Shown here: piece after piece, positions 1-64,000 of the stretch | How positions within the stretch are numbered: position 1 is the first letter of the stretch | How the letters are laid out: the number at the start of each line of letters is the position of its first letter | IMG/VR virus record: IMGVR_UViG_3300017914_002709 | Span: 20,698 to 84,697 of that record | Strand: one strand, 5' to 3' | Length of the DNA: 64,000 bases | DNA from: a virus | Notes under the pieces: model-generated | Databases searched by the model: none | Told to the model about the DNA's origin: nothing | What the model saw: only the letters and a program-made list of their open reading frames with translations | Program-made: the position numbers and the translations under genes

Positions 1-1
1 T

Positions 2-1465
2 GATCAAGTATTTGCGTATAGAACTTTTGGTTTGCGCTATGATAGAGAATCAAGAAATTGGTTTGTTGTAACACAGGATAATGTAAACATCAAAGATACA
101 TTTAATGTTGGTAATTCTGGAGATACAACAGGACAAAGTCTTGACAGAAGTTGGATTTTGTTGTTTGAAACAAATGGTGTAAACTACACTGTTACAGCAA
201 GAAATCTTCGTTATATTTTTGAAAGTGAAGAAGAAGTTCGTTTTTATTTTGATAGTAGCAAAAAGATTTATGATAGCAAAACTGGAAAAATTGTAAGAGA
301 TAAAATTGGTATTTTAAGTATCAATAATGATCCAGCAAGCAGCGGACAAACTAGTCCATTCACTGTAGACTATAATTGGGCAGTTAGCAAAGAATTTAGA
401 GATGACATTGGTTATGTAAACAGCAAAAAAGTTGAAGTGGTTTTCTTTGACAGCGACGACGACGGTGTTGTAGACAATCCACAAACATTTGATGATGTTG
501 TATCAAGTGCTAGTTTAGATTTAGACGATCGTTATGTATTTGTTAAGAAATTCACAGAGTATGATACAGAATATTACAAGTACGTCAAACAACTAGATGA
601 AAATATTTTGGTTGTACAAGCATATAGAAGCATTAACAGCAGCAAAGTTGGTAACCCAATCTATTATGTAGTTGACACAGATAGTTTTTGGCAAGTCACT
701 ACTGCATCAAGAACTGTTACACAAATTTTCAACTATAAAGCATTTCTTGGTAGAGACGATATTAAATTTCAATATGTTCATGCAGCAGACGAAAATTCTC
801 GAATAGATCCTGCAAGCAGCAATATTATGGATACATATGTGCTTACAAGACAATACGATACAGATTATAGACAATGGTTAGCTGGCACTTTAGCAGATCA
901 GCCATTACCACAAAGCAGTGATCAACTGTACAGAAATTATGGCGAAGAAATAAACAAAATCAAAAGCATCAGTGATGAAGTCATAATGCATCCTGTAAAA
1001 TACAAAGTATTGTTTGGAGCAAAGGCAGAACCTAAATTGCAAGCTAGTTTCAAAGTTGTAAAAAACAAAAACAGAGTTGTAAACGATAATGAAATAAAAT
1101 CAAGATTAATTGACGCAGTCAATCAGTATTTTAGTTTAGAAAATTGGGATTTTGGTGAAACATTTTATTGGAGTGAATTGAGCGCATATATTGTCAAACA
1201 ATTATCTCCTGATTTGGTAAGTGTTGTTTTGGTACCTGTAGATGGACAAAGCAGTTTTGGTAGCTTGTTTGAAATAAAGTCAGAAACAGACGAGATTTTG
1301 ATCAGTGGAGCAACCGTTGCTAATGTTGAAATTATCACAGCAATAACAGCAGAACGATTAAAATCTGATGGAGCAGTTGTTACATCAGTTAGCAGCAGCG
1401 GCGAAGTGATCACGAGTGCTGCTGAATCAACAATTACAAGCACAACTGGAGGTAGTACGTACTAA
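2..1465 (+). CDS. Baseplate wedge subunit-like protein (gp6/J-like), 5'-truncated
   Basis: Frame is open from position 2 (DQVFAYRTFGLRYD...), so the track start at 32 is not the real start. C-terminal IKSRLIDAVNQYFSLENWDFGETFYWSELSAYI resembles the baseplate wedge C-terminal domain. Stop overlaps the next ATG (TAATG). Confidence 0.7.
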   Translation, partial: DQVFAYRTFGLRYDRESRNWFVVTQDNVNIKDTFNVGNSGDTTGQSLDRSWILLFETNGVNYTVTARNLRYIFESEEEVRFYFDSSKKIYDSKTGKIVRDKIGILSINNDPASSGQTSPFTVDYNWAVSKEFRDDIGYVNSKKVEVVFFDSDDDGVVDNPQTFDDVVSSASLDLDDRYVFVKKFTEYDTEYYKYVKQLDENILVVQAYRSINSSKVGNPIYYVVDTDSFWQVTTASRTVTQIFNYKAFLGRDDIKFQYVHAADENSRIDPASSNIMDTYVLTRQYDTDYRQWLAGTLADQPLPQSSDQLYRNYGEEINKIKSISDEVIMHPVKYKVLFGAKAEPKLQASFKVVKNKNRVVNDNEIKSRLIDAVNQYFSLENWDFGETFYWSELSAYIVKQLSPDLVSVVLVPVDGQSSFGSLFEIKSETDEILISGATVANVEIITAITAERLKSDGAVVTSVSSSGEVITSAAESTITSTTGGSTY

Positions 1466-4400
1466 TGTCTTTTGATAATGATCAGAATGATTTCCCGTTG
1501 CCAGCAGGCAAATCTGCAGACCGCAAAGCAAGCAACTTTTTACCACGTTACTTTAGAACTCCAACTAATAAAAAGTTTTTACAATCTACAATTGACCAAC
1601 AGATTAACGAAGGTGTTGTAGAAAAACTCAATAGTTTTGTAGGTAGACGCAGTGCAAAAGCACGTATTCCTGATGATACATATCTTGGTGATGTTTCTGC
1701 AGATAGAGAAAACTATCAATTTGAACCAGCAGTAGTATACAAAGATGAATTAAATAACCTTGAATTTTATGCTGATTATAATGACTATATTGGACAATTA
1801 AGCAACTTTGGTAGCACCACAAGCAATCACAGTTTGTTAAATCAGCAACAATCTTATAGTTGGAATCCTCATATTGATTGGGACAAGTTTGTAAACTTTA
1901 GAGAATATTATTGGTTGCCTCTTGGTCCAGAACCGATGCCAGTTGTTGGGCAAAGTAAAGATGTAAGAAGCACATTAGAAATATCAACAGCAACTGATGA
2001 CGATAATACAGCGTATGTTTTTACACCTGATGGATTTACAAGAAATCCTACATTAAAACTATTTAAAGGACAAACCTATAGAATTACAATAAATTGTCCA
2101 GGATACCCTATTGCACTTGCAAGCAGCAGAGACTACAAAGATAATGATCCTTTATTAGATGTTGATGCTGAAAATGTCAGTACCTTATACACCGATGGTG
2201 TGACAAAATATGTATTAGATGATAATCAGCAACTTATCGTAACCACAGATGATTATATCGAAGAAGGATTTATTGATTTTACGCCAGGTGAAAATGCTCC
2301 TGAAGAACTGTTTTATATTAGCCAAAACGACATTGATATGGGCGGTTTGATTACTATCTACGGTATTGAAGAAAATACTGAAATTGATGTTGCAGCAGAG
2401 ATTATAGGAAAACAAAGTTATACAACTTCTACTGGTGTTAACTTAAGTAATGGCATGAAAATATTCTTCCAAGGTGATGTATCTCCTGCAATGTATAGCG
2501 AAGGTTATTTTTATGTTGAAGGTGTTGGTACAGGTATACAGTTAGTATCAGACAGCAATTTAGAAGTACCATTGACATTTGTATCTCAAGAATCTGTCCC
2601 ATTTGACGGAGGTGAATATCCTTTTGATAGATATCCTTTTGAAGATGCAGCAACATATCCAGCTACCAAAGATTATCTAGTTATCAACAGAGCAAGTGCT
2701 GATAGAAATCCATGGAGTAGATACAACCGATGGGTGCACAGAGATGTTATCGAAACCAGTGCAAAAGCAATAGGTTTAGAACCAAGTTTTGATCAAACAC
2801 AACGTGCAAAAAGACCCATTATTGAATTTGAAGCAGGTATGAAGCTGTATCAACATGGTAATATTGCAAAAGCCAATGTAAACCTTGTAGATACTACTAC
2901 TAAAGATGCGTTTAGTAATATCGAAGGTCAAGAAGGTTATATTATTGACGGTGTTGAACTTACAGACGGTATGCGTATTGTCTTTACTGCTGATACTGAT
3001 ATAAGAGTAAATGGCAAAATTTATCAAGTCAAATTTATCAATTTTGGCACTGGTGCAACAAAAACAAGACAAATTAGTTTGGTCGAAACTGATGATACTG
3101 AACCTAGTGACGGTGAATGTGTTCTTGCATTACAAGGTAATAAAAATGGCGGAAACATGTTCTACTATGAAAATTCAAAATGGAATTTAAGCCAGCAAAA
3201 AACCAAAGTAAACCAAGCACCTCATTTTGACTTGTTTGATAAAAATAAAACAAGTTTGAGCGATCCTATTACTTACAAAGCAAACACATTTACTGGTACT
3301 AAATTTTTTACATATGCACAAGGTACAGGAACTAATGATAGCGAATTAGGATTTCCTTTAAAGTATAGAACTATTACCAATGTAGGCGATATTGTTTTTG
3401 ATTTTAATTATTCGTCAGACAGTTTTACATACCAAGATGATCAAGAAGTTGAATTTACAAAAAAGACAGACAACAGTTTTATACAAAAATACGATTCACT
3501 AAGCAAAGAAATTACTTATGAAAACGCATGGAAAAAATCTTATACCAAATCAAGACAAGGTGTGGTAAGGATTTATGATAATGTTACAAACAATCTTGAT
3601 ATTGATGTTTTTAATTTTAGCAAAGATTTAGATATTTTTGCACAGGTATTTGTAAACGGTATCAAAAAATTACCTGATGTTGATTTTACATTACAAAACG
3701 GACCTAGATATAAACAAATTAGATTTGTAAAAAATCTTAAAAAAACAGATAGTGTTGTTGTAAAAGCATATGCTAATGCAGACAAAAATGCTAATGGTTT
3801 TTATGAAATTCCTTTGAATTTAGAATGCAATCCAGGTAATGATAATGTTACTGCCTTAACACTTGGTGAAGTTAATAGTCATGTAGAATCAATTGTTTCA
3901 AACGCTCTTTATTTTGAAGGTAATTTTCCAGGACGCAGCAATTTAAGAGATTTACGTCTTCAAACAGAACTTGGAACTAGATTTGTACAACACGAAGGTC
4001 CTTTGAATTTAGCATTATATCATATTACAAATAAAGATTCAAATGTTGTAAAAGCAATTGAATATGCTATGGACGAGTATAGTAAATTTAAACAAGAGTT
4101 TATGCAAGCTGCAGAAACTTTAGGATTTGACGGTAGCACTAAAAAACATGTTGATGCTATCATGAAAAAAATTACAAAAGATAAAACAAGTAACTTTTGT
4201 TTCTTTACTAGTGATATGGTTCCCTTTAATGCTGCATTATCTACTACTCATACAATTGAATATGACGGTGAAGCATATTTTGCATTAGAAACAGCTTTTG
4301 ATTTAAACACATTATCGAATCGAGCAGTGTTGGTTTACGCTAACGATGAATTATTAATTCATGGCAAAGATTATGAGTTTGAAAATGGATTTGTAAAAGT

Positions 4401-7400
4401 AACAAAATCCTTAGTAGAGGACGACGAAGTTGTTATCATTGAGTATGATAACACAAACGGAAGTTATGTTCCGCCTACACCAAGTAAGTTAGGATTATTA
4501 CCAAGCACTCGTCCAGAAAAATTTACAGATGGCGCTAATAATTTTATCAGAGGACACGATGGCAGCTATACTTTAGCATACAACGATTTTAGAGACGATT
4601 TATTGTTGGAATTGGAAAAGAGAATTTACAACAATACAAAACTTTTCTACAACAAAGACATTTTAGATATAAATGATTTTGTTGGTGGCAGATCGAGAAA
4701 AAACAATTTTACAGCAAAAGAAATCAATAGAGTATTGTTGAAAGATTTCAGTAACTGGCTTAACAAAGCTGGTGATCCTAATTACACTGAAAACAGCTTT
4801 TATTCAGTAAGCAATGAATTTACATACAATTATTCTTCAAATAACGACGAAGAAGGTAATTCATTAAATGGCTATTGGAAAGGCATTTACACTTATTTCT
4901 TTGATACAATTCGTCCACATTTGCGTCCATGGGAAATGCTTGGATTTACAGACGAGCCTACATGGTGGCAAAGTGTATATGGGCCTGCGCCTTACACCAG
5001 CAGCAACACACCGTTATGGCAAGATTTACGTGACGGTGCAATAAAAGAACCAAATAAACCTGTTGTGTATAACAAAAAATTTGCAAGAAAATGGCTCATG
5101 AGTCAAATACCTGCAAATGAATTTGGTGAATTGAACAATCCGATTGAAGCAGGTATTGCAACAGCAATTTTACGTGACGATACTCAAAGCAGTTTTAAAT
5201 TTGGTGACTTTGCACCAGTTGAAAATGCTTGGAGAAACAGTGCAGAATATAGATTTGCTTTGTTAAAAAGCTGGGTGTTGCTAGAACCAGCTAAAGTGCT
5301 TGGCTTAGGTTTTGATATAAGTCGTATTGAAAAAGACATTGCAGGAAATATTGTATATGCACCAACACAAAAAAGAATAACCACAGCTGATTTATTATTT
5401 CCAACACTAACTGACACTGAAACAACACAATCTTATACAAGTGGATTGGTAAACTATATTGCAAATTATACCAAGTATAACAAACGTAACAGTGTAGAAA
5501 AATACAAAACACAATTAACAGGCATCGATAATCAACTGGCATTTAGACTTGCAGGATTTGCTGACAAAAACAAGTTAAAGTTGGTTTTAGATAGTAGATC
5601 GCCTTTGAATAAAACCAGTGTATTTGTACCAGAAGAAAATTTTGAAATCTATTTGAATACATCTAGTGTACAAGAAACAGCCGTATTGAGTGGATTTATA
5701 ATCGAAAAACTCAGCAATGGTAGATTCAATATTAGAGGTTATGACAAGAGTGCACCAGTATTCAAAACAAATCCAGTAAAAATAAGAACAGCAGATCCAG
5801 CTATTACAGTAGGCGGTGTAAGTGAAAACTTTGTAGAATGGAACGAAAACAAAACTTATACTGTTGGTACAATTGTAAATTTAGATGGCACATACTATAG
5901 AACAAAAATTACACATACCAGTGGAACAGATTTTGATGTATCTAAGTTTGCTAAATTAGCAGAACTACCAATCGAAGGTGGAGTAAGTGCAGTGCTACGA
6001 CAAACGTTTGAAGATACAATTGTCGATGTTGATTATGGCACAGAATTTGCCAACGTTCAAGAAGTTGCTGATTTCATGTTAGGCTACGAAAACTACCTTA
6101 AAAATACAGGGTTTATATTTGAAAGTGTAAATGCAGCAAGTGCACAAACAGAAGATATGAAACTTGTACTACAAGAATTCATGTTCTGGGTTACACAGGG
6201 ATGGGATACCGGCACAGTATTAGCAGTGAGTCCTATTGCAAACGAAGTTAAATTTACAAGACAATATTTCAGCGTTGATAACATCTATGACAGTTTCTAT
6301 GATGATACAATTATCAGTGGTCCAGGCGAGGCAGTAGAAGCAAACTTTACAAATATCTATAGAGACCGTGATGTTGATTTTACATTGAAACCTGTGGATA
6401 CTGATGACGGAATTTTCTTAATCAAGTTACCACTTGTACAAACTGAACATGTTGTACTATTGGATAATACAACAGTATTCAATGACACAATTTATGATAA
6501 AGTACCTGGGTTTAGACAAGAACGTATAAAATTAAATGGTTATAGAACAGATGGTTGGACAGGCAATTTGAATGTTCCTGGATTTATCTATGATCAGGCA
6601 AAAATTACATTGTGGACTGCCAACACAGATTATGGCATCGGCGATTTGATAAAATACAAAGAGTTTTACTACAGTGCGTTTAATTCACACACTAGCGGCG
6701 AAACTTTTGTTGAAACAAATTGGCGAAGACTGCCTGAAAAACCAGTATCTCAAATTTATCCTAACTGGGATTATAAATCTAATCAGTTTGCAGACTTTTA
6801 TGATTTAGATACCGACAACTTTGATACTGAACAGCAACGACTTGCACAGCATTTAATTGGATATCAGCCAAGAGAATATTTGTCAAATATTATCACTGAT
6901 AGTGTAAGCCAGTATAAATTTTATCAAGGTTTTATTCAAGATAAAGGTACAAAAAATGCTCTGTCAAAGTTATTTGATCCACTTAGTGCAGCAGACAAAG
7001 ACAGTGTAGAATTTTACGAAGAATGGGCATTTAGACTAGGACAATACGGCGCAATAGATAATCTTTTTGAAATTGAATATCAATTGGATGAATCTAAGTA
7101 TAGAACCGAACCTCAAATTTTTGAACTTACACAAGGTATAAATCCAACACGTTTAGATCTTACAGTTGAAATACCCCAAAGCAAAGTTTACAAAAAACCT
7201 AGCACCTATGATCATACTATCGTTCCTACAAAAAATACAACCGGAACATACACAAGAGATAGCGGTTATGTAAAAAATGATCAAGTATCATTTGTAATCA
7301 GTGAATGGGACTTTGTTGCTGATATTTCTCCATTTGATTTGAGTATTGGTGAAAATATTTGGGTTACAAAGGACAACAATGACAAATGGAATGCTTACAA

Positions 7401-10400
7401 ACATGTGAACTCTGGGCTTGTTGTTGAATCGTATGATGCTGATACATTTGGAGATGAAGATGTTTTAACTATTACAACAACCAACTACATTAAAGATATT
7501 GCTGTAGATGATTTTGTAGGTATTATCACAGATGATCCTTTGTATTCAGGATTTGGACAAGTTGTAAACGTTGAATTAGATAAACTTACAGTATCTGGTG
7601 TTCCAGTGCAACCAGAAGAAGAAAGAGACAGCAGTATTGTAGGGACAAGTATAACAAAATTTGTCAGCAGAAGATTCGATGATGCAACTGATGTTAACAG
7701 TAATTTAACAGATATGCAAAAAGACACTGTTGATACAATCTGGGTAGACAATAATGGAACTGGAAATTGGACTGTATACGAAAATCGTTATGTGTTTGAT
7801 TTGTCAAGAGAGGTTATAAATCAACAAGATACTACAGAATGGGGAAAAACTTTTGATCTGAATAGAACCAATTTGGTTATGGCAGTAGGTGATCCTTCAA
7901 ATGAACAGGTGTCAGTGTACACTCGTACCAGTAGAAACTTTGACTGGAACACTGTTGTATTCTTTGGACCTAACAACAGCTATGACAGTGTGCCTAGTGA
8001 ATATGGACACAGTGTAGCAGTATCACCAGATGGTAATACAATTGCTGTTGGTGTACCGTTAGCAAGCAATGCATTAACAAGATTCAAAGGTCCATTAAGG
8101 CCAGGCGTGCCTTACACAGCAGGCGATATTGTTTCTGATAGAGGAAGTTTGTTTAGAGCAAGAAACAACATAGACGACGGATGGTTTAATGTTGGTGACA
8201 GTTCAGATAGCAGTACAATATTTGATAGCAGTGCTCCTGATGGTGTTCCTGAAGATTGGGAAAGAGTGTACCGCATAGAAGCAGGTGAAGGTTCAACTGA
8301 TAGTTCTGGTAGTGAACAAGGTGTAGTATATGTTTACACTAGAGACAAAACAACACAAGTATATGAATTAGATTTTGTTATGACAAGTCCAGAGCCTAGA
8401 GCATTTGCACAGTTTGGACACAAAGTTGTTTTAAGTGAAGATAGCACAGGTGCAACAAGAATGTTTGTGAGTGCGCCCGGCGACGATGCTGGCAGAATAT
8501 ATTTCTTTGAAAATGTTCCTGGTCCAGACAGCGAATGGAAATGGACACGCAATGATGATTACAAAGGCATTTACAGCGATAGCGAACTTTATAATCTTGG
8601 CGATATAGTGTTTTATGATGGGCAGTTGTACAAAGCATTAACCAATTTGCAACGAGGTACAGCACTGCCGACTGACACATCAAAATGGGAAGTATCGGAA
8701 CAGGTTGAGCACACAGGATTTATTCCTAATAAATTACAAGATCTTGACAACGAAAATATTGGTAACGAAGTTACTAGATTTGGTCAAGACTTTGCAGTAA
8801 ATGCATTTGGTGACAAATTAGTTGCTATGTATTTAGATGCTAATATTGATGAAGATAGTTCTAAAAGCAAAGTGCTTGCAATTTACAATCAGCCTAACAA
8901 ACGTTGGACACACATTCAACGTATTACACCTATTACAGATGAAACTGGATTTGCATTCTCTTTTGATATAGATGATGCCGGTGATAATGTTGCAGTATCT
9001 CAACCTTTTGCAGATGAAAAAGGCATTGATAGTGGTACAGTTTATGTGTACACACAAGGATCAAATGACACATATACACAAACACAAAAACTCAATAGTC
9101 CGTTTAATGAATCAAACGAAGTATTTGGTACTAGTGTTGCATTCGGCGGAAACAAACTTGTAATAGTTGGTAAAAATAGTGATACAATCAATTATACAAC
9201 TTTTGATTTGATTGACGAAGATAATGTCACAACTTTTGATAACAGCAATACAAAGTTCTCTCAAACTGTAGAAGACAGTGGTAGACTTATTATATTTGAA
9301 GAACTAGATAATAATTATATTTTTGCAGAAGATGTAGATTACAGAAGAGATTTGAACGGCTTCTCAATGGACAATATCAAAGTAAACTTTAATCAGATAT
9401 ATTTAAGTTTGCCAAATTATGCTCCTACATCAGCACGTAAACCTCTAGATGATGACAAGTATCAAATAAGCAATAATCGGGGTATAATTGCAGAGATTAG
9501 CACCGGAAAAACTGCTGATGCATGGACAGCTATTGCACAGCAAAATGACAAACCTGACATTGAAAAAATCAATCAGGTATTCTTATATAATGTTGATACA
9601 CAAGATATTGTACAAAAATTAGACGTAGTAGATCCACGTCAGGGCAAGATTGTAGGTATTGCAGAACAAAATATTTCTTACAAAACACCTTATGATCCTG
9701 CAGACTACAATGAAAACACAAATTGGGGTCCTAAAGAAGTTGGAACAATTTGGTGGAACATAGATACTGCTAGTTGGTACGATGTTTACCAAGGTGATAA
9801 CAACTACAGAACAAGCAAGTTCAACACTCTTATTCCAGGATCAACTGTGCAAATTTGTGAATGGGTAGGCACAGATTTACTACCTGATGAATGGTTGGCA
9901 CAAAGTGGTACAGCTGAAGGTTATGCAGCAGGCATAACAGGTGTTCCATTATTTGGAAGTTTATTTACAACTGAGCGTGTTTATGATAGCGTATCGCAGA
10001 CATTTAAACCGCAATATTTTTATTGGGTTCAGAATACAGAAATTGTACCAAATGTAGAAGGTAGAACAATAAGTGCACAAAATATTGCAACACTTATTGC
10101 AGATCCTGCAAGTTTGGGTTATAGATATGCAGTGTTGTTAAGCAACAAAAGTTTTGCACTTTATAACTGTAAAAGTTTAGTTGAAGGCACTAATACTGTA
10201 ATACAATTTAGAATACAAAAAGACAGTGATTTACAAACAAATATCCACAGCGAATACCAACTAATTTCGCAAGGACTAGATTTAAGCATGCCACAGAGAG
10301 ATATCGAAACTAAGTGGCATGACAGTCTAATTGGATATGATGCACTTGCAAACGTTGTACCTGATGTAACATTGCCAGAATCTCAAAAATATGGATTGCT

Positions 10401-13400
10401 TAATGTTCCTAGACAAAGTATGTTTGTAAATCGTCTTGAAGCAGTCAAACAATTTATTGAACGTGCGAACAGTGTATTTGCAAAATATCAAATTGTTGAC
10501 AACTACAACATCAGCAAATTACAACTTGCAGAACCTTTTCCAAATATCAAAGTTGGCAATTATGATGTTGCAGTTGATACAGAAGTAGATCTGCAATACA
10601 TTGGTGTTGCAAAAACACAAACAGCAGAAATAAGTTTAACAATTGATAGCGGCACTATTACTGAAGTGCAAATTGTAAATCCTGGTAATGGTTACAAATA
10701 TGCACCACGTATTGAAATTGAAGATGCATTTGGTTATGGTGCAATCTTGAATACAACAATCAACAACACAGGTAAAATTGTCAGTGTTGATATTAGAAAA
10801 GGCGGAAAAAATTATTCGCAAAATGCTATTCCAAAAATTAGAAAATTCAGTGCGCTTGTAAAAAGTGACAGTACTCTAGGCGGTATCTGGACAATTTACG
10901 AATGGAATAAATCAACACAAAATTGGGATAAAGTTACAAATCAAAGTTACGATACAAATAAGTATTGGAACTATATCGATTGGTATGCTCCGGGTTACAG
11001 CGACGGTACTGTAATTGATCATGTAATTGAACAAAGTTATTTGTTGTTTGGACTAGAAGACAATATTGGTGATATTGTAAAGATTAAATCAGTTGGCTCA
11101 GGTGGTTGGCTTTTACTCAAGAAAAAAGACAATAAAGACACTGAAGATTATACTGTAAACTACGATACTGTTGGTAGAGAAAACGGAACAATTGAACTGA
11201 AGGATTTGTTGTATAACTACAGTGTTGAAACAACTGGTTATGATGCAAATGTTTATGATATTAGTTTCTATGATAAAGAACCTGTGCAAGAATTGCGTAA
11301 CATAATCAGTGCTATCAAAGAAGATCTATTTGTAGGCGATCTAGTTAAAGAATACAATGAGTTGTTCTTTGCAGGTATTAGATATGCACACAGTGAACAA
11401 GTAAATGTTGATTGGGCATTCAAAACCAGCTTTGTAAGAGCAAAGCACAATGTTGGCGGATTAACACAAAAAATTACGTTCCAAAACGATAATCTTGAAA
11501 ATTATCAAGATTATATTGAAGAGGTAAAACCTTATAAAACCAAAATTAGAGAGTATATCAGTGCATATACAAGAATAGAACCTACCCAAAGTATGGTAAC
11601 TGATTTTGACTTGCCTCCAAGTTATGTAGGTGGAAGTATTAAACCTAGTAATGCAATTTACAGTAATGATACTATAACACAATTGTTTGATGATTACAAT
11701 CAATATCCTTACAAAAATTGGGTTGACAACAACAAGTATGAAGTTGTAAAAATTGCTGTCGCAGACGGCGGCGCAGGATATGAAAACACACCTATTGTAA
11801 AAATAGCCGGAGATAATCCTCCAACAGCTAGAGCATATCTAGCTAGAGGAAAAGTCAAAACTATTGAAATTGATACCAAAGGACAGCGTTATTTCAAAGC
11901 ACCTGTTGTAACAATCGAAGGACAGGCAACAAAACCGGCTAGAGCAGTTGCAATACTTGGAGAACCAAATGTAAGAAGCACACACATGGTTGTGCGTTTT
12001 GATAGAGTTTCAGGTAAAAAATACATTGAAGATATAAATGCTATTGAAACATTCACAGGCACAGGTGCAAAAGAAAAGTTTGTTCTAAAATGGCCTATGG
12101 ATCTAAACACTACAAAATACACAATTGAAGTGGATGGCGTGCAAGCATTGTCAAGCGAATACACTGTTGGTAATGATGTTGATTTCAGTTTAGGACATGA
12201 AAGATTTTTAGGATATGTAAAATTTAATGATGTACCAAAAACAGGTACAACAATCAAAGTTAGTTACAAAAAAGATACACGTATTTTACAAGCAGCAGAC
12301 AGAATTTTCACAAAATATGAACCAACAGAAGGTATGCCAGGCATCGGCGAAAACGAAAGTTTAGCAAGTTTAATGCGTGGTGTTGAATATGAAGGTGTGT
12401 TATATGATGCTTTCCCATTTGGCAATGATCAAGGCTTTGGCGCAGGCGGATTTGGAGATGTTCCTTATGACACATTTACAAACACATATGATGATGAGGT
12501 AATTGTACTTGATGGTAGTACAAATATTATTCAACTTGCAGAACCTCTTGAAGATGGTGTTACATACAACGTTTATTACAATGGCAAACGTATAGATGAT
12601 CCTGCATACGATGGATCTACAGAATTGACAAATACCAATGCTGTGATGTTGCCAGTATCAGGAGACGGATCAACTGATTCAATTGACATAAGTGCACTTA
12701 ATGATGATAACACACTTGTAGACGGCGATATAATTATTGTAAGAAAACAAACTAGTGATGGCAGCTTTACACCTGTAGGTACAACATATGATACAGCATT
12801 GTCAGGCGGTTCAATAGATTACAGTACAGCATCCGGTCAAGCAGCAGGTGAAGTTATTGTTGACGGTGATGGATTCTACACTGAAAAAACCAGTGGTGGT
12901 CCAGAAGAACTTGTACCAGGCACAGTTGTTGATACATTAGATATGAAGGTGTATCATAGAGCTACTGATGGTGTAGGTATTATAGGTGTTGCAAATTACT
13001 TTACAGATGGTGAAAACTTTAGGTATAGATTACCAGAACAACCTGCAGGTGTTGACAGTATTATTGTTGCATATGAAGGTGAGGTTTTAGATAGTACTTT
13101 GTACAGTGTTGATTATGAAAACAACACAATCGACTTTGATGACAGTACAAGCACAGTTGGTGCTAATCTATGCATCATAACAGTTGGTGCTAACGGAGCA
13201 GATCTTATTGATACAAATATCATCACATACGAAGGCGAAGATACCATTGTTACATTAGCTGATTACAAAGATGCACAAACTGTTATATTATTTGAAAATG
13301 GAGTTGCATTAGAAAAAGATACAGATTTTGAAATCTTTGATACAGGCGACGGAGATGACAGTACACCGACATTGACTTATAACAAAGCAGCTATTAGACT

Positions 13401-15183
13401 GTTGAAAACAATTTCAACAGGTTCTAAATTGCAATATGTTGTATATGATAATGCATTACAGTCATACAGTCAAATTACAATCAACGAATTTAACAATGAT
13501 AGCACTGAAGGTAATTATTACAAATTTACAGATCAGACTCCTGTGCCATTTAATAGATTACCAATCAGTCACAATATCTTAGTTAAAACAGGATCTGAAA
13601 TATTATCACCTGGTTACAGTATAAGATACACATTGACAGATGAACGCAACTATGATTTAGATCTGTGGCAATTTAGAGAACCACTAAAGTTAGATTCTTC
13701 AGATGTATTGGTGTTTATTGACGACAAGTTGATTTCAAGAGATTATTGGGCATTTGATAATATAAATGCAAAAATTAGATTGTTGCGCAGTGATATTGGA
13801 CTAGCAGGTAGTAAACTAGATGTGTACATTATAACAAATGCAGACTATTATTTCATTGATACAAAAATCACATTAGGCGGCGAAGATTCAACAAGCTCAG
13901 TTCCTGATTTAACTGATATTGTAGAAGTAGGCGATACTGTAACACTTACCAGTGTATTGAGCAGCACAAAATACGAACTGGTTGTGGAAAAAGTAGGACA
14001 ACAAACATTAACAGTACAGAGTCAGCAAAAAGAATTACTAGACGAATTTGTTGCAGATCCTGAATTTGTTGTTAGTGTCAATGAACAAGATAGCACATAT
14101 TATAACATACAAAAAGTAGAATATATTTTGAGCAATAACCTAACAATTGCAAGTTACAATGATGTTCTACCGATACAGGTTTATCAGTTTAGCAACCATG
14201 ACATTAACAACTTCCAGCGTTATACATATGATGTGTTGACATCAACTTATGTTGATACTACATCGTCTAGTTATGTAAGAAGAAACTTGCTTTCTAACGG
14301 TACAATTCAATTGGAAAAACCTGTAGAAAATGTCAATTATGTCTGGGTAATGAAAAACAATAAACTATTATCACCTGGTGTTGATTACGTTGTTACCAGC
14401 AATTTGAACGCAGTGCAATTGACAAAGATTCCAGCAGAAAAAGATAGAATTGATGTTTTACATTTTGCTAAGAATAAAATTACACCTGTGTTTGGTTATA
14501 GAATTTTTAAAGATATGTTGAACAGAACTGTGTACAAACGTCTTAATCAAGAAAACAGTTATGTGCTTGCAGAAGATTTAAATTACTATGATTATACAAT
14601 TAAATTAGAAGATGCAACAGGAGTGCAAATTCCTGACAAAACAAACAACTTACCTGGTATTTTGTTCATTGACGGAGAGCGTATAGAGTATTTTGAAATC
14701 AGTGGCAATAACTTGAAACAAGTACGCAGAGGAACACTAGGAACAGGAGTAAAAACTGTTCATGCAGCAGGTTCTAGAGCATATGGAGCAGGTCCAGGAG
14801 AGAATATAAATTATGCAGATACATTGTATACACACACTACAAGAGCCGACGGATCTACTGATATTGTAGACATGGAGTTTACAGTTTCAAATGTCAACGA
14901 AATTGAGGTATTTGTAGGCGGACGCAGACTAAGAAAGAATGCAATCAGTGTGTTTAATCCTGCACTGGATCAAGATTCGCCAGCAGGTGACGAAACAAGT
15001 GCAGCAGAATACACAGTTACAAATGGTGTGATAACACTTGCTACAGAACCAGCAGATGGTGTTGAAATCAAAGTAGTAAAAAGACAAGGTCAGACCTGGA
15101 CAGAACCGGGCACTAGCCTTGCAGATTCAAAACTTTCAGTGGGCAGATTCTTACGTGACGCAACAATTGAGCTACCCCGATAA
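1465..15183 (+). CDS. Giant 4572-aa virion structural protein (baseplate/fibre-associated, multidomain)
   Basis: Uninterrupted 13.7-kb ORF between the wedge and fibre genes. Contains 4 CBM5/12-like modules, FG-GAP-like propeller repeats, G-x-G-Y-x3-P repeats and many V-x-x-N/D-G beta-sandwich-like repeats. Confidence 0.8.
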   Translation: MSFDNDQNDFPLPAGKSADRKASNFLPRYFRTPTNKKFLQSTIDQQINEGVVEKLNSFVGRRSAKARIPDDTYLGDVSADRENYQFEPAVVYKDELNNLEFYADYNDYIGQLSNFGSTTSNHSLLNQQQSYSWNPHIDWDKFVNFREYYWLPLGPEPMPVVGQSKDVRSTLEISTATDDDNTAYVFTPDGFTRNPTLKLFKGQTYRITINCPGYPIALASSRDYKDNDPLLDVDAENVSTLYTDGVTKYVLDDNQQLIVTTDDYIEEGFIDFTPGENAPEELFYISQNDIDMGGLITIYGIEENTEIDVAAEIIGKQSYTTSTGVNLSNGMKIFFQGDVSPAMYSEGYFYVEGVGTGIQLVSDSNLEVPLTFVSQESVPFDGGEYPFDRYPFEDAATYPATKDYLVINRASADRNPWSRYNRWVHRDVIETSAKAIGLEPSFDQTQRAKRPIIEFEAGMKLYQHGNIAKANVNLVDTTTKDAFSNIEGQEGYIIDGVELTDGMRIVFTADTDIRVNGKIYQVKFINFGTGATKTRQISLVETDDTEPSDGECVLALQGNKNGGNMFYYENSKWNLSQQKTKVNQAPHFDLFDKNKTSLSDPITYKANTFTGTKFFTYAQGTGTNDSELGFPLKYRTITNVGDIVFDFNYSSDSFTYQDDQEVEFTKKTDNSFIQKYDSLSKEITYENAWKKSYTKSRQGVVRIYDNVTNNLDIDVFNFSKDLDIFAQVFVNGIKKLPDVDFTLQNGPRYKQIRFVKNLKKTDSVVVKAYANADKNANGFYEIPLNLECNPGNDNVTALTLGEVNSHVESIVSNALYFEGNFPGRSNLRDLRLQTELGTRFVQHEGPLNLALYHITNKDSNVVKAIEYAMDEYSKFKQEFMQAAETLGFDGSTKKHVDAIMKKITKDKTSNFCFFTSDMVPFNAALSTTHTIEYDGEAYFALETAFDLNTLSNRAVLVYANDELLIHGKDYEFENGFVKVTKSLVEDDEVVIIEYDNTNGSYVPPTPSKLGLLPSTRPEKFTDGANNFIRGHDGSYTLAYNDFRDDLLLELEKRIYNNTKLFYNKDILDINDFVGGRSRKNNFTAKEINRVLLKDFSNWLNKAGDPNYTENSFYSVSNEFTYNYSSNNDEEGNSLNGYWKGIYTYFFDTIRPHLRPWEMLGFTDEPTWWQSVYGPAPYTSSNTPLWQDLRDGAIKEPNKPVVYNKKFARKWLMSQIPANEFGELNNPIEAGIATAILRDDTQSSFKFGDFAPVENAWRNSAEYRFALLKSWVLLEPAKVLGLGFDISRIEKDIAGNIVYAPTQKRITTADLLFPTLTDTETTQSYTSGLVNYIANYTKYNKRNSVEKYKTQLTGIDNQLAFRLAGFADKNKLKLVLDSRSPLNKTSVFVPEENFEIYLNTSSVQETAVLSGFIIEKLSNGRFNIRGYDKSAPVFKTNPVKIRTADPAITVGGVSENFVEWNENKTYTVGTIVNLDGTYYRTKITHTSGTDFDVSKFAKLAELPIEGGVSAVLRQTFEDTIVDVDYGTEFANVQEVADFMLGYENYLKNTGFIFESVNAASAQTEDMKLVLQEFMFWVTQGWDTGTVLAVSPIANEVKFTRQYFSVDNIYDSFYDDTIISGPGEAVEANFTNIYRDRDVDFTLKPVDTDDGIFLIKLPLVQTEHVVLLDNTTVFNDTIYDKVPGFRQERIKLNGYRTDGWTGNLNVPGFIYDQAKITLWTANTDYGIGDLIKYKEFYYSAFNSHTSGETFVETNWRRLPEKPVSQIYPNWDYKSNQFADFYDLDTDNFDTEQQRLAQHLIGYQPREYLSNIITDSVSQYKFYQGFIQDKGTKNALSKLFDPLSAADKDSVEFYEEWAFRLGQYGAIDNLFEIEYQLDESKYRTEPQIFELTQGINPTRLDLTVEIPQSKVYKKPSTYDHTIVPTKNTTGTYTRDSGYVKNDQVSFVISEWDFVADISPFDLSIGENIWVTKDNNDKWNAYKHVNSGLVVESYDADTFGDEDVLTITTTNYIKDIAVDDFVGIITDDPLYSGFGQVVNVELDKLTVSGVPVQPEEERDSSIVGTSITKFVSRRFDDATDVNSNLTDMQKDTVDTIWVDNNGTGNWTVYENRYVFDLSREVINQQDTTEWGKTFDLNRTNLVMAVGDPSNEQVSVYTRTSRNFDWNTVVFFGPNNSYDSVPSEYGHSVAVSPDGNTIAVGVPLASNALTRFKGPLRPGVPYTAGDIVSDRGSLFRARNNIDDGWFNVGDSSDSSTIFDSSAPDGVPEDWERVYRIEAGEGSTDSSGSEQGVVYVYTRDKTTQVYELDFVMTSPEPRAFAQFGHKVVLSEDSTGATRMFVSAPGDDAGRIYFFENVPGPDSEWKWTRNDDYKGIYSDSELYNLGDIVFYDGQLYKALTNLQRGTALPTDTSKWEVSEQVEHTGFIPNKLQDLDNENIGNEVTRFGQDFAVNAFGDKLVAMYLDANIDEDSSKSKVLAIYNQPNKRWTHIQRITPITDETGFAFSFDIDDAGDNVAVSQPFADEKGIDSGTVYVYTQGSNDTYTQTQKLNSPFNESNEVFGTSVAFGGNKLVIVGKNSDTINYTTFDLIDEDNVTTFDNSNTKFSQTVEDSGRLIIFEELDNNYIFAEDVDYRRDLNGFSMDNIKVNFNQIYLSLPNYAPTSARKPLDDDKYQISNNRGIIAEISTGKTADAWTAIAQQNDKPDIEKINQVFLYNVDTQDIVQKLDVVDPRQGKIVGIAEQNISYKTPYDPADYNENTNWGPKEVGTIWWNIDTASWYDVYQGDNNYRTSKFNTLIPGSTVQICEWVGTDLLPDEWLAQSGTAEGYAAGITGVPLFGSLFTTERVYDSVSQTFKPQYFYWVQNTEIVPNVEGRTISAQNIATLIADPASLGYRYAVLLSNKSFALYNCKSLVEGTNTVIQFRIQKDSDLQTNIHSEYQLISQGLDLSMPQRDIETKWHDSLIGYDALANVVPDVTLPESQKYGLLNVPRQSMFVNRLEAVKQFIERANSVFAKYQIVDNYNISKLQLAEPFPNIKVGNYDVAVDTEVDLQYIGVAKTQTAEISLTIDSGTITEVQIVNPGNGYKYAPRIEIEDAFGYGAILNTTINNTGKIVSVDIRKGGKNYSQNAIPKIRKFSALVKSDSTLGGIWTIYEWNKSTQNWDKVTNQSYDTNKYWNYIDWYAPGYSDGTVIDHVIEQSYLLFGLEDNIGDIVKIKSVGSGGWLLLKKKDNKDTEDYTVNYDTVGRENGTIELKDLLYNYSVETTGYDANVYDISFYDKEPVQELRNIISAIKEDLFVGDLVKEYNELFFAGIRYAHSEQVNVDWAFKTSFVRAKHNVGGLTQKITFQNDNLENYQDYIEEVKPYKTKIREYISAYTRIEPTQSMVTDFDLPPSYVGGSIKPSNAIYSNDTITQLFDDYNQYPYKNWVDNNKYEVVKIAVADGGAGYENTPIVKIAGDNPPTARAYLARGKVKTIEIDTKGQRYFKAPVVTIEGQATKPARAVAILGEPNVRSTHMVVRFDRVSGKKYIEDINAIETFTGTGAKEKFVLKWPMDLNTTKYTIEVDGVQALSSEYTVGNDVDFSLGHERFLGYVKFNDVPKTGTTIKVSYKKDTRILQAADRIFTKYEPTEGMPGIGENESLASLMRGVEYEGVLYDAFPFGNDQGFGAGGFGDVPYDTFTNTYDDEVIVLDGSTNIIQLAEPLEDGVTYNVYYNGKRIDDPAYDGSTELTNTNAVMLPVSGDGSTDSIDISALNDDNTLVDGDIIIVRKQTSDGSFTPVGTTYDTALSGGSIDYSTASGQAAGEVIVDGDGFYTEKTSGGPEELVPGTVVDTLDMKVYHRATDGVGIIGVANYFTDGENFRYRLPEQPAGVDSIIVAYEGEVLDSTLYSVDYENNTIDFDDSTSTVGANLCIITVGANGADLIDTNIITYEGEDTIVTLADYKDAQTVILFENGVALEKDTDFEIFDTGDGDDSTPTLTYNKAAIRLLKTISTGSKLQYVVYDNALQSYSQITINEFNNDSTEGNYYKFTDQTPVPFNRLPISHNILVKTGSEILSPGYSIRYTLTDERNYDLDLWQFREPLKLDSSDVLVFIDDKLISRDYWAFDNINAKIRLLRSDIGLAGSKLDVYIITNADYYFIDTKITLGGEDSTSSVPDLTDIVEVGDTVTLTSVLSSTKYELVVEKVGQQTLTVQSQQKELLDEFVADPEFVVSVNEQDSTYYNIQKVEYILSNNLTIASYNDVLPIQVYQFSNHDINNFQRYTYDVLTSTYVDTTSSSYVRRNLLSNGTIQLEKPVENVNYVWVMKNNKLLSPGVDYVVTSNLNAVQLTKIPAEKDRIDVLHFAKNKITPVFGYRIFKDMLNRTVYKRLNQENSYVLAEDLNYYDYTIKLEDATGVQIPDKTNNLPGILFIDGERIEYFEISGNNLKQVRRGTLGTGVKTVHAAGSRAYGAGPGENINYADTLYTHTTRADGSTDIVDMEFTVSNVNEIEVFVGGRRLRKNAISVFNPALDQDSPAGDETSAAEYTVTNGVITLATEPADGVEIKVVKRQGQTWTEPGTSLADSKLSVGRFLRDATIELPR

Positions 15184-15186
15184 ATA
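15181..15186 (+). promoter_or_regulatory. T4-late-type promoter core TAAATA
   Basis: TAAATACAGTAT overlaps the giant ORF stop, upstream of ATG 15205; the same 12-mer occurs at 52070. Confidence 0.65.
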
Positions 15187-15204
15187 CAGTATAAGGTACA
15201 GAAC

Positions 15205-15816
15205 ATGACACAGTTAAAAGATACAAATGGAATACACGTCGAAGGTCATATTAAAATTTCAGACCCTTCTACTGGCGAGGTATTAATCAATCAAAGAAAT
15301 GCAATTCATTATGAAAACATGAGTTTAGCATTAGCAGAAAGTTTGGCTAATCAAGGACAAGGTTTTGTCTACGAAATGGCATTCGGTAATGGAGGCACAA
15401 GTGTTGACCCAACAGGTATTATTACATATCTGACGCCAAACAGCACAGGTACAAATGCAAGTTTGTACAACCAAACATTCAAAAAAGTTGTAGACGAAAA
15501 AAGTGTAAACAACACAGATCCTACTAGAAACAAAACAGAAATTCGTCATGTAAGTGGTACTAATTACACTGATATTTTGGTAAGAGCATTGCTTGACTAT
15601 GGTGAACCTGAGGGTCAAGATGCATTTGATACAGCAAGTAACACAGATGGAATTTATGTATTTGACGAACTAGGTTTAAGAAGCTATGCAGAATCAGGCG
15701 AAGGTAGGCTGATTACTCATGTTATTTTCCATCCTGTACAAAAATCATTAAACAGACTTATTCAAGTTGATTACACTGTAAGAATTCAAAGTCTAAGCGG
15801 AATCACTGAGGGTTAA
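15205..15816 (+). CDS. Hypothetical virion (baseplate/tail) protein, 203 aa
   Basis: Clean ORF inside the structural operon; function inferred from position only. Confidence 0.6.
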   Translation: MTQLKDTNGIHVEGHIKISDPSTGEVLINQRNAIHYENMSLALAESLANQGQGFVYEMAFGNGGTSVDPTGIITYLTPNSTGTNASLYNQTFKKVVDEKSVNNTDPTRNKTEIRHVSGTNYTDILVRALLDYGEPEGQDAFDTASNTDGIYVFDELGLRSYAESGEGRLITHVIFHPVQKSLNRLIQVDYTVRIQSLSGITEG

Positions 15817-15818
15817 CA

Positions 15819-17912
15819 ATGGCAGATTATAATGTAAAATTTACTGATAATGTAAACAAAGGATCAATTACTGTTGAAGAAAACAGTATTAATACAGATG
15901 ACACAAGTTTGCAGTTACCAGGACAAAACCTAGCAAATTATGGACAAGTTGTCAATGAGAATTTTTTACATCTATTAGAAAGTTTTGCAAACAATTCTGC
16001 ACCAAATAATCCTGTAGAAGGACAGTTATGGTACGATACAACAACTGGTGTTGATCAATTAAAAGTATATGATGGCACAAACTGGGTTGCAGCTGGTGGA
16101 ATCAAAAAAGCAAATAGTGAACCAGAAGCAGCAGTTAGCACAATTGGTGATTTGTGGGTTGATACTAATAACCAACAGGTTTACTTGTACAGCGGCAGCG
16201 GCTGGATTCTTGTTGGTCCTGATTATGCAGAAGGCGCAAGTACAGGTGCAAAGATTGCAACAATAGAAGCAACAGACGATGAGATTTACACTGTTTTGAT
16301 CAACTATGTAAATGACAAAGTTGTAACAATTTACAGCAGCAAAGAATTTACACCAAAAGCAAAACAAGATGGATTTCCTACTGGTTACACAATCAAACCA
16401 GGTGTAAATTTACCTACACAAGCAAACTTTGACAATGCAAAGGCAAAATACTATGGCACGGCAGAAAAATCTGAAGTGCTTGTAAACACCACTGGCACAG
16501 ATACAATTAACTTTAATGAAGTTGCAAGATTAAACAAAACTAACGATTTTAGTAAAAAGACAAGATTTAAAAACGACAGTGGTATTACAGTTGGTGAAAA
16601 TGATTTATTACAATTAACAGTCAGTGGTAGTACAGGTGTAATTAGACAGTTGTCTGCTGATGGTAACATTGATATCAAAGTAAATGACAGCGGTATTAAT
16701 ACAACTGCAATGCGTATTACACCACAAGGCAGAATTGGTATTGCTAACGAATCTCCTGAAGAGACACTAGATGTAAAAGGTGCTATCAAAGCGACTGTTG
16801 TTGATGGCGAAACTGATAGTGGTAAAGTTTTTGTAACAAGCACAGTGAACAGTATTTCAAGCACAGATGGTGCATTGGTTGTATCAGGTGGTATCGGTGT
16901 TGCAAGAGATGTGAATATCGCAGGTGCATTAGATGTTGCAGGCAACGTAGAAGCTCAAAGTATTTTACCAAAAACCGCAGCTACTAGCAATATTGGTAGC
17001 ACAGCATTAACATATGCAAACATCTATGCAAATACTTTTAGAGGAAACTTAGTTGGCAATGTCACAGGTAATGTCAGCGGTAGTGCAACAAGTGCTAGTA
17101 AACTTGCAAGTCCAACAACTTTTAGATTTAACAGCACAGGCGATGTTAGAGAATCGCAAGCAAACCCAGTAACTTACGACGGACAGGTTGGCGGCTTAAC
17201 AAAAGAATGGACATTGAGTATTAATCCGGCCTTTGTTGGTAACAAAACTGAACTTACAACAGTGAATAGCACAGCAGACGAGTTTTTGGTTAACCGTGCA
17301 GGTGTTTTGTACAAAATGTCACACGAAACTATTACGCAAACAATTGCTTCTCCTCCTAGCAATAATGATTTGCAAGCACCGCTTATTCCTCGCGGATCAA
17401 TTATGCCTTTTGCTGGAGTTGTTGCGCCTCCAGGTTGGTTGTTCTGTCATGGTCAAGAAATTAACCGTACAACCTACACTGGATTGTATCAAATTATAGG
17501 TACATTGTATGGTACACCTAGCAATACAGAAGTATTTAAAGTTCCAGATTTTAGAGGTAGATTCTTAGCAGGTCACAAAGCAGATGCCACAACTGGAACA
17601 CGTATTTTAGATGATACAGCCATTGAAACTGTTGGTTTGACAGGCGGTGCAGAATCTACAACAATTGATTTAGATAACCTTCCAGATCACACACATACTT
17701 TACAAGGCAGTGCAGGAACACAATATTTTGCAACAACCAGTGTTACAGGAGGAACAGACGAAGGCGCTGTAAGCAACAGTCTAACTGGTTCAGCACCAGG
17801 AACAAGCATTGATAGAACAGGAGCAATGAACGATGTTCAAAATGATCCTTTTGTCCATGTGCCGCCCTTCACTACAATTGAATACATTATTTACACAGGG
17901 GTATACTCATGA
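15819..17912 (+). CDS. Tail fibre protein with phage tail-collar domain
   Basis: PRGSIMPFAGVVAPPGWLFCHGQEINRTTYTGLYQIIG...PDFRGRF collar motif (17388-17573); distal DHTHTL HxH motif; GNLVGNVTGNVSG repeats. Confidence 0.85.
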   Translation: MADYNVKFTDNVNKGSITVEENSINTDDTSLQLPGQNLANYGQVVNENFLHLLESFANNSAPNNPVEGQLWYDTTTGVDQLKVYDGTNWVAAGGIKKANSEPEAAVSTIGDLWVDTNNQQVYLYSGSGWILVGPDYAEGASTGAKIATIEATDDEIYTVLINYVNDKVVTIYSSKEFTPKAKQDGFPTGYTIKPGVNLPTQANFDNAKAKYYGTAEKSEVLVNTTGTDTINFNEVARLNKTNDFSKKTRFKNDSGITVGENDLLQLTVSGSTGVIRQLSADGNIDIKVNDSGINTTAMRITPQGRIGIANESPEETLDVKGAIKATVVDGETDSGKVFVTSTVNSISSTDGALVVSGGIGVARDVNIAGALDVAGNVEAQSILPKTAATSNIGSTALTYANIYANTFRGNLVGNVTGNVSGSATSASKLASPTTFRFNSTGDVRESQANPVTYDGQVGGLTKEWTLSINPAFVGNKTELTTVNSTADEFLVNRAGVLYKMSHETITQTIASPPSNNDLQAPLIPRGSIMPFAGVVAPPGWLFCHGQEINRTTYTGLYQIIGTLYGTPSNTEVFKVPDFRGRFLAGHKADATTGTRILDDTAIETVGLTGGAESTTIDLDNLPDHTHTLQGSAGTQYFATTSVTGGTDEGAVSNSLTGSAPGTSIDRTGAMNDVQNDPFVHVPPFTTIEYIIYTGVYS

Positions 17913-19795
17913 GCTATAAGATAAACACCACCAATGGCGAACTTTTAGTTGATTTGCTTGATGGAACTATTGATGATGATACCACTGACTTAGTTCTTGT
18001 TGGAAGAAATTACACAGGCTACGGAGAAGCATTCAACGAAAACTTTGTAAAATTATTGGAAAATTTTGCAAACACAAGTCAACCAAATAATCCAATTAGA
18101 GGACAAATTTGGTACGACACCGGCGAAGGTAGATTAAAGATCTACGATGGTGAAAATTTCAAAAGCACAGATACAACAATTTATACTGCTACAGAACCTA
18201 CACTGTTAGCAGGAGAAATTTGGATTGATAGTAGAAATAAGCAACTTTACTTCAGTGACGGTGTAAGGAAATTTTTAGCAGGTCCAAACTTTACAGATAC
18301 ACAAGGTGCAACTGGCACAGATGCAATAACACTAGTTGATAGATTTGGTAACGACAAGCACGTTGCTCGTATGCAAGTCAACGGGCAAACAGTAGCAATT
18401 ATCAGTCATGAGGCATTTACTGCTGCAAATATTGACGAAAATATTGCATTGTTAAGCAATGATGATTTTACGTTTAGTTTGACAATTGAGCAAGGTATTA
18501 ATTTAAGCACAGATACAAGCACATTCTTATATCATGGCACAGCCAAAAATGCACAAAACTTGCAGATTGGCAGTGTTAATTATTCACCTGCAGACTTTTT
18601 ACAAGTAACACCAAATATTGCAGCAGCAACACCGCAAGCTACTAATCATTTATTTCATGTTAGAAATGATAGAGGAATTATTATTGGTGACAGTCAAGAT
18701 CACAAAATCTTTGTTGATACAGCAGCAAGCAACGCAGTAACTTTTAAAAATCAAATAAACGGATCTGATTTAAAATTCCAAATCACACAAAGTGTTGATC
18801 CTAGTGATCCTGCATTAGATGTTATAACTGTAGATAACAGTACATCACGCATTGGTTTTTTCAATGCAGCACCTGATTATGATATACAATTTGGTACAAC
18901 CAGTGCACCAAAAGATGTATATGTAACTGGTGATTTAACAGTTCGTGGCGATACAACATCACTTGATGTTGCAACATTGAGAGTTGAAGACTTAAACATT
19001 GAACTAGCAATTGGCACTGACAGTACATTGTTAGCAAGATCAGCACTAGATGGCGCAGGTATTGTTATAAAAGCAACAGGTGACGATATTACATTTACCT
19101 ATAACAATGCAGAAACTGCTTGGGCCAGCACAGAAAATATTGACATCGCACAAGGTAAAACTTATAAAATTGGCGGACAAACAGTAATTACATCGAGTGC
19201 ACTTGACGATGTAATTACAACAGCAAACGGTTTAACCAGTATTGGTACTTTGACAGAATTAGACGTTGACAATTTCAACTTTAATGCAGGCACAATTACA
19301 GTTTCGTCAGCACTTACATTTGATGTAACAGGAGATATTACAATTGATGCAAATCCTACTCCTACTACAAAAATCAAAGGTGTAAGCAATCCTGATGATC
19401 CGCAAGAAGTTGCAACCAAAGATTATGTTGATAATAGAAATAGAGACGAAGATATTTGGTTAGCTGTAGATACCACTGGATTAAATGATGCACAAATTGC
19501 GGATTTAATTGAAGATATAGTACCTGCAAGTACAAAACGTCAAGGTGTAAGTGCAAGAGTGCATTGTACAAGTTATTCTGGTACTGTTTCTTATGATCCA
19601 GATGATGGTATTAGTAAAACAACTATCACTGTTGACAAAGGCGGTGTTGCTGATGCACAATCTGTTTTACAAGATGTGTCTTTTGCAGAAACTACCGAAA
19701 GTTTAACATTGAGTGTAACAAGACAATTAAAACGTTTTGAAATTGACAGTGCTCAAGAATGGGTTTGGATTGAGGATCTGTTATCAAGCGTATAA
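17909..19795 (+). CDS. Tail fibre-like structural protein (paralogue 2)
   Basis: N-terminal LVGRNYTGYGEAFNENFVKLLENFAN...GQIWYD module shared with 15819 and 19828; ATGA overlap with the upstream gene. Confidence 0.7.
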   Translation: MSYKINTTNGELLVDLLDGTIDDDTTDLVLVGRNYTGYGEAFNENFVKLLENFANTSQPNNPIRGQIWYDTGEGRLKIYDGENFKSTDTTIYTATEPTLLAGEIWIDSRNKQLYFSDGVRKFLAGPNFTDTQGATGTDAITLVDRFGNDKHVARMQVNGQTVAIISHEAFTAANIDENIALLSNDDFTFSLTIEQGINLSTDTSTFLYHGTAKNAQNLQIGSVNYSPADFLQVTPNIAAATPQATNHLFHVRNDRGIIIGDSQDHKIFVDTAASNAVTFKNQINGSDLKFQITQSVDPSDPALDVITVDNSTSRIGFFNAAPDYDIQFGTTSAPKDVYVTGDLTVRGDTTSLDVATLRVEDLNIELAIGTDSTLLARSALDGAGIVIKATGDDITFTYNNAETAWASTENIDIAQGKTYKIGGQTVITSSALDDVITTANGLTSIGTLTELDVDNFNFNAGTITVSSALTFDVTGDITIDANPTPTTKIKGVSNPDDPQEVATKDYVDNRNRDEDIWLAVDTTGLNDAQIADLIEDIVPASTKRQGVSARVHCTSYSGTVSYDPDDGISKTTITVDKGGVADAQSVLQDVSFAETTESLTLSVTRQLKRFEIDSAQEWVWIEDLLSSV

Positions 19796-19799
19796 TAGG

Positions 19800-19805
19800 T
19801 AAATA
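19800..19805 (+). promoter_or_regulatory. T4-late-type promoter core TAAATA
   Basis: Intergenic TAAATA upstream of ATG 19828. Confidence 0.55.
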
Positions 19806-19827
19806 CTGCTACAGCAAGGAAGAATAA

Positions 19828-21333
19828 ATGGCATATACAATAAACAGATTTAGCGGCGTTCCTTTTATCACAGTAGAAGATGGTACAATTGATACCACTA
19901 CTGATTTGAAACTAGTGGGCAAAAACTACACAGGTTACGGCGAAATCCAAAACGAAAATTTTATACATCTATTAGAAAATTTTACAGGAACAGCTGAGCC
20001 TGGTAACGGTATTACTGGACAAATTTGGTATGATAGCGGATCTGAAAAAATCAAAGTATATGACGGTAGTGGTTGGAAAGCAACAGGTGGCGCAGAAGTT
20101 AGTGCCAGTGCTCCTGCAGGACTTGCAGAAGGTGATCTGTGGTGGGACTCGAGTACCAACCAGTTGAAAATTTTAAACAGCAATGATGAATATATTCTTG
20201 TTGGACCACAACGTGCAGGTGCTGGTACAACACAAATGAAAAGTGTTGAACTTAGTGAAAATGGTACAGGCACACTTAAAAGTGTTATTGCTGCCTACGT
20301 AGGCGATCAAATTGTTTATTTTGTCTCAAAAGATGAATTTACTCCTGCTACATCACAAGATGTTGACGGATGGGTATCTAGTGATTATCCTACAATAAAA
20401 TCAGGTATCACAATGCGTAGCACTGATAGCGATGGTAAAAGCACAACAGATGCTACAGGAGAAATCAATGTTTATTGGGGTACAGCTGGAAGTTCTTATA
20501 AACTCACAGACGGAACAAACACATACGGACCAAATGATTTTGTAAGAACAAATGCTTTATCATTTACTAGTAGAGCATCATTTGCAGACGCTGGATTTAC
20601 AATCGGCGACGATACCGATATTTTATTTGATATTCCTAGTGGCAATGAACCAAGTATTAGTTTTACAACTTCACACAACCACGGGCTAGGATTTAGGTTA
20701 CAAGGATCAGAAGATGATCTTTATAGATTAGCACCAACAGGTTTTGTACCAGGTGCAGGAAACACGTACGATATAGGTGAATCAAACAATGTTTGGAGAA
20801 ACATCTATGCAACAACATTTACAGGTACAGCAACAAAATCAGATACATTAAAAGAAACAACTAGCGGTTCTTATAGGGCAGGTAACACCACCGCGGCAGC
20901 ACATACAGTTGCAGTAAGAGACGGTTCTGGCAATTTGACAGCTACAGTTTTCAATGGTACAGCAACAAAAGCAAGATACGCAGACCTTGCTGAAAAATAC
21001 AGTACCTGTTGTGATTTAGAGCCAGGAACCGCAGTAACAGTTAGCACAGACGAAGATTATGAAGTTGGCACAGCTAGTGCAAGTACGATGTGTATTGGTG
21101 TTGTTTCTACTGATCCTGCTATTATGATGAATAGTGATGCTGAAGGACAATATATTGCTTTGAAAGGACGTGTTCCTGTAAGAGTCAAAGGCCCGGTTAA
21201 AAAAGGTGAACCTGTATATGCTCTTGCTGATGGTGTAAGTACAACACTTGCTACATCATCGCTTGTTGGTGTTGCACTTGAAACAAATTCGTCCGAAGAT
21301 GAAAAACTAGTTGAGTGTGTACTGAAAGTATAA
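19828..21333 (+). CDS. Tail fibre-like protein with C-terminal intramolecular-chaperone-like (peptidase G2-like) domain
   Basis: Shared N-terminal module; C-terminal YADLAEKY...PGTAVTV...IGVVSTDPA...IALKGRVPVRVKG from 20977. Confidence 0.7.
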   Translation: MAYTINRFSGVPFITVEDGTIDTTTDLKLVGKNYTGYGEIQNENFIHLLENFTGTAEPGNGITGQIWYDSGSEKIKVYDGSGWKATGGAEVSASAPAGLAEGDLWWDSSTNQLKILNSNDEYILVGPQRAGAGTTQMKSVELSENGTGTLKSVIAAYVGDQIVYFVSKDEFTPATSQDVDGWVSSDYPTIKSGITMRSTDSDGKSTTDATGEINVYWGTAGSSYKLTDGTNTYGPNDFVRTNALSFTSRASFADAGFTIGDDTDILFDIPSGNEPSISFTTSHNHGLGFRLQGSEDDLYRLAPTGFVPGAGNTYDIGESNNVWRNIYATTFTGTATKSDTLKETTSGSYRAGNTTAAAHTVAVRDGSGNLTATVFNGTATKARYADLAEKYSTCCDLEPGTAVTVSTDEDYEVGTASASTMCIGVVSTDPAIMMNSDAEGQYIALKGRVPVRVKGPVKKGEPVYALADGVSTTLATSSLVGVALETNSSEDEKLVECVLKV

Positions 21334-21336
21334 ATA
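21329..21336 (+). promoter_or_regulatory. T4-late consensus promoter TATAAATA
   Basis: Full 8-mer overlapping the stop of 19828. The 15-mer TAAATAGTAGCATAT (21331-21345) recurs exactly at 34326-34340. Confidence 0.75.
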
Positions 21337-21359
21337 GTAGCATATAATGGGAGATTAGC

Positions 21360-22259
21360 ATGGCCGTAGGTGAAATTATTACCGCAGCAAGATACAATGT
21401 AATTCAAAGCAAAGTAGAATCTGTACTTGGTAATGGTAGTGCTGATTACGGTTATGGACAAGCAATGACAAGTAGACAAGTTACAAGAGTAACCAATGTT
21501 GTCACAGCTTCTGATATGCAAAAACTACGTACAGATATTAACAAATGTCAAGTTCACCAAACAAATGTTTCAACAACCATTACAAATGTTGCTACTGAAA
21601 ATGATATTACTGACGCTGTATATGTTGAATATGAATCTGCTGCGAATACAGTTTTTTCAAATCATCTAGATTTTGACATAAATCAAATGACGGCACCAGA
21701 ATCAAAACTTACCAGTAGAAGAACAGCACTATGGGGCGGAGATGGCACTCCAGAAACTGTAAGACATGAATTTACAGTTACTTTTGACGATAGTGATGCT
21801 CGCAGACATTTTTTTAATACAGGCGGTGAAATTCGAATCCGCGGAACTCTTTCACTAGGTGCTACACCAGGCGGCGCAAAGTTTACTGAATGGCAAAGTA
21901 TGCTCTCATCTTTAGGAGTTGTTAAAATTAATTATACTACCACAACTGCTGATAGTGGTACTGGATATGCAAAAGGTGCATATGATCTCACTACATCTTA
22001 CCAAACATTATGGACAAAAGGTGGCAGTGGTGTTTATTCAGACAACTTGATTACAGTTAAAGCCAAAGCAACCAGTACACAAATCACAGTTTTATTTGAA
22101 TTATATGACGGTGATCCTGTTGATCCAGGCGACGGTACAAGTGGCACTGATGAAAGGGTAAACGGTGTCCTTACATCAATTGTTGAACAACAAAGAGCAA
22201 CTGGTAATTTTGTAGAAGTTGATTCTCCTGTATATGCGACAAGTATAGATATTGGTTGA
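21360..22259 (+). CDS. Hypothetical structural protein, paralogue of 22305
   Basis: FTVTF...RRHFFNTGGEI and DLTTSYQTLWTKGGSGVYSDN align with 22305; GGGAG SD-like sequence upstream. Confidence 0.65.
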   Translation: MAVGEIITAARYNVIQSKVESVLGNGSADYGYGQAMTSRQVTRVTNVVTASDMQKLRTDINKCQVHQTNVSTTITNVATENDITDAVYVEYESAANTVFSNHLDFDINQMTAPESKLTSRRTALWGGDGTPETVRHEFTVTFDDSDARRHFFNTGGEIRIRGTLSLGATPGGAKFTEWQSMLSSLGVVKINYTTTTADSGTGYAKGAYDLTTSYQTLWTKGGSGVYSDNLITVKAKATSTQITVLFELYDGDPVDPGDGTSGTDERVNGVLTSIVEQQRATGNFVEVDSPVYATSIDIG

Positions 22260-22284
22260 CATAAAATGATACACACATTATATT
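22256..22284 (+). promoter_or_regulatory. Sigma70-type promoter TTGACA-N17-TATATT
   Basis: -35 at 22256-22261, -10 at 22279-22284, GGAGG SD at 22293-22297 before ATG 22305. Confidence 0.75.
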
Positions 22285-22304
22285 AAAATAATGGAGGATA
22301 AAGC

Positions 22305-23360
22305 ATGCCAGTAACAGGTGGTGTAAGCAAAATACAAAATGAAGATTATAATGGCTTAAGAACTACAACCAGTGGCATTTATGTCGATGATTGGAATCAA
22401 ACCATGAGATCTGCTGATGTTGTGGGCGGTAGCACACCTGGTGTAAGTGATACTGTTGAAAGTGAGCAATGGCGTGATTTGATGCTAGATATTCAATCAG
22501 TTCATGTGCATCAAACTGGCAGTTTAAACACAGGACTAAATCATCCAAGTGATGGGTTTGTTGTTGGAGCAGATACCTCAACAGGATACAATCAAGGCAC
22601 AGGTGCAAGACCAGCTGTTACTGGCGGTGCTACAATGGGATTCAATGACTATGAAGATGGTGTAACAACTATTTCAAACTATAATCCTAGTCATTTAAGT
22701 TTTCCAGATGCAAATTTTTCTTCTAGCGCAGCAACAGCTAGTACAAGAAACCCTAGCTGGGGTATTGGAACAGCAAGCGGACCTACTTCAATTTATCATA
22801 TTGTTACAGCAACTTTTGCAAGTGCCGCAGCAAGGAATTATTATTTCAATGCCGGCGGACGACTAGCATTTAGTGCATCAATGGCTTCAATTGGTTCTGG
22901 AGCAAGCCAAGGTAAAAATCAAGATTGGGCCGACATGTTCACCGCAATGGGCACAATCAAGTTTGATAAATTCAGCACCAGCGGCGACAGCGGGACAAGT
23001 GCCGGTAGAGGAATGGACGATCTTACTTCGTCATATCAATTGTTGTTTACCAAAACAGGTAGCGGTAATTACAATGACAACGTTTATACAATTGAAGGCA
23101 GAGAAGTAAGCACTACTGTGGTACGTTTTAGAATTCAATTCGAAGACGGCGATACAGGTACAGGTAACTTAGGCGGTGCAGGAACAAACACACCTATTGA
23201 TGAACCAGTAACCGGTAATGTTACAAGTAACTTTTTAAGTCAACGTCCTGATAGTAGTTTTACATATAACAGCACAAGTTATACAGCATGTGACTTGCCT
23301 GCTCCAACGCTTGCTAATCAAGTATTGCTTACAGCAAATAACACATCAGATCCATCATAA
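22305..23360 (+). CDS. Hypothetical structural protein, paralogue of 21360
   Basis: TATF...RNYYFNAGGRL and DLTSSYQLLFTKTGSGNYNDN; Gly/Ser/Thr-rich. Confidence 0.65.
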   Translation: MPVTGGVSKIQNEDYNGLRTTTSGIYVDDWNQTMRSADVVGGSTPGVSDTVESEQWRDLMLDIQSVHVHQTGSLNTGLNHPSDGFVVGADTSTGYNQGTGARPAVTGGATMGFNDYEDGVTTISNYNPSHLSFPDANFSSSAATASTRNPSWGIGTASGPTSIYHIVTATFASAAARNYYFNAGGRLAFSASMASIGSGASQGKNQDWADMFTAMGTIKFDKFSTSGDSGTSAGRGMDDLTSSYQLLFTKTGSGNYNDNVYTIEGREVSTTVVRFRIQFEDGDTGTGNLGGAGTNTPIDEPVTGNVTSNFLSQRPDSSFTYNSTSYTACDLPAPTLANQVLLTANNTSDPS

Positions 23361-23363
23361 TCA

Positions 23364-23392
23364 TTGACATTTTAAAAAATAAATTGTATACT
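23364..23392 (+). promoter_or_regulatory. Sigma70-type promoter TTGACA-N17-TATACT
   Basis: -35 at 23364-23369, -10 at 23387-23392, GGAG at 23401-23404 before GTG 23412. Confidence 0.8.
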
Positions 23393-23411
23393 ACACAAAA
23401 GGAGTCTTTCT

Positions 23412-23759
23412 GTGGATGATAAACTAAAAAAAGCACTTGAGTTTAGTAACTATATGATTGCATTAGACAATCAAAAACGTATTCTCAAAGAGCAATACGA
23501 AAGCAATTTAATATATTATACTTCTGGCGGAAGATTTACTGTAACAAAAGAACTTATAAGTTTTTGTCAAAGTTTAATAAATTTAGAGCAAACAAACGCA
23601 GTATTAGTAGATGATAATCATTTACCAATTGCTGTAGAAAATTTGCAAGAATTTTTACTTGAAGTTGTAAATGTTTATTTTACTGCAACTAATCAATACC
23701 TTACTGAATATAACAAGCTGAAAACAAATAAATCTGTAGAAGGTATTTTTAATGTCTAA
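23412..23759 (+). CDS. Hypothetical 115-aa protein (possibly fibre-assembly-chaperone-like)
   Basis: GTG start with SD and its own promoter; weak by-eye resemblance to DUF4376-type proteins (GGRFTV...LVDDNHLPIAV). Confidence 0.55.
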   Translation: MDDKLKKALEFSNYMIALDNQKRILKEQYESNLIYYTSGGRFTVTKELISFCQSLINLEQTNAVLVDDNHLPIAVENLQEFLLEVVNVYFTATNQYLTEYNKLKTNKSVEGIFNV

Positions 23760-24594
23760 AGGTGCTGTTTTAATTGCACGAAATAATAGTAGCATTGATT
23801 ATGTAAAACAAGCAATTTTTTGTGCTGAAAAGATACAACAACATTTACAAATTCCTGTTACTTTGATTACTGATAATCTTGCATATTATGAAAAGAGATA
23901 CAGTGATAAAAAAGTTTTTGATCAGGTAATTGAAATACCTTCTAAAGCTAATTACACACAGAAAAGTTATAAAGACGGACTATATGCAAGAAGAACGTTA
24001 GAATTTAAAAATACATCAAGGTGCGATGTATACGATTTGACACCTTATGATGAAACAATTTTAATGGACACAGATGTTGTAATCAACAATGATGTGTTAA
24101 AACATTGTTTTAATGAAAATAATGATATTATGATGTATAGAAAAGCCTTTGAATTATCAGGATGGCGTAATTTATCAGAGTTTAGAACAATCAGTCCAAA
24201 CAGTGTCGATTTTTATTGGGCTACTGTTGTGTTTTTTAGAAAAGGACCGATAGCTAATACGTTTTTTGATTTAATAAAACATATACAAGAAAATTATCAA
24301 CATTATAGAAATCTGTATCAAATTACAAGTGGTGTTTTTAGAAATGACTTTGCTTTTAGTATTGCTGCACATATTATGAATGGTCATAGAAAAGGTAATT
24401 TTGTAGTTGAGTTACCTGGCAAATTATTTTACTGTACTGATAAAGATTTGCTTCATAAAATTGATGACACAACTTGTAGATTATTTGTTGAACGTGAAGA
24501 TTCAGATGGATATTTTCCTGCTGTAACAAAAGATGCAAACTTGCACGTTATAAACAAATTTAGTTTAAATAGGTATATTGATGAGTCCTCTTAG
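23752..24594 (+). CDS. Glycosyltransferase, GT-A fold (GT8-like)
   Basis: TPYDETILMDTDVV DxD motif, YWATVVFF, RNDFAFSIA, late HVINK. Confidence 0.7.
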   Translation: MSKGAVLIARNNSSIDYVKQAIFCAEKIQQHLQIPVTLITDNLAYYEKRYSDKKVFDQVIEIPSKANYTQKSYKDGLYARRTLEFKNTSRCDVYDLTPYDETILMDTDVVINNDVLKHCFNENNDIMMYRKAFELSGWRNLSEFRTISPNSVDFYWATVVFFRKGPIANTFFDLIKHIQENYQHYRNLYQITSGVFRNDFAFSIAAHIMNGHRKGNFVVELPGKLFYCTDKDLLHKIDDTTCRLFVEREDSDGYFPAVTKDANLHVINKFSLNRYIDESS

Positions 24595-25432
24595 TTTTAC
24601 AATATATGCACAAAACAGTGTTGACGATTATGTACAGCAAGCATGTTTAGCAGCAATGAGTTTGCGTTTAACTAATCCAGATAGTCCAATAGCACTAATT
24701 ACAAATGATGCTGTACCTACAAAATACAAGCAGTTGTTTGATCACATAGTGCCAATTCCGTTTGATGATCAAAGTGCAAACAGTGAGTGGAAAGTTGAAA
24801 ACAGATGGAAAATATATCATGCTACACCGTTTAAAGAAACTGCTGTAATTGATAGCGATATGCTTGTGCTATCAGATTTACAACATTGGCAAAAAACTTT
24901 AGACAAATATGATGTTTTTTATGTTGACAAAGTACAAACATATAGAGGCGAGTGGGCAGATAATAGCCATTATAGAAAAGCATTTATTAAAAAGAAGTTG
25001 CCTAATGTTTATGCCGGATTTCATTATTTTAAAAAATGTGAATTTGCACATAACTATTACAAATGGTTAGAACTTGTAATGAATAATTGGGAATTGTTTT
25101 ACGGACAATATGCTGGAGGTGACTTTTTTCAAAAATGGGCAAGTATTGATGTAAGCAGTGCAATTGTAACTAAAATTTTAAATTGCAATGATAAAATTAC
25201 ATCCAGCAGTACATATCCAACATTTACTCATATGAAACTACGTTGCCAAGGTTGGGATAAAATATATGTCAATTCTTGGCAAGAACAAATTGGTAGCTAT
25301 TTAGATAGTGATTGTAATCTCAAAATCGGAAATTATAATCAAACTGGTATTTTTCATTATACAGAAAAAGATTTTTGTAATTCTGATGTAATTGAAACTT
25401 ACGAATACAAATTAGGTATAGCACATGGCTGA
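24581..25432 (+). CDS. Glycosyltransferase, GT-A fold (GT8-like), paralogue of 23752
   Basis: TPFKETAVIDSDML DxD motif, NVYAGFHYF, FHYTEK; ATG 24581 preferred over TTG 24578. Confidence 0.7.
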   Translation: MSPLSFTIYAQNSVDDYVQQACLAAMSLRLTNPDSPIALITNDAVPTKYKQLFDHIVPIPFDDQSANSEWKVENRWKIYHATPFKETAVIDSDMLVLSDLQHWQKTLDKYDVFYVDKVQTYRGEWADNSHYRKAFIKKKLPNVYAGFHYFKKCEFAHNYYKWLELVMNNWELFYGQYAGGDFFQKWASIDVSSAIVTKILNCNDKITSSSTYPTFTHMKLRCQGWDKIYVNSWQEQIGSYLDSDCNLKIGNYNQTGIFHYTEKDFCNSDVIETYEYKLGIAHG

Positions 25433-25997
25433 ATTTTCAATTCCTACTACACGATATGTTTATTTTGACCAAGATGGTGAAATCACAGCAATTGCAAATA
25501 ACAAACAAGGTGATGTAAATTTTATTGTTGTAAACATTGACGATGTTTACAATCTTATTACTGGAAAAGAAGTTCTAAGCAACTATAATGTTTTATTTGA
25601 TCCTGTGGTTAAAAAACATGTATTACGAAATAAGTTTATCGAAGAAGATATTCAATTTGATATCAATAATCAAATTTACAAGATTCCTACTAGCAAGCCC
25701 GAAAGACCAGATTTTACAATTCAGCAAGATTGTGTAAACAAATGTTGGAAAGTAAAACTTGACTCTCTGTTAGAAGAAAATTTAAAAAGTGAATCTTTGG
25801 ATTTTTCAACAAAATTAAACATCAGCATTACAAGTAAAAACGATCCTCATAATTTACATCAATACTTTACAGTAGATTTGAAAACATATAATGATCTTGA
25901 AATACCTTTTGTTTCCGATTTAGAGCTTGACGTTACTAAAATTAGTGTATATACTACAAAGAGACTAGAGACGTATTATCACGAGGTACTTGAATGA
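25425..25997 (+). CDS. Hypothetical protein, 190 aa
   Basis: Overlaps both neighbours; no recognisable motif. Confidence 0.6.
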   Translation: MAEFSIPTTRYVYFDQDGEITAIANNKQGDVNFIVVNIDDVYNLITGKEVLSNYNVLFDPVVKKHVLRNKFIEEDIQFDINNQIYKIPTSKPERPDFTIQQDCVNKCWKVKLDSLLEENLKSESLDFSTKLNISITSKNDPHNLHQYFTVDLKTYNDLEIPFVSDLELDVTKISVYTTKRLETYYHEVLE

Positions 25998-26917
25998 GTA
26001 AGTTTAGAGTTATTGATCACGACATCATTTACTTGAGCTATGATGAGCCTAATGCAGAAGAAAACTATGCTGATTTGTGTAGTAAAATTCCTTGGGCAAA
26101 GCGAGTGCATGGAGTAAAAGGCAGTGATGCTGCACACAAAGCCTGTGCCGAACTAAGCGAAACAGAACGTTTTATTACAGTTGACGGTGATAATATTATC
26201 AACAAAGAATTTCTTGGCAAAGAATTTGATCTACAAGATAATGAAGATGCACATTGGAATAGAGAAGTAAAGTTTGATGATTGTGTAATTAGCTGGAGTG
26301 CAAAAAATTCTATCAACGGATTAGAATACGGTAACGGTGGTATCAAGTGCTGGCCCAAGCATAAAGTATTGACTATGCGTACTCATGAAAATGCAGATCC
26401 AAATAATGCACATGCTCAAGTTGATTTTTGCTGGGATCTTGAATATATTCAAATGAACAGATGTTACAGTGAAATTAGAAACAATGCTACTCCACAGCAA
26501 GCCTGGCGTGCTGGATTTCGTGAAGGTGTTAAAATGGCACTTGATAGAGGTATGCGTGTAGATAAAGAAAACTTCAAACGCAATCATTGGAAAAATTTGC
26601 ATAGATTATATGTGTGGTTGATGATTGGAGCAGATGTAACCAACGGTGAATGGGCAATTTATGGTGCAAGAGAAGGACTGTACAAAACTATGTGTACAGA
26701 TTGGGACTTTGTAAATGTACGTGACTTTGAATGGCTCAATGATTATTGGGACAATAAAGATATTTCAGATGTTGATAAACAAACAACTGAATTTGGTAGT
26801 AAGTTGATTGCAGAACTAGATTTACCAATTGCAGAAAATCCATTAGATGCAGAACAAAGCAAGTTCTTCAAAACTGTATATCAAAATCCGTCAAGGATTC
26901 CACGTAAAGGACCATAA
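25994..26917 (+). CDS. Glycosyltransferase-like protein (GT-A fold)
   Basis: DIIYLSYDEPNA...RVHGVKG...ITVDGDNII DxD; GFREG; paralogous to the C-terminal domain of 56964. Confidence 0.65.
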   Translation: MSKFRVIDHDIIYLSYDEPNAEENYADLCSKIPWAKRVHGVKGSDAAHKACAELSETERFITVDGDNIINKEFLGKEFDLQDNEDAHWNREVKFDDCVISWSAKNSINGLEYGNGGIKCWPKHKVLTMRTHENADPNNAHAQVDFCWDLEYIQMNRCYSEIRNNATPQQAWRAGFREGVKMALDRGMRVDKENFKRNHWKNLHRLYVWLMIGADVTNGEWAIYGAREGLYKTMCTDWDFVNVRDFEWLNDYWDNKDISDVDKQTTEFGSKLIAELDLPIAENPLDAEQSKFFKTVYQNPSRIPRKGP

Positions 26918-28296
26918 TGTCACACAACACAGATAACCTAAAAGCAATCAACGAAGTAACTACTAGACACTTTTCGCCTACGTTCTGTTTTGCTAAATGG
27001 TATCATACAACAATTTATTTACAAACAGGTGAAACACACAGTTGTTATCACCCTGCTCCTCATGCTATTGACATTGATGAGTTACTAACCAATCCAAGTG
27101 CGTTACACAACACAAAACATAAAAAACAAGAACGCAAAGAGATGTTAGAAGGCAAACAATGTGCGGGTTGCCAGTATTGTTGGAACATTGAAAACATGGG
27201 CGATGATTACATCAGTGATAGGCACATTCGCAGTGGCAGCATTTACAATGAAGAAAGATTAAATGAAGTCAAACTGAAGCCTTGGGACTTTAACGTAAAT
27301 CCTGAGTATATTGAAATCTCTTTTGGCAATGAATGCAACTTCCGTTGCGGTTATTGTCATCCAAAAGCCAGCAGTAGATATTACAATGAAATACGACAGC
27401 ATGGTCCATACACGGGTGTAAAAAATCACAGATGTGATATTGACTGGTTCCGTGTGTATGAAGAAGATAGCAATCCGTATGTACGTGCATGGTGGAAGTG
27501 GTGGCCTGAAGTAAGCAAGACACTAAACATTTTGCGTGTAACTGGTGGTGAGCCTACAATACAAAAAAGCACATATAGACTGTTTGATGAACTTGAGAAA
27601 GAACCAAAGCCGCATCTTGAACTAAATGTGAATAGCAACTTGGGTGGCAAAGAACGTCAGTTAGAAAAATTTACTGACGGTGTAAATAGTTTGCTTACAC
27701 AAAACAAAATCAAGCAGTTTAAATTATTTACAAGTATTGACACTTGGAACAAACGTGCTGAATATATAAGAGATGGTCTTGACATTGAAGTGTTTGAGCG
27801 TAACTTGGACTATTTCATGCGCAATACAACAGCACAAGTTACGTTTATGATTACGTTCAACATTTTCAGTGTAACAACATTTACAACACTGCTGGAAAAA
27901 ATACTCGAATGGCGTGAAAAATACAATGACGTAAACAGTGGGCGTTGGCAGCGTATTCATTTTGATACGCCTTACTTGAAAGAGCCGCTGCAATACGATA
28001 TGAATATTTTGCCAAAAGAATACTTGTCTTATATGGAACAGCATTTGCAGTTTATCAAGGACAATGTGCAAGAAGGCAGCAAACAACATTTCAGTGAATT
28101 AGAATATGAAAAGTTTCGTCGTGTAGTTGACTACATGAAAAACACGGAGTATAAATACGATCGTGTCCAAGAAGGCAGAAAAGACTTTTGGAACTATTTT
28201 AAGGAACATGATCGGAGACGCAATTTGGACTTTGAAGCCACATTTCCAGAAATGAATGACTTCTTTGAACTGTGCAAACAAGCGAATGAAAGATAA
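26917..28296 (+). CDS. Radical SAM enzyme, subfamily A (N-terminal Cys-rich SPASM/twitch-like domain)
   Basis: CNFRCGYC, TGGEPT, N-terminal FCFAKW...CYH...CAGCQYC, C-terminal DRRR...FPEM. Confidence 0.9.
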   Translation: MSHNTDNLKAINEVTTRHFSPTFCFAKWYHTTIYLQTGETHSCYHPAPHAIDIDELLTNPSALHNTKHKKQERKEMLEGKQCAGCQYCWNIENMGDDYISDRHIRSGSIYNEERLNEVKLKPWDFNVNPEYIEISFGNECNFRCGYCHPKASSRYYNEIRQHGPYTGVKNHRCDIDWFRVYEEDSNPYVRAWWKWWPEVSKTLNILRVTGGEPTIQKSTYRLFDELEKEPKPHLELNVNSNLGGKERQLEKFTDGVNSLLTQNKIKQFKLFTSIDTWNKRAEYIRDGLDIEVFERNLDYFMRNTTAQVTFMITFNIFSVTTFTTLLEKILEWREKYNDVNSGRWQRIHFDTPYLKEPLQYDMNILPKEYLSYMEQHLQFIKDNVQEGSKQHFSELEYEKFRRVVDYMKNTEYKYDRVQEGRKDFWNYFKEHDRRRNLDFEATFPEMNDFFELCKQANER

Positions 28297-29503
28297 GCAT
28301 TTACACAGTGATGTATTTTGTATGTTTCCATGGATGCACTTAAATGTTACTCCTAAAGGTAATATCTATCCATGTTGTAGCAGTGACTATGTAGAACCAT
28401 TTGCTAATACAAAAGACAGCACATTAGAACAAGCATTTAACAACCACAAGATGCGTGAGCTTAGACGCAACATGCTTGCTGGGCAACGCAATGATGCATG
28501 TACATTCTGTTACAAGCATGAAGAAAATTCTCCACACAGTTTCAGAAAATACAGTTTAGAACACTTTGGACATTTGTATGATGAACTGGTGACTAACACA
28601 GAACCGGATGGTACTGTAAGCGAATTTAAAATGAAGTATTTTGATGTACGCTTCAGCAACATTTGCAATTACAAATGCAGAACATGCGGTAGTGAATTTA
28701 GCAGTAAGTGGGCACAAGAACACAAAGAACATGACGCACCGCCTGCTGGCTTTAAAGTAATACAACATGCAGACAAATCAGGCAAGTTGTTGGATCAAGT
28801 GCTAGACCAAGTTGATAACATTGAACTAGCATACTTTGCAGGAGGCGAACCTCTAATAACTGATGAGCATTACACTATACTTGAAGCAATGATCTCCAGC
28901 GGCAAGTGTGCAGATATTACATTGCGTTATAACACAAACATGAGCAACTTCAAATACAAAAAGTTTGATATAATAGACCTGTGGAGTAATTTCAAACGTG
29001 TTGAAGTAAGCAGCAGTTTGGATCACTATGGCGAAAAAGCAGAGTACATACGCAATGGCACAGAATGGAAAACTGTAAAAGAAAACTTACAGCGCATACG
29101 TGATATCGATTACATTGATTATCAATTCAATTGTGTGCTTAGTAATTTAAATTATGTAACACTTGCAGACTTTTTTGAGTACATGATTAACAATGATTTG
29201 TTGCGCAAACACGATCACATCAGCATTTATCATTTGTTAAATCCGCAATTTTACAGCAGTCAAACTTTACCATATGAAATTAAAGAAAAAGGCACCTTAA
29301 AATTACTAAATTTAATTAGACAAATTAAAGACGAGTATTGGTGTACACAACATATCGAAAATGCAATGCGCTTTGCTACTAGCGCCAATACTTGGGAAGA
29401 ATACGGACAAGAGTTTATACATAATACTGTACGTAGAGATAGAATACGCAATGAAAATTTTGCACAAGTATTTCCTGAACTAGCAGAGTTGTTGAATGGA
29501 TAA
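28286..29503 (+). CDS. Radical SAM enzyme, subfamily A
   Basis: FCMFPW...PCC...CTFC, CNYKCRTC, AGGEPL, FPEL; start moved from 28256 to ATG 28286. Confidence 0.9.
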   Translation: MKDKHLHSDVFCMFPWMHLNVTPKGNIYPCCSSDYVEPFANTKDSTLEQAFNNHKMRELRRNMLAGQRNDACTFCYKHEENSPHSFRKYSLEHFGHLYDELVTNTEPDGTVSEFKMKYFDVRFSNICNYKCRTCGSEFSSKWAQEHKEHDAPPAGFKVIQHADKSGKLLDQVLDQVDNIELAYFAGGEPLITDEHYTILEAMISSGKCADITLRYNTNMSNFKYKKFDIIDLWSNFKRVEVSSSLDHYGEKAEYIRNGTEWKTVKENLQRIRDIDYIDYQFNCVLSNLNYVTLADFFEYMINNDLLRKHDHISIYHLLNPQFYSSQTLPYEIKEKGTLKLLNLIRQIKDEYWCTQHIENAMRFATSANTWEEYGQEFIHNTVRRDRIRNENFAQVFPELAELLNG

Positions 29504-30767
29504 AGAATATCACTTAAAACAAAATCCAGCGTTTTGTATATTGCCATGGATACACATGCATGCCTGGCCTAATGGCAAAGCATTACCTTGCTGTATTGCG
29601 GACAGTGATCAAAGTTTTGGAGACCTGAAAACAAACACTATAGAAGAAGTTTGGAACAGCGAACGCTATAAAGAACTACGTTTAGCAATGCTCAATGGCG
29701 AAAAATTAGATTGTTGCAGTCGTTGTTATGAGCTAGAAGATACCACATGGATTTGGACATTACGCAAAAACAGCAATGAATGGTTTGGCAACAAAAACTT
29801 TGACCTAGTGCAAAACACCGCAGAAGATGGCAGTCTTACTGATATGCGCATGGCTTACTTAGATATACGCTTCAGTAATATTTGTAACATGAAGTGTCGC
29901 AGTTGTGGCCCTGAACTTAGCAGTCTACATGCACAAGAACATGGCGAAATGTATGGCAAACACGAAGTTGCAAAAATGTTGAAAAACAACGGCAGCACAG
30001 TTGTAAACATTGCAAAAGAAAATAACTACTGGGAAAATTTACAAAAGTATTTGCCTGATGTAGAAGAAGTATACTGGGCGGGCGGCGAGCCACTAATCAC
30101 AAATGAACATTACAAAATATTAGACAGTTGGATCGAGTCAGGTAAAACAGATGTAAGATTACGCTACACAACAAACTTCAGCAATATGCGTTACAAAAGC
30201 AAAAGCATTTACAGTTATTGGGAACAGTTTGACGATGTGCAGGTAAGTGCAAGTTTAGATGCAAATGGCACTAGAGCTGAGTTTATGCGCAGTGGTACAG
30301 ACTGGCAGCAGATTGAACAAAACCGTATTGAAATGTTAGAGCGTGTGCCTCATGTGCATTTTGAAGTTACCCCAACAATCAGTTTGTACAACGTGTGGAA
30401 CTTTCCAGACTTTCACATGGATTGGGTAGAACGTGGATTGGTAGATATTGACAAGTGTAGATTGAATGTGCTTACAGGTCCAGACTTTATGCGCATTGAT
30501 TATATACCTGAAGAATTCAAAATAGAATTACGCAGCAAATACATTGATTACAAAAAATGGGCATATGAAAAGTGCAAGGATAATGATCAAGTGCGTGAAG
30601 TACTAGGACACATTGACAGTGTGTTACAGTTTATGAATATGGGCAAATACAACAAACAAAAATTGCGTGAATTCTTTGACAACAATCATAGATTAGATGT
30701 GCATCGCAAAGAAGATTTTTGGGCAGTGTTTCCTGAGTTAGGATGGTTACGTGAGCACATTGACTAA
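29496..30767 (+). CDS. Radical SAM enzyme, subfamily A
   Basis: FCILPW...PCC...CCSRC, CNMKCRSC, AGGEPL, FPEL. Confidence 0.9.
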   Translation: MDKEYHLKQNPAFCILPWIHMHAWPNGKALPCCIADSDQSFGDLKTNTIEEVWNSERYKELRLAMLNGEKLDCCSRCYELEDTTWIWTLRKNSNEWFGNKNFDLVQNTAEDGSLTDMRMAYLDIRFSNICNMKCRSCGPELSSLHAQEHGEMYGKHEVAKMLKNNGSTVVNIAKENNYWENLQKYLPDVEEVYWAGGEPLITNEHYKILDSWIESGKTDVRLRYTTNFSNMRYKSKSIYSYWEQFDDVQVSASLDANGTRAEFMRSGTDWQQIEQNRIEMLERVPHVHFEVTPTISLYNVWNFPDFHMDWVERGLVDIDKCRLNVLTGPDFMRIDYIPEEFKIELRSKYIDYKKWAYEKCKDNDQVREVLGHIDSVLQFMNMGKYNKQKLREFFDNNHRLDVHRKEDFWAVFPELGWLREHID

Positions 30768-31719
30768 GATTACACCTGTGGCAGAACCTTATGCTTGTTT
30801 GACTTGGCAAGTAAATAATTTCTGCAACTTTCAATGCAGTTATTGCAATCCAGGTAATTGGGCTGGAGACAATCGCAACAATGGCAGCTTAGAAACATAC
30901 AAACAAAACACAATGCGTATTTTTAATACCTATAAGGATAAAGGTTACAAACATTTCAAAATATTTTTCAGTGGAGGCGAACCTACACATTGGGAAAACT
31001 TTATTCCACTTGTAACATACTTGAAAGAACAAATACCTAACATCACAGTTGCAGTGAATACAAACCTGTCACGTCCTCTAAAGTATTGGCAAGAACACTA
31101 TCATTTGTTTGACGATATTGTTGCAAGTTTTCACATTGAATTTGCCAAGCAAGATAGATACATTGAAAATGCCAAGTTTTTGTGTGACAAGGTTGATTAC
31201 TTGTGCACTAAAATGTTGATGCATGATAAACGTTTTTGGGACGTAGTTGAGTTTGGTGAGCGTGTACGCAAAGAAGTACCCAACTATAACTTGGAATGGA
31301 CACCACTGTTTGACGAAATGAGTGTAAATGCAGGCCCATGGGAATACAGCGATCCTGTAAAAGTAAATTTTTTAGAAAACGCACAATTTGAAACTGTAAT
31401 GCGTGTGCCAAAACCTTATAAAGAAAGCAAAGCAGTTAGTGTTGCACATTATGATACACACACTGAGCCTGTAAACAGCAACACTATTATTGCAGATAGA
31501 CAAAACTTTTTCGCAGGATGGAAATGTTATGTAGATGACGCACTGTTTATCAATCCACGTGGTGAAATCAGTAGTGCTAGTTGTGGTGTAGGAAACAATC
31601 ACGGAAACATATTGGATAGTGACTTGACTTTTGATTTAAAACCTGTTATATGTAGTAAGTCACATTGTCATTGTGGTACTGATATTATTATACCGAAAGA
31701 ACCATATGAACTTAGCTAA
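30751..31719 (+). CDS. Radical SAM enzyme, subfamily B (C-terminal Cys cluster)
   Basis: CNFQCSYC, SGGEPT, C-terminal GWKC...SCG...CSKSHCHC. Confidence 0.9.
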   Translation: MSTLTKITPVAEPYACLTWQVNNFCNFQCSYCNPGNWAGDNRNNGSLETYKQNTMRIFNTYKDKGYKHFKIFFSGGEPTHWENFIPLVTYLKEQIPNITVAVNTNLSRPLKYWQEHYHLFDDIVASFHIEFAKQDRYIENAKFLCDKVDYLCTKMLMHDKRFWDVVEFGERVRKEVPNYNLEWTPLFDEMSVNAGPWEYSDPVKVNFLENAQFETVMRVPKPYKESKAVSVAHYDTHTEPVNSNTIIADRQNFFAGWKCYVDDALFINPRGEISSASCGVGNNHGNILDSDLTFDLKPVICSKSHCHCGTDIIIPKEPYELS

Positions 31720-32308
31720 CTGGACTAGATTTTACAAATACAACAATTTAGATAGAGTAGATCAAAACGCTGTATATACTCCGTATATCAGTCCTGATAA
31801 AGACGTATATTGCATGGACTTTAGCAATGCAAGCACATTGTTTTTCAACAATGAAGCAACATGGTTAGAACATGTGCAGAATGAAACATATGCACCAGAG
31901 CTTTTAGATATTGACAAACAAAACAAGTACATTACTTTTAAGTGGTACGATACAAGTGTAAATCATTTGATATTCAATCATAAATTTACACAACAGTCGC
32001 AAGCACAAGACACTTTAAATTTGTTAGAAAAGCAAAACATACTAAAACTAAACTTTGTACCTCATACTTGTTACATTGACAATGAAAACAACTTGCGTGT
32101 ACATGATTTTTATGCTTGTGCAAGTGCTAATGCACCTTTGATTGAAATGGAAAAAATTGCAGGTGTAATGAGCGGTGTTATAAAATACTATTATGAGCAG
32201 CACAGTGTTGATGGTATGGTCAGTTTAAAGAATGTGTATATTGATGCTATTCAACAAAATAGAGGAGGTTGGCCTGAATGTCTAAGTACAACTTTTCTCA
32301 CGTACTAA
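31706..32308 (+). CDS. Hypothetical protein, kinase-fold-like, paralogue of 54695
   Basis: APELLDID...KLNFVPHTCYI...RVHDF resembles kinase catalytic/DFG segments without the catalytic Asp; start moved to ATG 31706. Confidence 0.45.
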   Translation: MNLANWTRFYKYNNLDRVDQNAVYTPYISPDKDVYCMDFSNASTLFFNNEATWLEHVQNETYAPELLDIDKQNKYITFKWYDTSVNHLIFNHKFTQQSQAQDTLNLLEKQNILKLNFVPHTCYIDNENNLRVHDFYACASANAPLIEMEKIAGVMSGVIKYYYEQHSVDGMVSLKNVYIDAIQQNRGGWPECLSTTFLTY

Positions 32309-33006
32309 TCAACGGGTGTAGTCACAGCGCAGGCAGCGAAATAGAAGGCAGCGGTATTGGCGAAGGAAACTACAACCGCAACAACAGTTTTGGCGCACAA
32401 CTTGCAAAGCGTTTGGGTGTAGATTATACAAACATTGCATATCCAGGTGCTAGTAACGACTATATTGCACGTACAACCATGTATTGGTTGCTTGATAATC
32501 CGCAACTAGCAAGAAATACACTGTTTCTAATACATTGGACAGGTACAGATAGAACAGAATATTTTTATGATTCGGGTAACACAAGTGCATTTGATTTTAT
32601 TGAAAATGCACCTGATACTGATGTAGCACATTTACATCCGCAACATTATCCTGATTGGGCACCGTCTAAATGGAAAAAGAATTTAGAAGTTTTAAGTAAT
32701 CATTTGTTTATTAATCCAACACAATGGGATATAAACAGATACAATAATATCATTCAAACTCAAACACTATTGCAAGATTACAATTATGTTTTTAGAAATG
32801 CATTTCAATGTTGTGAAAACAAACCTCGTTACAAATACTATATTGATAAATTAAATAAATTTAAAAATTGGGATAACGCCGACGAAAGTTTTTACGACCA
32901 TTGCATTCATGCAGGATTTGATACAGATGGACAACAGTACTGGCATCACAAACTAGAAGCCCACACATATTGGGCAGAAAAATTATTTACTGAGCTTTTT
33001 GTTTAA
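32278..33006 (+). CDS. SGNH/GDSL-like hydrolase or acyltransferase
   Basis: INGCSHSAG, NIAYPGASND, terminal HHKLEAH. Confidence 0.6.
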   Translation: MSKYNFSHVLINGCSHSAGSEIEGSGIGEGNYNRNNSFGAQLAKRLGVDYTNIAYPGASNDYIARTTMYWLLDNPQLARNTLFLIHWTGTDRTEYFYDSGNTSAFDFIENAPDTDVAHLHPQHYPDWAPSKWKKNLEVLSNHLFINPTQWDINRYNNIIQTQTLLQDYNYVFRNAFQCCENKPRYKYYIDKLNKFKNWDNADESFYDHCIHAGFDTDGQQYWHHKLEAHTYWAEKLFTELFV

Positions 33007-34338
33007 TTTATTGTAAAACTTACTTAATTTTTCAATTTGATGATAATTGTGCAACAGTATAGGTAACATACGTTTGTACATTTTTTTCATTTGTTTTATA
33101 TCGTATCGATTTATTTCTTCAATTACTTCGGTAATTCTAGCAAGTCTATCTACATTACTTGTAATTTCGTCATAGTCTTCTGGCCAATAATCGTTGAATG
33201 TTATAAACCCCATTTCACGAAGCATAACCAGTGTTCCTGGTGCAGCACAGATTACAAACGGTCTTAATGCTTTGATTGCATTTAGAGTTTTTTCACTTAT
33301 ATTAGGCCAAGGTTGTGTAACACGACTTTCTTGTACTATGGCACAAAAACACTTTTCATAACTATCAACTGGATCTTGTGTTCTGCGTTGATTGTTTTGT
33401 GGACCTGTATTCCATTCAGGATCTCCACTGCTTGTACACATTTTGGGATTATCAACTTCAAAATGTAATGGTACCTGACGTTGCAATAAATCGTTACCAC
33501 GTAGTAGCTTTTCGGCTAATATTGGGTGTCGTCTGCTAAAATCTCTCCAATCAAACCACATGCGATTTTGCATTTCTTCATTGCTAATTTTAAAATAAAA
33601 ACTTATTTCGTTATCAAATGTCAATCCTTGAGAAGCTAAATGGCTTACAATAAAATGTCTACTTGGATCATATCTCCATGCACCGCTCCAAAACTTTTTG
33701 TGTATTTTTTTAGTTTCTATAGGAGGATATATGTCTCCTGGATGTAACCCTTTTCTATTGTATGTTTCTTGTAATTGGAATCTACTACTATACCAACTTA
33801 CAAAAAGATCCATACTTTTTAGTGTGATGTTTTTATATATAGTTTTGTAGTATTCCCAACTTCTGTGATCTGTACAATGCACATGTAAATTTATATTATG
33901 TTCTGCTGCCCAAGCATCAAGCGTGTCCAGTTCGTAACACCTAATTTTAGATACTTTTTCTGGCTCGTTGTCAATTTTCATAATATGCGGTTCTTCAACA
34001 CCTCTATTGTTTGGAATATAGTGTGTAAGTACTTCAAAAAAGAAAAAGTCAACTTGATTTTCTTGTAAGATTTTTTTATGTTTTGGAGTAACAAAAAGTT
34101 TGTCTAAATTAGGAATATTATGTGTGCCATTGTATATTACAGTAGGATTCGGATGCTGCATAATGAAACTTTCTTTGACCAAATCCATTAAGCCTTCTAT
34201 TTTACTAATCACAGTCAACGGTGTACGTTTTCCGTCCTTCATAATCAGCTCGGGTAAAAGTTTGTTCCTAGGAAGAAAGTATAATGCACCAAACCATTCT
34301 TGCAATTTTTGTTTCCTTTGATTTGTAAATAGTAGCAT
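32983..34338 (-). CDS. Glycosyltransferase-like protein (GT10/GT-B-like C-terminus)
   Basis: IVQES...ISEKTLNAIKALRPF...LREMGFITF...EDYD; shared with 37543 and 39509. Confidence 0.5.
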   Translation of the reverse strand: MLLFTNQRKQKLQEWFGALYFLPRNKLLPELIMKDGKRTPLTVISKIEGLMDLVKESFIMQHPNPTVIYNGTHNIPNLDKLFVTPKHKKILQENQVDFFFFEVLTHYIPNNRGVEEPHIMKIDNEPEKVSKIRCYELDTLDAWAAEHNINLHVHCTDHRSWEYYKTIYKNITLKSMDLFVSWYSSRFQLQETYNRKGLHPGDIYPPIETKKIHKKFWSGAWRYDPSRHFIVSHLASQGLTFDNEISFYFKISNEEMQNRMWFDWRDFSRRHPILAEKLLRGNDLLQRQVPLHFEVDNPKMCTSSGDPEWNTGPQNNQRRTQDPVDSYEKCFCAIVQESRVTQPWPNISEKTLNAIKALRPFVICAAPGTLVMLREMGFITFNDYWPEDYDEITSNVDRLARITEVIEEINRYDIKQMKKMYKRMLPILLHNYHQIEKLSKFYNKLNKKLSK

Positions 34339-34346
34339 ATTATTTA
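34326..34346. promoter_or_regulatory. Overlapping bidirectional late-type promoter pair TAAATA-N9-TATTTA
   Basis: + TAAATA at 34326-34331 and - TAAATA at 34346-34341, at the divergent junction 34338/34359. Confidence 0.6.
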
Positions 34347-34358
34347 TTTGGATTATAC

Positions 34359-35147
34359 ATGAGCGGACTTACTTTTAATAAAGACTACAAACTATTGGTT
34401 CATAACTCGATGATAAATCAAGAAACTGAATACTACAGTACTGATTCGGCAGATTTGTTTAGAAAAAACTTGAAACGGCATCCTAAAAATTGGGAATGGC
34501 GAAATAAAAAAGTAAGGTATAAGTTTAACAGTTTAGGTTACCGTACGAAAGAAGTAACAGATGTAAAAAGATTTATATTAGGTTTTGGATGTAGTTTTAC
34601 AGAAGGTGTTGGTTTAAACGAGCAAGAAGTTTGGTTGTACAAGTATGCTAAACAACTAGGTATCCAACATCTTAATTTTGCTAAAGAAGCAACCGGAATG
34701 GATGTTCAGTATTATAATACCCTATTGTGGAAACAAAACAAATTACCATTGCCGGAACTTGTAGTATGTCAATGGCCACAAAGATTTAGGAAGAGTTTTG
34801 GTTTTACAGAACAAAAAGATATCGTTTTACGAGATATGAGCGAAACACCAACAAAAGATGGTGTATGGTGGGGTAAACGATATATTGCAGACACAGCCGA
34901 AATGCAAATGAATGCACTCCAATGGTACCTAGGAATGAACAATACTTGGCAAAGTTTAGGCGTTCCTGTGCTGAATTTTAGTTGGGAAACAGATATTTGC
35001 AAACAACTTGAATGGACAGAATTTCCGTGTCATCATGTAGACCCGAGGGGCGTTGGTAGTATGCAAGCTAGAGATTGTGCACACGATGGTGAAGCATTTC
35101 ACGAATTAACAACAAAAAGTCTATTGCGAATCACGGACAAGATCTAG
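34359..35147 (+). CDS. SGNH/GDSL-like protein
   Basis: GFGCSFTEGVG, NFAKEATG, RDCAHDG (DxxH). Confidence 0.6.
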   Translation: MSGLTFNKDYKLLVHNSMINQETEYYSTDSADLFRKNLKRHPKNWEWRNKKVRYKFNSLGYRTKEVTDVKRFILGFGCSFTEGVGLNEQEVWLYKYAKQLGIQHLNFAKEATGMDVQYYNTLLWKQNKLPLPELVVCQWPQRFRKSFGFTEQKDIVLRDMSETPTKDGVWWGKRYIADTAEMQMNALQWYLGMNNTWQSLGVPVLNFSWETDICKQLEWTEFPCHHVDPRGVGSMQARDCAHDGEAFHELTTKSLLRITDKI

Positions 35148-36134
35148 TGTACAACAATGAAAACAGCCACCTAGTGTTCTTGCATGTCTGATTGGTAACA
35201 TTGCACATTCGATGCCATGCTTTTCTAATGCCTTGCGTGTAGGTTCTTGATGTTCTTCAAGTACAACAAGATTAGGATTCACACTAAACAAATTTACATT
35301 CCAAGTCCAAATACTACTATTACACATTCCGGGATAATGTCCTGCATCAACAGGATCAGGCGCCCAAATAATATCCCAATTATTAAATGGCGCAGGTAAC
35401 ACATCTTTATCTTTGATACGACTTGGATTAGCCAATAATAATCCTTCACGCAAGAATGCAATAGTACTATCGATATGCATGTAACTATAAACATTTTCAA
35501 GTGTGTGTACTTTTACATTAGATGTGCTTTCTAGATAACTTCTCTCAGGTTTGTTTATCCAGTCTTGCAAATATGTTGCACCTGCTTTGTTACCACTATT
35601 ACTAACAAGATATAATATGTCATCATTGGCTCTGATAGCATTAGCAGCATCAAAACAAGGTGCAACTTCAGTTAGTGCTAATTTGTCTGGGTCACCAACA
35701 CATGCTTCGTCGTATAACTCGTCAATCTTGTCAATACGCTGTGAAACTTGCACACCTGCAATATGTGGTAACATATGGTAAAATTCTTTATCTCTTGCAC
35801 GTAAACTCATAGGAGCTGCAAGCATTTTTTCACCATGAACAAATACAGTGTCTCTTGGACAATAATTATAATATTCTACTTCTTCTGTGCGTTGAGGTCT
35901 TACAACTTCAACACTTTCGCCTTCTAAAAATTTTACAAATTTTTCTAAGTCTTCGTTAGATTCATCTATAACTTGATCAGGATATGGGCCAGCCTTGACA
36001 TTGCTTACATCCTGTCTGTCTGCATAATTTATACAACGCAGACTTTTATCCATGGGAGGTATTTTAGCACCGTCGGCAACACCAACGACAACCTTTTTTA
36101 AAGTATCCCATTCATTGGCACTATAAATATTCAT
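35121..36134 (-). CDS. Amidinotransferase (glycine/inosamine-phosphate amidinotransferase family)
   Basis: YSANEWDTLKKVVVG, CPRD, HID and GGCFHCCTLD with the catalytic Cys. Confidence 0.88.
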   Translation of the reverse strand: MNIYSANEWDTLKKVVVGVADGAKIPPMDKSLRCINYADRQDVSNVKAGPYPDQVIDESNEDLEKFVKFLEGESVEVVRPQRTEEVEYYNYCPRDTVFVHGEKMLAAPMSLRARDKEFYHMLPHIAGVQVSQRIDKIDELYDEACVGDPDKLALTEVAPCFDAANAIRANDDILYLVSNSGNKAGATYLQDWINKPERSYLESTSNVKVHTLENVYSYMHIDSTIAFLREGLLLANPSRIKDKDVLPAPFNNWDIIWAPDPVDAGHYPGMCNSSIWTWNVNLFSVNPNLVVLEEHQEPTRKALEKHGIECAMLPIRHARTLGGCFHCCTLDLVRDSQ

Positions 36135-36144
36135 ACTATATTTA
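36124..36144. promoter_or_regulatory. Overlapping bidirectional late-type promoter pair TAAATA-N9-TATTTA
   Basis: + TATAAATA at 36122-36129 and - TAAATA at 36144-36139, 4 nt before the amidinotransferase ATG. Confidence 0.65.
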
Positions 36145-36153
36145 AGGAATTAT

Positions 36154-36984
36154 ATGGGTAGATTATTCACTTTTGGTTGTAGCTTTACAAACTACATGTG
36201 GCCTACTTGGGCAAACATTGTTGCATTTGATAGGCAAAAAGAACTATACAATTATGGACATGCTGGTTTAGGCAACGTTGGTATAATGTTACGTGTGTTA
36301 GAAGCTGATATGAAATGGAACTTTACCGACGATGATGAAATTATGATAATGTGGTCTAGTTGGACACGTGACGATAAGGTGCTGCAAAACACTTGGCAAG
36401 GCAACGGCAGTAGATTTAATCACATTGCGCATATAAAACAACTTGGAAAAACTTGGTCACCTGAAGATGATATTATCAAAAACGCTAGTGCAATGATTTA
36501 TGTCAAAAAAGCATATGGAAATTTAATAACATTTCAAGGCAACGGATTTACACCATGGATAGGTGAAGGTGCAACTGGAATTATTGATACAGCACTTTAC
36601 AAAGTTTTTGATAACGAAAAAGAAGTTGTTAAAATAAAAAACTTTTACCAAAAACATACTCCAAATATTCCTACAAAAAGTTTAGACAAAGTATCTACAC
36701 AAGCATTTGATTATGTAGCAGATTGTCATCCTGATATCAAAGGACATTTGCAAATTGTAGAAGATTTTGTTTATCCTAATTGTAATCATGTGATAGAACT
36801 CCGTCAAGAAACTAAAGATACATTTAATGACATACATGAAAAGTTAAAACAACGTTTAATGAAAGTTGGTGCAAAAACTCTTGATAAAGCACAGCCTTAC
36901 CCTGCTGGAATAATTCAAGAATTTTATCCTGAATTAGAAGATTTGTTTACAATACGTTCACTGATAGACGATATGTCAGGGTAA
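36154..36984 (+). CDS. SGNH/GDSL-like protein
   Basis: TFGCSFTNY, NYGHAGLGN, DCHP; AAGGA SD. Confidence 0.6.
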   Translation: MGRLFTFGCSFTNYMWPTWANIVAFDRQKELYNYGHAGLGNVGIMLRVLEADMKWNFTDDDEIMIMWSSWTRDDKVLQNTWQGNGSRFNHIAHIKQLGKTWSPEDDIIKNASAMIYVKKAYGNLITFQGNGFTPWIGEGATGIIDTALYKVFDNEKEVVKIKNFYQKHTPNIPTKSLDKVSTQAFDYVADCHPDIKGHLQIVEDFVYPNCNHVIELRQETKDTFNDIHEKLKQRLMKVGAKTLDKAQPYPAGIIQEFYPELEDLFTIRSLIDDMSG

Positions 36985-37532
36985 TCTTTCCATGTCCATT
37001 TTTTTGCTGGTGTTGCTATAGCAGCTGGTAACTTTTCTAATCCTAGTTGTGCAGTTTCTGGAGTCATATAGTAATGATAGCCTTGCTGGTAAATTGTTTG
37101 ATCCATCCAAGAACTATTTCTATGTCTGCCATCATATCCTAGTTTTATTAGTTCAGCTCTATCTAACGCACTATCACATAGTATCATACCAGCTCTGCCT
37201 AAACTTAGATGCTTTCTGTACTGAAAACTAATACACATGAATGTTCCTGGTATATAACTGTTTGGGCGCCAAAGCACAGCAGCATCATAGATATTACTGG
37301 TTAAGGCATAATATTCTTCCCATTTAGCATCAGTCCAACTTACATCGATACCAATTTTCCATGCTGTCATTGGTATACTAAGATATGTGTGCTTGGGTAC
37401 AGTTACAAGTTTAACATCTTTATAGCGTAAACAAAGCTCAACAGCATGAGTACAACAATCTGTGCTAACAGCATATGGAGCACCAAAGAATTCTGCAACC
37501 GCTTTCTCGAATTTATCTACTACTTCGAACAT
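36924..37532 (-). CDS. DegT/DnrJ/EryC1/StrS-family aminotransferase, short (202 aa)
   Basis: FEKAVAEFFGAPYAVSTDCCTHA, YDAAV, SFQYRKHLSLGRAGMI (PLP Lys). Confidence 0.8.
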   Translation of the reverse strand: MFEVVDKFEKAVAEFFGAPYAVSTDCCTHAVELCLRYKDVKLVTVPKHTYLSIPMTAWKIGIDVSWTDAKWEEYYALTSNIYDAAVLWRPNSYIPGTFMCISFQYRKHLSLGRAGMILCDSALDRAELIKLGYDGRHRNSSWMDQTIYQQGYHYYMTPETAQLGLEKLPAAIATPAKKWTWKDYPDISSISERIVNKSSNSG

Positions 37533-37543
37533 AATTATACTTA
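37532..37543. promoter_or_regulatory. Compact divergent element TAATTA/TAAGTA between start codons 10 nt apart
   Basis: - TAAGTA (37543-37538) is 5 nt before ATG 37532; + TAATTA (37532-37537) is 5 nt before ATG 37543. Confidence 0.45.
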
Positions 37544-38622
37544 TGCAGGACTACGAAACTGATGACAGATTTTTAAAACGATGGAAAGATAATTTTTTCT
37601 ATTTTGTATGGGGACCCAGTAATCCTCCTAATCTTTGGCAAGATATGCAAATATCAGAAAAGCCTAGAGGCTTGTATGTTATGGGTGTTGAAGAGTGGGA
37701 AGGTGCTGAATTGTTTCCTAATGTATGGGAATATTTTGCACTCAAAGAATATGCAAAAAATTACAACATTGATTTAAAAGTTTTTATTGGTGCAATCAAA
37801 GATCAAACATATAACTCACGCTGGCATTATAACAACGAAGATAACATTGTTAGTGTACCAACATATTTTGCAAATATCATAATTGATCATGCTATACAAA
37901 ATAATAGAAAGCCGTTAGCACATACTAAAATAGAGAAATTATACACAAGTATGAACGGTAGAGCACATCCGTGGCGATGTATGTTTATAGATGAAATGTA
38001 CGGCGCAGGATTATTTGATTATGGCAATGTAAGTTGGCATAACTTAGATAATTTTGAATTAGATTACGAGTTCAAACATTGGCAACCAACAAGTCTTAGT
38101 TTTGACAAAAATTTTGAAGGTTCTGATGGTATGTGTGATATATTTCGTCCTCCTGAAGAATTTCAAACAAGTTTATTCAGTTTTATTAGTGAATCAAATA
38201 CAAAATGCTTGTTCTATACAGAAAAAACATTTTTACCTATACTAAACAAGAGACCGTTTTTTATATTTGGTGCTCCTTATGCAAACACTTATCTAAAAAA
38301 TCTTGGATTTGAAATCTTTGATGAAGTAATTGATTATAGTTTTGATAGTGTAGATAACGATTTGCACAGATGTCAACTATACTTTGAACAAGCACAAAAA
38401 CTCTCGCAAATGTCACTTGACACATTACACAATACAGTGTATAGTAAAGTTGAGCACAATTTCAATCGATTACTCGAAATCGTTGAAAACAAAGAATATG
38501 TTCCTAAGGCTTTTGACAAAATTTGTAAACAAAACAAAGATAATATGTATGTTACAAATTATCATAGATTGTTAAACATAGGAAGCACAGAACAATACAA
38601 AGACTGGAAGTCAAAAATATGA
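37543..38622 (+). CDS. Glycosyltransferase-like protein (GT10/GT-B-like)
   Basis: FISES...YTEKTFLPILNKRPF...LKNLGFEIFDEVIDYSFD; start moved from 37462 to ATG 37543. Confidence 0.5.
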   Translation: MQDYETDDRFLKRWKDNFFYFVWGPSNPPNLWQDMQISEKPRGLYVMGVEEWEGAELFPNVWEYFALKEYAKNYNIDLKVFIGAIKDQTYNSRWHYNNEDNIVSVPTYFANIIIDHAIQNNRKPLAHTKIEKLYTSMNGRAHPWRCMFIDEMYGAGLFDYGNVSWHNLDNFELDYEFKHWQPTSLSFDKNFEGSDGMCDIFRPPEEFQTSLFSFISESNTKCLFYTEKTFLPILNKRPFFIFGAPYANTYLKNLGFEIFDEVIDYSFDSVDNDLHRCQLYFEQAQKLSQMSLDTLHNTVYSKVEHNFNRLLEIVENKEYVPKAFDKICKQNKDNMYVTNYHRLLNIGSTEQYKDWKSKI

Positions 38623-39530
38623 AAATTTTACTTACTGGAGCAAGCGGCTTCATCGGACAACATTTAAAACCTAGATTAGAACTCATAGGCGAAGTGCATT
38701 GTCTCAACAGCGATCTTAAAATGCATCATGCAGTAAAAGAAGAAATTGCACATGTAAAGCCAGATATTATTGTACACCTTGCTGCACGTACTGAAGTACA
38801 AGAAAGTTTTTATGAACAGGTTGAATTTAGTGAAGTAAACTATGTAGGAACTGTAAATCTCATTGAAGCATGTAGACAAGTAGATCCTATGCCTTATTTT
38901 GTTTTTGCAAGCACAATGGAAGTTTACGGATGGCAACCTATCAGCGATGAAGTAGAACAAACCGGAACTTATGTAAACAGTGTTGCATTTGACGAAAACA
39001 CACAGCCAAATCCAAATGCACCGTATGCTGTTGCAAAATATGGTTGTGAAAAATATCTTGAATATGCTCAACGTGCATATGGACTAGAGTTTGCAAGTTT
39101 TAGACAAACCAACAGTTACGGACGTAAAGACAATGATTATTTTGTAACAGAACAAATTATCAGCCAAATGCTAAAAGGCAACGAATGTAATTTAGGTTAT
39201 GGAACACCATTTAGAAACTTTATATACATCAGTGATTTACTTGATGCATGGATGGCAGTAATTGAAAATAGAGATGCCTGTAAAGGTAATTTTTACACAA
39301 TTGGTCCAGATGATCCTCGCAAAATTAAAACTTGCGCAGAATATATTGCTGAACAACTTGAGTGGACAGGCACTATCAATTGGAATACAAAGCCACCTAG
39401 ACATGGTGAAATTTATTGGTTGAACAGTAATCATAATTTGCTTACAAGTAAAACAGGATGGAAACCTAAGGTAAGTTACGAAGAAGGTATTGATAGGACA
39501 ATCCATCATTGGAAACAAATAATCAAATAG
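38619..39530 (+). CDS. NAD-dependent NDP-sugar epimerase/4,6-dehydratase (extended SDR)
   Basis: GASGFIG, HLAA, STMEVYG, YAVAK (YxxxK). Confidence 0.88.
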   Translation: MKILLTGASGFIGQHLKPRLELIGEVHCLNSDLKMHHAVKEEIAHVKPDIIVHLAARTEVQESFYEQVEFSEVNYVGTVNLIEACRQVDPMPYFVFASTMEVYGWQPISDEVEQTGTYVNSVAFDENTQPNPNAPYAVAKYGCEKYLEYAQRAYGLEFASFRQTNSYGRKDNDYFVTEQIISQMLKGNECNLGYGTPFRNFIYISDLLDAWMAVIENRDACKGNFYTIGPDDPRKIKTCAEYIAEQLEWTGTINWNTKPPRHGEIYWLNSNHNLLTSKTGWKPKVSYEEGIDRTIHHWKQIIK

Positions 39531-40573
39531 TATATACAAATTGGGATCCTTGCAACGATATATCAATGTTTGGATTGACACGATTACCGTTTGACGAATG
39601 GCAAGGAGACCATACATACCTATATGCACTTGATTATAGATACAATCTACAATATGATAAATTAAAATTAGGTCATAACGAAAACGTTATATTACTACTA
39701 GACGATACACTTGAAGGATACAGTCTTTCAAGTTTTAAAAGGGTTCAGCGTATTGTAAAAGAAGAAAAATTACCACGTGTAATTTATGCTTCATCTCATC
39801 TTGATGCAGTGCAAGAATACGACAAATGGTTGCAAAACAACACCAGCAACTTTTATGTTTATGCTATGAATGGTTGGTATTGGAGATTTCGAGACTGGAC
39901 AATTGATTGTGCAGAAGAAAATAAAATAGATAAAACTAGATGGTTTTGCTGCTTACAAAACAGACATAGATATCATAGAGGTGCAGCAATGCTATACTTA
40001 AATCATTTAGATTTAATAGAACAAGGCATATGCACTGCTAATTATAAAAATATCAAACAAATTTTTGATATAAATCGTTTTTCTAAAGAATCTATGTTGC
40101 AAAAACAATTACAATTGTTAGAAAACAAATTACCTATGAGTGCAGACATTTTATATGATGGATACAACGATAGTTCCAGTCCTATGGATTTGTCAAGTCA
40201 AATATATGATGATACATTGATAAATCTTGTTACAGAAACTTTCTATGATACAAATGCATTTAATCAAGTTAGTGAAATGTTTATTACAGAAAAAACATAC
40301 AAACCTTTTGTCGCATATCAATTACCTATTATAATAGGTCCACAAGGTATAGTAAAAAAACTTAGAGAAATTGGTTTTGATATGTTTGATGATATAATCG
40401 ATAACAGTTATGATGAATTAGATGATAAACATAGAGTGTTTGGTGCAATTGACAGTTTGCATAAATTAATGCATAATAACATAGTAAACTTAAATAATTC
40501 TACACGTAAAAGAAGAATCAAGAATAGAAAAAAATACCTCAAAGGTATGTTTAAAGAAAAGAAGATAGTATGA
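39509..40573 (+). CDS. Glycosyltransferase-like protein (GT10/GT-B-like)
   Basis: NLVTET...ITEKTYKPF...LREIGFDMFDDIIDNSYD. Confidence 0.5.
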   Translation: METNNQIVYTNWDPCNDISMFGLTRLPFDEWQGDHTYLYALDYRYNLQYDKLKLGHNENVILLLDDTLEGYSLSSFKRVQRIVKEEKLPRVIYASSHLDAVQEYDKWLQNNTSNFYVYAMNGWYWRFRDWTIDCAEENKIDKTRWFCCLQNRHRYHRGAAMLYLNHLDLIEQGICTANYKNIKQIFDINRFSKESMLQKQLQLLENKLPMSADILYDGYNDSSSPMDLSSQIYDDTLINLVTETFYDTNAFNQVSEMFITEKTYKPFVAYQLPIIIGPQGIVKKLREIGFDMFDDIIDNSYDELDDKHRVFGAIDSLHKLMHNNIVNLNNSTRKRRIKNRKKYLKGMFKEKKIV

Positions 40574-41178
40574 AGGTTGATTTAAACGATATAGCATTTT
40601 GGATGGATGCAATTAGAAACAACGAAGACCATTTTGGTGTGCTTGAAAGTTTTTGGAAAGGTCAACTTCAAAGCAAGCAATGGTTAATTGAATGCTTATC
40701 ACGAGTAGTAGAAACAGATAAACAAAATAAAATTGTAATACACGGCGGTTGGAACGGTGTACTATCTAGTCTACTATTCAACAGTAATATTCCTATTCGA
40801 AGCATACGCAGTGTGGACATTGATCCTGCTTGTGAAGAAGTAGCAAATATGGTTTGCAAGCGTCAAGAAATGGCAGGATTATTTACAGCTATTACAGAAG
40901 ACATGTGTACATATCAGTATGATGTTCGCCCAGATATTGTAATTAATACCAGCACGGAACACATTACACAAGAGCAATATAACATTTGGTTTGACAATAT
41001 ACCCGAAGGCACACTAGTAGTAGTGCAAAACAATGATTACGAATCAGTGCCTGATCATATACGTTGTTTTAGTAATCAACGTAATTTTAAACGTTCAACT
41101 GGACTTGTAGATATAGTGTTAAAAGAAACACTACAACTTCCTCTGTACAATAGATTCCTTGTGATTGGTAAAAAATGA
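40570..41178 (+). CDS. Class I SAM-dependent methyltransferase
   Basis: IHGGWNG motif I, SVDID, INTSTEH; paralogous to the C-terminus of 58267. Confidence 0.75.
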   Translation: MKVDLNDIAFWMDAIRNNEDHFGVLESFWKGQLQSKQWLIECLSRVVETDKQNKIVIHGGWNGVLSSLLFNSNIPIRSIRSVDIDPACEEVANMVCKRQEMAGLFTAITEDMCTYQYDVRPDIVINTSTEHITQEQYNIWFDNIPEGTLVVVQNNDYESVPDHIRCFSNQRNFKRSTGLVDIVLKETLQLPLYNRFLVIGKK

Positions 41179-42557
41179 GTGTAAAATCTTTTATTGATTT
41201 ATTTCAAAGTTCACTTGAAGACAAAGCAACACCAAGTTTTTGTGTCCTGCCTTGGATTCATATGGCTACCAGACCCAATGGCGATATGCGATTATGTTGT
41301 AGTGCAAACGCCAGTGGTGCAGGCGACGATCACACAGTTGGTTTAGTAAAGGATAAAGGACAAGTTGTAAATTTCAGTAATGTCACACCCTTAGAAGCAT
41401 GGAACAGTGATTACATGCGGTATACTAGACGCACAATGATGGAAGGTAAAGTTCCTGCAAGTTGTACAAAGTGTTTTGAAGAAGAATCAAAAGGTGTAGT
41501 AAGCAAGCGTATGTGGGAAACTAGCACCTGGATGGAACGTGGTGTTGATATTGTAGACTTGTTAAATGAAACACGCAAAGATGGCACTGTTGACGAAAAT
41601 ATAAAATATCTTGATCTGCGTCTAGGACATACTTGTAATATTAAATGTGTTATGTGTTCACCTCATGATAGCAGCAAGTGGGTTAAAGACTGGAAAGTAT
41701 TGGAACCGCAATTAGAAGATGCTGAAGTCAAACGGCAAATGCAATGGGACAAAACTGCATTTAATAACAAGTGGCACGAAAACGAAATTTTTTGGGACCA
41801 GTTGTATAAACAAATTCCAAATCTACAGGAAGTTTACTTTGCAGGTGGCGAACCACTGATGATTGCCGAACATAAAAAGTTCATTGAGGAAATTGTACGC
41901 AGTGGACATAACAAACACATAAGATTACGTTATAACACAAATGGTATTCTTGTAGATGAAGAACTTATTGATTTATGGAAAAACTTTGAACTTGTAAAAG
42001 TTGGTGTAAGCATGGATGCAGCAGGACCTCGTAACAATTATATACGCTATCCTACCGATTGGGATATTGTTGAACGCAACTTGCATATGTTAGATAATAC
42101 TCCTGACAACATACGTCCTAGTATTGCTACTGCATTGCAAATTTTTAATATCAAACATTTACCTGATTTTGTACATTGGAAAGTGACAAGTAATTTTAGA
42201 AAAGTAAACACAGAAGAAATCCGTGGTATACGTGCAGGCGGCGGCCTAATGAATATGCATTTGTTGTATATTCCGACTTTTTTAAGTATACAAATATTGC
42301 CAGAAGAAGATAAGCAAGAAATACGTGAGTTGTTTGGCAATTTCAAAGGTTGGCTTGAACAATGGCACAAAACTGATTCAAGTTTTTTTACAACTAATCC
42401 TTATGGTTGGCGCAGATGGGAAGCAGTATTAAATCACATGGATTCAAAAGACAACAGTCATTTATTGCCAGGATTCAAAGAGTATGTTACAAAACTAGAC
42501 GCTATTAGAGGAGTGAGTGCAAAGGACATATTTCCTGAACTAGCACATTTATTATGA
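41175..42557 (+). CDS. Radical SAM enzyme, subfamily A
   Basis: FCVLPW...LCC...CTKC, CNIKCVMC, AGGEPL, FPEL; closest to 60628. Confidence 0.9.
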   Translation: MSVKSFIDLFQSSLEDKATPSFCVLPWIHMATRPNGDMRLCCSANASGAGDDHTVGLVKDKGQVVNFSNVTPLEAWNSDYMRYTRRTMMEGKVPASCTKCFEEESKGVVSKRMWETSTWMERGVDIVDLLNETRKDGTVDENIKYLDLRLGHTCNIKCVMCSPHDSSKWVKDWKVLEPQLEDAEVKRQMQWDKTAFNNKWHENEIFWDQLYKQIPNLQEVYFAGGEPLMIAEHKKFIEEIVRSGHNKHIRLRYNTNGILVDEELIDLWKNFELVKVGVSMDAAGPRNNYIRYPTDWDIVERNLHMLDNTPDNIRPSIATALQIFNIKHLPDFVHWKVTSNFRKVNTEEIRGIRAGGGLMNMHLLYIPTFLSIQILPEEDKQEIRELFGNFKGWLEQWHKTDSSFFTTNPYGWRRWEAVLNHMDSKDNSHLLPGFKEYVTKLDAIRGVSAKDIFPELAHLL

Positions 42558-43468
42558 TACGCAGTATAAAAAATTTAGACACAGATTTTATTGTTGAGCT
42601 TGAATTAGGTAATGTTTGTAACTTCAAATGCAGTTATTGCTTTCCTGGTGCAAATACTGGTGACAACTTATGGCCTGATGCGGATAAACTTGCAAATGCA
42701 TTGCTTAATTATTTGAAAGTGCATAATCGTCGTACAAGATTATACATTCTTGGAGGCGAAACTACATTATGGAAAGATTTGCCAAAGTTTTGTAAAATTC
42801 TCAAAGATAATCACGATGTGATAATCAGTATCAGTACAAATGCTAGTAAAAGTCTACGTTGGTGGAATCAATATGCAGATTGTTTTGATGTCATACACAT
42901 TAGCTTACATCCCGAAGAAGCTGACATTGATCATACAATTAGTGTTGCAGATTTATTGTATGAAAAAGATATTGAAACAAATGTTGATATTCTTATGAGT
43001 CCTACAGATTTTGATAACTGTATAAAACTTGTTGATAAAGTGCAAAAAAGTAAAAATAAATTTCCTATCATTGCAAAAACTGTTTTGATTGATGGTGCAC
43101 ATAATTACAACGAACAGCAATTAGATTATATGCAAGATCCTATCAAGCGTATTCCTGATATGAAATGGTATGATCGTGTGCGTAAAAAAGCAAGAACAAC
43201 CATGCTTGTAGATAACAAGATTGTATACAATGACAATTATTTTGTGTTAAATGATTTAAATCATTTTAAAGGATGGGTATGTCATTTAGGTGTAGACATT
43301 GTTAAAATAGATCATAAAGGAAATGTCAAAGGAAATTGTGGCCAATTGGTAAATCAAAATATATATACAGATAAATTTTTTACCATTGAACCTGTTATAT
43401 GTGAACAAGATACATGTTATTGCAGCGGAGAAATGTGCACAACAAAATGGTTACCTTATGAATTTTGA
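42554..43468 (+). CDS. Radical SAM enzyme, subfamily B
   Basis: CNFKCSYC, GGET, GWVC...NCG...CEQDTCYC. Confidence 0.9.
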   Translation: MIRSIKNLDTDFIVELELGNVCNFKCSYCFPGANTGDNLWPDADKLANALLNYLKVHNRRTRLYILGGETTLWKDLPKFCKILKDNHDVIISISTNASKSLRWWNQYADCFDVIHISLHPEEADIDHTISVADLLYEKDIETNVDILMSPTDFDNCIKLVDKVQKSKNKFPIIAKTVLIDGAHNYNEQQLDYMQDPIKRIPDMKWYDRVRKKARTTMLVDNKIVYNDNYFVLNDLNHFKGWVCHLGVDIVKIDHKGNVKGNCGQLVNQNIYTDKFFTIEPVICEQDTCYCSGEMCTTKWLPYEF

Positions 43469-44498
43469 TACACTGCATCCTTATACAAAAAATATATTTC
43501 AAGTTGCTTGGGAAAGTACCTTAAAATGCAATTTAGATTGTACATATTGTGGTGACGGACATGATAACAGCACACAGCACCCGCCATTGGCAAACTCTCT
43601 TAATACTGTTGATTTTATACTAGAATATCTACATCGTAAAAATGTACAAAAAGGCAATTTAAACATACAAGGTGGAGAAAGTTTATTTCATCCTAGCATA
43701 ATTCATATACTCAAATACATTGATAATAAAAAGCAAGAATATGATTATTATCTAGGTGTGAGTTTTATTACTAATGCAGTTGTTGGAAAAAATTTATGGA
43801 GTAGAGTTTGTGATTACACAGATTTTATGACTGTGAGTTTTCATGCAGAAGCAACTAGTAAACAGCACGAATTAATAAAACAAAATATCTTATATCTAAA
43901 AGAAAAAGGAAAAAACTTTCATGTTGCAATAATGATGCACCCAAAATATTGGCAAATTTGTACAGACATGCTAGATTGGTGTAGGATAAACGAAATAAAA
44001 TGTGTACCTAGACAAATTGATCATCATTGGCTAGACATGAGGTTTAACTACAATGCTGAACAAACTGAATTTTTATTAGGCAGGAAAGTCACAACCAAGG
44101 ATAAAATTGCTTACGCATTTGTTAAAGGACTAAATTTAAGTGCAGAAGGACGCAGTTGTTGTAGTAAAAAAGACTTGTGTGCAAGTGGATGTATGACAAA
44201 TTATGTAAACAACAAATTCAAAGGTTGGACTTGTAGTGTTGCAGACAATTTTTTGTATATAAGACAGAATACAGGAGAAGTATTTACAAATAAAGATTGT
44301 AAAATGAACTACAACAACAAAGTTGGTCCAATCGGTAATTTATCAGATACCAAAAGCATTTTTAATACTATGCATAGTAATGGCATTGTATGTAAAAAAA
44401 GCAGTTGTTGGTGTGGATTATGTGCTCCTAAAGCAAAAACAAAGGAACAGTTTAATGCCATGATGGCAAATTTAAAGAATTATACTCAGTCAGAGTAA
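43458..44498 (+). CDS. Radical SAM enzyme, subfamily B
   Basis: CNLDCTYC, QGGES, GWTC...KDC...CKKSSCWCGLC; start moved from 43386 to ATG 43458. Confidence 0.9.
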   Translation: MNFDTLHPYTKNIFQVAWESTLKCNLDCTYCGDGHDNSTQHPPLANSLNTVDFILEYLHRKNVQKGNLNIQGGESLFHPSIIHILKYIDNKKQEYDYYLGVSFITNAVVGKNLWSRVCDYTDFMTVSFHAEATSKQHELIKQNILYLKEKGKNFHVAIMMHPKYWQICTDMLDWCRINEIKCVPRQIDHHWLDMRFNYNAEQTEFLLGRKVTTKDKIAYAFVKGLNLSAEGRSCCSKKDLCASGCMTNYVNNKFKGWTCSVADNFLYIRQNTGEVFTNKDCKMNYNNKVGPIGNLSDTKSIFNTMHSNGIVCKKSSCWCGLCAPKAKTKEQFNAMMANLKNYTQSE

Positions 44499-45597
44499 GA
44501 TCCTTTGCTTTTTGGTTAACATAAGAATATGTGCAAATGCCTTCGGCTGCACGTTGATCAAATAACACTGTTGCATCAGGCACCTTTTCTTTCAATAGTT
44601 GAATCAATAAGTTTTCTTGTTGCACTCTGTATTTTAAGCTGTATAAGCCTGCTGTTCCTTCGTAGCAAAATATATTACTACAATCAACAACAGTTTGGGA
44701 TTGGTCCGTATTAGGAATGAAGTCTACAAACTTTTTAGGATCATTTATAATGTCACAATGAAATCCGCCTCCAACACTTTCCAATGCTGCAATATTATAA
44801 TCATAGAACATAACATTTTCAGCAGGTCCACGTTGTATAGCAGTATGAGTATTTGCAGGAGTAATTAGATTTACTATGTTATCTGGACGTGTATAATTAG
44901 CGGCATCACCAGTTGCGCTAGAATGCACATGTTGAGTTAAACAATAGTTGTATTTCTGATATACATACTGTGTGGTATTGCCTTCGGGATAGAGAAAAAA
45001 TTTACCATTTCTCACCGATTCTTCATAAGATACAATTGGAAAATTTTCTTTAAGTGTTGCTGAGATTAAATTCCATCCTGGCAACTTGTGCTTGTAATTT
45101 ACAATAAATTTACCCTGGCTAATCCAAAATGGCAAATATTCGTCGTGAATACTTTCTGTTGATCTATTTGGTTCTCTTTGTTCGTGAAATACAAAAGGTT
45201 CTGATTTGCCAAACACAGGACGGTTCATCATATTGTAATTTATCAAATTTATACTGAAGCACTGGGGATGTAATCCGTAGTATGCATCACCGCCATCTAA
45301 AATATGCCCTAGTAATACAAAATATGCAGGATGATTGTCAAAAAAATCATTACCATTTATAAATTCAGTGCCCATACTGATTACTACAGCAGATTCGTAT
45401 TCTGCATCAGCAACAGTGTTTAACAATTTATCAATGTCTTTATCTTCGTATACGTCATATCCTATACCTGTTAGATTACTAATAGTATAATCTGCACGAT
45501 TCTTAACAATATCTTTGTCGTTTGTATAGGAATGTAAATCGTTTACAATACAAACACACATACTGTGCGAATTAAATTTGGCGCTGTACTTGTTCAT
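44452..45597 (-). CDS. Hypothetical protein (possible GT-like plus Rossmann-like fusion)
   Basis: GHILDGGDAYYGLHPQCFSINL core; C-terminal VMFYDYN...VDCSNIF; start uncertain (45621, 45597 or 45561). Confidence 0.5.
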   Translation of the reverse strand: MNKYSAKFNSHSMCVCIVNDLHSYTNDKDIVKNRADYTISNLTGIGYDVYEDKDIDKLLNTVADAEYESAVVISMGTEFINGNDFFDNHPAYFVLLGHILDGGDAYYGLHPQCFSINLINYNMMNRPVFGKSEPFVFHEQREPNRSTESIHDEYLPFWISQGKFIVNYKHKLPGWNLISATLKENFPIVSYEESVRNGKFFLYPEGNTTQYVYQKYNYCLTQHVHSSATGDAANYTRPDNIVNLITPANTHTAIQRGPAENVMFYDYNIAALESVGGGFHCDIINDPKKFVDFIPNTDQSQTVVDCSNIFCYEGTAGLYSLKYRVQQENLLIQLLKEKVPDATVLFDQRAAEGICTYSYVNQKAKDLTLTEYNSLNLPSWH

Positions 45598-46321
45598 GTT
45601 GTTTATTATAGCTTTCAACAAGAAGTTTGCAAAACTCTTGTTTTCTATTTCCTAGATAGCAGTGTGCAATAATATGTGTTCTTGGTTTGTCACTGCAATT
45701 TATAACGCTGTGATTGTTTAAAATATTCACTATAAATATTTTACCACTTTTAAATGGCACACATCCTTGTCCTTTCAGTGTCATATAACAGTTGTTAGGA
45801 TGATCTACAGCAATATTGAGAGGTAATGGCATGTCTAGTATATTATCCATATCAATGATAGGATTATAATCGTTGTGTTCATTGATCCATCCATTTGCTG
45901 CAAGACGCATAAATCTGATACGTGCAAAACTTTCAGCAGGAAACACGCTATCAAAAAACAATCTAATTGCTTTTGTACGTTTTCCTAAATTCGTCCAATT
46001 GTAATCTGGTTCTTTATCATATCCATATGTTTGCCACACATTTGTTTTATCTGTATCAATTCCATGTATAGCACAGCTATCCCATCCTTGGTGTGTGCCT
46101 TCGCCGCTAGTCACATCTCGGTGACTGACATAGTATTGTTCTGCAATTTCTGCTTCTTGTTTCCATCTTGTAGTTGGAAACATGGCATTTATTTCTATCC
46201 AATGATAACCATTGCCTTGCAAAATCCATTTTGCTTGTTCTTCTAATGACAAATCCGGTAGTGGACGACTATCTAATTGCACATCTTTGTATTTTTTGTA
46301 GAACTTTAGCGCATCATTCAT
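45572..46321 (-). CDS. Fe(II)/2OG-dependent oxygenase (Asp/Asn beta-hydroxylase-like)
   Basis: RIRFMRLAANGWINEHND (HxD), NNHSVIN...PRTHII. Confidence 0.75.
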   Translation of the reverse strand: MNDALKFYKKYKDVQLDSRPLPDLSLEEQAKWILQGNGYHWIEINAMFPTTRWKQEAEIAEQYYVSHRDVTSGEGTHQGWDSCAIHGIDTDKTNVWQTYGYDKEPDYNWTNLGKRTKAIRLFFDSVFPAESFARIRFMRLAANGWINEHNDYNPIIDMDNILDMPLPLNIAVDHPNNCYMTLKGQGCVPFKSGKIFIVNILNNHSVINCSDKPRTHIIAHCYLGNRKQEFCKLLVESYNKQHEQVQRQI

Positions 46322-46325
46322 GTTA

Positions 46326-46355
46326 TATTTAGTTCATTATATACGCATATAAATA
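46326..46355. promoter_or_regulatory. Back-to-back late-type promoters, each 4 nt before a start codon
   Basis: - TAAATA (46331-46326) N4 ATG 46321; + TATAAATA (46348-46355) N4 GTG 46360. Confidence 0.7.
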
Positions 46356-46359
46356 AAAA

Positions 46360-47406
46360 GTGTTTAGTTTTACAGAATTACAAAGTGTCCATATTGAAAT
46401 AAGCAACAGATGTCAAGCACGGTGTCCTATGTGCAGTAGGAATCACCATGGAGGTATTGATAATCCTTTGCTGCAAGAAAGCGATTGGACAATAGAAGAA
46501 TTTATACAAATATTTTCAAAGGAAGTCAAACAACAAATCAACAAAATTACATTTTGTGGAAATTTTGGAGATCCTTTATTAAATTTTCACTTGGTGAAAA
46601 TGTTAAATTACGTAAAAGACGACAACATATACGTAGATATTCACACTAATGGAAGTTTACGTAATGAAAAATTTTGGAAAGAATTACCTAAACATTTACC
46701 GCTTGAGCACAAAGTTGTATTTGCACTTGACGGATTAGCCGATACTCACAAGCGTTATAGAATTGGTACTGATTATAATAAAATTATCAATAATGCTAGA
46801 GCATTTATAAATGCTGGAGGCACTGCTGAATGGAGTATGATACGTTTCAAACACAATGCAGAGCAAGTTCAAGCAGCAAAAGAAGTAAGCAAGTATTATG
46901 GCTTTAAATATTTTACTGTAAAAGACAGCAGTAGATTTGCATTAGAAGACAAGTTTGATGTAAAAAACAACTTAGGACAGGTAATAGATACACTTGAACC
47001 CTACGAACCTCAACCTACGATAGATTTATCTGATATACCTGCACTTGTCGAAAAAAGTGTTATTGATTGTTGGGCAAAAAAACAATATGAAGTATATATT
47101 GATGCACATTTAGATTTAATGCCTTGTTGTTTCTTAGCAAGTATTCCTTATAATTGGCATACTAAGCAAGATCAGCTTTACGATACTAAAGAAAAAATTA
47201 AAAGTCAATACGAATTTTTGATAACAGATTTAGGAGACACAAATTTACGTAAACAAAGTATACGTGAAGTAATTAGTAAGCCAAGTTATACAAGTGTATG
47301 GAAACGGTATTGGACAACACAAAAATTATACACCTGTGCTAGGACCTGTGGACAACTTGCAGCACAACCTAGTCAACAAGTTGCCGAAACAAGCCAAGTG
47401 ACTTAG
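46360..47406 (+). CDS. Radical SAM enzyme, subfamily C (C-terminal twitch/SPASM)
   Basis: HIEISNRCQARCPMC, CGNFGDP, C-terminal DC...PCC...CARTC. Confidence 0.9.
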   Translation: MFSFTELQSVHIEISNRCQARCPMCSRNHHGGIDNPLLQESDWTIEEFIQIFSKEVKQQINKITFCGNFGDPLLNFHLVKMLNYVKDDNIYVDIHTNGSLRNEKFWKELPKHLPLEHKVVFALDGLADTHKRYRIGTDYNKIINNARAFINAGGTAEWSMIRFKHNAEQVQAAKEVSKYYGFKYFTVKDSSRFALEDKFDVKNNLGQVIDTLEPYEPQPTIDLSDIPALVEKSVIDCWAKKQYEVYIDAHLDLMPCCFLASIPYNWHTKQDQLYDTKEKIKSQYEFLITDLGDTNLRKQSIREVISKPSYTSVWKRYWTTQKLYTCARTCGQLAAQPSQQVAETSQVT

Positions 47407-48421
47407 CTTTTGGTACACACATTCCGCAACCACATCGATCGTGGGGACATTTAATAATGCTATTTCTATTTTCAAAAGCATAATTTAGTATGCCGTCTGG
47501 ATTACCTAAACGTCCAATTGGTCCTTTACGTCCACTAAAACTTGTTTGGCACGTCTGATGATGATAAACTTTTTGAGTGTGTTGGTCAATATGTAAGAAG
47601 TACCTATTTACACTGCAATACCAATCTTTAAAATTGGTGTTTACTGCTTCTACATTTTGCCAACAACCGTTACAACTGCCTTGAATACTTCTTGCACCAC
47701 AGCATCCTCTTGGTAATTCATATCCTTCGGTAATTTTTTCTACAATATCTGTGGGTAAACCTTTTTCTCGTAGATACCATTGTTGTTGTTCTAGTGTGTA
47801 AGGATGACTTGTTCTACGTTGCACGCCTTCTGTGTCTTCAAACCAGTCTGTTACACCTATATTTCCATCACCAATTATAGTAGGTTTGCTGTCAATACCG
47901 TGTGATTTAAGTTTTTCATGTACTTCCACACATTCATCCCAATGATCTGTGTGCATCATTACATTCACAGTTAGCCATAATCCTGCTTGTTTTACTAATA
48001 TTGCATTTTCCATAGTGCGTTCTTTGCTAAAAAGATTTGCTTCGGCATGATAACTCAGTGTTATACCTACAAAATTATCTTTAATAAAATCAATATGCTT
48101 TTCTGGCCATGTGCCATTACTGGTCATGCCAACTTGAAAATCAGTTTCTTTGTTTATTTTTTCTACAAAGTCCCAAAAGCGTGGATTTACAGTTGGCTCA
48201 CCTCCAGTAAATCCAATATTTGCTGTTGGTTGATTATATATTCCTGTATATTTTTTGATAAAATCTAAAGTGTCGCATAATTCAGTCCAACTCGTAGGAG
48301 GACTGTATGTATTATGCCGTGTGCTTTCACAATAGCTGCAATCAAAGTTACAGCGTCTGCCAATATCCCAGGTAACCATCATTGGTTCTGGGTTTGTTAG
48401 TTTGATTGCATCTACTTCCAT
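47369..48421 (-). CDS. Radical SAM enzyme, subfamily B
   Basis: CNFDCSYC, TGGEPT, WYC...QTC...CPHDRCGCGMC; closest to 43458; start moved to ATG 48421. Confidence 0.9.
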   Translation of the reverse strand: MEVDAIKLTNPEPMMVTWDIGRRCNFDCSYCESTRHNTYSPPTSWTELCDTLDFIKKYTGIYNQPTANIGFTGGEPTVNPRFWDFVEKINKETDFQVGMTSNGTWPEKHIDFIKDNFVGITLSYHAEANLFSKERTMENAILVKQAGLWLTVNVMMHTDHWDECVEVHEKLKSHGIDSKPTIIGDGNIGVTDWFEDTEGVQRRTSHPYTLEQQQWYLREKGLPTDIVEKITEGYELPRGCCGARSIQGSCNGCWQNVEAVNTNFKDWYCSVNRYFLHIDQHTQKVYHHQTCQTSFSGRKGPIGRLGNPDGILNYAFENRNSIIKCPHDRCGCGMCVPKAKSLGLFRQLVD

Positions 48422-49308
48422 TTGGTTATATTTACGTCTGCTGCACAAGTACACCATTCTCTTGTGCATACAACTTCCTTTTCTGGTAATTCAAATGTGT
48501 TATTGTATATATTGCCTAAACTGCCACCTACTCTACAAGTAGCTCTATGCACATCTCCATCCCAATTTATCATGAGACTTTCTAATCCTGCTTTGCACTT
48601 CCAACCTTTGAACTGATTTCTATGTTCTTTGATTATATCATTGGCATGTGCAAGTTCGTCACCGTCAATAAGTGTGTTTGGTTGTGCAGTTGCAGTGTTG
48701 TTTAGTATCCATTCAAGATCTTGTGGTTGATATTTTAAGTCATCAAACCAATCATGCTTTTCTGTCCATCTAATACGTCTTACTGTATAGTTGATACCAT
48801 GCTGTGTAAGAAATGTTGCAGCAGCTTTTAGCTCTTCCATATAATCATGATGTGCCATTAGTGCAATATGAAAGTCTTTTGGAAACTTTAGAGCTTCTAT
48901 ATTGGTTGCAAAATTTACAATGGTTTTTAATCTATCAGTGTATTTTGGATCTTCAAAGTGCAAACTGAAAACTATGTAATTTACAGGTATTCTCTCATAA
49001 AAATCAACAGTTCTAGTTGCATTTGTAGTAACACTCAGCCACTTTATTCTTGGTCTTGCATATTCCAGTAGTTGTTCAAAAGCAGGATGTACTGTAGGTT
49101 CTCCACCTGTGAAACTTATTCTTGCATTTTTGATTTGGGCTATTTGATCAACAGTGTCAAACAGTTTGCCAATGTTTGTATGCGGACTGTGCAAGTCGTG
49201 TATTTCAGGAGGACAATATGTGCAATCTAAATTACAACGTTTTCCCAAGTTCCATTCTATTTTTACACTATCTGCATAATGCGGCCAACGGTTTTCTACC
49301 TTAAACAT
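48412..49308 (-). CDS. Radical SAM enzyme, subfamily B
   Basis: CNLDCTYC, TGGEPT, GWKC...ATC...CTREWCTC. Confidence 0.9.
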   Translation of the reverse strand: MFKVENRWPHYADSVKIEWNLGKRCNLDCTYCPPEIHDLHSPHTNIGKLFDTVDQIAQIKNARISFTGGEPTVHPAFEQLLEYARPRIKWLSVTTNATRTVDFYERIPVNYIVFSLHFEDPKYTDRLKTIVNFATNIEALKFPKDFHIALMAHHDYMEELKAAATFLTQHGINYTVRRIRWTEKHDWFDDLKYQPQDLEWILNNTATAQPNTLIDGDELAHANDIIKEHRNQFKGWKCKAGLESLMINWDGDVHRATCRVGGSLGNIYNNTFELPEKEVVCTREWCTCAADVNITKWK

Positions 49309-50546
49309 ACATCCTCAAACTTTCGTTGATTTCTGCTTGCATCTAGTTTGTGATTAAACTCTAATGTTTTTGGCCATAAGTCACTTAAATCTCTTGCTTG
49401 TAAGAAATTTATATTGTCTTGAATTTGTTGCAGTGTAATTGGCAGCAATCTTTTGTCTTTTTGCATGATTGCATAATGTGGAACGATATCTTTCATTTTT
49501 TCCAATTCGCTGATAACTTGTTGTTTGTATTTACTAGGCAAACATTGCGCACTTAGCACGTTTGGATAATTTACTCTGTGTGAATAAAACACAATGCCCA
49601 TTACATTTAGGAAATAATCAATGATACTGGGTAATTGCATTACATTGCCAGCTTGCACTGTGCAAGCACCTACAACATATTTTACATTATGAAAACTTTT
49701 GAACACTCGCACGTTTTCTTCTACATCAAGAAACTTGCCGTTTCCTCTAATATGCTCATATACATCGTGCAAGCCGTCTATGCTAACATTTACAACCACA
49801 TTCTTAAACTTTGGCCAATAGTCATGTATTGTTCTTCCGCCCTTTATACCTGTCACTGTACCGTTTGTAGCATACTTTAATTCTATGTTTTTGCCATTTG
49901 TTGCCAACAAGTCTAAAATCTTATAATGATTAGGATCCATTAGTGGTTCGCCACCAGCAAATTCTACTCTGCGGAAGTAAGGCAGTAACTTTTCCAAGTT
50001 TTCCCAAAACTCTGCACTGTCTTCAAACAAGCCAATGTATGGTGCTCGTGTTAGTCCTAGTTTACGCACAGCATCCACAAGGTAGTTACTCTCTTCTGCA
50101 TAAAATTCTTCAACTTGTTCCCAGTCTTTCCATTGTGTACTGTCAAGTGGATTGCACATACGACACTTGAGATTACACAAGTTGTTTATTTTGATTTCAA
50201 TAGTAGGAAATTCAAATGGCATAGTATAATCGTCATTGAGTTTGTTTAAAGCGTTGGGATATAAGTTTATACGTGCATCAGGAAAACTATCACGTATGTG
50301 TCTCTGCCGCAAACTTTCAACGCCTTGTGCTTCTAAGTCAAAACAAGGCACACATTCAGCTGGTATTTCATCATTTAGCACTTGCTCACGTACTCTAAGC
50401 ATGTTTTTATTATTCCATGCAGATTCTAATGACTCTTCTTGTATCCAACCAATAGGTAGACTGCGACAGCAAACTTTGATTGCACCATCTTCTCTGGTTG
50501 CTAGTCCTGTAAACGGATGCATACAAAATGTTTTACTTGAATGCAT
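49296..50546 (-). CDS. Radical SAM enzyme, subfamily A
   Basis: FCMHPF...VCC...CVPC, CNLKCRMC, AGGEPL; start moved from 50684 to ATG 50546. Confidence 0.9.
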   Translation of the reverse strand: MHSSKTFCMHPFTGLATREDGAIKVCCRSLPIGWIQEESLESAWNNKNMLRVREQVLNDEIPAECVPCFDLEAQGVESLRQRHIRDSFPDARINLYPNALNKLNDDYTMPFEFPTIEIKINNLCNLKCRMCNPLDSTQWKDWEQVEEFYAEESNYLVDAVRKLGLTRAPYIGLFEDSAEFWENLEKLLPYFRRVEFAGGEPLMDPNHYKILDLLATNGKNIELKYATNGTVTGIKGGRTIHDYWPKFKNVVVNVSIDGLHDVYEHIRGNGKFLDVEENVRVFKSFHNVKYVVGACTVQAGNVMQLPSIIDYFLNVMGIVFYSHRVNYPNVLSAQCLPSKYKQQVISELEKMKDIVPHYAIMQKDKRLLPITLQQIQDNINFLQARDLSDLWPKTLEFNHKLDASRNQRKFEDVCLR

Positions 50547-51228
50547 TTTGTATTCCCCATTCACGTTCTTTACACCAAAAACATTCATTACAAATTGGAA
50601 CCATTTGATAAGGTTTGTAAGTAGTATAGTCAAGTCCTTCAAATTCGCCTTCACAACTACGTGTAATTTCCAAAAGTTCTCCAATTTCTTGATTCACATA
50701 TTGTCTAATGATCCAATCCTTGCGAACTGAACTAAAAGGATGGCATATTGTTGCACCCATATATTCAGTTTCGGTAGGCAGCCTAGCATATTCTCTATCT
50801 TCGGGTGCACCATCAAAATTTTCTGTTGGATTAAGCGTTACAGCAGCATACCAAGCATCTAATTTATGCAAGTGTCCTATATATTCATTGTGTGCTCTAA
50901 GTATAATTCTATTACCAGGTTTGTCTTGTCCATACTCGTCTGTAATAAGTGTTGTGTTAGGTTCTTCCATTTCTGGAGGAATAAAGCCTTCTATTTGCTC
51001 AATGCGATTATTGAATTTTCCACGGAACCAACTTACCACATCTCTGGCAATCCAACGTTGCCAAGGGCGTGTTTTCCACATACGCACCTGTGTGGTAAAA
51101 TAAATATCAGCATTTGTGTTGCTCAACACAAAGTATGCCAGCAATGCACTATCAGCACCGCCACTCAAACTGATGCCAATGCGTTTCCATTCTTTTTTTA
51201 GTGGTATTGTTACGCCATCGATTACCAT
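50533..51228 (-). CDS. QueC-like PP-loop ATPase
   Basis: SLSGGADS PP-loop; TRSC...CNECFWCKER Zn-type Cys motif; ATG 51228 preferred. Confidence 0.7.
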   Translation of the reverse strand: MVIDGVTIPLKKEWKRIGISLSGGADSALLAYFVLSNTNADIYFTTQVRMWKTRPWQRWIARDVVSWFRGKFNNRIEQIEGFIPPEMEEPNTTLITDEYGQDKPGNRIILRAHNEYIGHLHKLDAWYAAVTLNPTENFDGAPEDREYARLPTETEYMGATICHPFSSVRKDWIIRQYVNQEIGELLEITRSCEGEFEGLDYTTYKPYQMVPICNECFWCKEREWGIQNAFK

Positions 51229-51246
51229 ATTATATTTTAACACAGT

Positions 51247-52053
51247 TTAGTAATGTGTCAAGTGTCCTATTCCTATACGTTCTTTGAAATCTTGTGTGAA
51301 TTTACAATCGATACGTAAACCATATTCCTGTTCCATGCTGTGCTCACCACCGTGCCAGTCTTGGTCGTTGAAAAAACAAGCATGTGAATTTACATAGTGT
51401 TTGCGTTTATGCTCAGGATCCCAAATATAAAAGCCACGCTTGGTATCTGGACGTATATGAATAAACTCTATGTTATGATCAGTGTAGTCGTGTGTGTCTT
51501 TGTCTAAATCTCTATGTTCAAATGGCTTGCTGCTGCTTTCACTTACAAAAAATATTACTCTACCTACGTGTTCAACAATATTATTTTTATGTAGTTGTGT
51601 AATCCAATTCATAACACCTGGAAAATACTCACTTTCTGGTGTAGGCTCACGTTCAACTTCGCCTCTGTCTTTCATATTAGTGCCTTCTTCTTGTAGCACA
51701 TAATATATGTAAGGATCATGTGCTCCAAGTGTACTTTTTAGATATCGCACAAACACATTACGCTGTTTGTAATCTGTAAAGTCTTGTGGAAACACTTTCA
51801 ATCCTTCTATTTTAACAGGGTCATCTTCTTCTAATTGTTGAAATTCTTGAAACGCACGATAGATAGGTTTCCAATTTGCTATATAGCTCATGTCATTGAA
51901 ATCAAATCCTGGCTCCATCCATGTGCCTTCTTTTGCATATTCACGAGATAACGCCATTCCTCGACAAATCTCAGGATGTAATTTCTTAAAACCGTCTATA
52001 TCTATAAAAGGATCTAAGTCAATATAGGGTAAGTTTTCGAATCCACGTATCAT
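51247..52053 (-). CDS. Fe(II)/2OG-oxygenase-like (cupin) protein
   Basis: GRVIFF...EHRD (HxD)...DWHGG...LRIDCKF; TAAGTA 5 nt upstream of ATG 52053. Confidence 0.55.
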   Translation of the reverse strand: MIRGFENLPYIDLDPFIDIDGFKKLHPEICRGMALSREYAKEGTWMEPGFDFNDMSYIANWKPIYRAFQEFQQLEEDDPVKIEGLKVFPQDFTDYKQRNVFVRYLKSTLGAHDPYIYYVLQEEGTNMKDRGEVEREPTPESEYFPGVMNWITQLHKNNIVEHVGRVIFFVSESSSKPFEHRDLDKDTHDYTDHNIEFIHIRPDTKRGFYIWDPEHKRKHYVNSHACFFNDQDWHGGEHSMEQEYGLRIDCKFTQDFKERIGIGHLTHY

Positions 52054-52058
52054 ACACA

Positions 52059-52075
52059 TACTTATTAATTAAATA
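52059..52075. promoter_or_regulatory. Back-to-back late-type promoters TAAGTA (-) and TAAATA (+)
   Basis: + TAAATA (52070-52075) CAGT ATG 52080; - TAAGTA (52064-52059) N5 ATG 52053. Confidence 0.6.
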
Positions 52076-52079
52076 CAGT

Positions 52080-52736
52080 ATGATTGACAACACTGAGTAT
52101 TTTGTAAACGTAGGACAAGTAGTAACGGCTGCTGAATTATGTAAAGACTGGAGTGGCAAAAATGTTTTAAACATGCCTAGTGGTGATTTCTTTTATGATG
52201 CTTGGAAAATTAGTCCACAATATGAAGGCACAATATTTGAAGATTTGTTAAGTGTACTGCCTGATGTAGGCGAAGCCCGCATCATACGGCAAGAATGTGG
52301 AACTTGCTATCAAGCACACAGTGATATTGATGACAGATATCATTTAAATCTTGCAGGCGATCATGCTTGTCTAATTGATCTAGATGATGGCAAAACATAT
52401 GATTTAAACGCCGACGGAAGGTACTATCTAATGAATGCAGGTAAAACACATAGTGCTGCAAACTTTGGAGAACAAGTTCGTTTTCAATTGGTTGTGCGCA
52501 AATTGTTAAAACGTGCTGATTGGGTAGATTGTAATGTAGAAATTATCGCCGGCGGAGACAATCCAAGATTTGCATTTGACAAATATATTTCACCTTTGTT
52601 AAATCAATGTAACAAACGTGATGTGATGAATAATTTTACTGTAACTGAAACAGGTGTTAAATTTACTACTAACAAAGTTTGGGCAAATTTATTTCTTGAC
52701 CATTTGCCTGTTGGCTTCAAGATAATCAAAGACTAA
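52080..52736 (+). CDS. Fe(II)/2OG-dependent oxygenase (Asp/Asn beta-hydroxylase-like)
   Basis: ARIIRQECGTCYQAHSD (HxD)...RYHLNL...KTHSAAN...RFQLVV. Confidence 0.7.
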   Translation: MIDNTEYFVNVGQVVTAAELCKDWSGKNVLNMPSGDFFYDAWKISPQYEGTIFEDLLSVLPDVGEARIIRQECGTCYQAHSDIDDRYHLNLAGDHACLIDLDDGKTYDLNADGRYYLMNAGKTHSAANFGEQVRFQLVVRKLLKRADWVDCNVEIIAGGDNPRFAFDKYISPLLNQCNKRDVMNNFTVTETGVKFTTNKVWANLFLDHLPVGFKIIKD

Positions 52737-54107
52737 TTTTTTGTCTTTGTCATTTGTTTCTATTTCAAAATAACTTGTATCACAATCCCAATTCATAGCA
52801 AGTTGCGCCCACATAAAGTCTGGAAACATACTATACCAATATGACACACGTTGTAATGTATTTTGTTTGTATTTTTCATAAATTTTTTGACTGTGATTTT
52901 CTTTGACGCCGATTTCACGCATGTCATTCCAAAATTTGTTTGTGCCTTTGTTACATAAACTGTAATGTGCTAGAATAAACAAAGCAGTATCGTCATATCC
53001 ATCGGTAATTATTTCATCAAACAGTTTATTGTTGTCAAACATAATTGTATCAACAGCTCTATAAACAGTTGCCAATGTATGCCATAAAGCATTTGCCTCC
53101 ATAGGTTCAACAAACCCGGCTGCCATTCCTATTGCAAACACATTACCTACTCTTGGATTCTTTAATCTGCCAGGAGTCCACTTTAACAGTCTAGGCTCAA
53201 CTAGTCCGTCTGTTTCTATGCTTTTGAAATATTTTAAAACTTCGTTGTCATTAAAATATTCGTCGCTGTAAACTATGCCTGTTCCTATTCTGTGTTGTAG
53301 ACTTATTTTAAATTGCCATCCGTATTCGTTTCTTATACTTCTTGTATAATATTTTGCATCTTTTCTTGCAACAGGCATTACCCAACTACTGTTTACTTTA
53401 TTATTTTCATAACGCACAAAATCTGCACCAACTTCATTCATTAGTATTCGATTAAAGCCTGTACAATCTAACCAAAAATCTGCTTGTATATTATTACCTT
53501 CAACTGTAACAGATTCTATTCCGTTATTGTTTGTTTTAATATTACTAACTGTGCCTTCGATAAATTGCACACCAAGTGGCTTTGATATATTTTCCATTAC
53601 CCAGTTACTAATACTTTGTGCATCAATATGATGAGAGGTTGCAAATATTTGTTTTGTATATTCTGGTACTTTGTTTGCTATCATATGGTTATATAATTCG
53701 TACCAACTGCTTTGAAAATCTGTAATAGTATTTTCTTGGTTTAATTTCACTGCTACATCTAAAATACTAGGTTCGTCTGTTCTAGCAATATACTTTTCAA
53801 AATCGTAGTCGTTTATATCTTTTAATGATTTGTTATATGTAAAACCAAAATGTTGATCTTTTGCAGTCCATCCTTCAAAACAATTAGATAACTTGAATTC
53901 ACTGTTGATTTCTTTCATCCATTGTGACTGATCAACACCGAAGTGTTGCAAAAAAGCCCAAACGTGCGGAGTAACACTTTCTCCTACACCGATTGTTGGA
54001 ATGTCTTTGCTGTAAATTTGTGTAACAGTAGCATCAGGAAAATTTTTCTTTGCCCATGCACCCGCGAATGCACCGGCAGTTCCTGCACCTACAATTGCAA
54101 TTCTCAT
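52689..54107 (-). CDS. Tryptophan-halogenase-family flavoprotein
   Basis: GAGTAG, IGVGES, FKLS (catalytic-Lys position), DCTGF, GWQFKISL, FVEPMEA. Confidence 0.8.
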   Translation of the reverse strand: MRIAIVGAGTAGAFAGAWAKKNFPDATVTQIYSKDIPTIGVGESVTPHVWAFLQHFGVDQSQWMKEINSEFKLSNCFEGWTAKDQHFGFTYNKSLKDINDYDFEKYIARTDEPSILDVAVKLNQENTITDFQSSWYELYNHMIANKVPEYTKQIFATSHHIDAQSISNWVMENISKPLGVQFIEGTVSNIKTNNNGIESVTVEGNNIQADFWLDCTGFNRILMNEVGADFVRYENNKVNSSWVMPVARKDAKYYTRSIRNEYGWQFKISLQHRIGTGIVYSDEYFNDNEVLKYFKSIETDGLVEPRLLKWTPGRLKNPRVGNVFAIGMAAGFVEPMEANALWHTLATVYRAVDTIMFDNNKLFDEIITDGYDDTALFILAHYSLCNKGTNKFWNDMREIGVKENHSQKIYEKYKQNTLQRVSYWYSMFPDFMWAQLAMNWDCDTSYFEIETNDKDKKLVFDYLEANRQMVKK

Positions 54108-54108
54108 G

Positions 54109-54702
54109 TTACAATCCTTCTAAAATAAATTCGGCTTCAGGCCAAACATGTGTTCTAAGATCGGTAATCCATTTTTGTGCATCAATTTTCCAAAAGGTTT
54201 GAAAATTATTTCTATAATCCAATTCAACAGGGTCTAATAAGTATCCGCGTCTATGCATAACTTTAGTCCAAGTTTTGTGAACTTTTTTCTGTGTAGCTGT
54301 TTCGTTTTCGTTTGTGCTTACATACATAGGTGTATCAACACCGCAATATTTAATACAAATAGGAAATAAAAATTGTGTTGTATAGTGACTAAAAGGGTTA
54401 CTATTATAGTTTTGCATTTTAAAATTATGTTCACCTCCTATTAAGTCTGGAAACAAACAAGTTCGAGCACCTATACGATAAGCATTTAAGCCTAAAATAT
54501 TTAATTCTTCTAAACTATGTAAGCAAACACTACCTACAACAGTTTCTTTCCAGTACAATAAGAAAGTAGCATAGTCTTTTAAGTGTCTCATATTATCGTG
54601 CAACATTTTTTGATTACAATTATTGAAGTATTGTCTTTCTTGTGCAACACGATAAAATTCTGATAAATCAAGATCTTCAGAAAACTTTTTGATACTAAAC
54701 AT
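54109..54702 (-). CDS. Hypothetical protein (possibly GNAT-like)
   Basis: FLLYWKETVVGSVCLH...AYRI beta-strand pattern; start 54702 or 54723. Confidence 0.45.
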   Translation of the reverse strand: MFSIKKFSEDLDLSEFYRVAQERQYFNNCNQKMLHDNMRHLKDYATFLLYWKETVVGSVCLHSLEELNILGLNAYRIGARTCLFPDLIGGEHNFKMQNYNSNPFSHYTTQFLFPICIKYCGVDTPMYVSTNENETATQKKVHKTWTKVMHRRGYLLDPVELDYRNNFQTFWKIDAQKWITDLRTHVWPEAEFILEGL

Positions 54703-55360
54703 AAATTTCTTTTGCCTTGTCAATAAAACTATCGGTATAATTTTCTCTAAAACTTTCTAGACAAATTTTAGCATAATAAGTATATGGCAATTTTTCGTTT
54801 TTGTCAATGTTATTTTGTTTGTAATAATCTAAAAGTTTTTGTGTTCTATTTTTACTTACATGATTTAATATATCTACAGTTGCTACTAATGGCTCGTTGT
54901 CTTGATAACAAAAAAAGTGATTAATTGTGCGTAATTGTCCGTTTACAATAAAATAACTGCTAGGATGCAAACTAAACTTCCAAAAGCCTTGACTTCTAAT
55001 CGACTTTAGTATATCTAACATCTGTTCTTCCCAGTCTGGTAATATTTTTTGATAATTTTCTACATTACAATTTGCTTGTTGCCAAAAGTCGTTGCCTTGT
55101 ATATGAAAAATAATTTCTTGTTTCTGTATATCAATGCTTTCAATTTCCAATGCAGTATTATTGTATACACTGTATACGAGTTCTTTTTGCCATTTTGCGT
55201 CTAAAATTTCTTGAGATAAACATTCGCCGTTGTGATACAACTGATCTGTTTTATATCTTATTTTGAATAGATTGTTTTTGCGATCAATAAGACTTGTGTA
55301 CACAAGATTATTCCTACACAATCCTTCTTTTGGAACATTGTTAAAGTAATATTCAAACAT
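54695..55360 (-). CDS. Hypothetical protein, kinase-fold-like, paralogue of 31706
   Basis: NNLVYTSLI versus QNAVYTPYI; KFSLHPSSYFI...LRTINHFFC versus KLNFVPHTCYI...LRVHDFYAC. Confidence 0.45.
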   Translation of the reverse strand: MFEYYFNNVPKEGLCRNNLVYTSLIDRKNNLFKIRYKTDQLYHNGECLSQEILDAKWQKELVYSVYNNTALEIESIDIQKQEIIFHIQGNDFWQQANCNVENYQKILPDWEEQMLDILKSIRSQGFWKFSLHPSSYFIVNGQLRTINHFFCYQDNEPLVATVDILNHVSKNRTQKLLDYYKQNNIDKNEKLPYTYYAKICLESFRENYTDSFIDKAKEIYV

Positions 55361-56919
55361 TAGCTATGCAAAGGTATAAACTTTGTTTCTCCGTTTACGG
55401 TAACCTGTAACCAACTATCTGGTGCAATTAGATCACTAGGAATAACGCCTGTTTCTCCTTCAACTTTCAAATCAGCTAGTGTAGTGTGTAACTTACCCCA
55501 TTTATCTATTTTGGTATATTGTGGCCCTGCTTCTACATTGTTGACAACAAATAACAATTCTCCACTAGTGCCATGTCCGTCTTGATCTGCTCTGCTATAA
55601 TCAAACACATCGTCGTCAGGTATCTTAGCACCTACATATGCAACAACGGATTTATTAATCAAGCCTGTTGTTGCAACAGTGCTATCAAAGTAACTGCTAT
55701 CATCTGCAGGCGCTCCAGTTTCAATTACAGTTGTAAAAGACAGAGCAGGCATTCCGTCACCAGGCTTAGATCCTTCAGGCTGCATCCAACTGCCACCTAT
55801 TCCACAAAGTTCGATACCTTGTTGGAACCAATGTGGAATATTTGGAATTTGATCTCTATAAAAATTTGCTTCGATAGCAGGTGTACTAAATGCACTTTCA
55901 ATATTGAGTCTTAAACCTTCGGCATCTATTTGCACACTGTCAATATCTACTGAACTTGCAAATAAATCTTTTGTATAAATTTTTTGTGCACTCAAGATAT
56001 TGTTATACGGGTCAAATACTTCCGCACCTGATTGCGCATAAAGATATCCTGTAAGACTTACATCTTGCCAATGTTCTGTTGTTGCATCATATTTAAGAGC
56101 ATTTGTATAAGGATTAAAAATATCTCCTGAATACTTTCCGTTGAATACTCCAGTGAATAATTCTGCTTCAGCAGTTTTTATTTTTAAATGATCACTGCTT
56201 GGACTATAAATCATTTCGCCTACTTCGTTGTGTATATTTCCTGAGAATGAACCAGTGAATTCTCCACTTACTTGTTGATGAAATGAAGCACTGTTAGCAG
56301 CAAAAACTGTTTCGCCTAAATCGTTTACAATTTCATTTGAAGATTCGGCAGCACTTTGGAACAAATCAAAAATATTATTACCGTTGTAATCAAAAAACTC
56401 TCCAGCGAAAGTACCTTTGAATGTTCCAGTTTCCTTGTCAAAGCTCATTCTTCCTGATTCGCTGTATAGATTACCATACACATCATGATTTAGTACACCG
56501 TTTTGTATGTCTACTTGATTTTCTGCTCCAATTACTTTGCCTTTAACATCACCATACCATATTTTGTCAGTTACATTAGCAACTACATTGCCCATATCGT
56601 CATACAAATCGCCTACGAAGTTACCTTTGAATCTACTGGCTTCGTAATCAAATACCATGTTGCCAAACCCGTCAATAAGGTTGCCTTCAATGTTGTGAGC
56701 AATGATGTTTCTACTGGAATGATCGATAATTTTTGAATTGTCTTTAGCACGTATATCACCTCTAAAGTTTCCGTAGAATGTTCTAGCACCCTCATCAAGC
56801 AGTATTTCTCCTGTGCTACTTGCAATATTTGCTTTTAGCGTATTTGTCCAACTGTCTAAAATTATTGTGCTATCTGCACCTTCGATATTAATACGGAAAT
56901 TTGCACCGTCGTAGATCAT
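55360..56919 (-). CDS. Repeat-rich fibre-like protein, 519 aa
   Basis: About 11 imperfect F-x-G-x-F-x-G-D-(I/L)-x-D-x-x-G-x-x-x-F-D units; C-terminal WLQVTVNGETKFIPL; AAGGAG SD at 56925-56930 (- strand). Confidence 0.6.
   Translation of the reverse strand: MIYDGANFRINIEGADSTIILDSWTNTLKANIASSTGEILLDEGARTFYGNFRGDIRAKDNSKIIDHSSRNIIAHNIEGNLIDGFGNMVFDYEASRFKGNFVGDLYDDMGNVVANVTDKIWYGDVKGKVIGAENQVDIQNGVLNHDVYGNLYSESGRMSFDKETGTFKGTFAGEFFDYNGNNIFDLFQSAAESSNEIVNDLGETVFAANSASFHQQVSGEFTGSFSGNIHNEVGEMIYSPSSDHLKIKTAEAELFTGVFNGKYSGDIFNPYTNALKYDATTEHWQDVSLTGYLYAQSGAEVFDPYNNILSAQKIYTKDLFASSVDIDSVQIDAEGLRLNIESAFSTPAIEANFYRDQIPNIPHWFQQGIELCGIGGSWMQPEGSKPGDGMPALSFTTVIETGAPADDSSYFDSTVATTGLINKSVVAYVGAKIPDDDVFDYSRADQDGHGTSGELLFVVNNVEAGPQYTKIDKWGKLHTTLADLKVEGETGVIPSDLIAPDSWLQVTVNGETKFIPLHS
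55960..56838 (-). repeat. Degenerate ~20-29-aa protein tandem repeats
   Basis: FYGNFRGDI, FKGNFVGDL, WYGDVKGKV, VYGNLYSESG, FKGTFAGEF, FTGSFSGNI, FNGKYSGDI, LTGYLYAQSG. Confidence 0.7.
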
Positions 56920-56928
56920 AAATTCTCC

Positions 56929-56957
56929 TTGACATACTTGTTCATTGTATATATACT
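56929..56957 (+). promoter_or_regulatory. Sigma70-type promoter TTGACA-N17-TATACT, probably leaderless
   Basis: -35 at 56929-56934, -10 at 56952-56957, ATG at 56964 only 6 nt later, no SD. Confidence 0.8.
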
Positions 56958-56963
56958 AGCAGT

Positions 56964-58280
56964 ATGTTTGACATTGTCTTTGTTGGTAAAAACATAGAAA
57001 ACTTTGAGGTTTTAAAGGAAAGATATCCTGTAGCAAAAAAAGCAAATTCGTTACAAGACGCACAAAAAATAAGTTTAACCAAGTTTGTGTGGATTGTTTG
57101 GGATGATGTACAAGTTGCTGAAGACTTTTTCTTTGACTATGTTCCTGATGAATGGAGCCAAGATGTAATTCATTTGTTCTTAAATGGAGAACATTATGAT
57201 GGCATTTGTCTTGTACCAAAATTTACACATATCAGTGATAAAGAAATTGATCATAGATTTTTTGTGCATAATAAAAAAGTAGACATAGTTGCAAGTACTC
57301 CTCATAAGTTTGAAGTATTCTATACAAACAAATACGAAGATTATTTACACGCACTTGAAGTCAGCAAATATGATATGTTTTGGATTGTACCAAACTATGT
57401 CAATCCTAGCAAGAGATTTAAATTTGATAGTTATTTTGGTCACTTAGGGCGCAATACAAACTATGCTTATTTAAATGGCAAATATCATGATGGTATTGTG
57501 TTGTGCAGTAAAAAAGCAAAGTTTAGTAGACGTGAATTTGATTATAAATTTATTGCAAATAAAAAAGAAATTGATGTTGTAATAAGTACACCAAATCCAT
57601 ATGATATTGTGTTTATCAGTTATCAAGAACCTAATGCAGATGAAAATTACGAACGTATTTTAAAACGTTTTCCAAATTGTAAACGTGTTCACGGAGTAAA
57701 AGGTATTCACCAAGCACACATTGAAGCAGCAAAACTTTGTGATACTGATATGTTTTGGATTATTGACGGCGATGCAATCATAGTTGATGATTTTAAATTT
57801 GATTATCAAGTTGCACGTTGGGACAAAGAATGTGTACATGTATGGCGTAGTCAAAATCCTATCAATGATATGGTATATGGGTATGGTGGTGTAAAGCTGT
57901 TTCCTACAGAATTGACTGTAAACATGGACACTAGCAAACCTGATATGACAACTAGTATTAGCAGCAAGTTCAAAGCAGTGCACGACATTAGTAATATTAC
58001 AGCATTCAACACAGATGAATTCAACAGTTTCAAAAGTGGTTTTAGAGAATGTTGTAAGTTATCTAGTAAAGTTATTGACAGACAAAAAGACGACGAAACA
58101 AATGAGCGTTTGCGCAAATGGTGTACAATTGGCATTGATAGGCCATTTGGCAAATATGCTATAGCAGGTGCAAAAGCAGGTGCAGCATATGGTGCAAGAC
58201 ATCAAGGCGATTTACAAGCATTGAAAATGATCAACGATTTTGATTGGTTAAAGGAGCAATTTGATAATGCAAACATTTGA
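56964..58280 (+). CDS. Glycosyltransferase-like protein with internally repeated GT-A-like domains
   Basis: C-terminal DIVFISYQEPNADENY...RVHGVKG...WIIDGDAII matches 25994; two degenerate N-terminal copies. Confidence 0.65.
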   Translation: MFDIVFVGKNIENFEVLKERYPVAKKANSLQDAQKISLTKFVWIVWDDVQVAEDFFFDYVPDEWSQDVIHLFLNGEHYDGICLVPKFTHISDKEIDHRFFVHNKKVDIVASTPHKFEVFYTNKYEDYLHALEVSKYDMFWIVPNYVNPSKRFKFDSYFGHLGRNTNYAYLNGKYHDGIVLCSKKAKFSRREFDYKFIANKKEIDVVISTPNPYDIVFISYQEPNADENYERILKRFPNCKRVHGVKGIHQAHIEAAKLCDTDMFWIIDGDAIIVDDFKFDYQVARWDKECVHVWRSQNPINDMVYGYGGVKLFPTELTVNMDTSKPDMTTSISSKFKAVHDISNITAFNTDEFNSFKSGFRECCKLSSKVIDRQKDDETNERLRKWCTIGIDRPFGKYAIAGAKAGAAYGARHQGDLQALKMINDFDWLKEQFDNANI

Positions 58281-59334
58281 ACTGTTAGATAGATTTGAAT
58301 TGTTATATCCAACAAATAGCAAATTATCTGATTTGCGCAGAACATACATTGATCAAGATATAAGCAGTCTGTTTAGACTTACAAACACAGATGACGAATT
58401 GCGTAAAGCTATAATTGAAAAAAATTTACATAGCATCTTTAGGCTTGTACCTGACACAGTCAAAGGCAATACCGAAGATTTGAGAAAAGCTGTGCTTGAA
58501 CAAAATTTACACAGTATATTTAGGTTAGTAGATAACGAAGAATTACGTAAAGCAGTTGTAGAAGACAATCTACACAGTATTTTTAGATTGTGCAATGATG
58601 AAGATTTAAGGAAACTTGTTTTAGAAGATAATATTTGGAAACTTTGGCCACTTCTTGAACGCTATACAGATACACAATTTGTAGCAGCATTTAAAAGTTT
58701 TTTTGTTAATAATATAGATATTGACAAAGATTGCTTCAGTAGAGGACAATTACAAAGTAAATTGTGGCTAGTAGAAGAACTTAAAAAACATGATATTGAT
58801 TTAGGTACAGTATTTTTATGTGCCGGTTGGTATGCTACACTTGCTACTATGTTATTTGAAAGCGGCATAAAAATTGATAAAATACGCAGCTTTGATATTG
58901 ATGCAAACTGTGCTAATATTGCTGAAACATTTAATAAAAAATGGTTTATAGACGATTGGCGTTTCAAAGCTAGTACAATAGATATAATGGATTTTGAATG
59001 GTCTGAAAAGCCTGCTCCAAGCGATAGTACAATAGGAAATTTTTATTATATGACAGAAGCCAAGGGCAAACAAGTACAAATGAAAGACTGCCCAGATACT
59101 ATCATAAACACTAGTTGTGAGCACATACATAATTTTAAAGAGTGGTATGCAAATATACCAGAAGGTAAACTAGTAGTGTTGCAAAGCAATGATTACTTTG
59201 ATGTTGAAGAACATGTAAATTGTGTAAATAATGTTTATGAGTTTAAAAAAATGGCACCTATGACCACATTATTATATATGGGTATGAGAGAATTGCCTAA
59301 ATACACAAGGTTTATGTTAATTGGATATAAATGA
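58267..59334 (+). CDS. Class I SAM methyltransferase with N-terminal tandem helical repeats
   Basis: FSRGQLQSKLWL, LCAGWY, SFDID, INTSCEH (paralogue of 40570); start MQTF at 58267. Confidence 0.75.
   Translation: MQTFELLDRFELLYPTNSKLSDLRRTYIDQDISSLFRLTNTDDELRKAIIEKNLHSIFRLVPDTVKGNTEDLRKAVLEQNLHSIFRLVDNEELRKAVVEDNLHSIFRLCNDEDLRKLVLEDNIWKLWPLLERYTDTQFVAAFKSFFVNNIDIDKDCFSRGQLQSKLWLVEELKKHDIDLGTVFLCAGWYATLATMLFESGIKIDKIRSFDIDANCANIAETFNKKWFIDDWRFKASTIDIMDFEWSEKPAPSDSTIGNFYYMTEAKGKQVQMKDCPDTIINTSCEHIHNFKEWYANIPEGKLVVLQSNDYFDVEEHVNCVNNVYEFKKMAPMTTLLYMGMRELPKYTRFMLIGYK
58327..58647 (+). repeat. Five ~21-27-aa tandem repeats (LRKAxxExNLHSIFRL)
   Basis: LRRTYIDQDISSLFRL, LRKAIIEKNLHSIFRL, LRKAVLEQNLHSIFRL, LRKAVVEDNLHSIFRL, LRKLVLEDNIWKLW. 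Confidence 0.9.
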
Positions 59335-59545
59335 TTTAGACATGAGACAGTTGCAAAAAGAAAGTGCAAGAGCTCTTAGTACCATGCAAGCAACAAACAA
59401 CAACATTTGGCAGTTTAATAAACGTGCTCATCACAATAGTCAAAATTGGTACAAGGCTGTTATTGAATGGTATGTAGAACAGTATGGCGATTTGCCTAGT
59501 AAAGTTGGCCCTGGTAAGGATGTAAAGTTAATATACGATGTATAA
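59321..59545 (+). CDS. Hypothetical 74-aa protein
   Basis: Fills the gap between the methyltransferase and radical SAM genes, overlapping both; start TTG 59321 or ATG 59342. Confidence 0.55.
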   Translation: MDINDLDMRQLQKESARALSTMQATNNNIWQFNKRAHHNSQNWYKAVIEWYVEQYGDLPSKVGPGKDVKLIYDV

Positions 59546-60617
59546 GTATGAAGATATACGTGTAGTTCATTTAGAAAACACTCAAAACTGTCAAGCAAGT
59601 TGTCCTATGTGTGATAGGAATCAAAATGGCGGCGATTTAAATCCACACATTGATCTCAGTGAGCTCACACTTGAAGATTGCAAACGCATCTTTGAACCAG
59701 AGTTTATCAAACAATTGAAAACAATGTATATGTGTGGCAACTTAGGAGATCCGATTGTTGCACGAGATACACTAGAGATATTCAAATACTTTAGAGAGCA
59801 TAATGCAGACATGTGGCTCTCAATGAATACAAACGCAGGAGCAAAAAGTGTTGAATGGTGGAAAGAACTTGCCCAAGTCTTGGGTAGAATGGGTGCTGTT
59901 ATTTTTAGTGTGGATGGTCTTAGTGACACTAATCATTTATACAGGCAGGGTGTTGTCTGGGACAATGTAGAACGCAACATGCGAGCGTTTATAGATGCAG
60001 GAGGTAGAGCACGTTGGGACTACTTGATTTTTGAACACAATCAACACCAAGTTGAAGAAGCAGAAGCATTGGCAAATGCTTGGGGCTGTGAAAAATTTAT
60101 GAAAAAGAAAACTGGTAGGTTTGTAAATGCAAAAAGCGAAAAGAAAGAATCGCATCAAGCAGTAAATCGCAAAGGTGAAAAGACTGCTGAACTTAAAAAG
60201 CCAGATGAAAAATACCAAAACAAAGCACTCACAAAACAAGATGCATTGTTAGAAAAATATGGTAGCATGGATGCATATTATGATGTAGTGCCTATCAACT
60301 GCAAAGTAAAAGACGAAGGCAGTTTGTTTATTACAGCAGAAGGACTTGCTATGCCGTGTTGTTGGACTGCTGGACGCATGTACAAATGGTGGCATCGAGA
60401 TCCTAAAGTAGAACAAATTTGGAATTATATTGACAGTGCAGGCGGTAAGGATGCAGTTAGTGCAAAGAAACACGGTTTACGTGCAGTATTTGACACAGGC
60501 ATATTTGATGACATAGAAAGCAGTTGGCACACAAAAGGTTGTGATAATGGCAAACTCAAAGTTTGCAGTATGAAATGTGGGATCGAGTTTGATCCTTTTG
60601 CAGAACAGTTCAAATAA
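59538..60617 (+). CDS. Radical SAM enzyme, subfamily C
   Basis: HLENTQNCQASCPMC, CGNLGDP, NC...PCC...CSMKC. Confidence 0.9.
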   Translation: MYKYEDIRVVHLENTQNCQASCPMCDRNQNGGDLNPHIDLSELTLEDCKRIFEPEFIKQLKTMYMCGNLGDPIVARDTLEIFKYFREHNADMWLSMNTNAGAKSVEWWKELAQVLGRMGAVIFSVDGLSDTNHLYRQGVVWDNVERNMRAFIDAGGRARWDYLIFEHNQHQVEEAEALANAWGCEKFMKKKTGRFVNAKSEKKESHQAVNRKGEKTAELKKPDEKYQNKALTKQDALLEKYGSMDAYYDVVPINCKVKDEGSLFITAEGLAMPCCWTAGRMYKWWHRDPKVEQIWNYIDSAGGKDAVSAKKHGLRAVFDTGIFDDIESSWHTKGCDNGKLKVCSMKCGIEFDPFAEQFK

Positions 60618-60620
60618 GTA
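60615..60620 (+). promoter_or_regulatory. Late-type variant TAAGTA overlapping the stop codon
   Basis: TAAGTA, 7 nt, then ATG 60628. Confidence 0.4.
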
Positions 60621-60627
60621 GTACGTA

Positions 60628-62040
60628 ATGAAAGATAATACATACCCCTCAGATACATTTTGTTTATTACCTTGGGTTCATTTAAGCACAAGACCAGATG
60701 GTAGTATGCGTGTATGTTGTACAGCGAACGCAAGTAGTGTTGGTCCAACTAACGACAAAGAACATGGTGGCCAAGTAGGCATACTCAAAGACAACGAAGG
60801 ACGTCCTAACAACCTAAATGTTAGCGATTTTCAAACAGCATGGAATAGCGATTATATGAAAAATGTTCGCAAACAAATGCTCAATGGTGAAAAGCCACCT
60901 AGTTGTTTAAAGTGCTACAAAGAAGAAGCAGCAGGACATCGTAGCAAACGCATGTGGGAAACACGTTATTGGAGTGAGCGTGTTGATGTAGATAAGATAC
61001 TACAAGAAACAAATGAAGACGGCAGTGTGCCACCTAATCTAGCGTATATTGATTTGCGTTTTGGTACCAAGTGTCAGCTTGCTTGTGTTATGTGTAGCCC
61101 GCATGACAGTTCAGGTTGGATCAAAGATTGGAAGAAAATTTTTCCTGCTGTTGAAAATGCAAGTCTCAAAGAAATTATGCAATGGGATAACAAAGGCAGT
61201 ACAAACGGCAGCAGCTACAATTGGCACAAACAAAATCCTGTGTTTTGGCAACAGTTTTATGAACAAATGCCAAGTATGCAACAAATTTATTTTGCAGGTG
61301 GCGAAAGTTTAATTATTGAAGAACACTATGAAATACTTGAACACGCAATCGAAATGGGATACGCAAAAGATCTTGAGCTACGTTATAACAGCAACGGAGT
61401 AGAATGGCGTGAAGATCTGTTTGATTTGTGGAAAGAGTTTAAACTTGTTAGATTCCATTACAGCATTGACAGCATCAAAGAAATGAATGACTATATTCGT
61501 TACCCTAGCAAATGGAAACGTCAAGAAGAAGTATTTCATTTGCTAGATACACAGACAAGTAACAATGTAGAAGTTACAATTGCTTGTGCAGTACAGGCAT
61601 TGAATGTGTATTACTTGCCAGATTTTATACAATGGAAACTTGAACAAAAATTTAACAAGATCAATATGTGGCCGTTTGGTGCAGGAGGGATCAGTCAGCA
61701 TTTTGTATATTGGCCTGCCCATCTAAATGTAAAAGTATTACCTACATGGTTCAAAGAAGAATGTCGTCGCAAGTACGAAGCATGGTATCCTTGGTGGGAA
61801 GAAAATTGGGAACTTGGTATTCCAAGTTGGCACAAGGGTAAAGTTTCTTATGAAGACTGGCGTAGTGCTGATTATGGTATTAAACGGTTAGATGGTATTT
61901 TAAATTTTATGGACAGCGAAGACTGGAGCCAACGTTTGCCTGAAATGCAAGAGTTTTTGAATTTATGCGATAGCCAAAGAGGTATAACGTTTGCTGAAAC
62001 ATTTCCTGAAATGAAAGATATCTTTGATGGAGACCGTTGA
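60628..62040 (+). CDS. Radical SAM enzyme, subfamily A
   Basis: FCLLPW...VCC...CLKC, CQLACVMC, AGGES, FPEM; closest to 41175. Confidence 0.9.
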   Translation: MKDNTYPSDTFCLLPWVHLSTRPDGSMRVCCTANASSVGPTNDKEHGGQVGILKDNEGRPNNLNVSDFQTAWNSDYMKNVRKQMLNGEKPPSCLKCYKEEAAGHRSKRMWETRYWSERVDVDKILQETNEDGSVPPNLAYIDLRFGTKCQLACVMCSPHDSSGWIKDWKKIFPAVENASLKEIMQWDNKGSTNGSSYNWHKQNPVFWQQFYEQMPSMQQIYFAGGESLIIEEHYEILEHAIEMGYAKDLELRYNSNGVEWREDLFDLWKEFKLVRFHYSIDSIKEMNDYIRYPSKWKRQEEVFHLLDTQTSNNVEVTIACAVQALNVYYLPDFIQWKLEQKFNKINMWPFGAGGISQHFVYWPAHLNVKVLPTWFKEECRRKYEAWYPWWEENWELGIPSWHKGKVSYEDWRSADYGIKRLDGILNFMDSEDWSQRLPEMQEFLNLCDSQRGITFAETFPEMKDIFDGDR

Positions 62041-63052
62041 TTCTAATAACATAAAACAGATACAAATTGATGTTACAAGTTATTGTAACAGTTTCTGTGG
62101 ATCTTGTATTAGAAATATCAACGGCGGTCCAGTAAATCCTATGGTAAAACTACAACATATGCCTTGGGACATTTGGAAGAAAATTGTTGATTTTTGTTCT
62201 GAGACCACAGTGGATAGATTATCTTTCAATGGTAACTACGGAGACTTATCTAATCATCCTGATATTATAGAAATGTTTGAGTATTTGCATACTAAAAATC
62301 CAAACACAATTTTAAATATTCACACAAACGGAGGCGCACGAAATACAACTTTTTGGAAAGACTTGGCAAAAGTTGTAGGTAAATTTCCATCTTCGTATGT
62401 GACTTTTAGTATTGATGGTCTTAAAGATACAAATCACATCTATCGTAGAGGTGTTGATTTTGATAGAATAATGGAAAATGCAGCAGCATATATTTCTGCA
62501 GATGGAGAAGCAAGATGGAGGATGATTGTATTTGATCATAACAAACATCAGTTACAAGAAGCAAGAGACACTGCAAAACAAATGGGCTTTTTTGCTTTTA
62601 GCTTAAATCGCAGTTACTCTACTGAATTACAAGTTGATGCATACAAAGAATTTCCGCAGGCTAATATTACTGCTCCAACTGCTGCTGAAGTAAATTCTCT
62701 TAGGAAAGAATACGAATATACAAATTATTTGCCAAAGAATTCTAATGTAATAAATTATGATGATTATCCTAAATTAGATACTAAATGTCCTTGGGCAGAG
62801 TTACTACAAATTCAAATAAACCAATTAGGTGAAGTATGGCCATGTTGTTATCTAAGTTTTTCTTCTGGAATGGCATCAAGATATAGATTTAAATATTTTG
62901 ACGAGAAAGCAGAACTGTATGGAAAGCATTTTAACAATTTAAATTACTATGATTTGAAAGATATAGTTGATCATGATTTTTTCCAAAAAGATTTACCGTA
63001 CTCTTGGGAGCATAGTTTGCTAGGTATTTGTACGCAAAAGTGCGGAGTATAA
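62024..63052 (+). CDS. Radical SAM enzyme, subfamily C
   Basis: QIDVTSYCNSFCGSC, NGNYGD, KC...PCC...CTQKC. Confidence 0.9.
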   Translation: MMETVDSNNIKQIQIDVTSYCNSFCGSCIRNINGGPVNPMVKLQHMPWDIWKKIVDFCSETTVDRLSFNGNYGDLSNHPDIIEMFEYLHTKNPNTILNIHTNGGARNTTFWKDLAKVVGKFPSSYVTFSIDGLKDTNHIYRRGVDFDRIMENAAAYISADGEARWRMIVFDHNKHQLQEARDTAKQMGFFAFSLNRSYSTELQVDAYKEFPQANITAPTAAEVNSLRKEYEYTNYLPKNSNVINYDDYPKLDTKCPWAELLQIQINQLGEVWPCCYLSFSSGMASRYRFKYFDEKAELYGKHFNNLNYYDLKDIVDHDFFQKDLPYSWEHSLLGICTQKCGV

Positions 63053-64000
63053 ATGACACGGTGTTGGCTTGCAGAAACACATTTGGCAATAAATCCAAAA
63101 GGACAAGTTGGCACTTGTTGTAGAACTGTGGGTAAAACTAAAGATTTGTATCTAGAATCACAAACAATAAGTCAAGTATTTGATAATACAAAATTGCAAG
63201 ATATCCGAAATAATTTACGCAACGGAATCAAAATAAAAGATTGTAACAAATGCTGGTTTGAGGAACAAAACTCAAGTAGAGAAAGCATGAGACAATACAG
63301 CAATAAAGACAAAGATTTTGCAGTGTTAGATCAATTGAAAGGTGCTGAACTAATACATAGTTTAGAAATTGCATTTAGCAATCATTGTAATTATAGATGT
63401 AGACATTGCAGCTCTCTAAGTAGCAGCAAATGGTATAAAGAAGACAAGTTACTTGGACGTCCTGTAGATGAAAAAACATTACTTGAACCAGATATATCAA
63501 CATTTAACATTGAAGAACTAAAAAATTTAAACTATGTAAAGTTATTAGGAGGTGAACCTTTAATAAACAAAAATCATGATAGGTTTTTGAAAAAGTTAGA
63601 TTCTATGGGTATCTTAGAAAATTTATCATTAGAATATGTCACTAATGGTAGTGTATGGCCATCAGAAGATATTGTTACTTTATGGAAAAAAGCAAAAAGC
63701 CTACGCTTTGTAATCAGTTTAGATGATGTAGAAGATCAATTTGATTATTTTAGAACAGACGGCAATTTTACAACAGTAAAAGAAAACATAGACAGATTTA
63801 CTAGATTGTATTTGGATAATAGAAAACAAGTATTACTTGGATTTCATTGTGTGGTAAATGCGTTAAATTTAAGACGAATGTCGTATATTGTAAAATATAT
63901 GAATTATCATTTTCCGCATTGGCAATACACGTTTGACAAAATAAAAACACCAGAATATCTACGAGCTTCGCAATGGAGTATAACTTATGGCAAAGAACAA
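63053..64000 (+). CDS. Radical SAM enzyme, subfamily A, 3'-truncated (absent from ORF track)
   Basis: Translated by hand: MTRCWLAETHLAINPKGQVGTCC...CNKCW...LEIAFSNHCNYRCRHC...LLGGEPL; open to the window end. Confidence 0.9.
   Translation, partial: MTRCWLAETHLAINPKGQVGTCCRTVGKTKDLYLESQTISQVFDNTKLQDIRNNLRNGIKIKDCNKCWFEEQNSSRESMRQYSNKDKDFAVLDQLKGAELIHSLEIAFSNHCNYRCRHCSSLSSSKWYKEDKLLGRPVDEKTLLEPDISTFNIEELKNLNYVKLLGGEPLINKNHDRFLKKLDSMGILENLSLEYVTNGSVWPSEDIVTLWKKAKSLRFVISLDDVEDQFDYFRTDGNFTTVKENIDRFTRLYLDNRKQVLLGFHCVVNALNLRRMSYIVKYMNYHFPHWQYTFDKIKTPEYLRASQWSITYGKEQ

Follow-up and report, generated by a model that had tools for sequence, protein, structure and literature searches.

The 64,000-nt window analysed here comes from a marine jumbo myovirus with a genome of approximately 360 kb, and its phage origin, as assumed in the preliminary description, is confirmed by matches to baseplate, virion and SbcCD proteins. 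Between positions 32278 and 41178, all ten open reading frames (ORFs) listed in that description were found at exactly the positions given there. They had been reported to alternate in orientation, which is true of the first six genes but not of the last four, all of which lie on the plus strand (+ − + − + − + + + +). Convergent neighbours overlap at their 3′ ends by 24–61 nt, while divergent start codons lie 20 bp (34338/34359), 19 bp (36134/36154) and 10 bp (37532/37543) apart, the last value applying to the first-ATG start of the plus-strand gene. A circular contig of 362.8 kb and some 20 further viral contigs carry the same gene set in the same order. The clustering noted earlier is therefore not due to chance.

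The gene at 35121–36134 (minus strand) encodes a StrB1-type L-arginine amidinotransferase of 337 residues. Pfam missed the family, and the assignment was made by a phmmer search against the PDB, in which StrB1 (1bwd), an L-arginine:inosamine-phosphate amidinotransferase, is the closest solved structure (E = 2.3e-55, residues 6–334). HsvA, the second-best match, SxtG and AGAT follow at E values of 1e-32 to 1e-28. Alignment showed that the Asp/His/Cys site of StrB1 is intact, and in all of 22 viral homologues the motifs CPRD, FDAAN, HxD and FHC(x)T are retained without change. The closest bacterial homologues share 35–38% identity over the full length. They are found in a conserved arrangement of PALP, ornithine-cyclodeaminase-like (together SbnA/SbnB-like), amidinotransferase and AMP-binding/PCP (NRPS-like) genes, a context of diaminopropionate-type amino-acid synthesis with an adenylation/carrier protein. 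Since the nearest bacterial enzymes sit in this amino-acid/NRPS context, homology does not fix a sugar as the acceptor. These bacterial loci contain no DegT, SDR or glycosyltransferase gene and can thus be regarded as a separate functional branch of the family. In the viral loci, SbnA/SbnB-like or NRPS-like genes were not seen.

The gene at 36924–37532 (minus strand, 202 aa) belongs to the DegT/DnrJ/EryC1/StrS family of PLP aminotransferases, as had been proposed (Pfam PF01041, E = 1.3e-14, above the cut-off). It is not a standard enzyme of this family but a truncated, half-size form, referred to here as mini-DegT. It covers only positions 20–99 and 163–236 of the 360 in the profile, whereby about 60 internal positions and the entire C-terminal domain are missing. 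The PLP aspartate D83 and lysine K107 are invariant in 28 homologues. When the family profile was compared with the PDB, perosamine synthases were the best matches, and other sugar aminotransferases were also found.

The 303-residue product of 38619–39530 (plus strand) is an extended SDR NDP-sugar enzyme (PF01370, E = 2.6e-40; PF16363, E = 1.6e-36) and a candidate 4,6-dehydratase. It carries GxxGxxG, S-T-M-E (a dehydratase-type T-x-E site) and YxxxK motifs. This STME subtype is of the T-M-E type and lacks the NHESP motif of GMD. The earlier designation as a dehydratase agrees with the extended SDR family and the T-x-E site, but 4,6-dehydratase activity is less well founded: the best PDB match is a GalE-type epimerase, and the best NCBIfam model, dTDP-glucose 4,6-dehydratase, scores far below its cut-off. 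Sequence does not distinguish the enzyme from an epimerase or a decarboxylase.

Three genes encode GT-B, GT10-like glycosyltransferases: paralogue a (32983–34338, minus strand, 451 aa), paralogue b (37543–38622, plus strand, 359 aa from the first ATG of an ORF opening at GTG 37462) and paralogue c (39509–40573, plus strand, 354 aa). Paralogues a and b were placed by alignment A1, which includes invariant R, E and E-K residues (the GT10-like E...EK motif), and paralogue a has an orthologue in locus L071 with 58% identity. The AlphaFold model of paralogue c (macf07d024b12, pLDDT 72.7) adopts a GT-B fold. Its tied top matches include T4 beta-glucosyltransferase (VIA Z 9.9) and GT10 fucosyltransferases (9.1–9.2), and its AFDB matches also include fucosyltransferases. 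Three SGNH-like proteins, all on the plus strand, share invariant G-C-S, N, R and H blocks (alignment A2). Protein 1 (32278–33006, 242 aa) matches DUF6071 (PF19547, E = 8.8e-9). The model of protein 2 (34359–35147, 262 aa; pLDDT 88) retrieves only GDSL/SGNH enzymes as top Foldseek matches in the PDB (TesA, CE2 esterases, PatB), and protein 3 (36154–36984, 276 aa) lies between the mini-DegT and amidinotransferase genes in the window clade. The last gene (40570–41178, plus strand, 202 aa) had no Pfam match. An Atlas feature search linked it to viral clusters named methyltransferase at 0.99 and to a second cluster at 0.96, in which 21% of members carry Methyltransf_31, so that methyltransferase is a lead only. 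Apart from this language-model lead, the enzyme-family assignments of the preliminary description all hold by Pfam, phmmer against the PDB and AlphaFold/Foldseek.

The block is flanked by plus-strand radical SAM genes, four upstream (26917–31719; three of the N-terminal-twitch family, NCBIfam NF033640, E = 4e-91 to 9e-115; Pfam SPASM and Radical_SAM) and three downstream (41175–44498; NF033640, E = 5e-118 for 41175–42557; Pfam Radical_SAM for all three). An Asp/Arg-hydroxylase-like Fe/2OG oxygenase of 249 aa (45572–46321, minus strand; PF05118, E = 7e-8) lies 9 kb away from the amidinotransferase gene, and has no detectable relationship to the oxygenase (OXY) family of other loci. None of the 42 ORFs of the island has a transmembrane segment, and therefore no flippase, polymerase or membrane-bound initiating transferase is encoded there. 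The 117-kb record contains no sugar-1-phosphate nucleotidyltransferase. Among the ORFs of 26.9–50.7 kb, no Pfam or NCBIfam match was obtained for a sugar-phosphate cyclase, inositol dehydrogenase, kinase, exporter or resistance gene.

Gene linkage was evaluated in 67 viral loci selected by the amidinotransferase and 80 selected by mini-DegT; as the contigs are related, the counts do not represent independent events. In 61/67 loci, which span widely differing phage backbones, a mini-DegT gene lies within 5 kb of the amidinotransferase gene; as a rule it immediately precedes that gene in the same orientation. It is missing from this range in the other six, and in loci L018 and L029 a divergent SDR takes the position directly upstream. 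The dehydratase is not an obligate partner across viruses, being present in 12/67 loci, and a small Fe/2OG oxygenase occurs in place of an NDP-sugar dehydratase in 56/67. This oxygenase is located between mini-DegT and the amidinotransferase, and 11 proteins are fusions of it with a GT10-like domain, which supports the earlier assignment of the GT10-like genes to the amidinotransferase/mini-DegT sugar pathway. Conversely, 64 of the 80 mini-DegT loci have an SDR within 3 kb. Of the 17 mini-DegT loci with the STME subtype, 16 also have the amidinotransferase, whereas none of the 34 loci (of 80) with a GMD-like SDR does. The GMD-linked mini-DegTs form one clade (support 100/97) with no amidinotransferase-linked member inside. 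Mini-DegT loci lacking the amidinotransferase often carry hexapeptide-acyltransferase-like (weak Pfam match), formyltransferase and methyltransferase genes; acyl- or formyltransferase genes of this kind were found in 0/20 amidinotransferase loci. Combined, the 61/67 linkage, the STME pairing and the exclusion of GMD and acyltransferase genes suggest that the amidinotransferase occupies the N-tailoring position in an NDP-amino-sugar pathway. The proposed keto-sugar, amino-sugar, guanidino-sugar sequence fits both these associations and the sister loci with N-acyl-, formyl- and methyltransferase-like genes.

In the streptidine branch of streptomycin synthesis, a StrB1-type amidinotransferase is likewise paired with a DegT-family PLP enzyme (StsC), following the same keto, amine, guanidine logic. 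The phage, however, lacks cyclitol-forming, kinase and phosphatase genes, its aminotransferase is half-size and its context consists of glycosyltransferases; while the streptidine acceptor is scyllo-inosamine phosphate, that of the phage is probably an NDP-sugar or a glycan. GDP-perosamine-type pathways (GMD, perosamine synthase and N-acetyl/formyl transferase) share the layout of dehydratase, aminotransferase and N-tailoring enzyme, consistent with the perosamine synthase matches and the 34 GMD-linked viral loci with N-tailoring genes. Here, the window differs in its SDR subtype and in its amidinotransferase, which would yield a guanidine instead of an amide. In Flavobacterium phage immuto (MW353176), a mini-DegT (31% identity) lies amid glycosyltransferases, an SDR epimerase/dehydratase and a methyltransferase, and is followed by a PglB-like acetyltransferase where the window clade has the amidinotransferase. 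Among the cultured phages of the collection, only the T4-like cyanomyovirus Synechococcus phage S-SCSM2R (ORF305–309, PQ898602) has an amidinotransferase closely homologous to that of the window (65% identity); its operon also includes mini-DegT (53% identity), a small oxygenase and glycosyltransferases. In contrast to the window, the oxygenase replaces the STME SDR there, and its locus lacks SGNH and GT10-like paralogues. The literature on these genes does not go beyond listing the S-SCSM2R homologues as "antibiotic synthesis genes", with glycosyltransferases handled separately (PMC12801897).

We propose, with a probability of about one half, that the block is a cytoplasmic sugar-tailoring cassette making an NDP-derived guanidino sugar for acceptor glycosylation. 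The extended SDR (T-M-E, YxxxK) would take an NDP-hexose supplied by the host and oxidise or dehydrate it to an NDP-keto(-deoxy)sugar, whose keto group would be transaminated to an amine by mini-DegT. The amidinotransferase would then load the amidino group of L-arginine on its active-site cysteine and move it to the sugar amine, giving the guanidino sugar (+42 Da) and ornithine. The three GT10-like enzymes may attach the guanidino sugar, along with others, to an acceptor in the cytoplasm, for which a structural protein of the phage is the most plausible candidate. The SGNH proteins may add or remove O-acyl groups, the methyltransferase-like protein may methylate, and the flanking radical SAM enzymes may contribute further modifications. 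The proposal is based on family identity, catalytic residues and gene linkage; we infer the remaining steps, including the product, its nucleotide carrier, the acceptor (virion protein, DNA or other), O-acylation and methylation.

The same chemistry could instead follow transfer, with the oxidase/SDR, mini-DegT and amidinotransferase modifying a sugar that a phage protein or other polymer already bears. The loss of the C-terminal domain and internal segment could open the mini-DegT active site for this purpose, and the absence of a nucleotidyltransferase and the prevalence of the oxygenase over the dehydratase are in line with it. The oxygenase–GT10-like fusions likewise recall hydroxylase–glycosyltransferase enzymes that act on proteins. 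We nevertheless consider it unlikely, as the sister mini-DegT clade adjoins GMD-like dehydratases, whose product exists only as a GDP-sugar, StrB1 uses a small phosphorylated substrate, and none of the DegT-family enzymes is known to use polymers. It also seems rather doubtful that the amine acceptor is something other than a sugar, for instance an amino acid like diaminopropionate, a polyamine or a side chain of a protein, with the amidinotransferase sharing a variable island with the sugar genes by location only. While the bacterial gene arrangement, the HsvA match and the six loci without a nearby mini-DegT (with the divergent SDR of L018 and L029) fit this reading, the linkage to mini-DegT across very dissimilar backbones, the lack of SbnA/SbnB-like and NRPS-like genes in viral loci and the mutual exclusion with sugar N-acyl/formyltransferase-like genes argue against it.

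Synthesis of a free aminocyclitol or aminoglycoside-like molecule, as implied by the annotation of S-SCSM2R (PMC12801897), is quite improbable. The StsC/StrB1-type pair does follow streptidine logic, and carbamoyltransferase and B12 radical SAM genes adjoin the module in other loci. However, the cyclase, inositol dehydrogenase, kinase, exporter and resistance genes were not found between 26.9 and 50.7 kb, the island has no membrane protein, and several glycosyltransferase paralogues, together with the location next to fibre genes, suggest that the glycan is macromolecular. Hypermodification of the phage DNA, in which a decorated sugar with a positive charge would block restriction, is more improbable still. 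A cationic DNA adduct would be functionally sensible, all enzymes are soluble, and T4 beta- and alpha-glucosyltransferases (Z 9.9 and 9.6) are among the top structural matches of the GT10-like model. These scores are tied with many GT-B enzymes, though, sequence identity is highest to GT10 fucosyltransferases, and the 117-kb record, approximately one third of the genome, lacks a hydroxymethylase of the thymidylate synthase family.

The guanidino-sugar idea of the preliminary description is thereby partly supported. Judged from the encoded enzymes, the product of the cassette is most likely a positively charged guanidino sugar and, if so, this phage would carry a decoration that no glycan has so far been shown to have.

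The ten open reading frames listed in the preliminary description were recovered at exactly its coordinates (window 32278–41178), with the orientations + − + − + − + + + +. The cassette encodes three SGNH-like proteins (SGNH1–3), three GT10-like proteins (a, b and c), an amidinotransferase, a half-size DegT enzyme (mini-DegT), an SDR and a methyltransferase-like protein. While the observation itself is confirmed, its interpretation as a route to a guanidinylated deoxysugar is partly supported overall and was sharpened by a reciprocal co-occurrence analysis. The 117-kb parent record is 32% complete according to CheckV and, judging from flanking genes that match SbcC/SbcD-like nucleases, a baseplate hub/tail lysozyme and virion structural families, it is a phage. 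Its SbcC-like protein is closest to those of the jumbo myoviruses Sinorhizobium phage Phosso and Pseudomonas phage PA5oct (48–49% identity). The island recurs gene for gene in a circular metagenomic contig (L071), whose size of 362.8 kb agrees with the genome size implied by CheckV. A sequencing-run search found the stretch in three seawater metagenome DNA runs from one study, with no RNA run listed among the matches. When the 8.9-kb block was compared with cultured phages by megablast, there was no match, and a search for the Gp23 capsid family was uninformative, control genomes giving no response either.

The genes of the block are tightly packed. Divergent start codons are separated by 20 bp (34338/34359) and 19 bp (36134/36154), and the spacing at 37532/37543 comes to 10 bp, provided that GT10-like b (37543–38622, plus strand; the ORF opens at GTG 37462) starts at its first ATG. 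These divergent spacers (34336–34361, 36132–36156 and 37530–37545) are AT-rich and TATA-like, while the convergent 3′ ends overlap by 24–61 nt (32983–33006, 35121–35147 and 36924–36984). Two conventional promoters plus ribosome-binding sites therefore cannot fit into such short spacers and overlaps. The same divergent and convergent arrangement is kept in the compared loci L002–L006 and in L071.

The amidinotransferase (35121–36134, minus strand) is of the StrB1/AGAT type within the guanidino-group-modifying superfamily. In a phmmer search against the PDB, StrB1 (1bwd) was the best match (E 2.3e-55, residues 6–334 aligned), followed at lower significance by HsvA (1.4e-32), SxtG (5e-29) and AGAT (6e-29). 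Its CPRD, FDAAN, H-x-D and FHC(x)T motifs align with those of StrB1, whereby the putative catalytic Cys lies in the C-terminal FHC(x)T and its His and Asp partners in CPRD, FDAAN and HxD. Residues D95, D162, H220, D222 and C327 are invariant among 22 viral homologues. The proposed StrB1-family identity is thus borne out by full-length similarity to characterised members and by the catalytic motifs, although Pfam misses the protein (E 0.26 with the ADI model).

The mini-DegT (36924–37532, minus strand; 202 aa) belongs to the DegT/DnrJ/EryC1/StrS family: it scores 54.6 bits with Pfam PF01041, whose cut-off is 19.8, and its matches in the genome scan add up to 55.7 bits. The PLP lysine K107 (in SFQYRK), S102, F103 and the pyridine-nitrogen aspartate D83 are invariant in 28 mini-DegT sequences and align with the corresponding stretch of perosamine synthase; a single-sequence phmmer search against the PDB gave no match, the family profile being required. 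Profile positions 20–99 and 163–236 of 360 are present, whereas 100–162 and 237–360 are absent, and the protein lacks the C-terminal small domain of the two-domain DegT architecture (~360–400 aa). The DegT assignment therefore stands for family membership and PLP residues, but not for standard size. At least 7,918 clusters came back from a database search; those listed are ~195–205 aa long. This shared length, together with the invariance of K107 and D83, indicates that the gene is not broken. The frame closes at a stop codon without continuation. Recoded stop codons were rejected as the cause of the short protein, as the downstream frame is stop-rich and thousands of homologues are equally short. 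Mini-DegT homologues are also encoded by the huge uncultured phages LR756502.1 (642 kb; 461770–462336) and LR756511.1 (595 kb), with 57% and 32% identity, respectively; tblastn detected no amidinotransferase homologue in either.

The extended SDR (38619–39530, plus strand) is a candidate NDP-sugar 4,6-dehydratase with GxxGxxG, S-T-M-E-V-Y-G and YxxxK motifs. The NAD site reads TGASGFIG and the YxxxK segment PYAVAK, and the SDR alignment shows no variation at G7, G10, Y136 and K140. Its active-site motif retains Thr and Glu with Met at the middle position of T-(D/S)-E, and the glutamate is a dehydratase/decarboxylase signature. T-x-E also occurs in decarboxylases and some reductases. The best-scoring NCBIfam dehydratase model, TIGR01181, reaches 114.8 bits, far below the equivalog cut-off of 365, and the best PDB match is a GalE-type epimerase (4zrm). 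Consequently, the dehydratase function proposed for this protein is plausible, with the missed cut-off and the epimerase match against it.

Pfam, PHROGs and NCBIfam gave no match for the GT10-like proteins, two of the SGNH-like proteins and the methyltransferase-like protein (40570–41178, plus strand), for which a language-model lead is the one indication. In the three SGNH-like paralogue groups, G-C-S (instead of G-D-S), N, R and a C-terminal His are invariant across 28 sequences, and only some of the groups have the Asp of D-x-x-H. The AlphaFold model of SGNH2 (34359–35147; pLDDT 88) yielded 17 Foldseek matches in the PDB at E ≤ 1e-3, which, CgnD left aside, are of the GDSL/SGNH type; they include GDSL lipases and thioesterases, CE2 and acetyl-xylan esterases and the peptidoglycan O-acetyltransferase PatB. 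The family profile gave sub-threshold GDSL matches alone against the PDB (E 0.1–0.3). The SGNH assignment is upheld by the predicted fold of SGNH2 and by the block I serine and block V histidine in all three paralogue groups.

In the GT10-like proteins, R157, E243, E261 and K262 fall within a V-x-E-T...(S/T)EK pattern and do not vary across 32 sequences; they may correspond to the nucleotide-sugar-binding residues of GT10 enzymes such as H. pylori FucT. The AlphaFold model of GT10-like c (39509–40573; pLDDT 72.7) adopts a predicted GT-B glycosyltransferase fold, on which Foldseek agrees. VIA Z-scores are 9.1–9.2 to FUT11, H. pylori FucT and FUT9, and at Z-scores of 9–10 GT10 fucosyltransferases tie with T4 BGT/AGT and other GT-B enzymes; among the structural matches, sequence identity is highest to GT10 members. 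Even with matches up to E 10 allowed, Pfam has nothing for the three window proteins, and their family profile found no glycosyltransferase in the PDB; one distant viral relative gave a below-cut-off match to PF00852 (E 0.004). The GT10-like label is thus upheld by the modelled GT-B fold, but not by a Pfam Glyco_transf_10 match or by similarity to GT10 members in sequence searches.

The nearest bacterial homologues of the viral amidinotransferase share 35–38% identity with it. Bacterial StrB1-like amidinotransferases (loci L155–L234, e.g. L179:1–13400) occur in Hyphomicrobiaceae, Halieaceae, Acidobacteria and others, in a conserved operon with PALP (SbnA-like), ornithine-cyclodeaminase-like (SbnB-like) and 1,440-aa AMP-binding/PCP/hexapeptide proteins, which looks like a route to a guanidino derivative of diaminopropionate. 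Because these neighbours provide an amino-acid context, homology by itself does not fix a sugar acceptor. The viral neighbourhoods were surveyed in 67 loci, consisting of 65 IMG/VR viral contigs with an amidinotransferase homologue, which span jumbo phages and T4-like cyanophages, the window, and the sole close cultured relative, Synechococcus phage S-SCSM2R. Within 5 kb of the amidinotransferase, mini-DegT was found in 61 of the 67 loci, mostly as the immediate upstream neighbour in the same orientation, a small H-x-D...H Fe/2OG-type oxygenase (OXY) in 56, GT10-like genes in 39 and an SDR in 12. In most loci other than the window, OXY is located between mini-DegT and the amidinotransferase. 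Further neighbours are glycosyltransferases, an O-carbamoyltransferase, a B12 radical SAM enzyme and a UDP-glucose/GDP-mannose dehydrogenase, all of which are sugar-tailoring functions. In 11 fusion proteins of 590–628 aa (loci L033–L037, L055–L059 and L062, e.g. L033:9558–11339), OXY stands N-terminal to a GT10-like GT-B domain, which ties the glycosyltransferases to the amidinotransferase module. This layout recalls hydroxylase-glycosyltransferase enzymes, in which a protein residue is hydroxylated and then glycosylated. OXY is absent from the window clade, no copy being found in any of the six frames of the window; it has no detectable relation to the window's Asp/Arg-hydroxylase-like gene, and its profile matched AtsK alone in the PDB (E 0.22).

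The reciprocal survey covered the best 80 of more than 583 viral mini-DegT loci. An SDR lies within 3 kb of mini-DegT in 64 of these 80, typically in the order mini-DegT, SDR. A GDP-mannose dehydratase (GMD)-like SDR with an NHESP motif is present in 34 of the 80, none of which has the amidinotransferase (0/34), and the STME subtype of the window in 17, of which 16 have it. Loci devoid of the amidinotransferase instead carry hexapeptide-acyltransferase-like, formyltransferase and methyltransferase genes, full-length DegT and GT2; acyl- or formyltransferase genes of that kind were found within 4 kb in 0 of 20 amidinotransferase loci. In a tree of 112 mini-DegTs built by maximum likelihood, the GMD-linked members form a single clade (support 100/97) with no amidinotransferase-linked member. 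Flavobacterium phage immuto shares the layout of the loci without the amidinotransferase, a PglB-like acetyltransferase coming after mini-DegT. The counts stem from related contigs and are thus not independent events; across these contigs the pattern is coherent with mini-DegT and an NDP-sugar SDR as an amino-sugar core, and with the amidinotransferase occupying the position held elsewhere by N-acyl or N-formyl transferases. In addition, a conserved, uncharacterised 138-aa protein without a Pfam match is found in 29 of 35 loci with the GMD-like SDR and mini-DegT pair (range L108–L153, e.g. L136:6513–6929). At L100:4777–5844 (minus strand), a UDP-glucose/GDP-mannose dehydrogenase-like gene adjoining mini-DegT has a weak Pfam Intein_splicing match (E 9e-5, residues 261–352) and may carry an intein remnant.

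Regarding the acceptor, the 42 ORFs at 21–63 kb of the window contain no hydrophobic segment indicating a membrane protein, which argues against an exported host polysaccharide made via flippase/polymerase routes and favours a cytoplasmic acceptor, namely a phage protein, DNA or a small molecule. A single 4,572-aa ORF (1465–15183), located 17 kb upstream of the cassette beside other large ORFs, may be a fibre or adhesin and could serve as a glycan acceptor; the position of the island after this ORF and other structural genes supports virion glycosylation circumstantially. Ten radical SAM paralogues flank the cassette (26917–31719, 41175–44498 and 47369–50684); five match NF033640, which has an N-terminal twitch domain (E 4e-91 to 5e-118), and in these an auxiliary Cys-rich domain precedes the radical SAM core. 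Members of the NTP-transferase (nucleotidyltransferase) and thymidylate-synthase families were not found in the 117-kb record, about one third of the genome.

With the family identities, catalytic residues and gene linkage established here, we infer substrates, step order and acceptor as follows. The SDR would convert an NDP-hexose to an NDP-keto(-deoxy)sugar, which mini-DegT would aminate to an NDP-amino sugar. The amidinotransferase, using arginine as the donor via a Cys-amidino intermediate, would then yield an NDP-guanidino sugar, to be transferred to the acceptor by the GT-B enzymes. The SGNH and methyltransferase-like proteins may be responsible for O-acyl and methyl tailoring, and the flanking NF033640 radical SAM enzymes for additional chemistry. 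A more far-reaching reading, to which we assign a probability of roughly 0.3, is that marine jumbo phages and cyanomyoviruses put such guanidino-deoxysugars, O-acylated, methylated and radical-SAM-modified, on their own virion proteins; small Fe/2OG hydroxylases, sometimes fused to GT10-like domains, would make the protein attachment sites. In this reading, the half-size DegT would amount to a minimal scaffold for a sugar aminotransferase, carried by thousands of uncultured phages.

To our knowledge, a guanidino-deoxysugar has not been described in any natural glycoconjugate; aminocyclitols and nucleoside antibiotics bear guanidino groups, and glycan sugars are not known to do so. The closest system by logic is streptidine synthesis by StsC/StrB1, although the cassette has no cyclitol genes, while GDP-perosamine formation with N-tailoring is the closest pathway architecture. 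In full-text literature searches for guanidino/amidino sugars and for this gene combination in phages, one paper alone touches these genes (PMC12801897); there the S-SCSM2R homologues appear as 'antibiotic synthesis genes', and the glycosyltransferases are treated separately, as cell-wall or DNA modifiers.

As read from its genes, the pathway would be a variation on a known kind, and S-SCSM2R, a cultured phage, makes the hypothesis directly testable in a cyanophage. The module is abundant, with mini-DegT relatives in at least 7,918 metagenome protein clusters and amidinotransferase homologues in 65 IMG/VR contigs, and a 200-aa DegT is of interest by itself as a putative minimal PLP sugar aminotransferase. 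If true, a guanidino sugar made via an NDP-amino-sugar route would represent a new monosaccharide class in glycobiology, and it would give the phage glycan a permanent positive charge, which would probably influence adsorption, host range and how well the phage withstands proteases or grazers.
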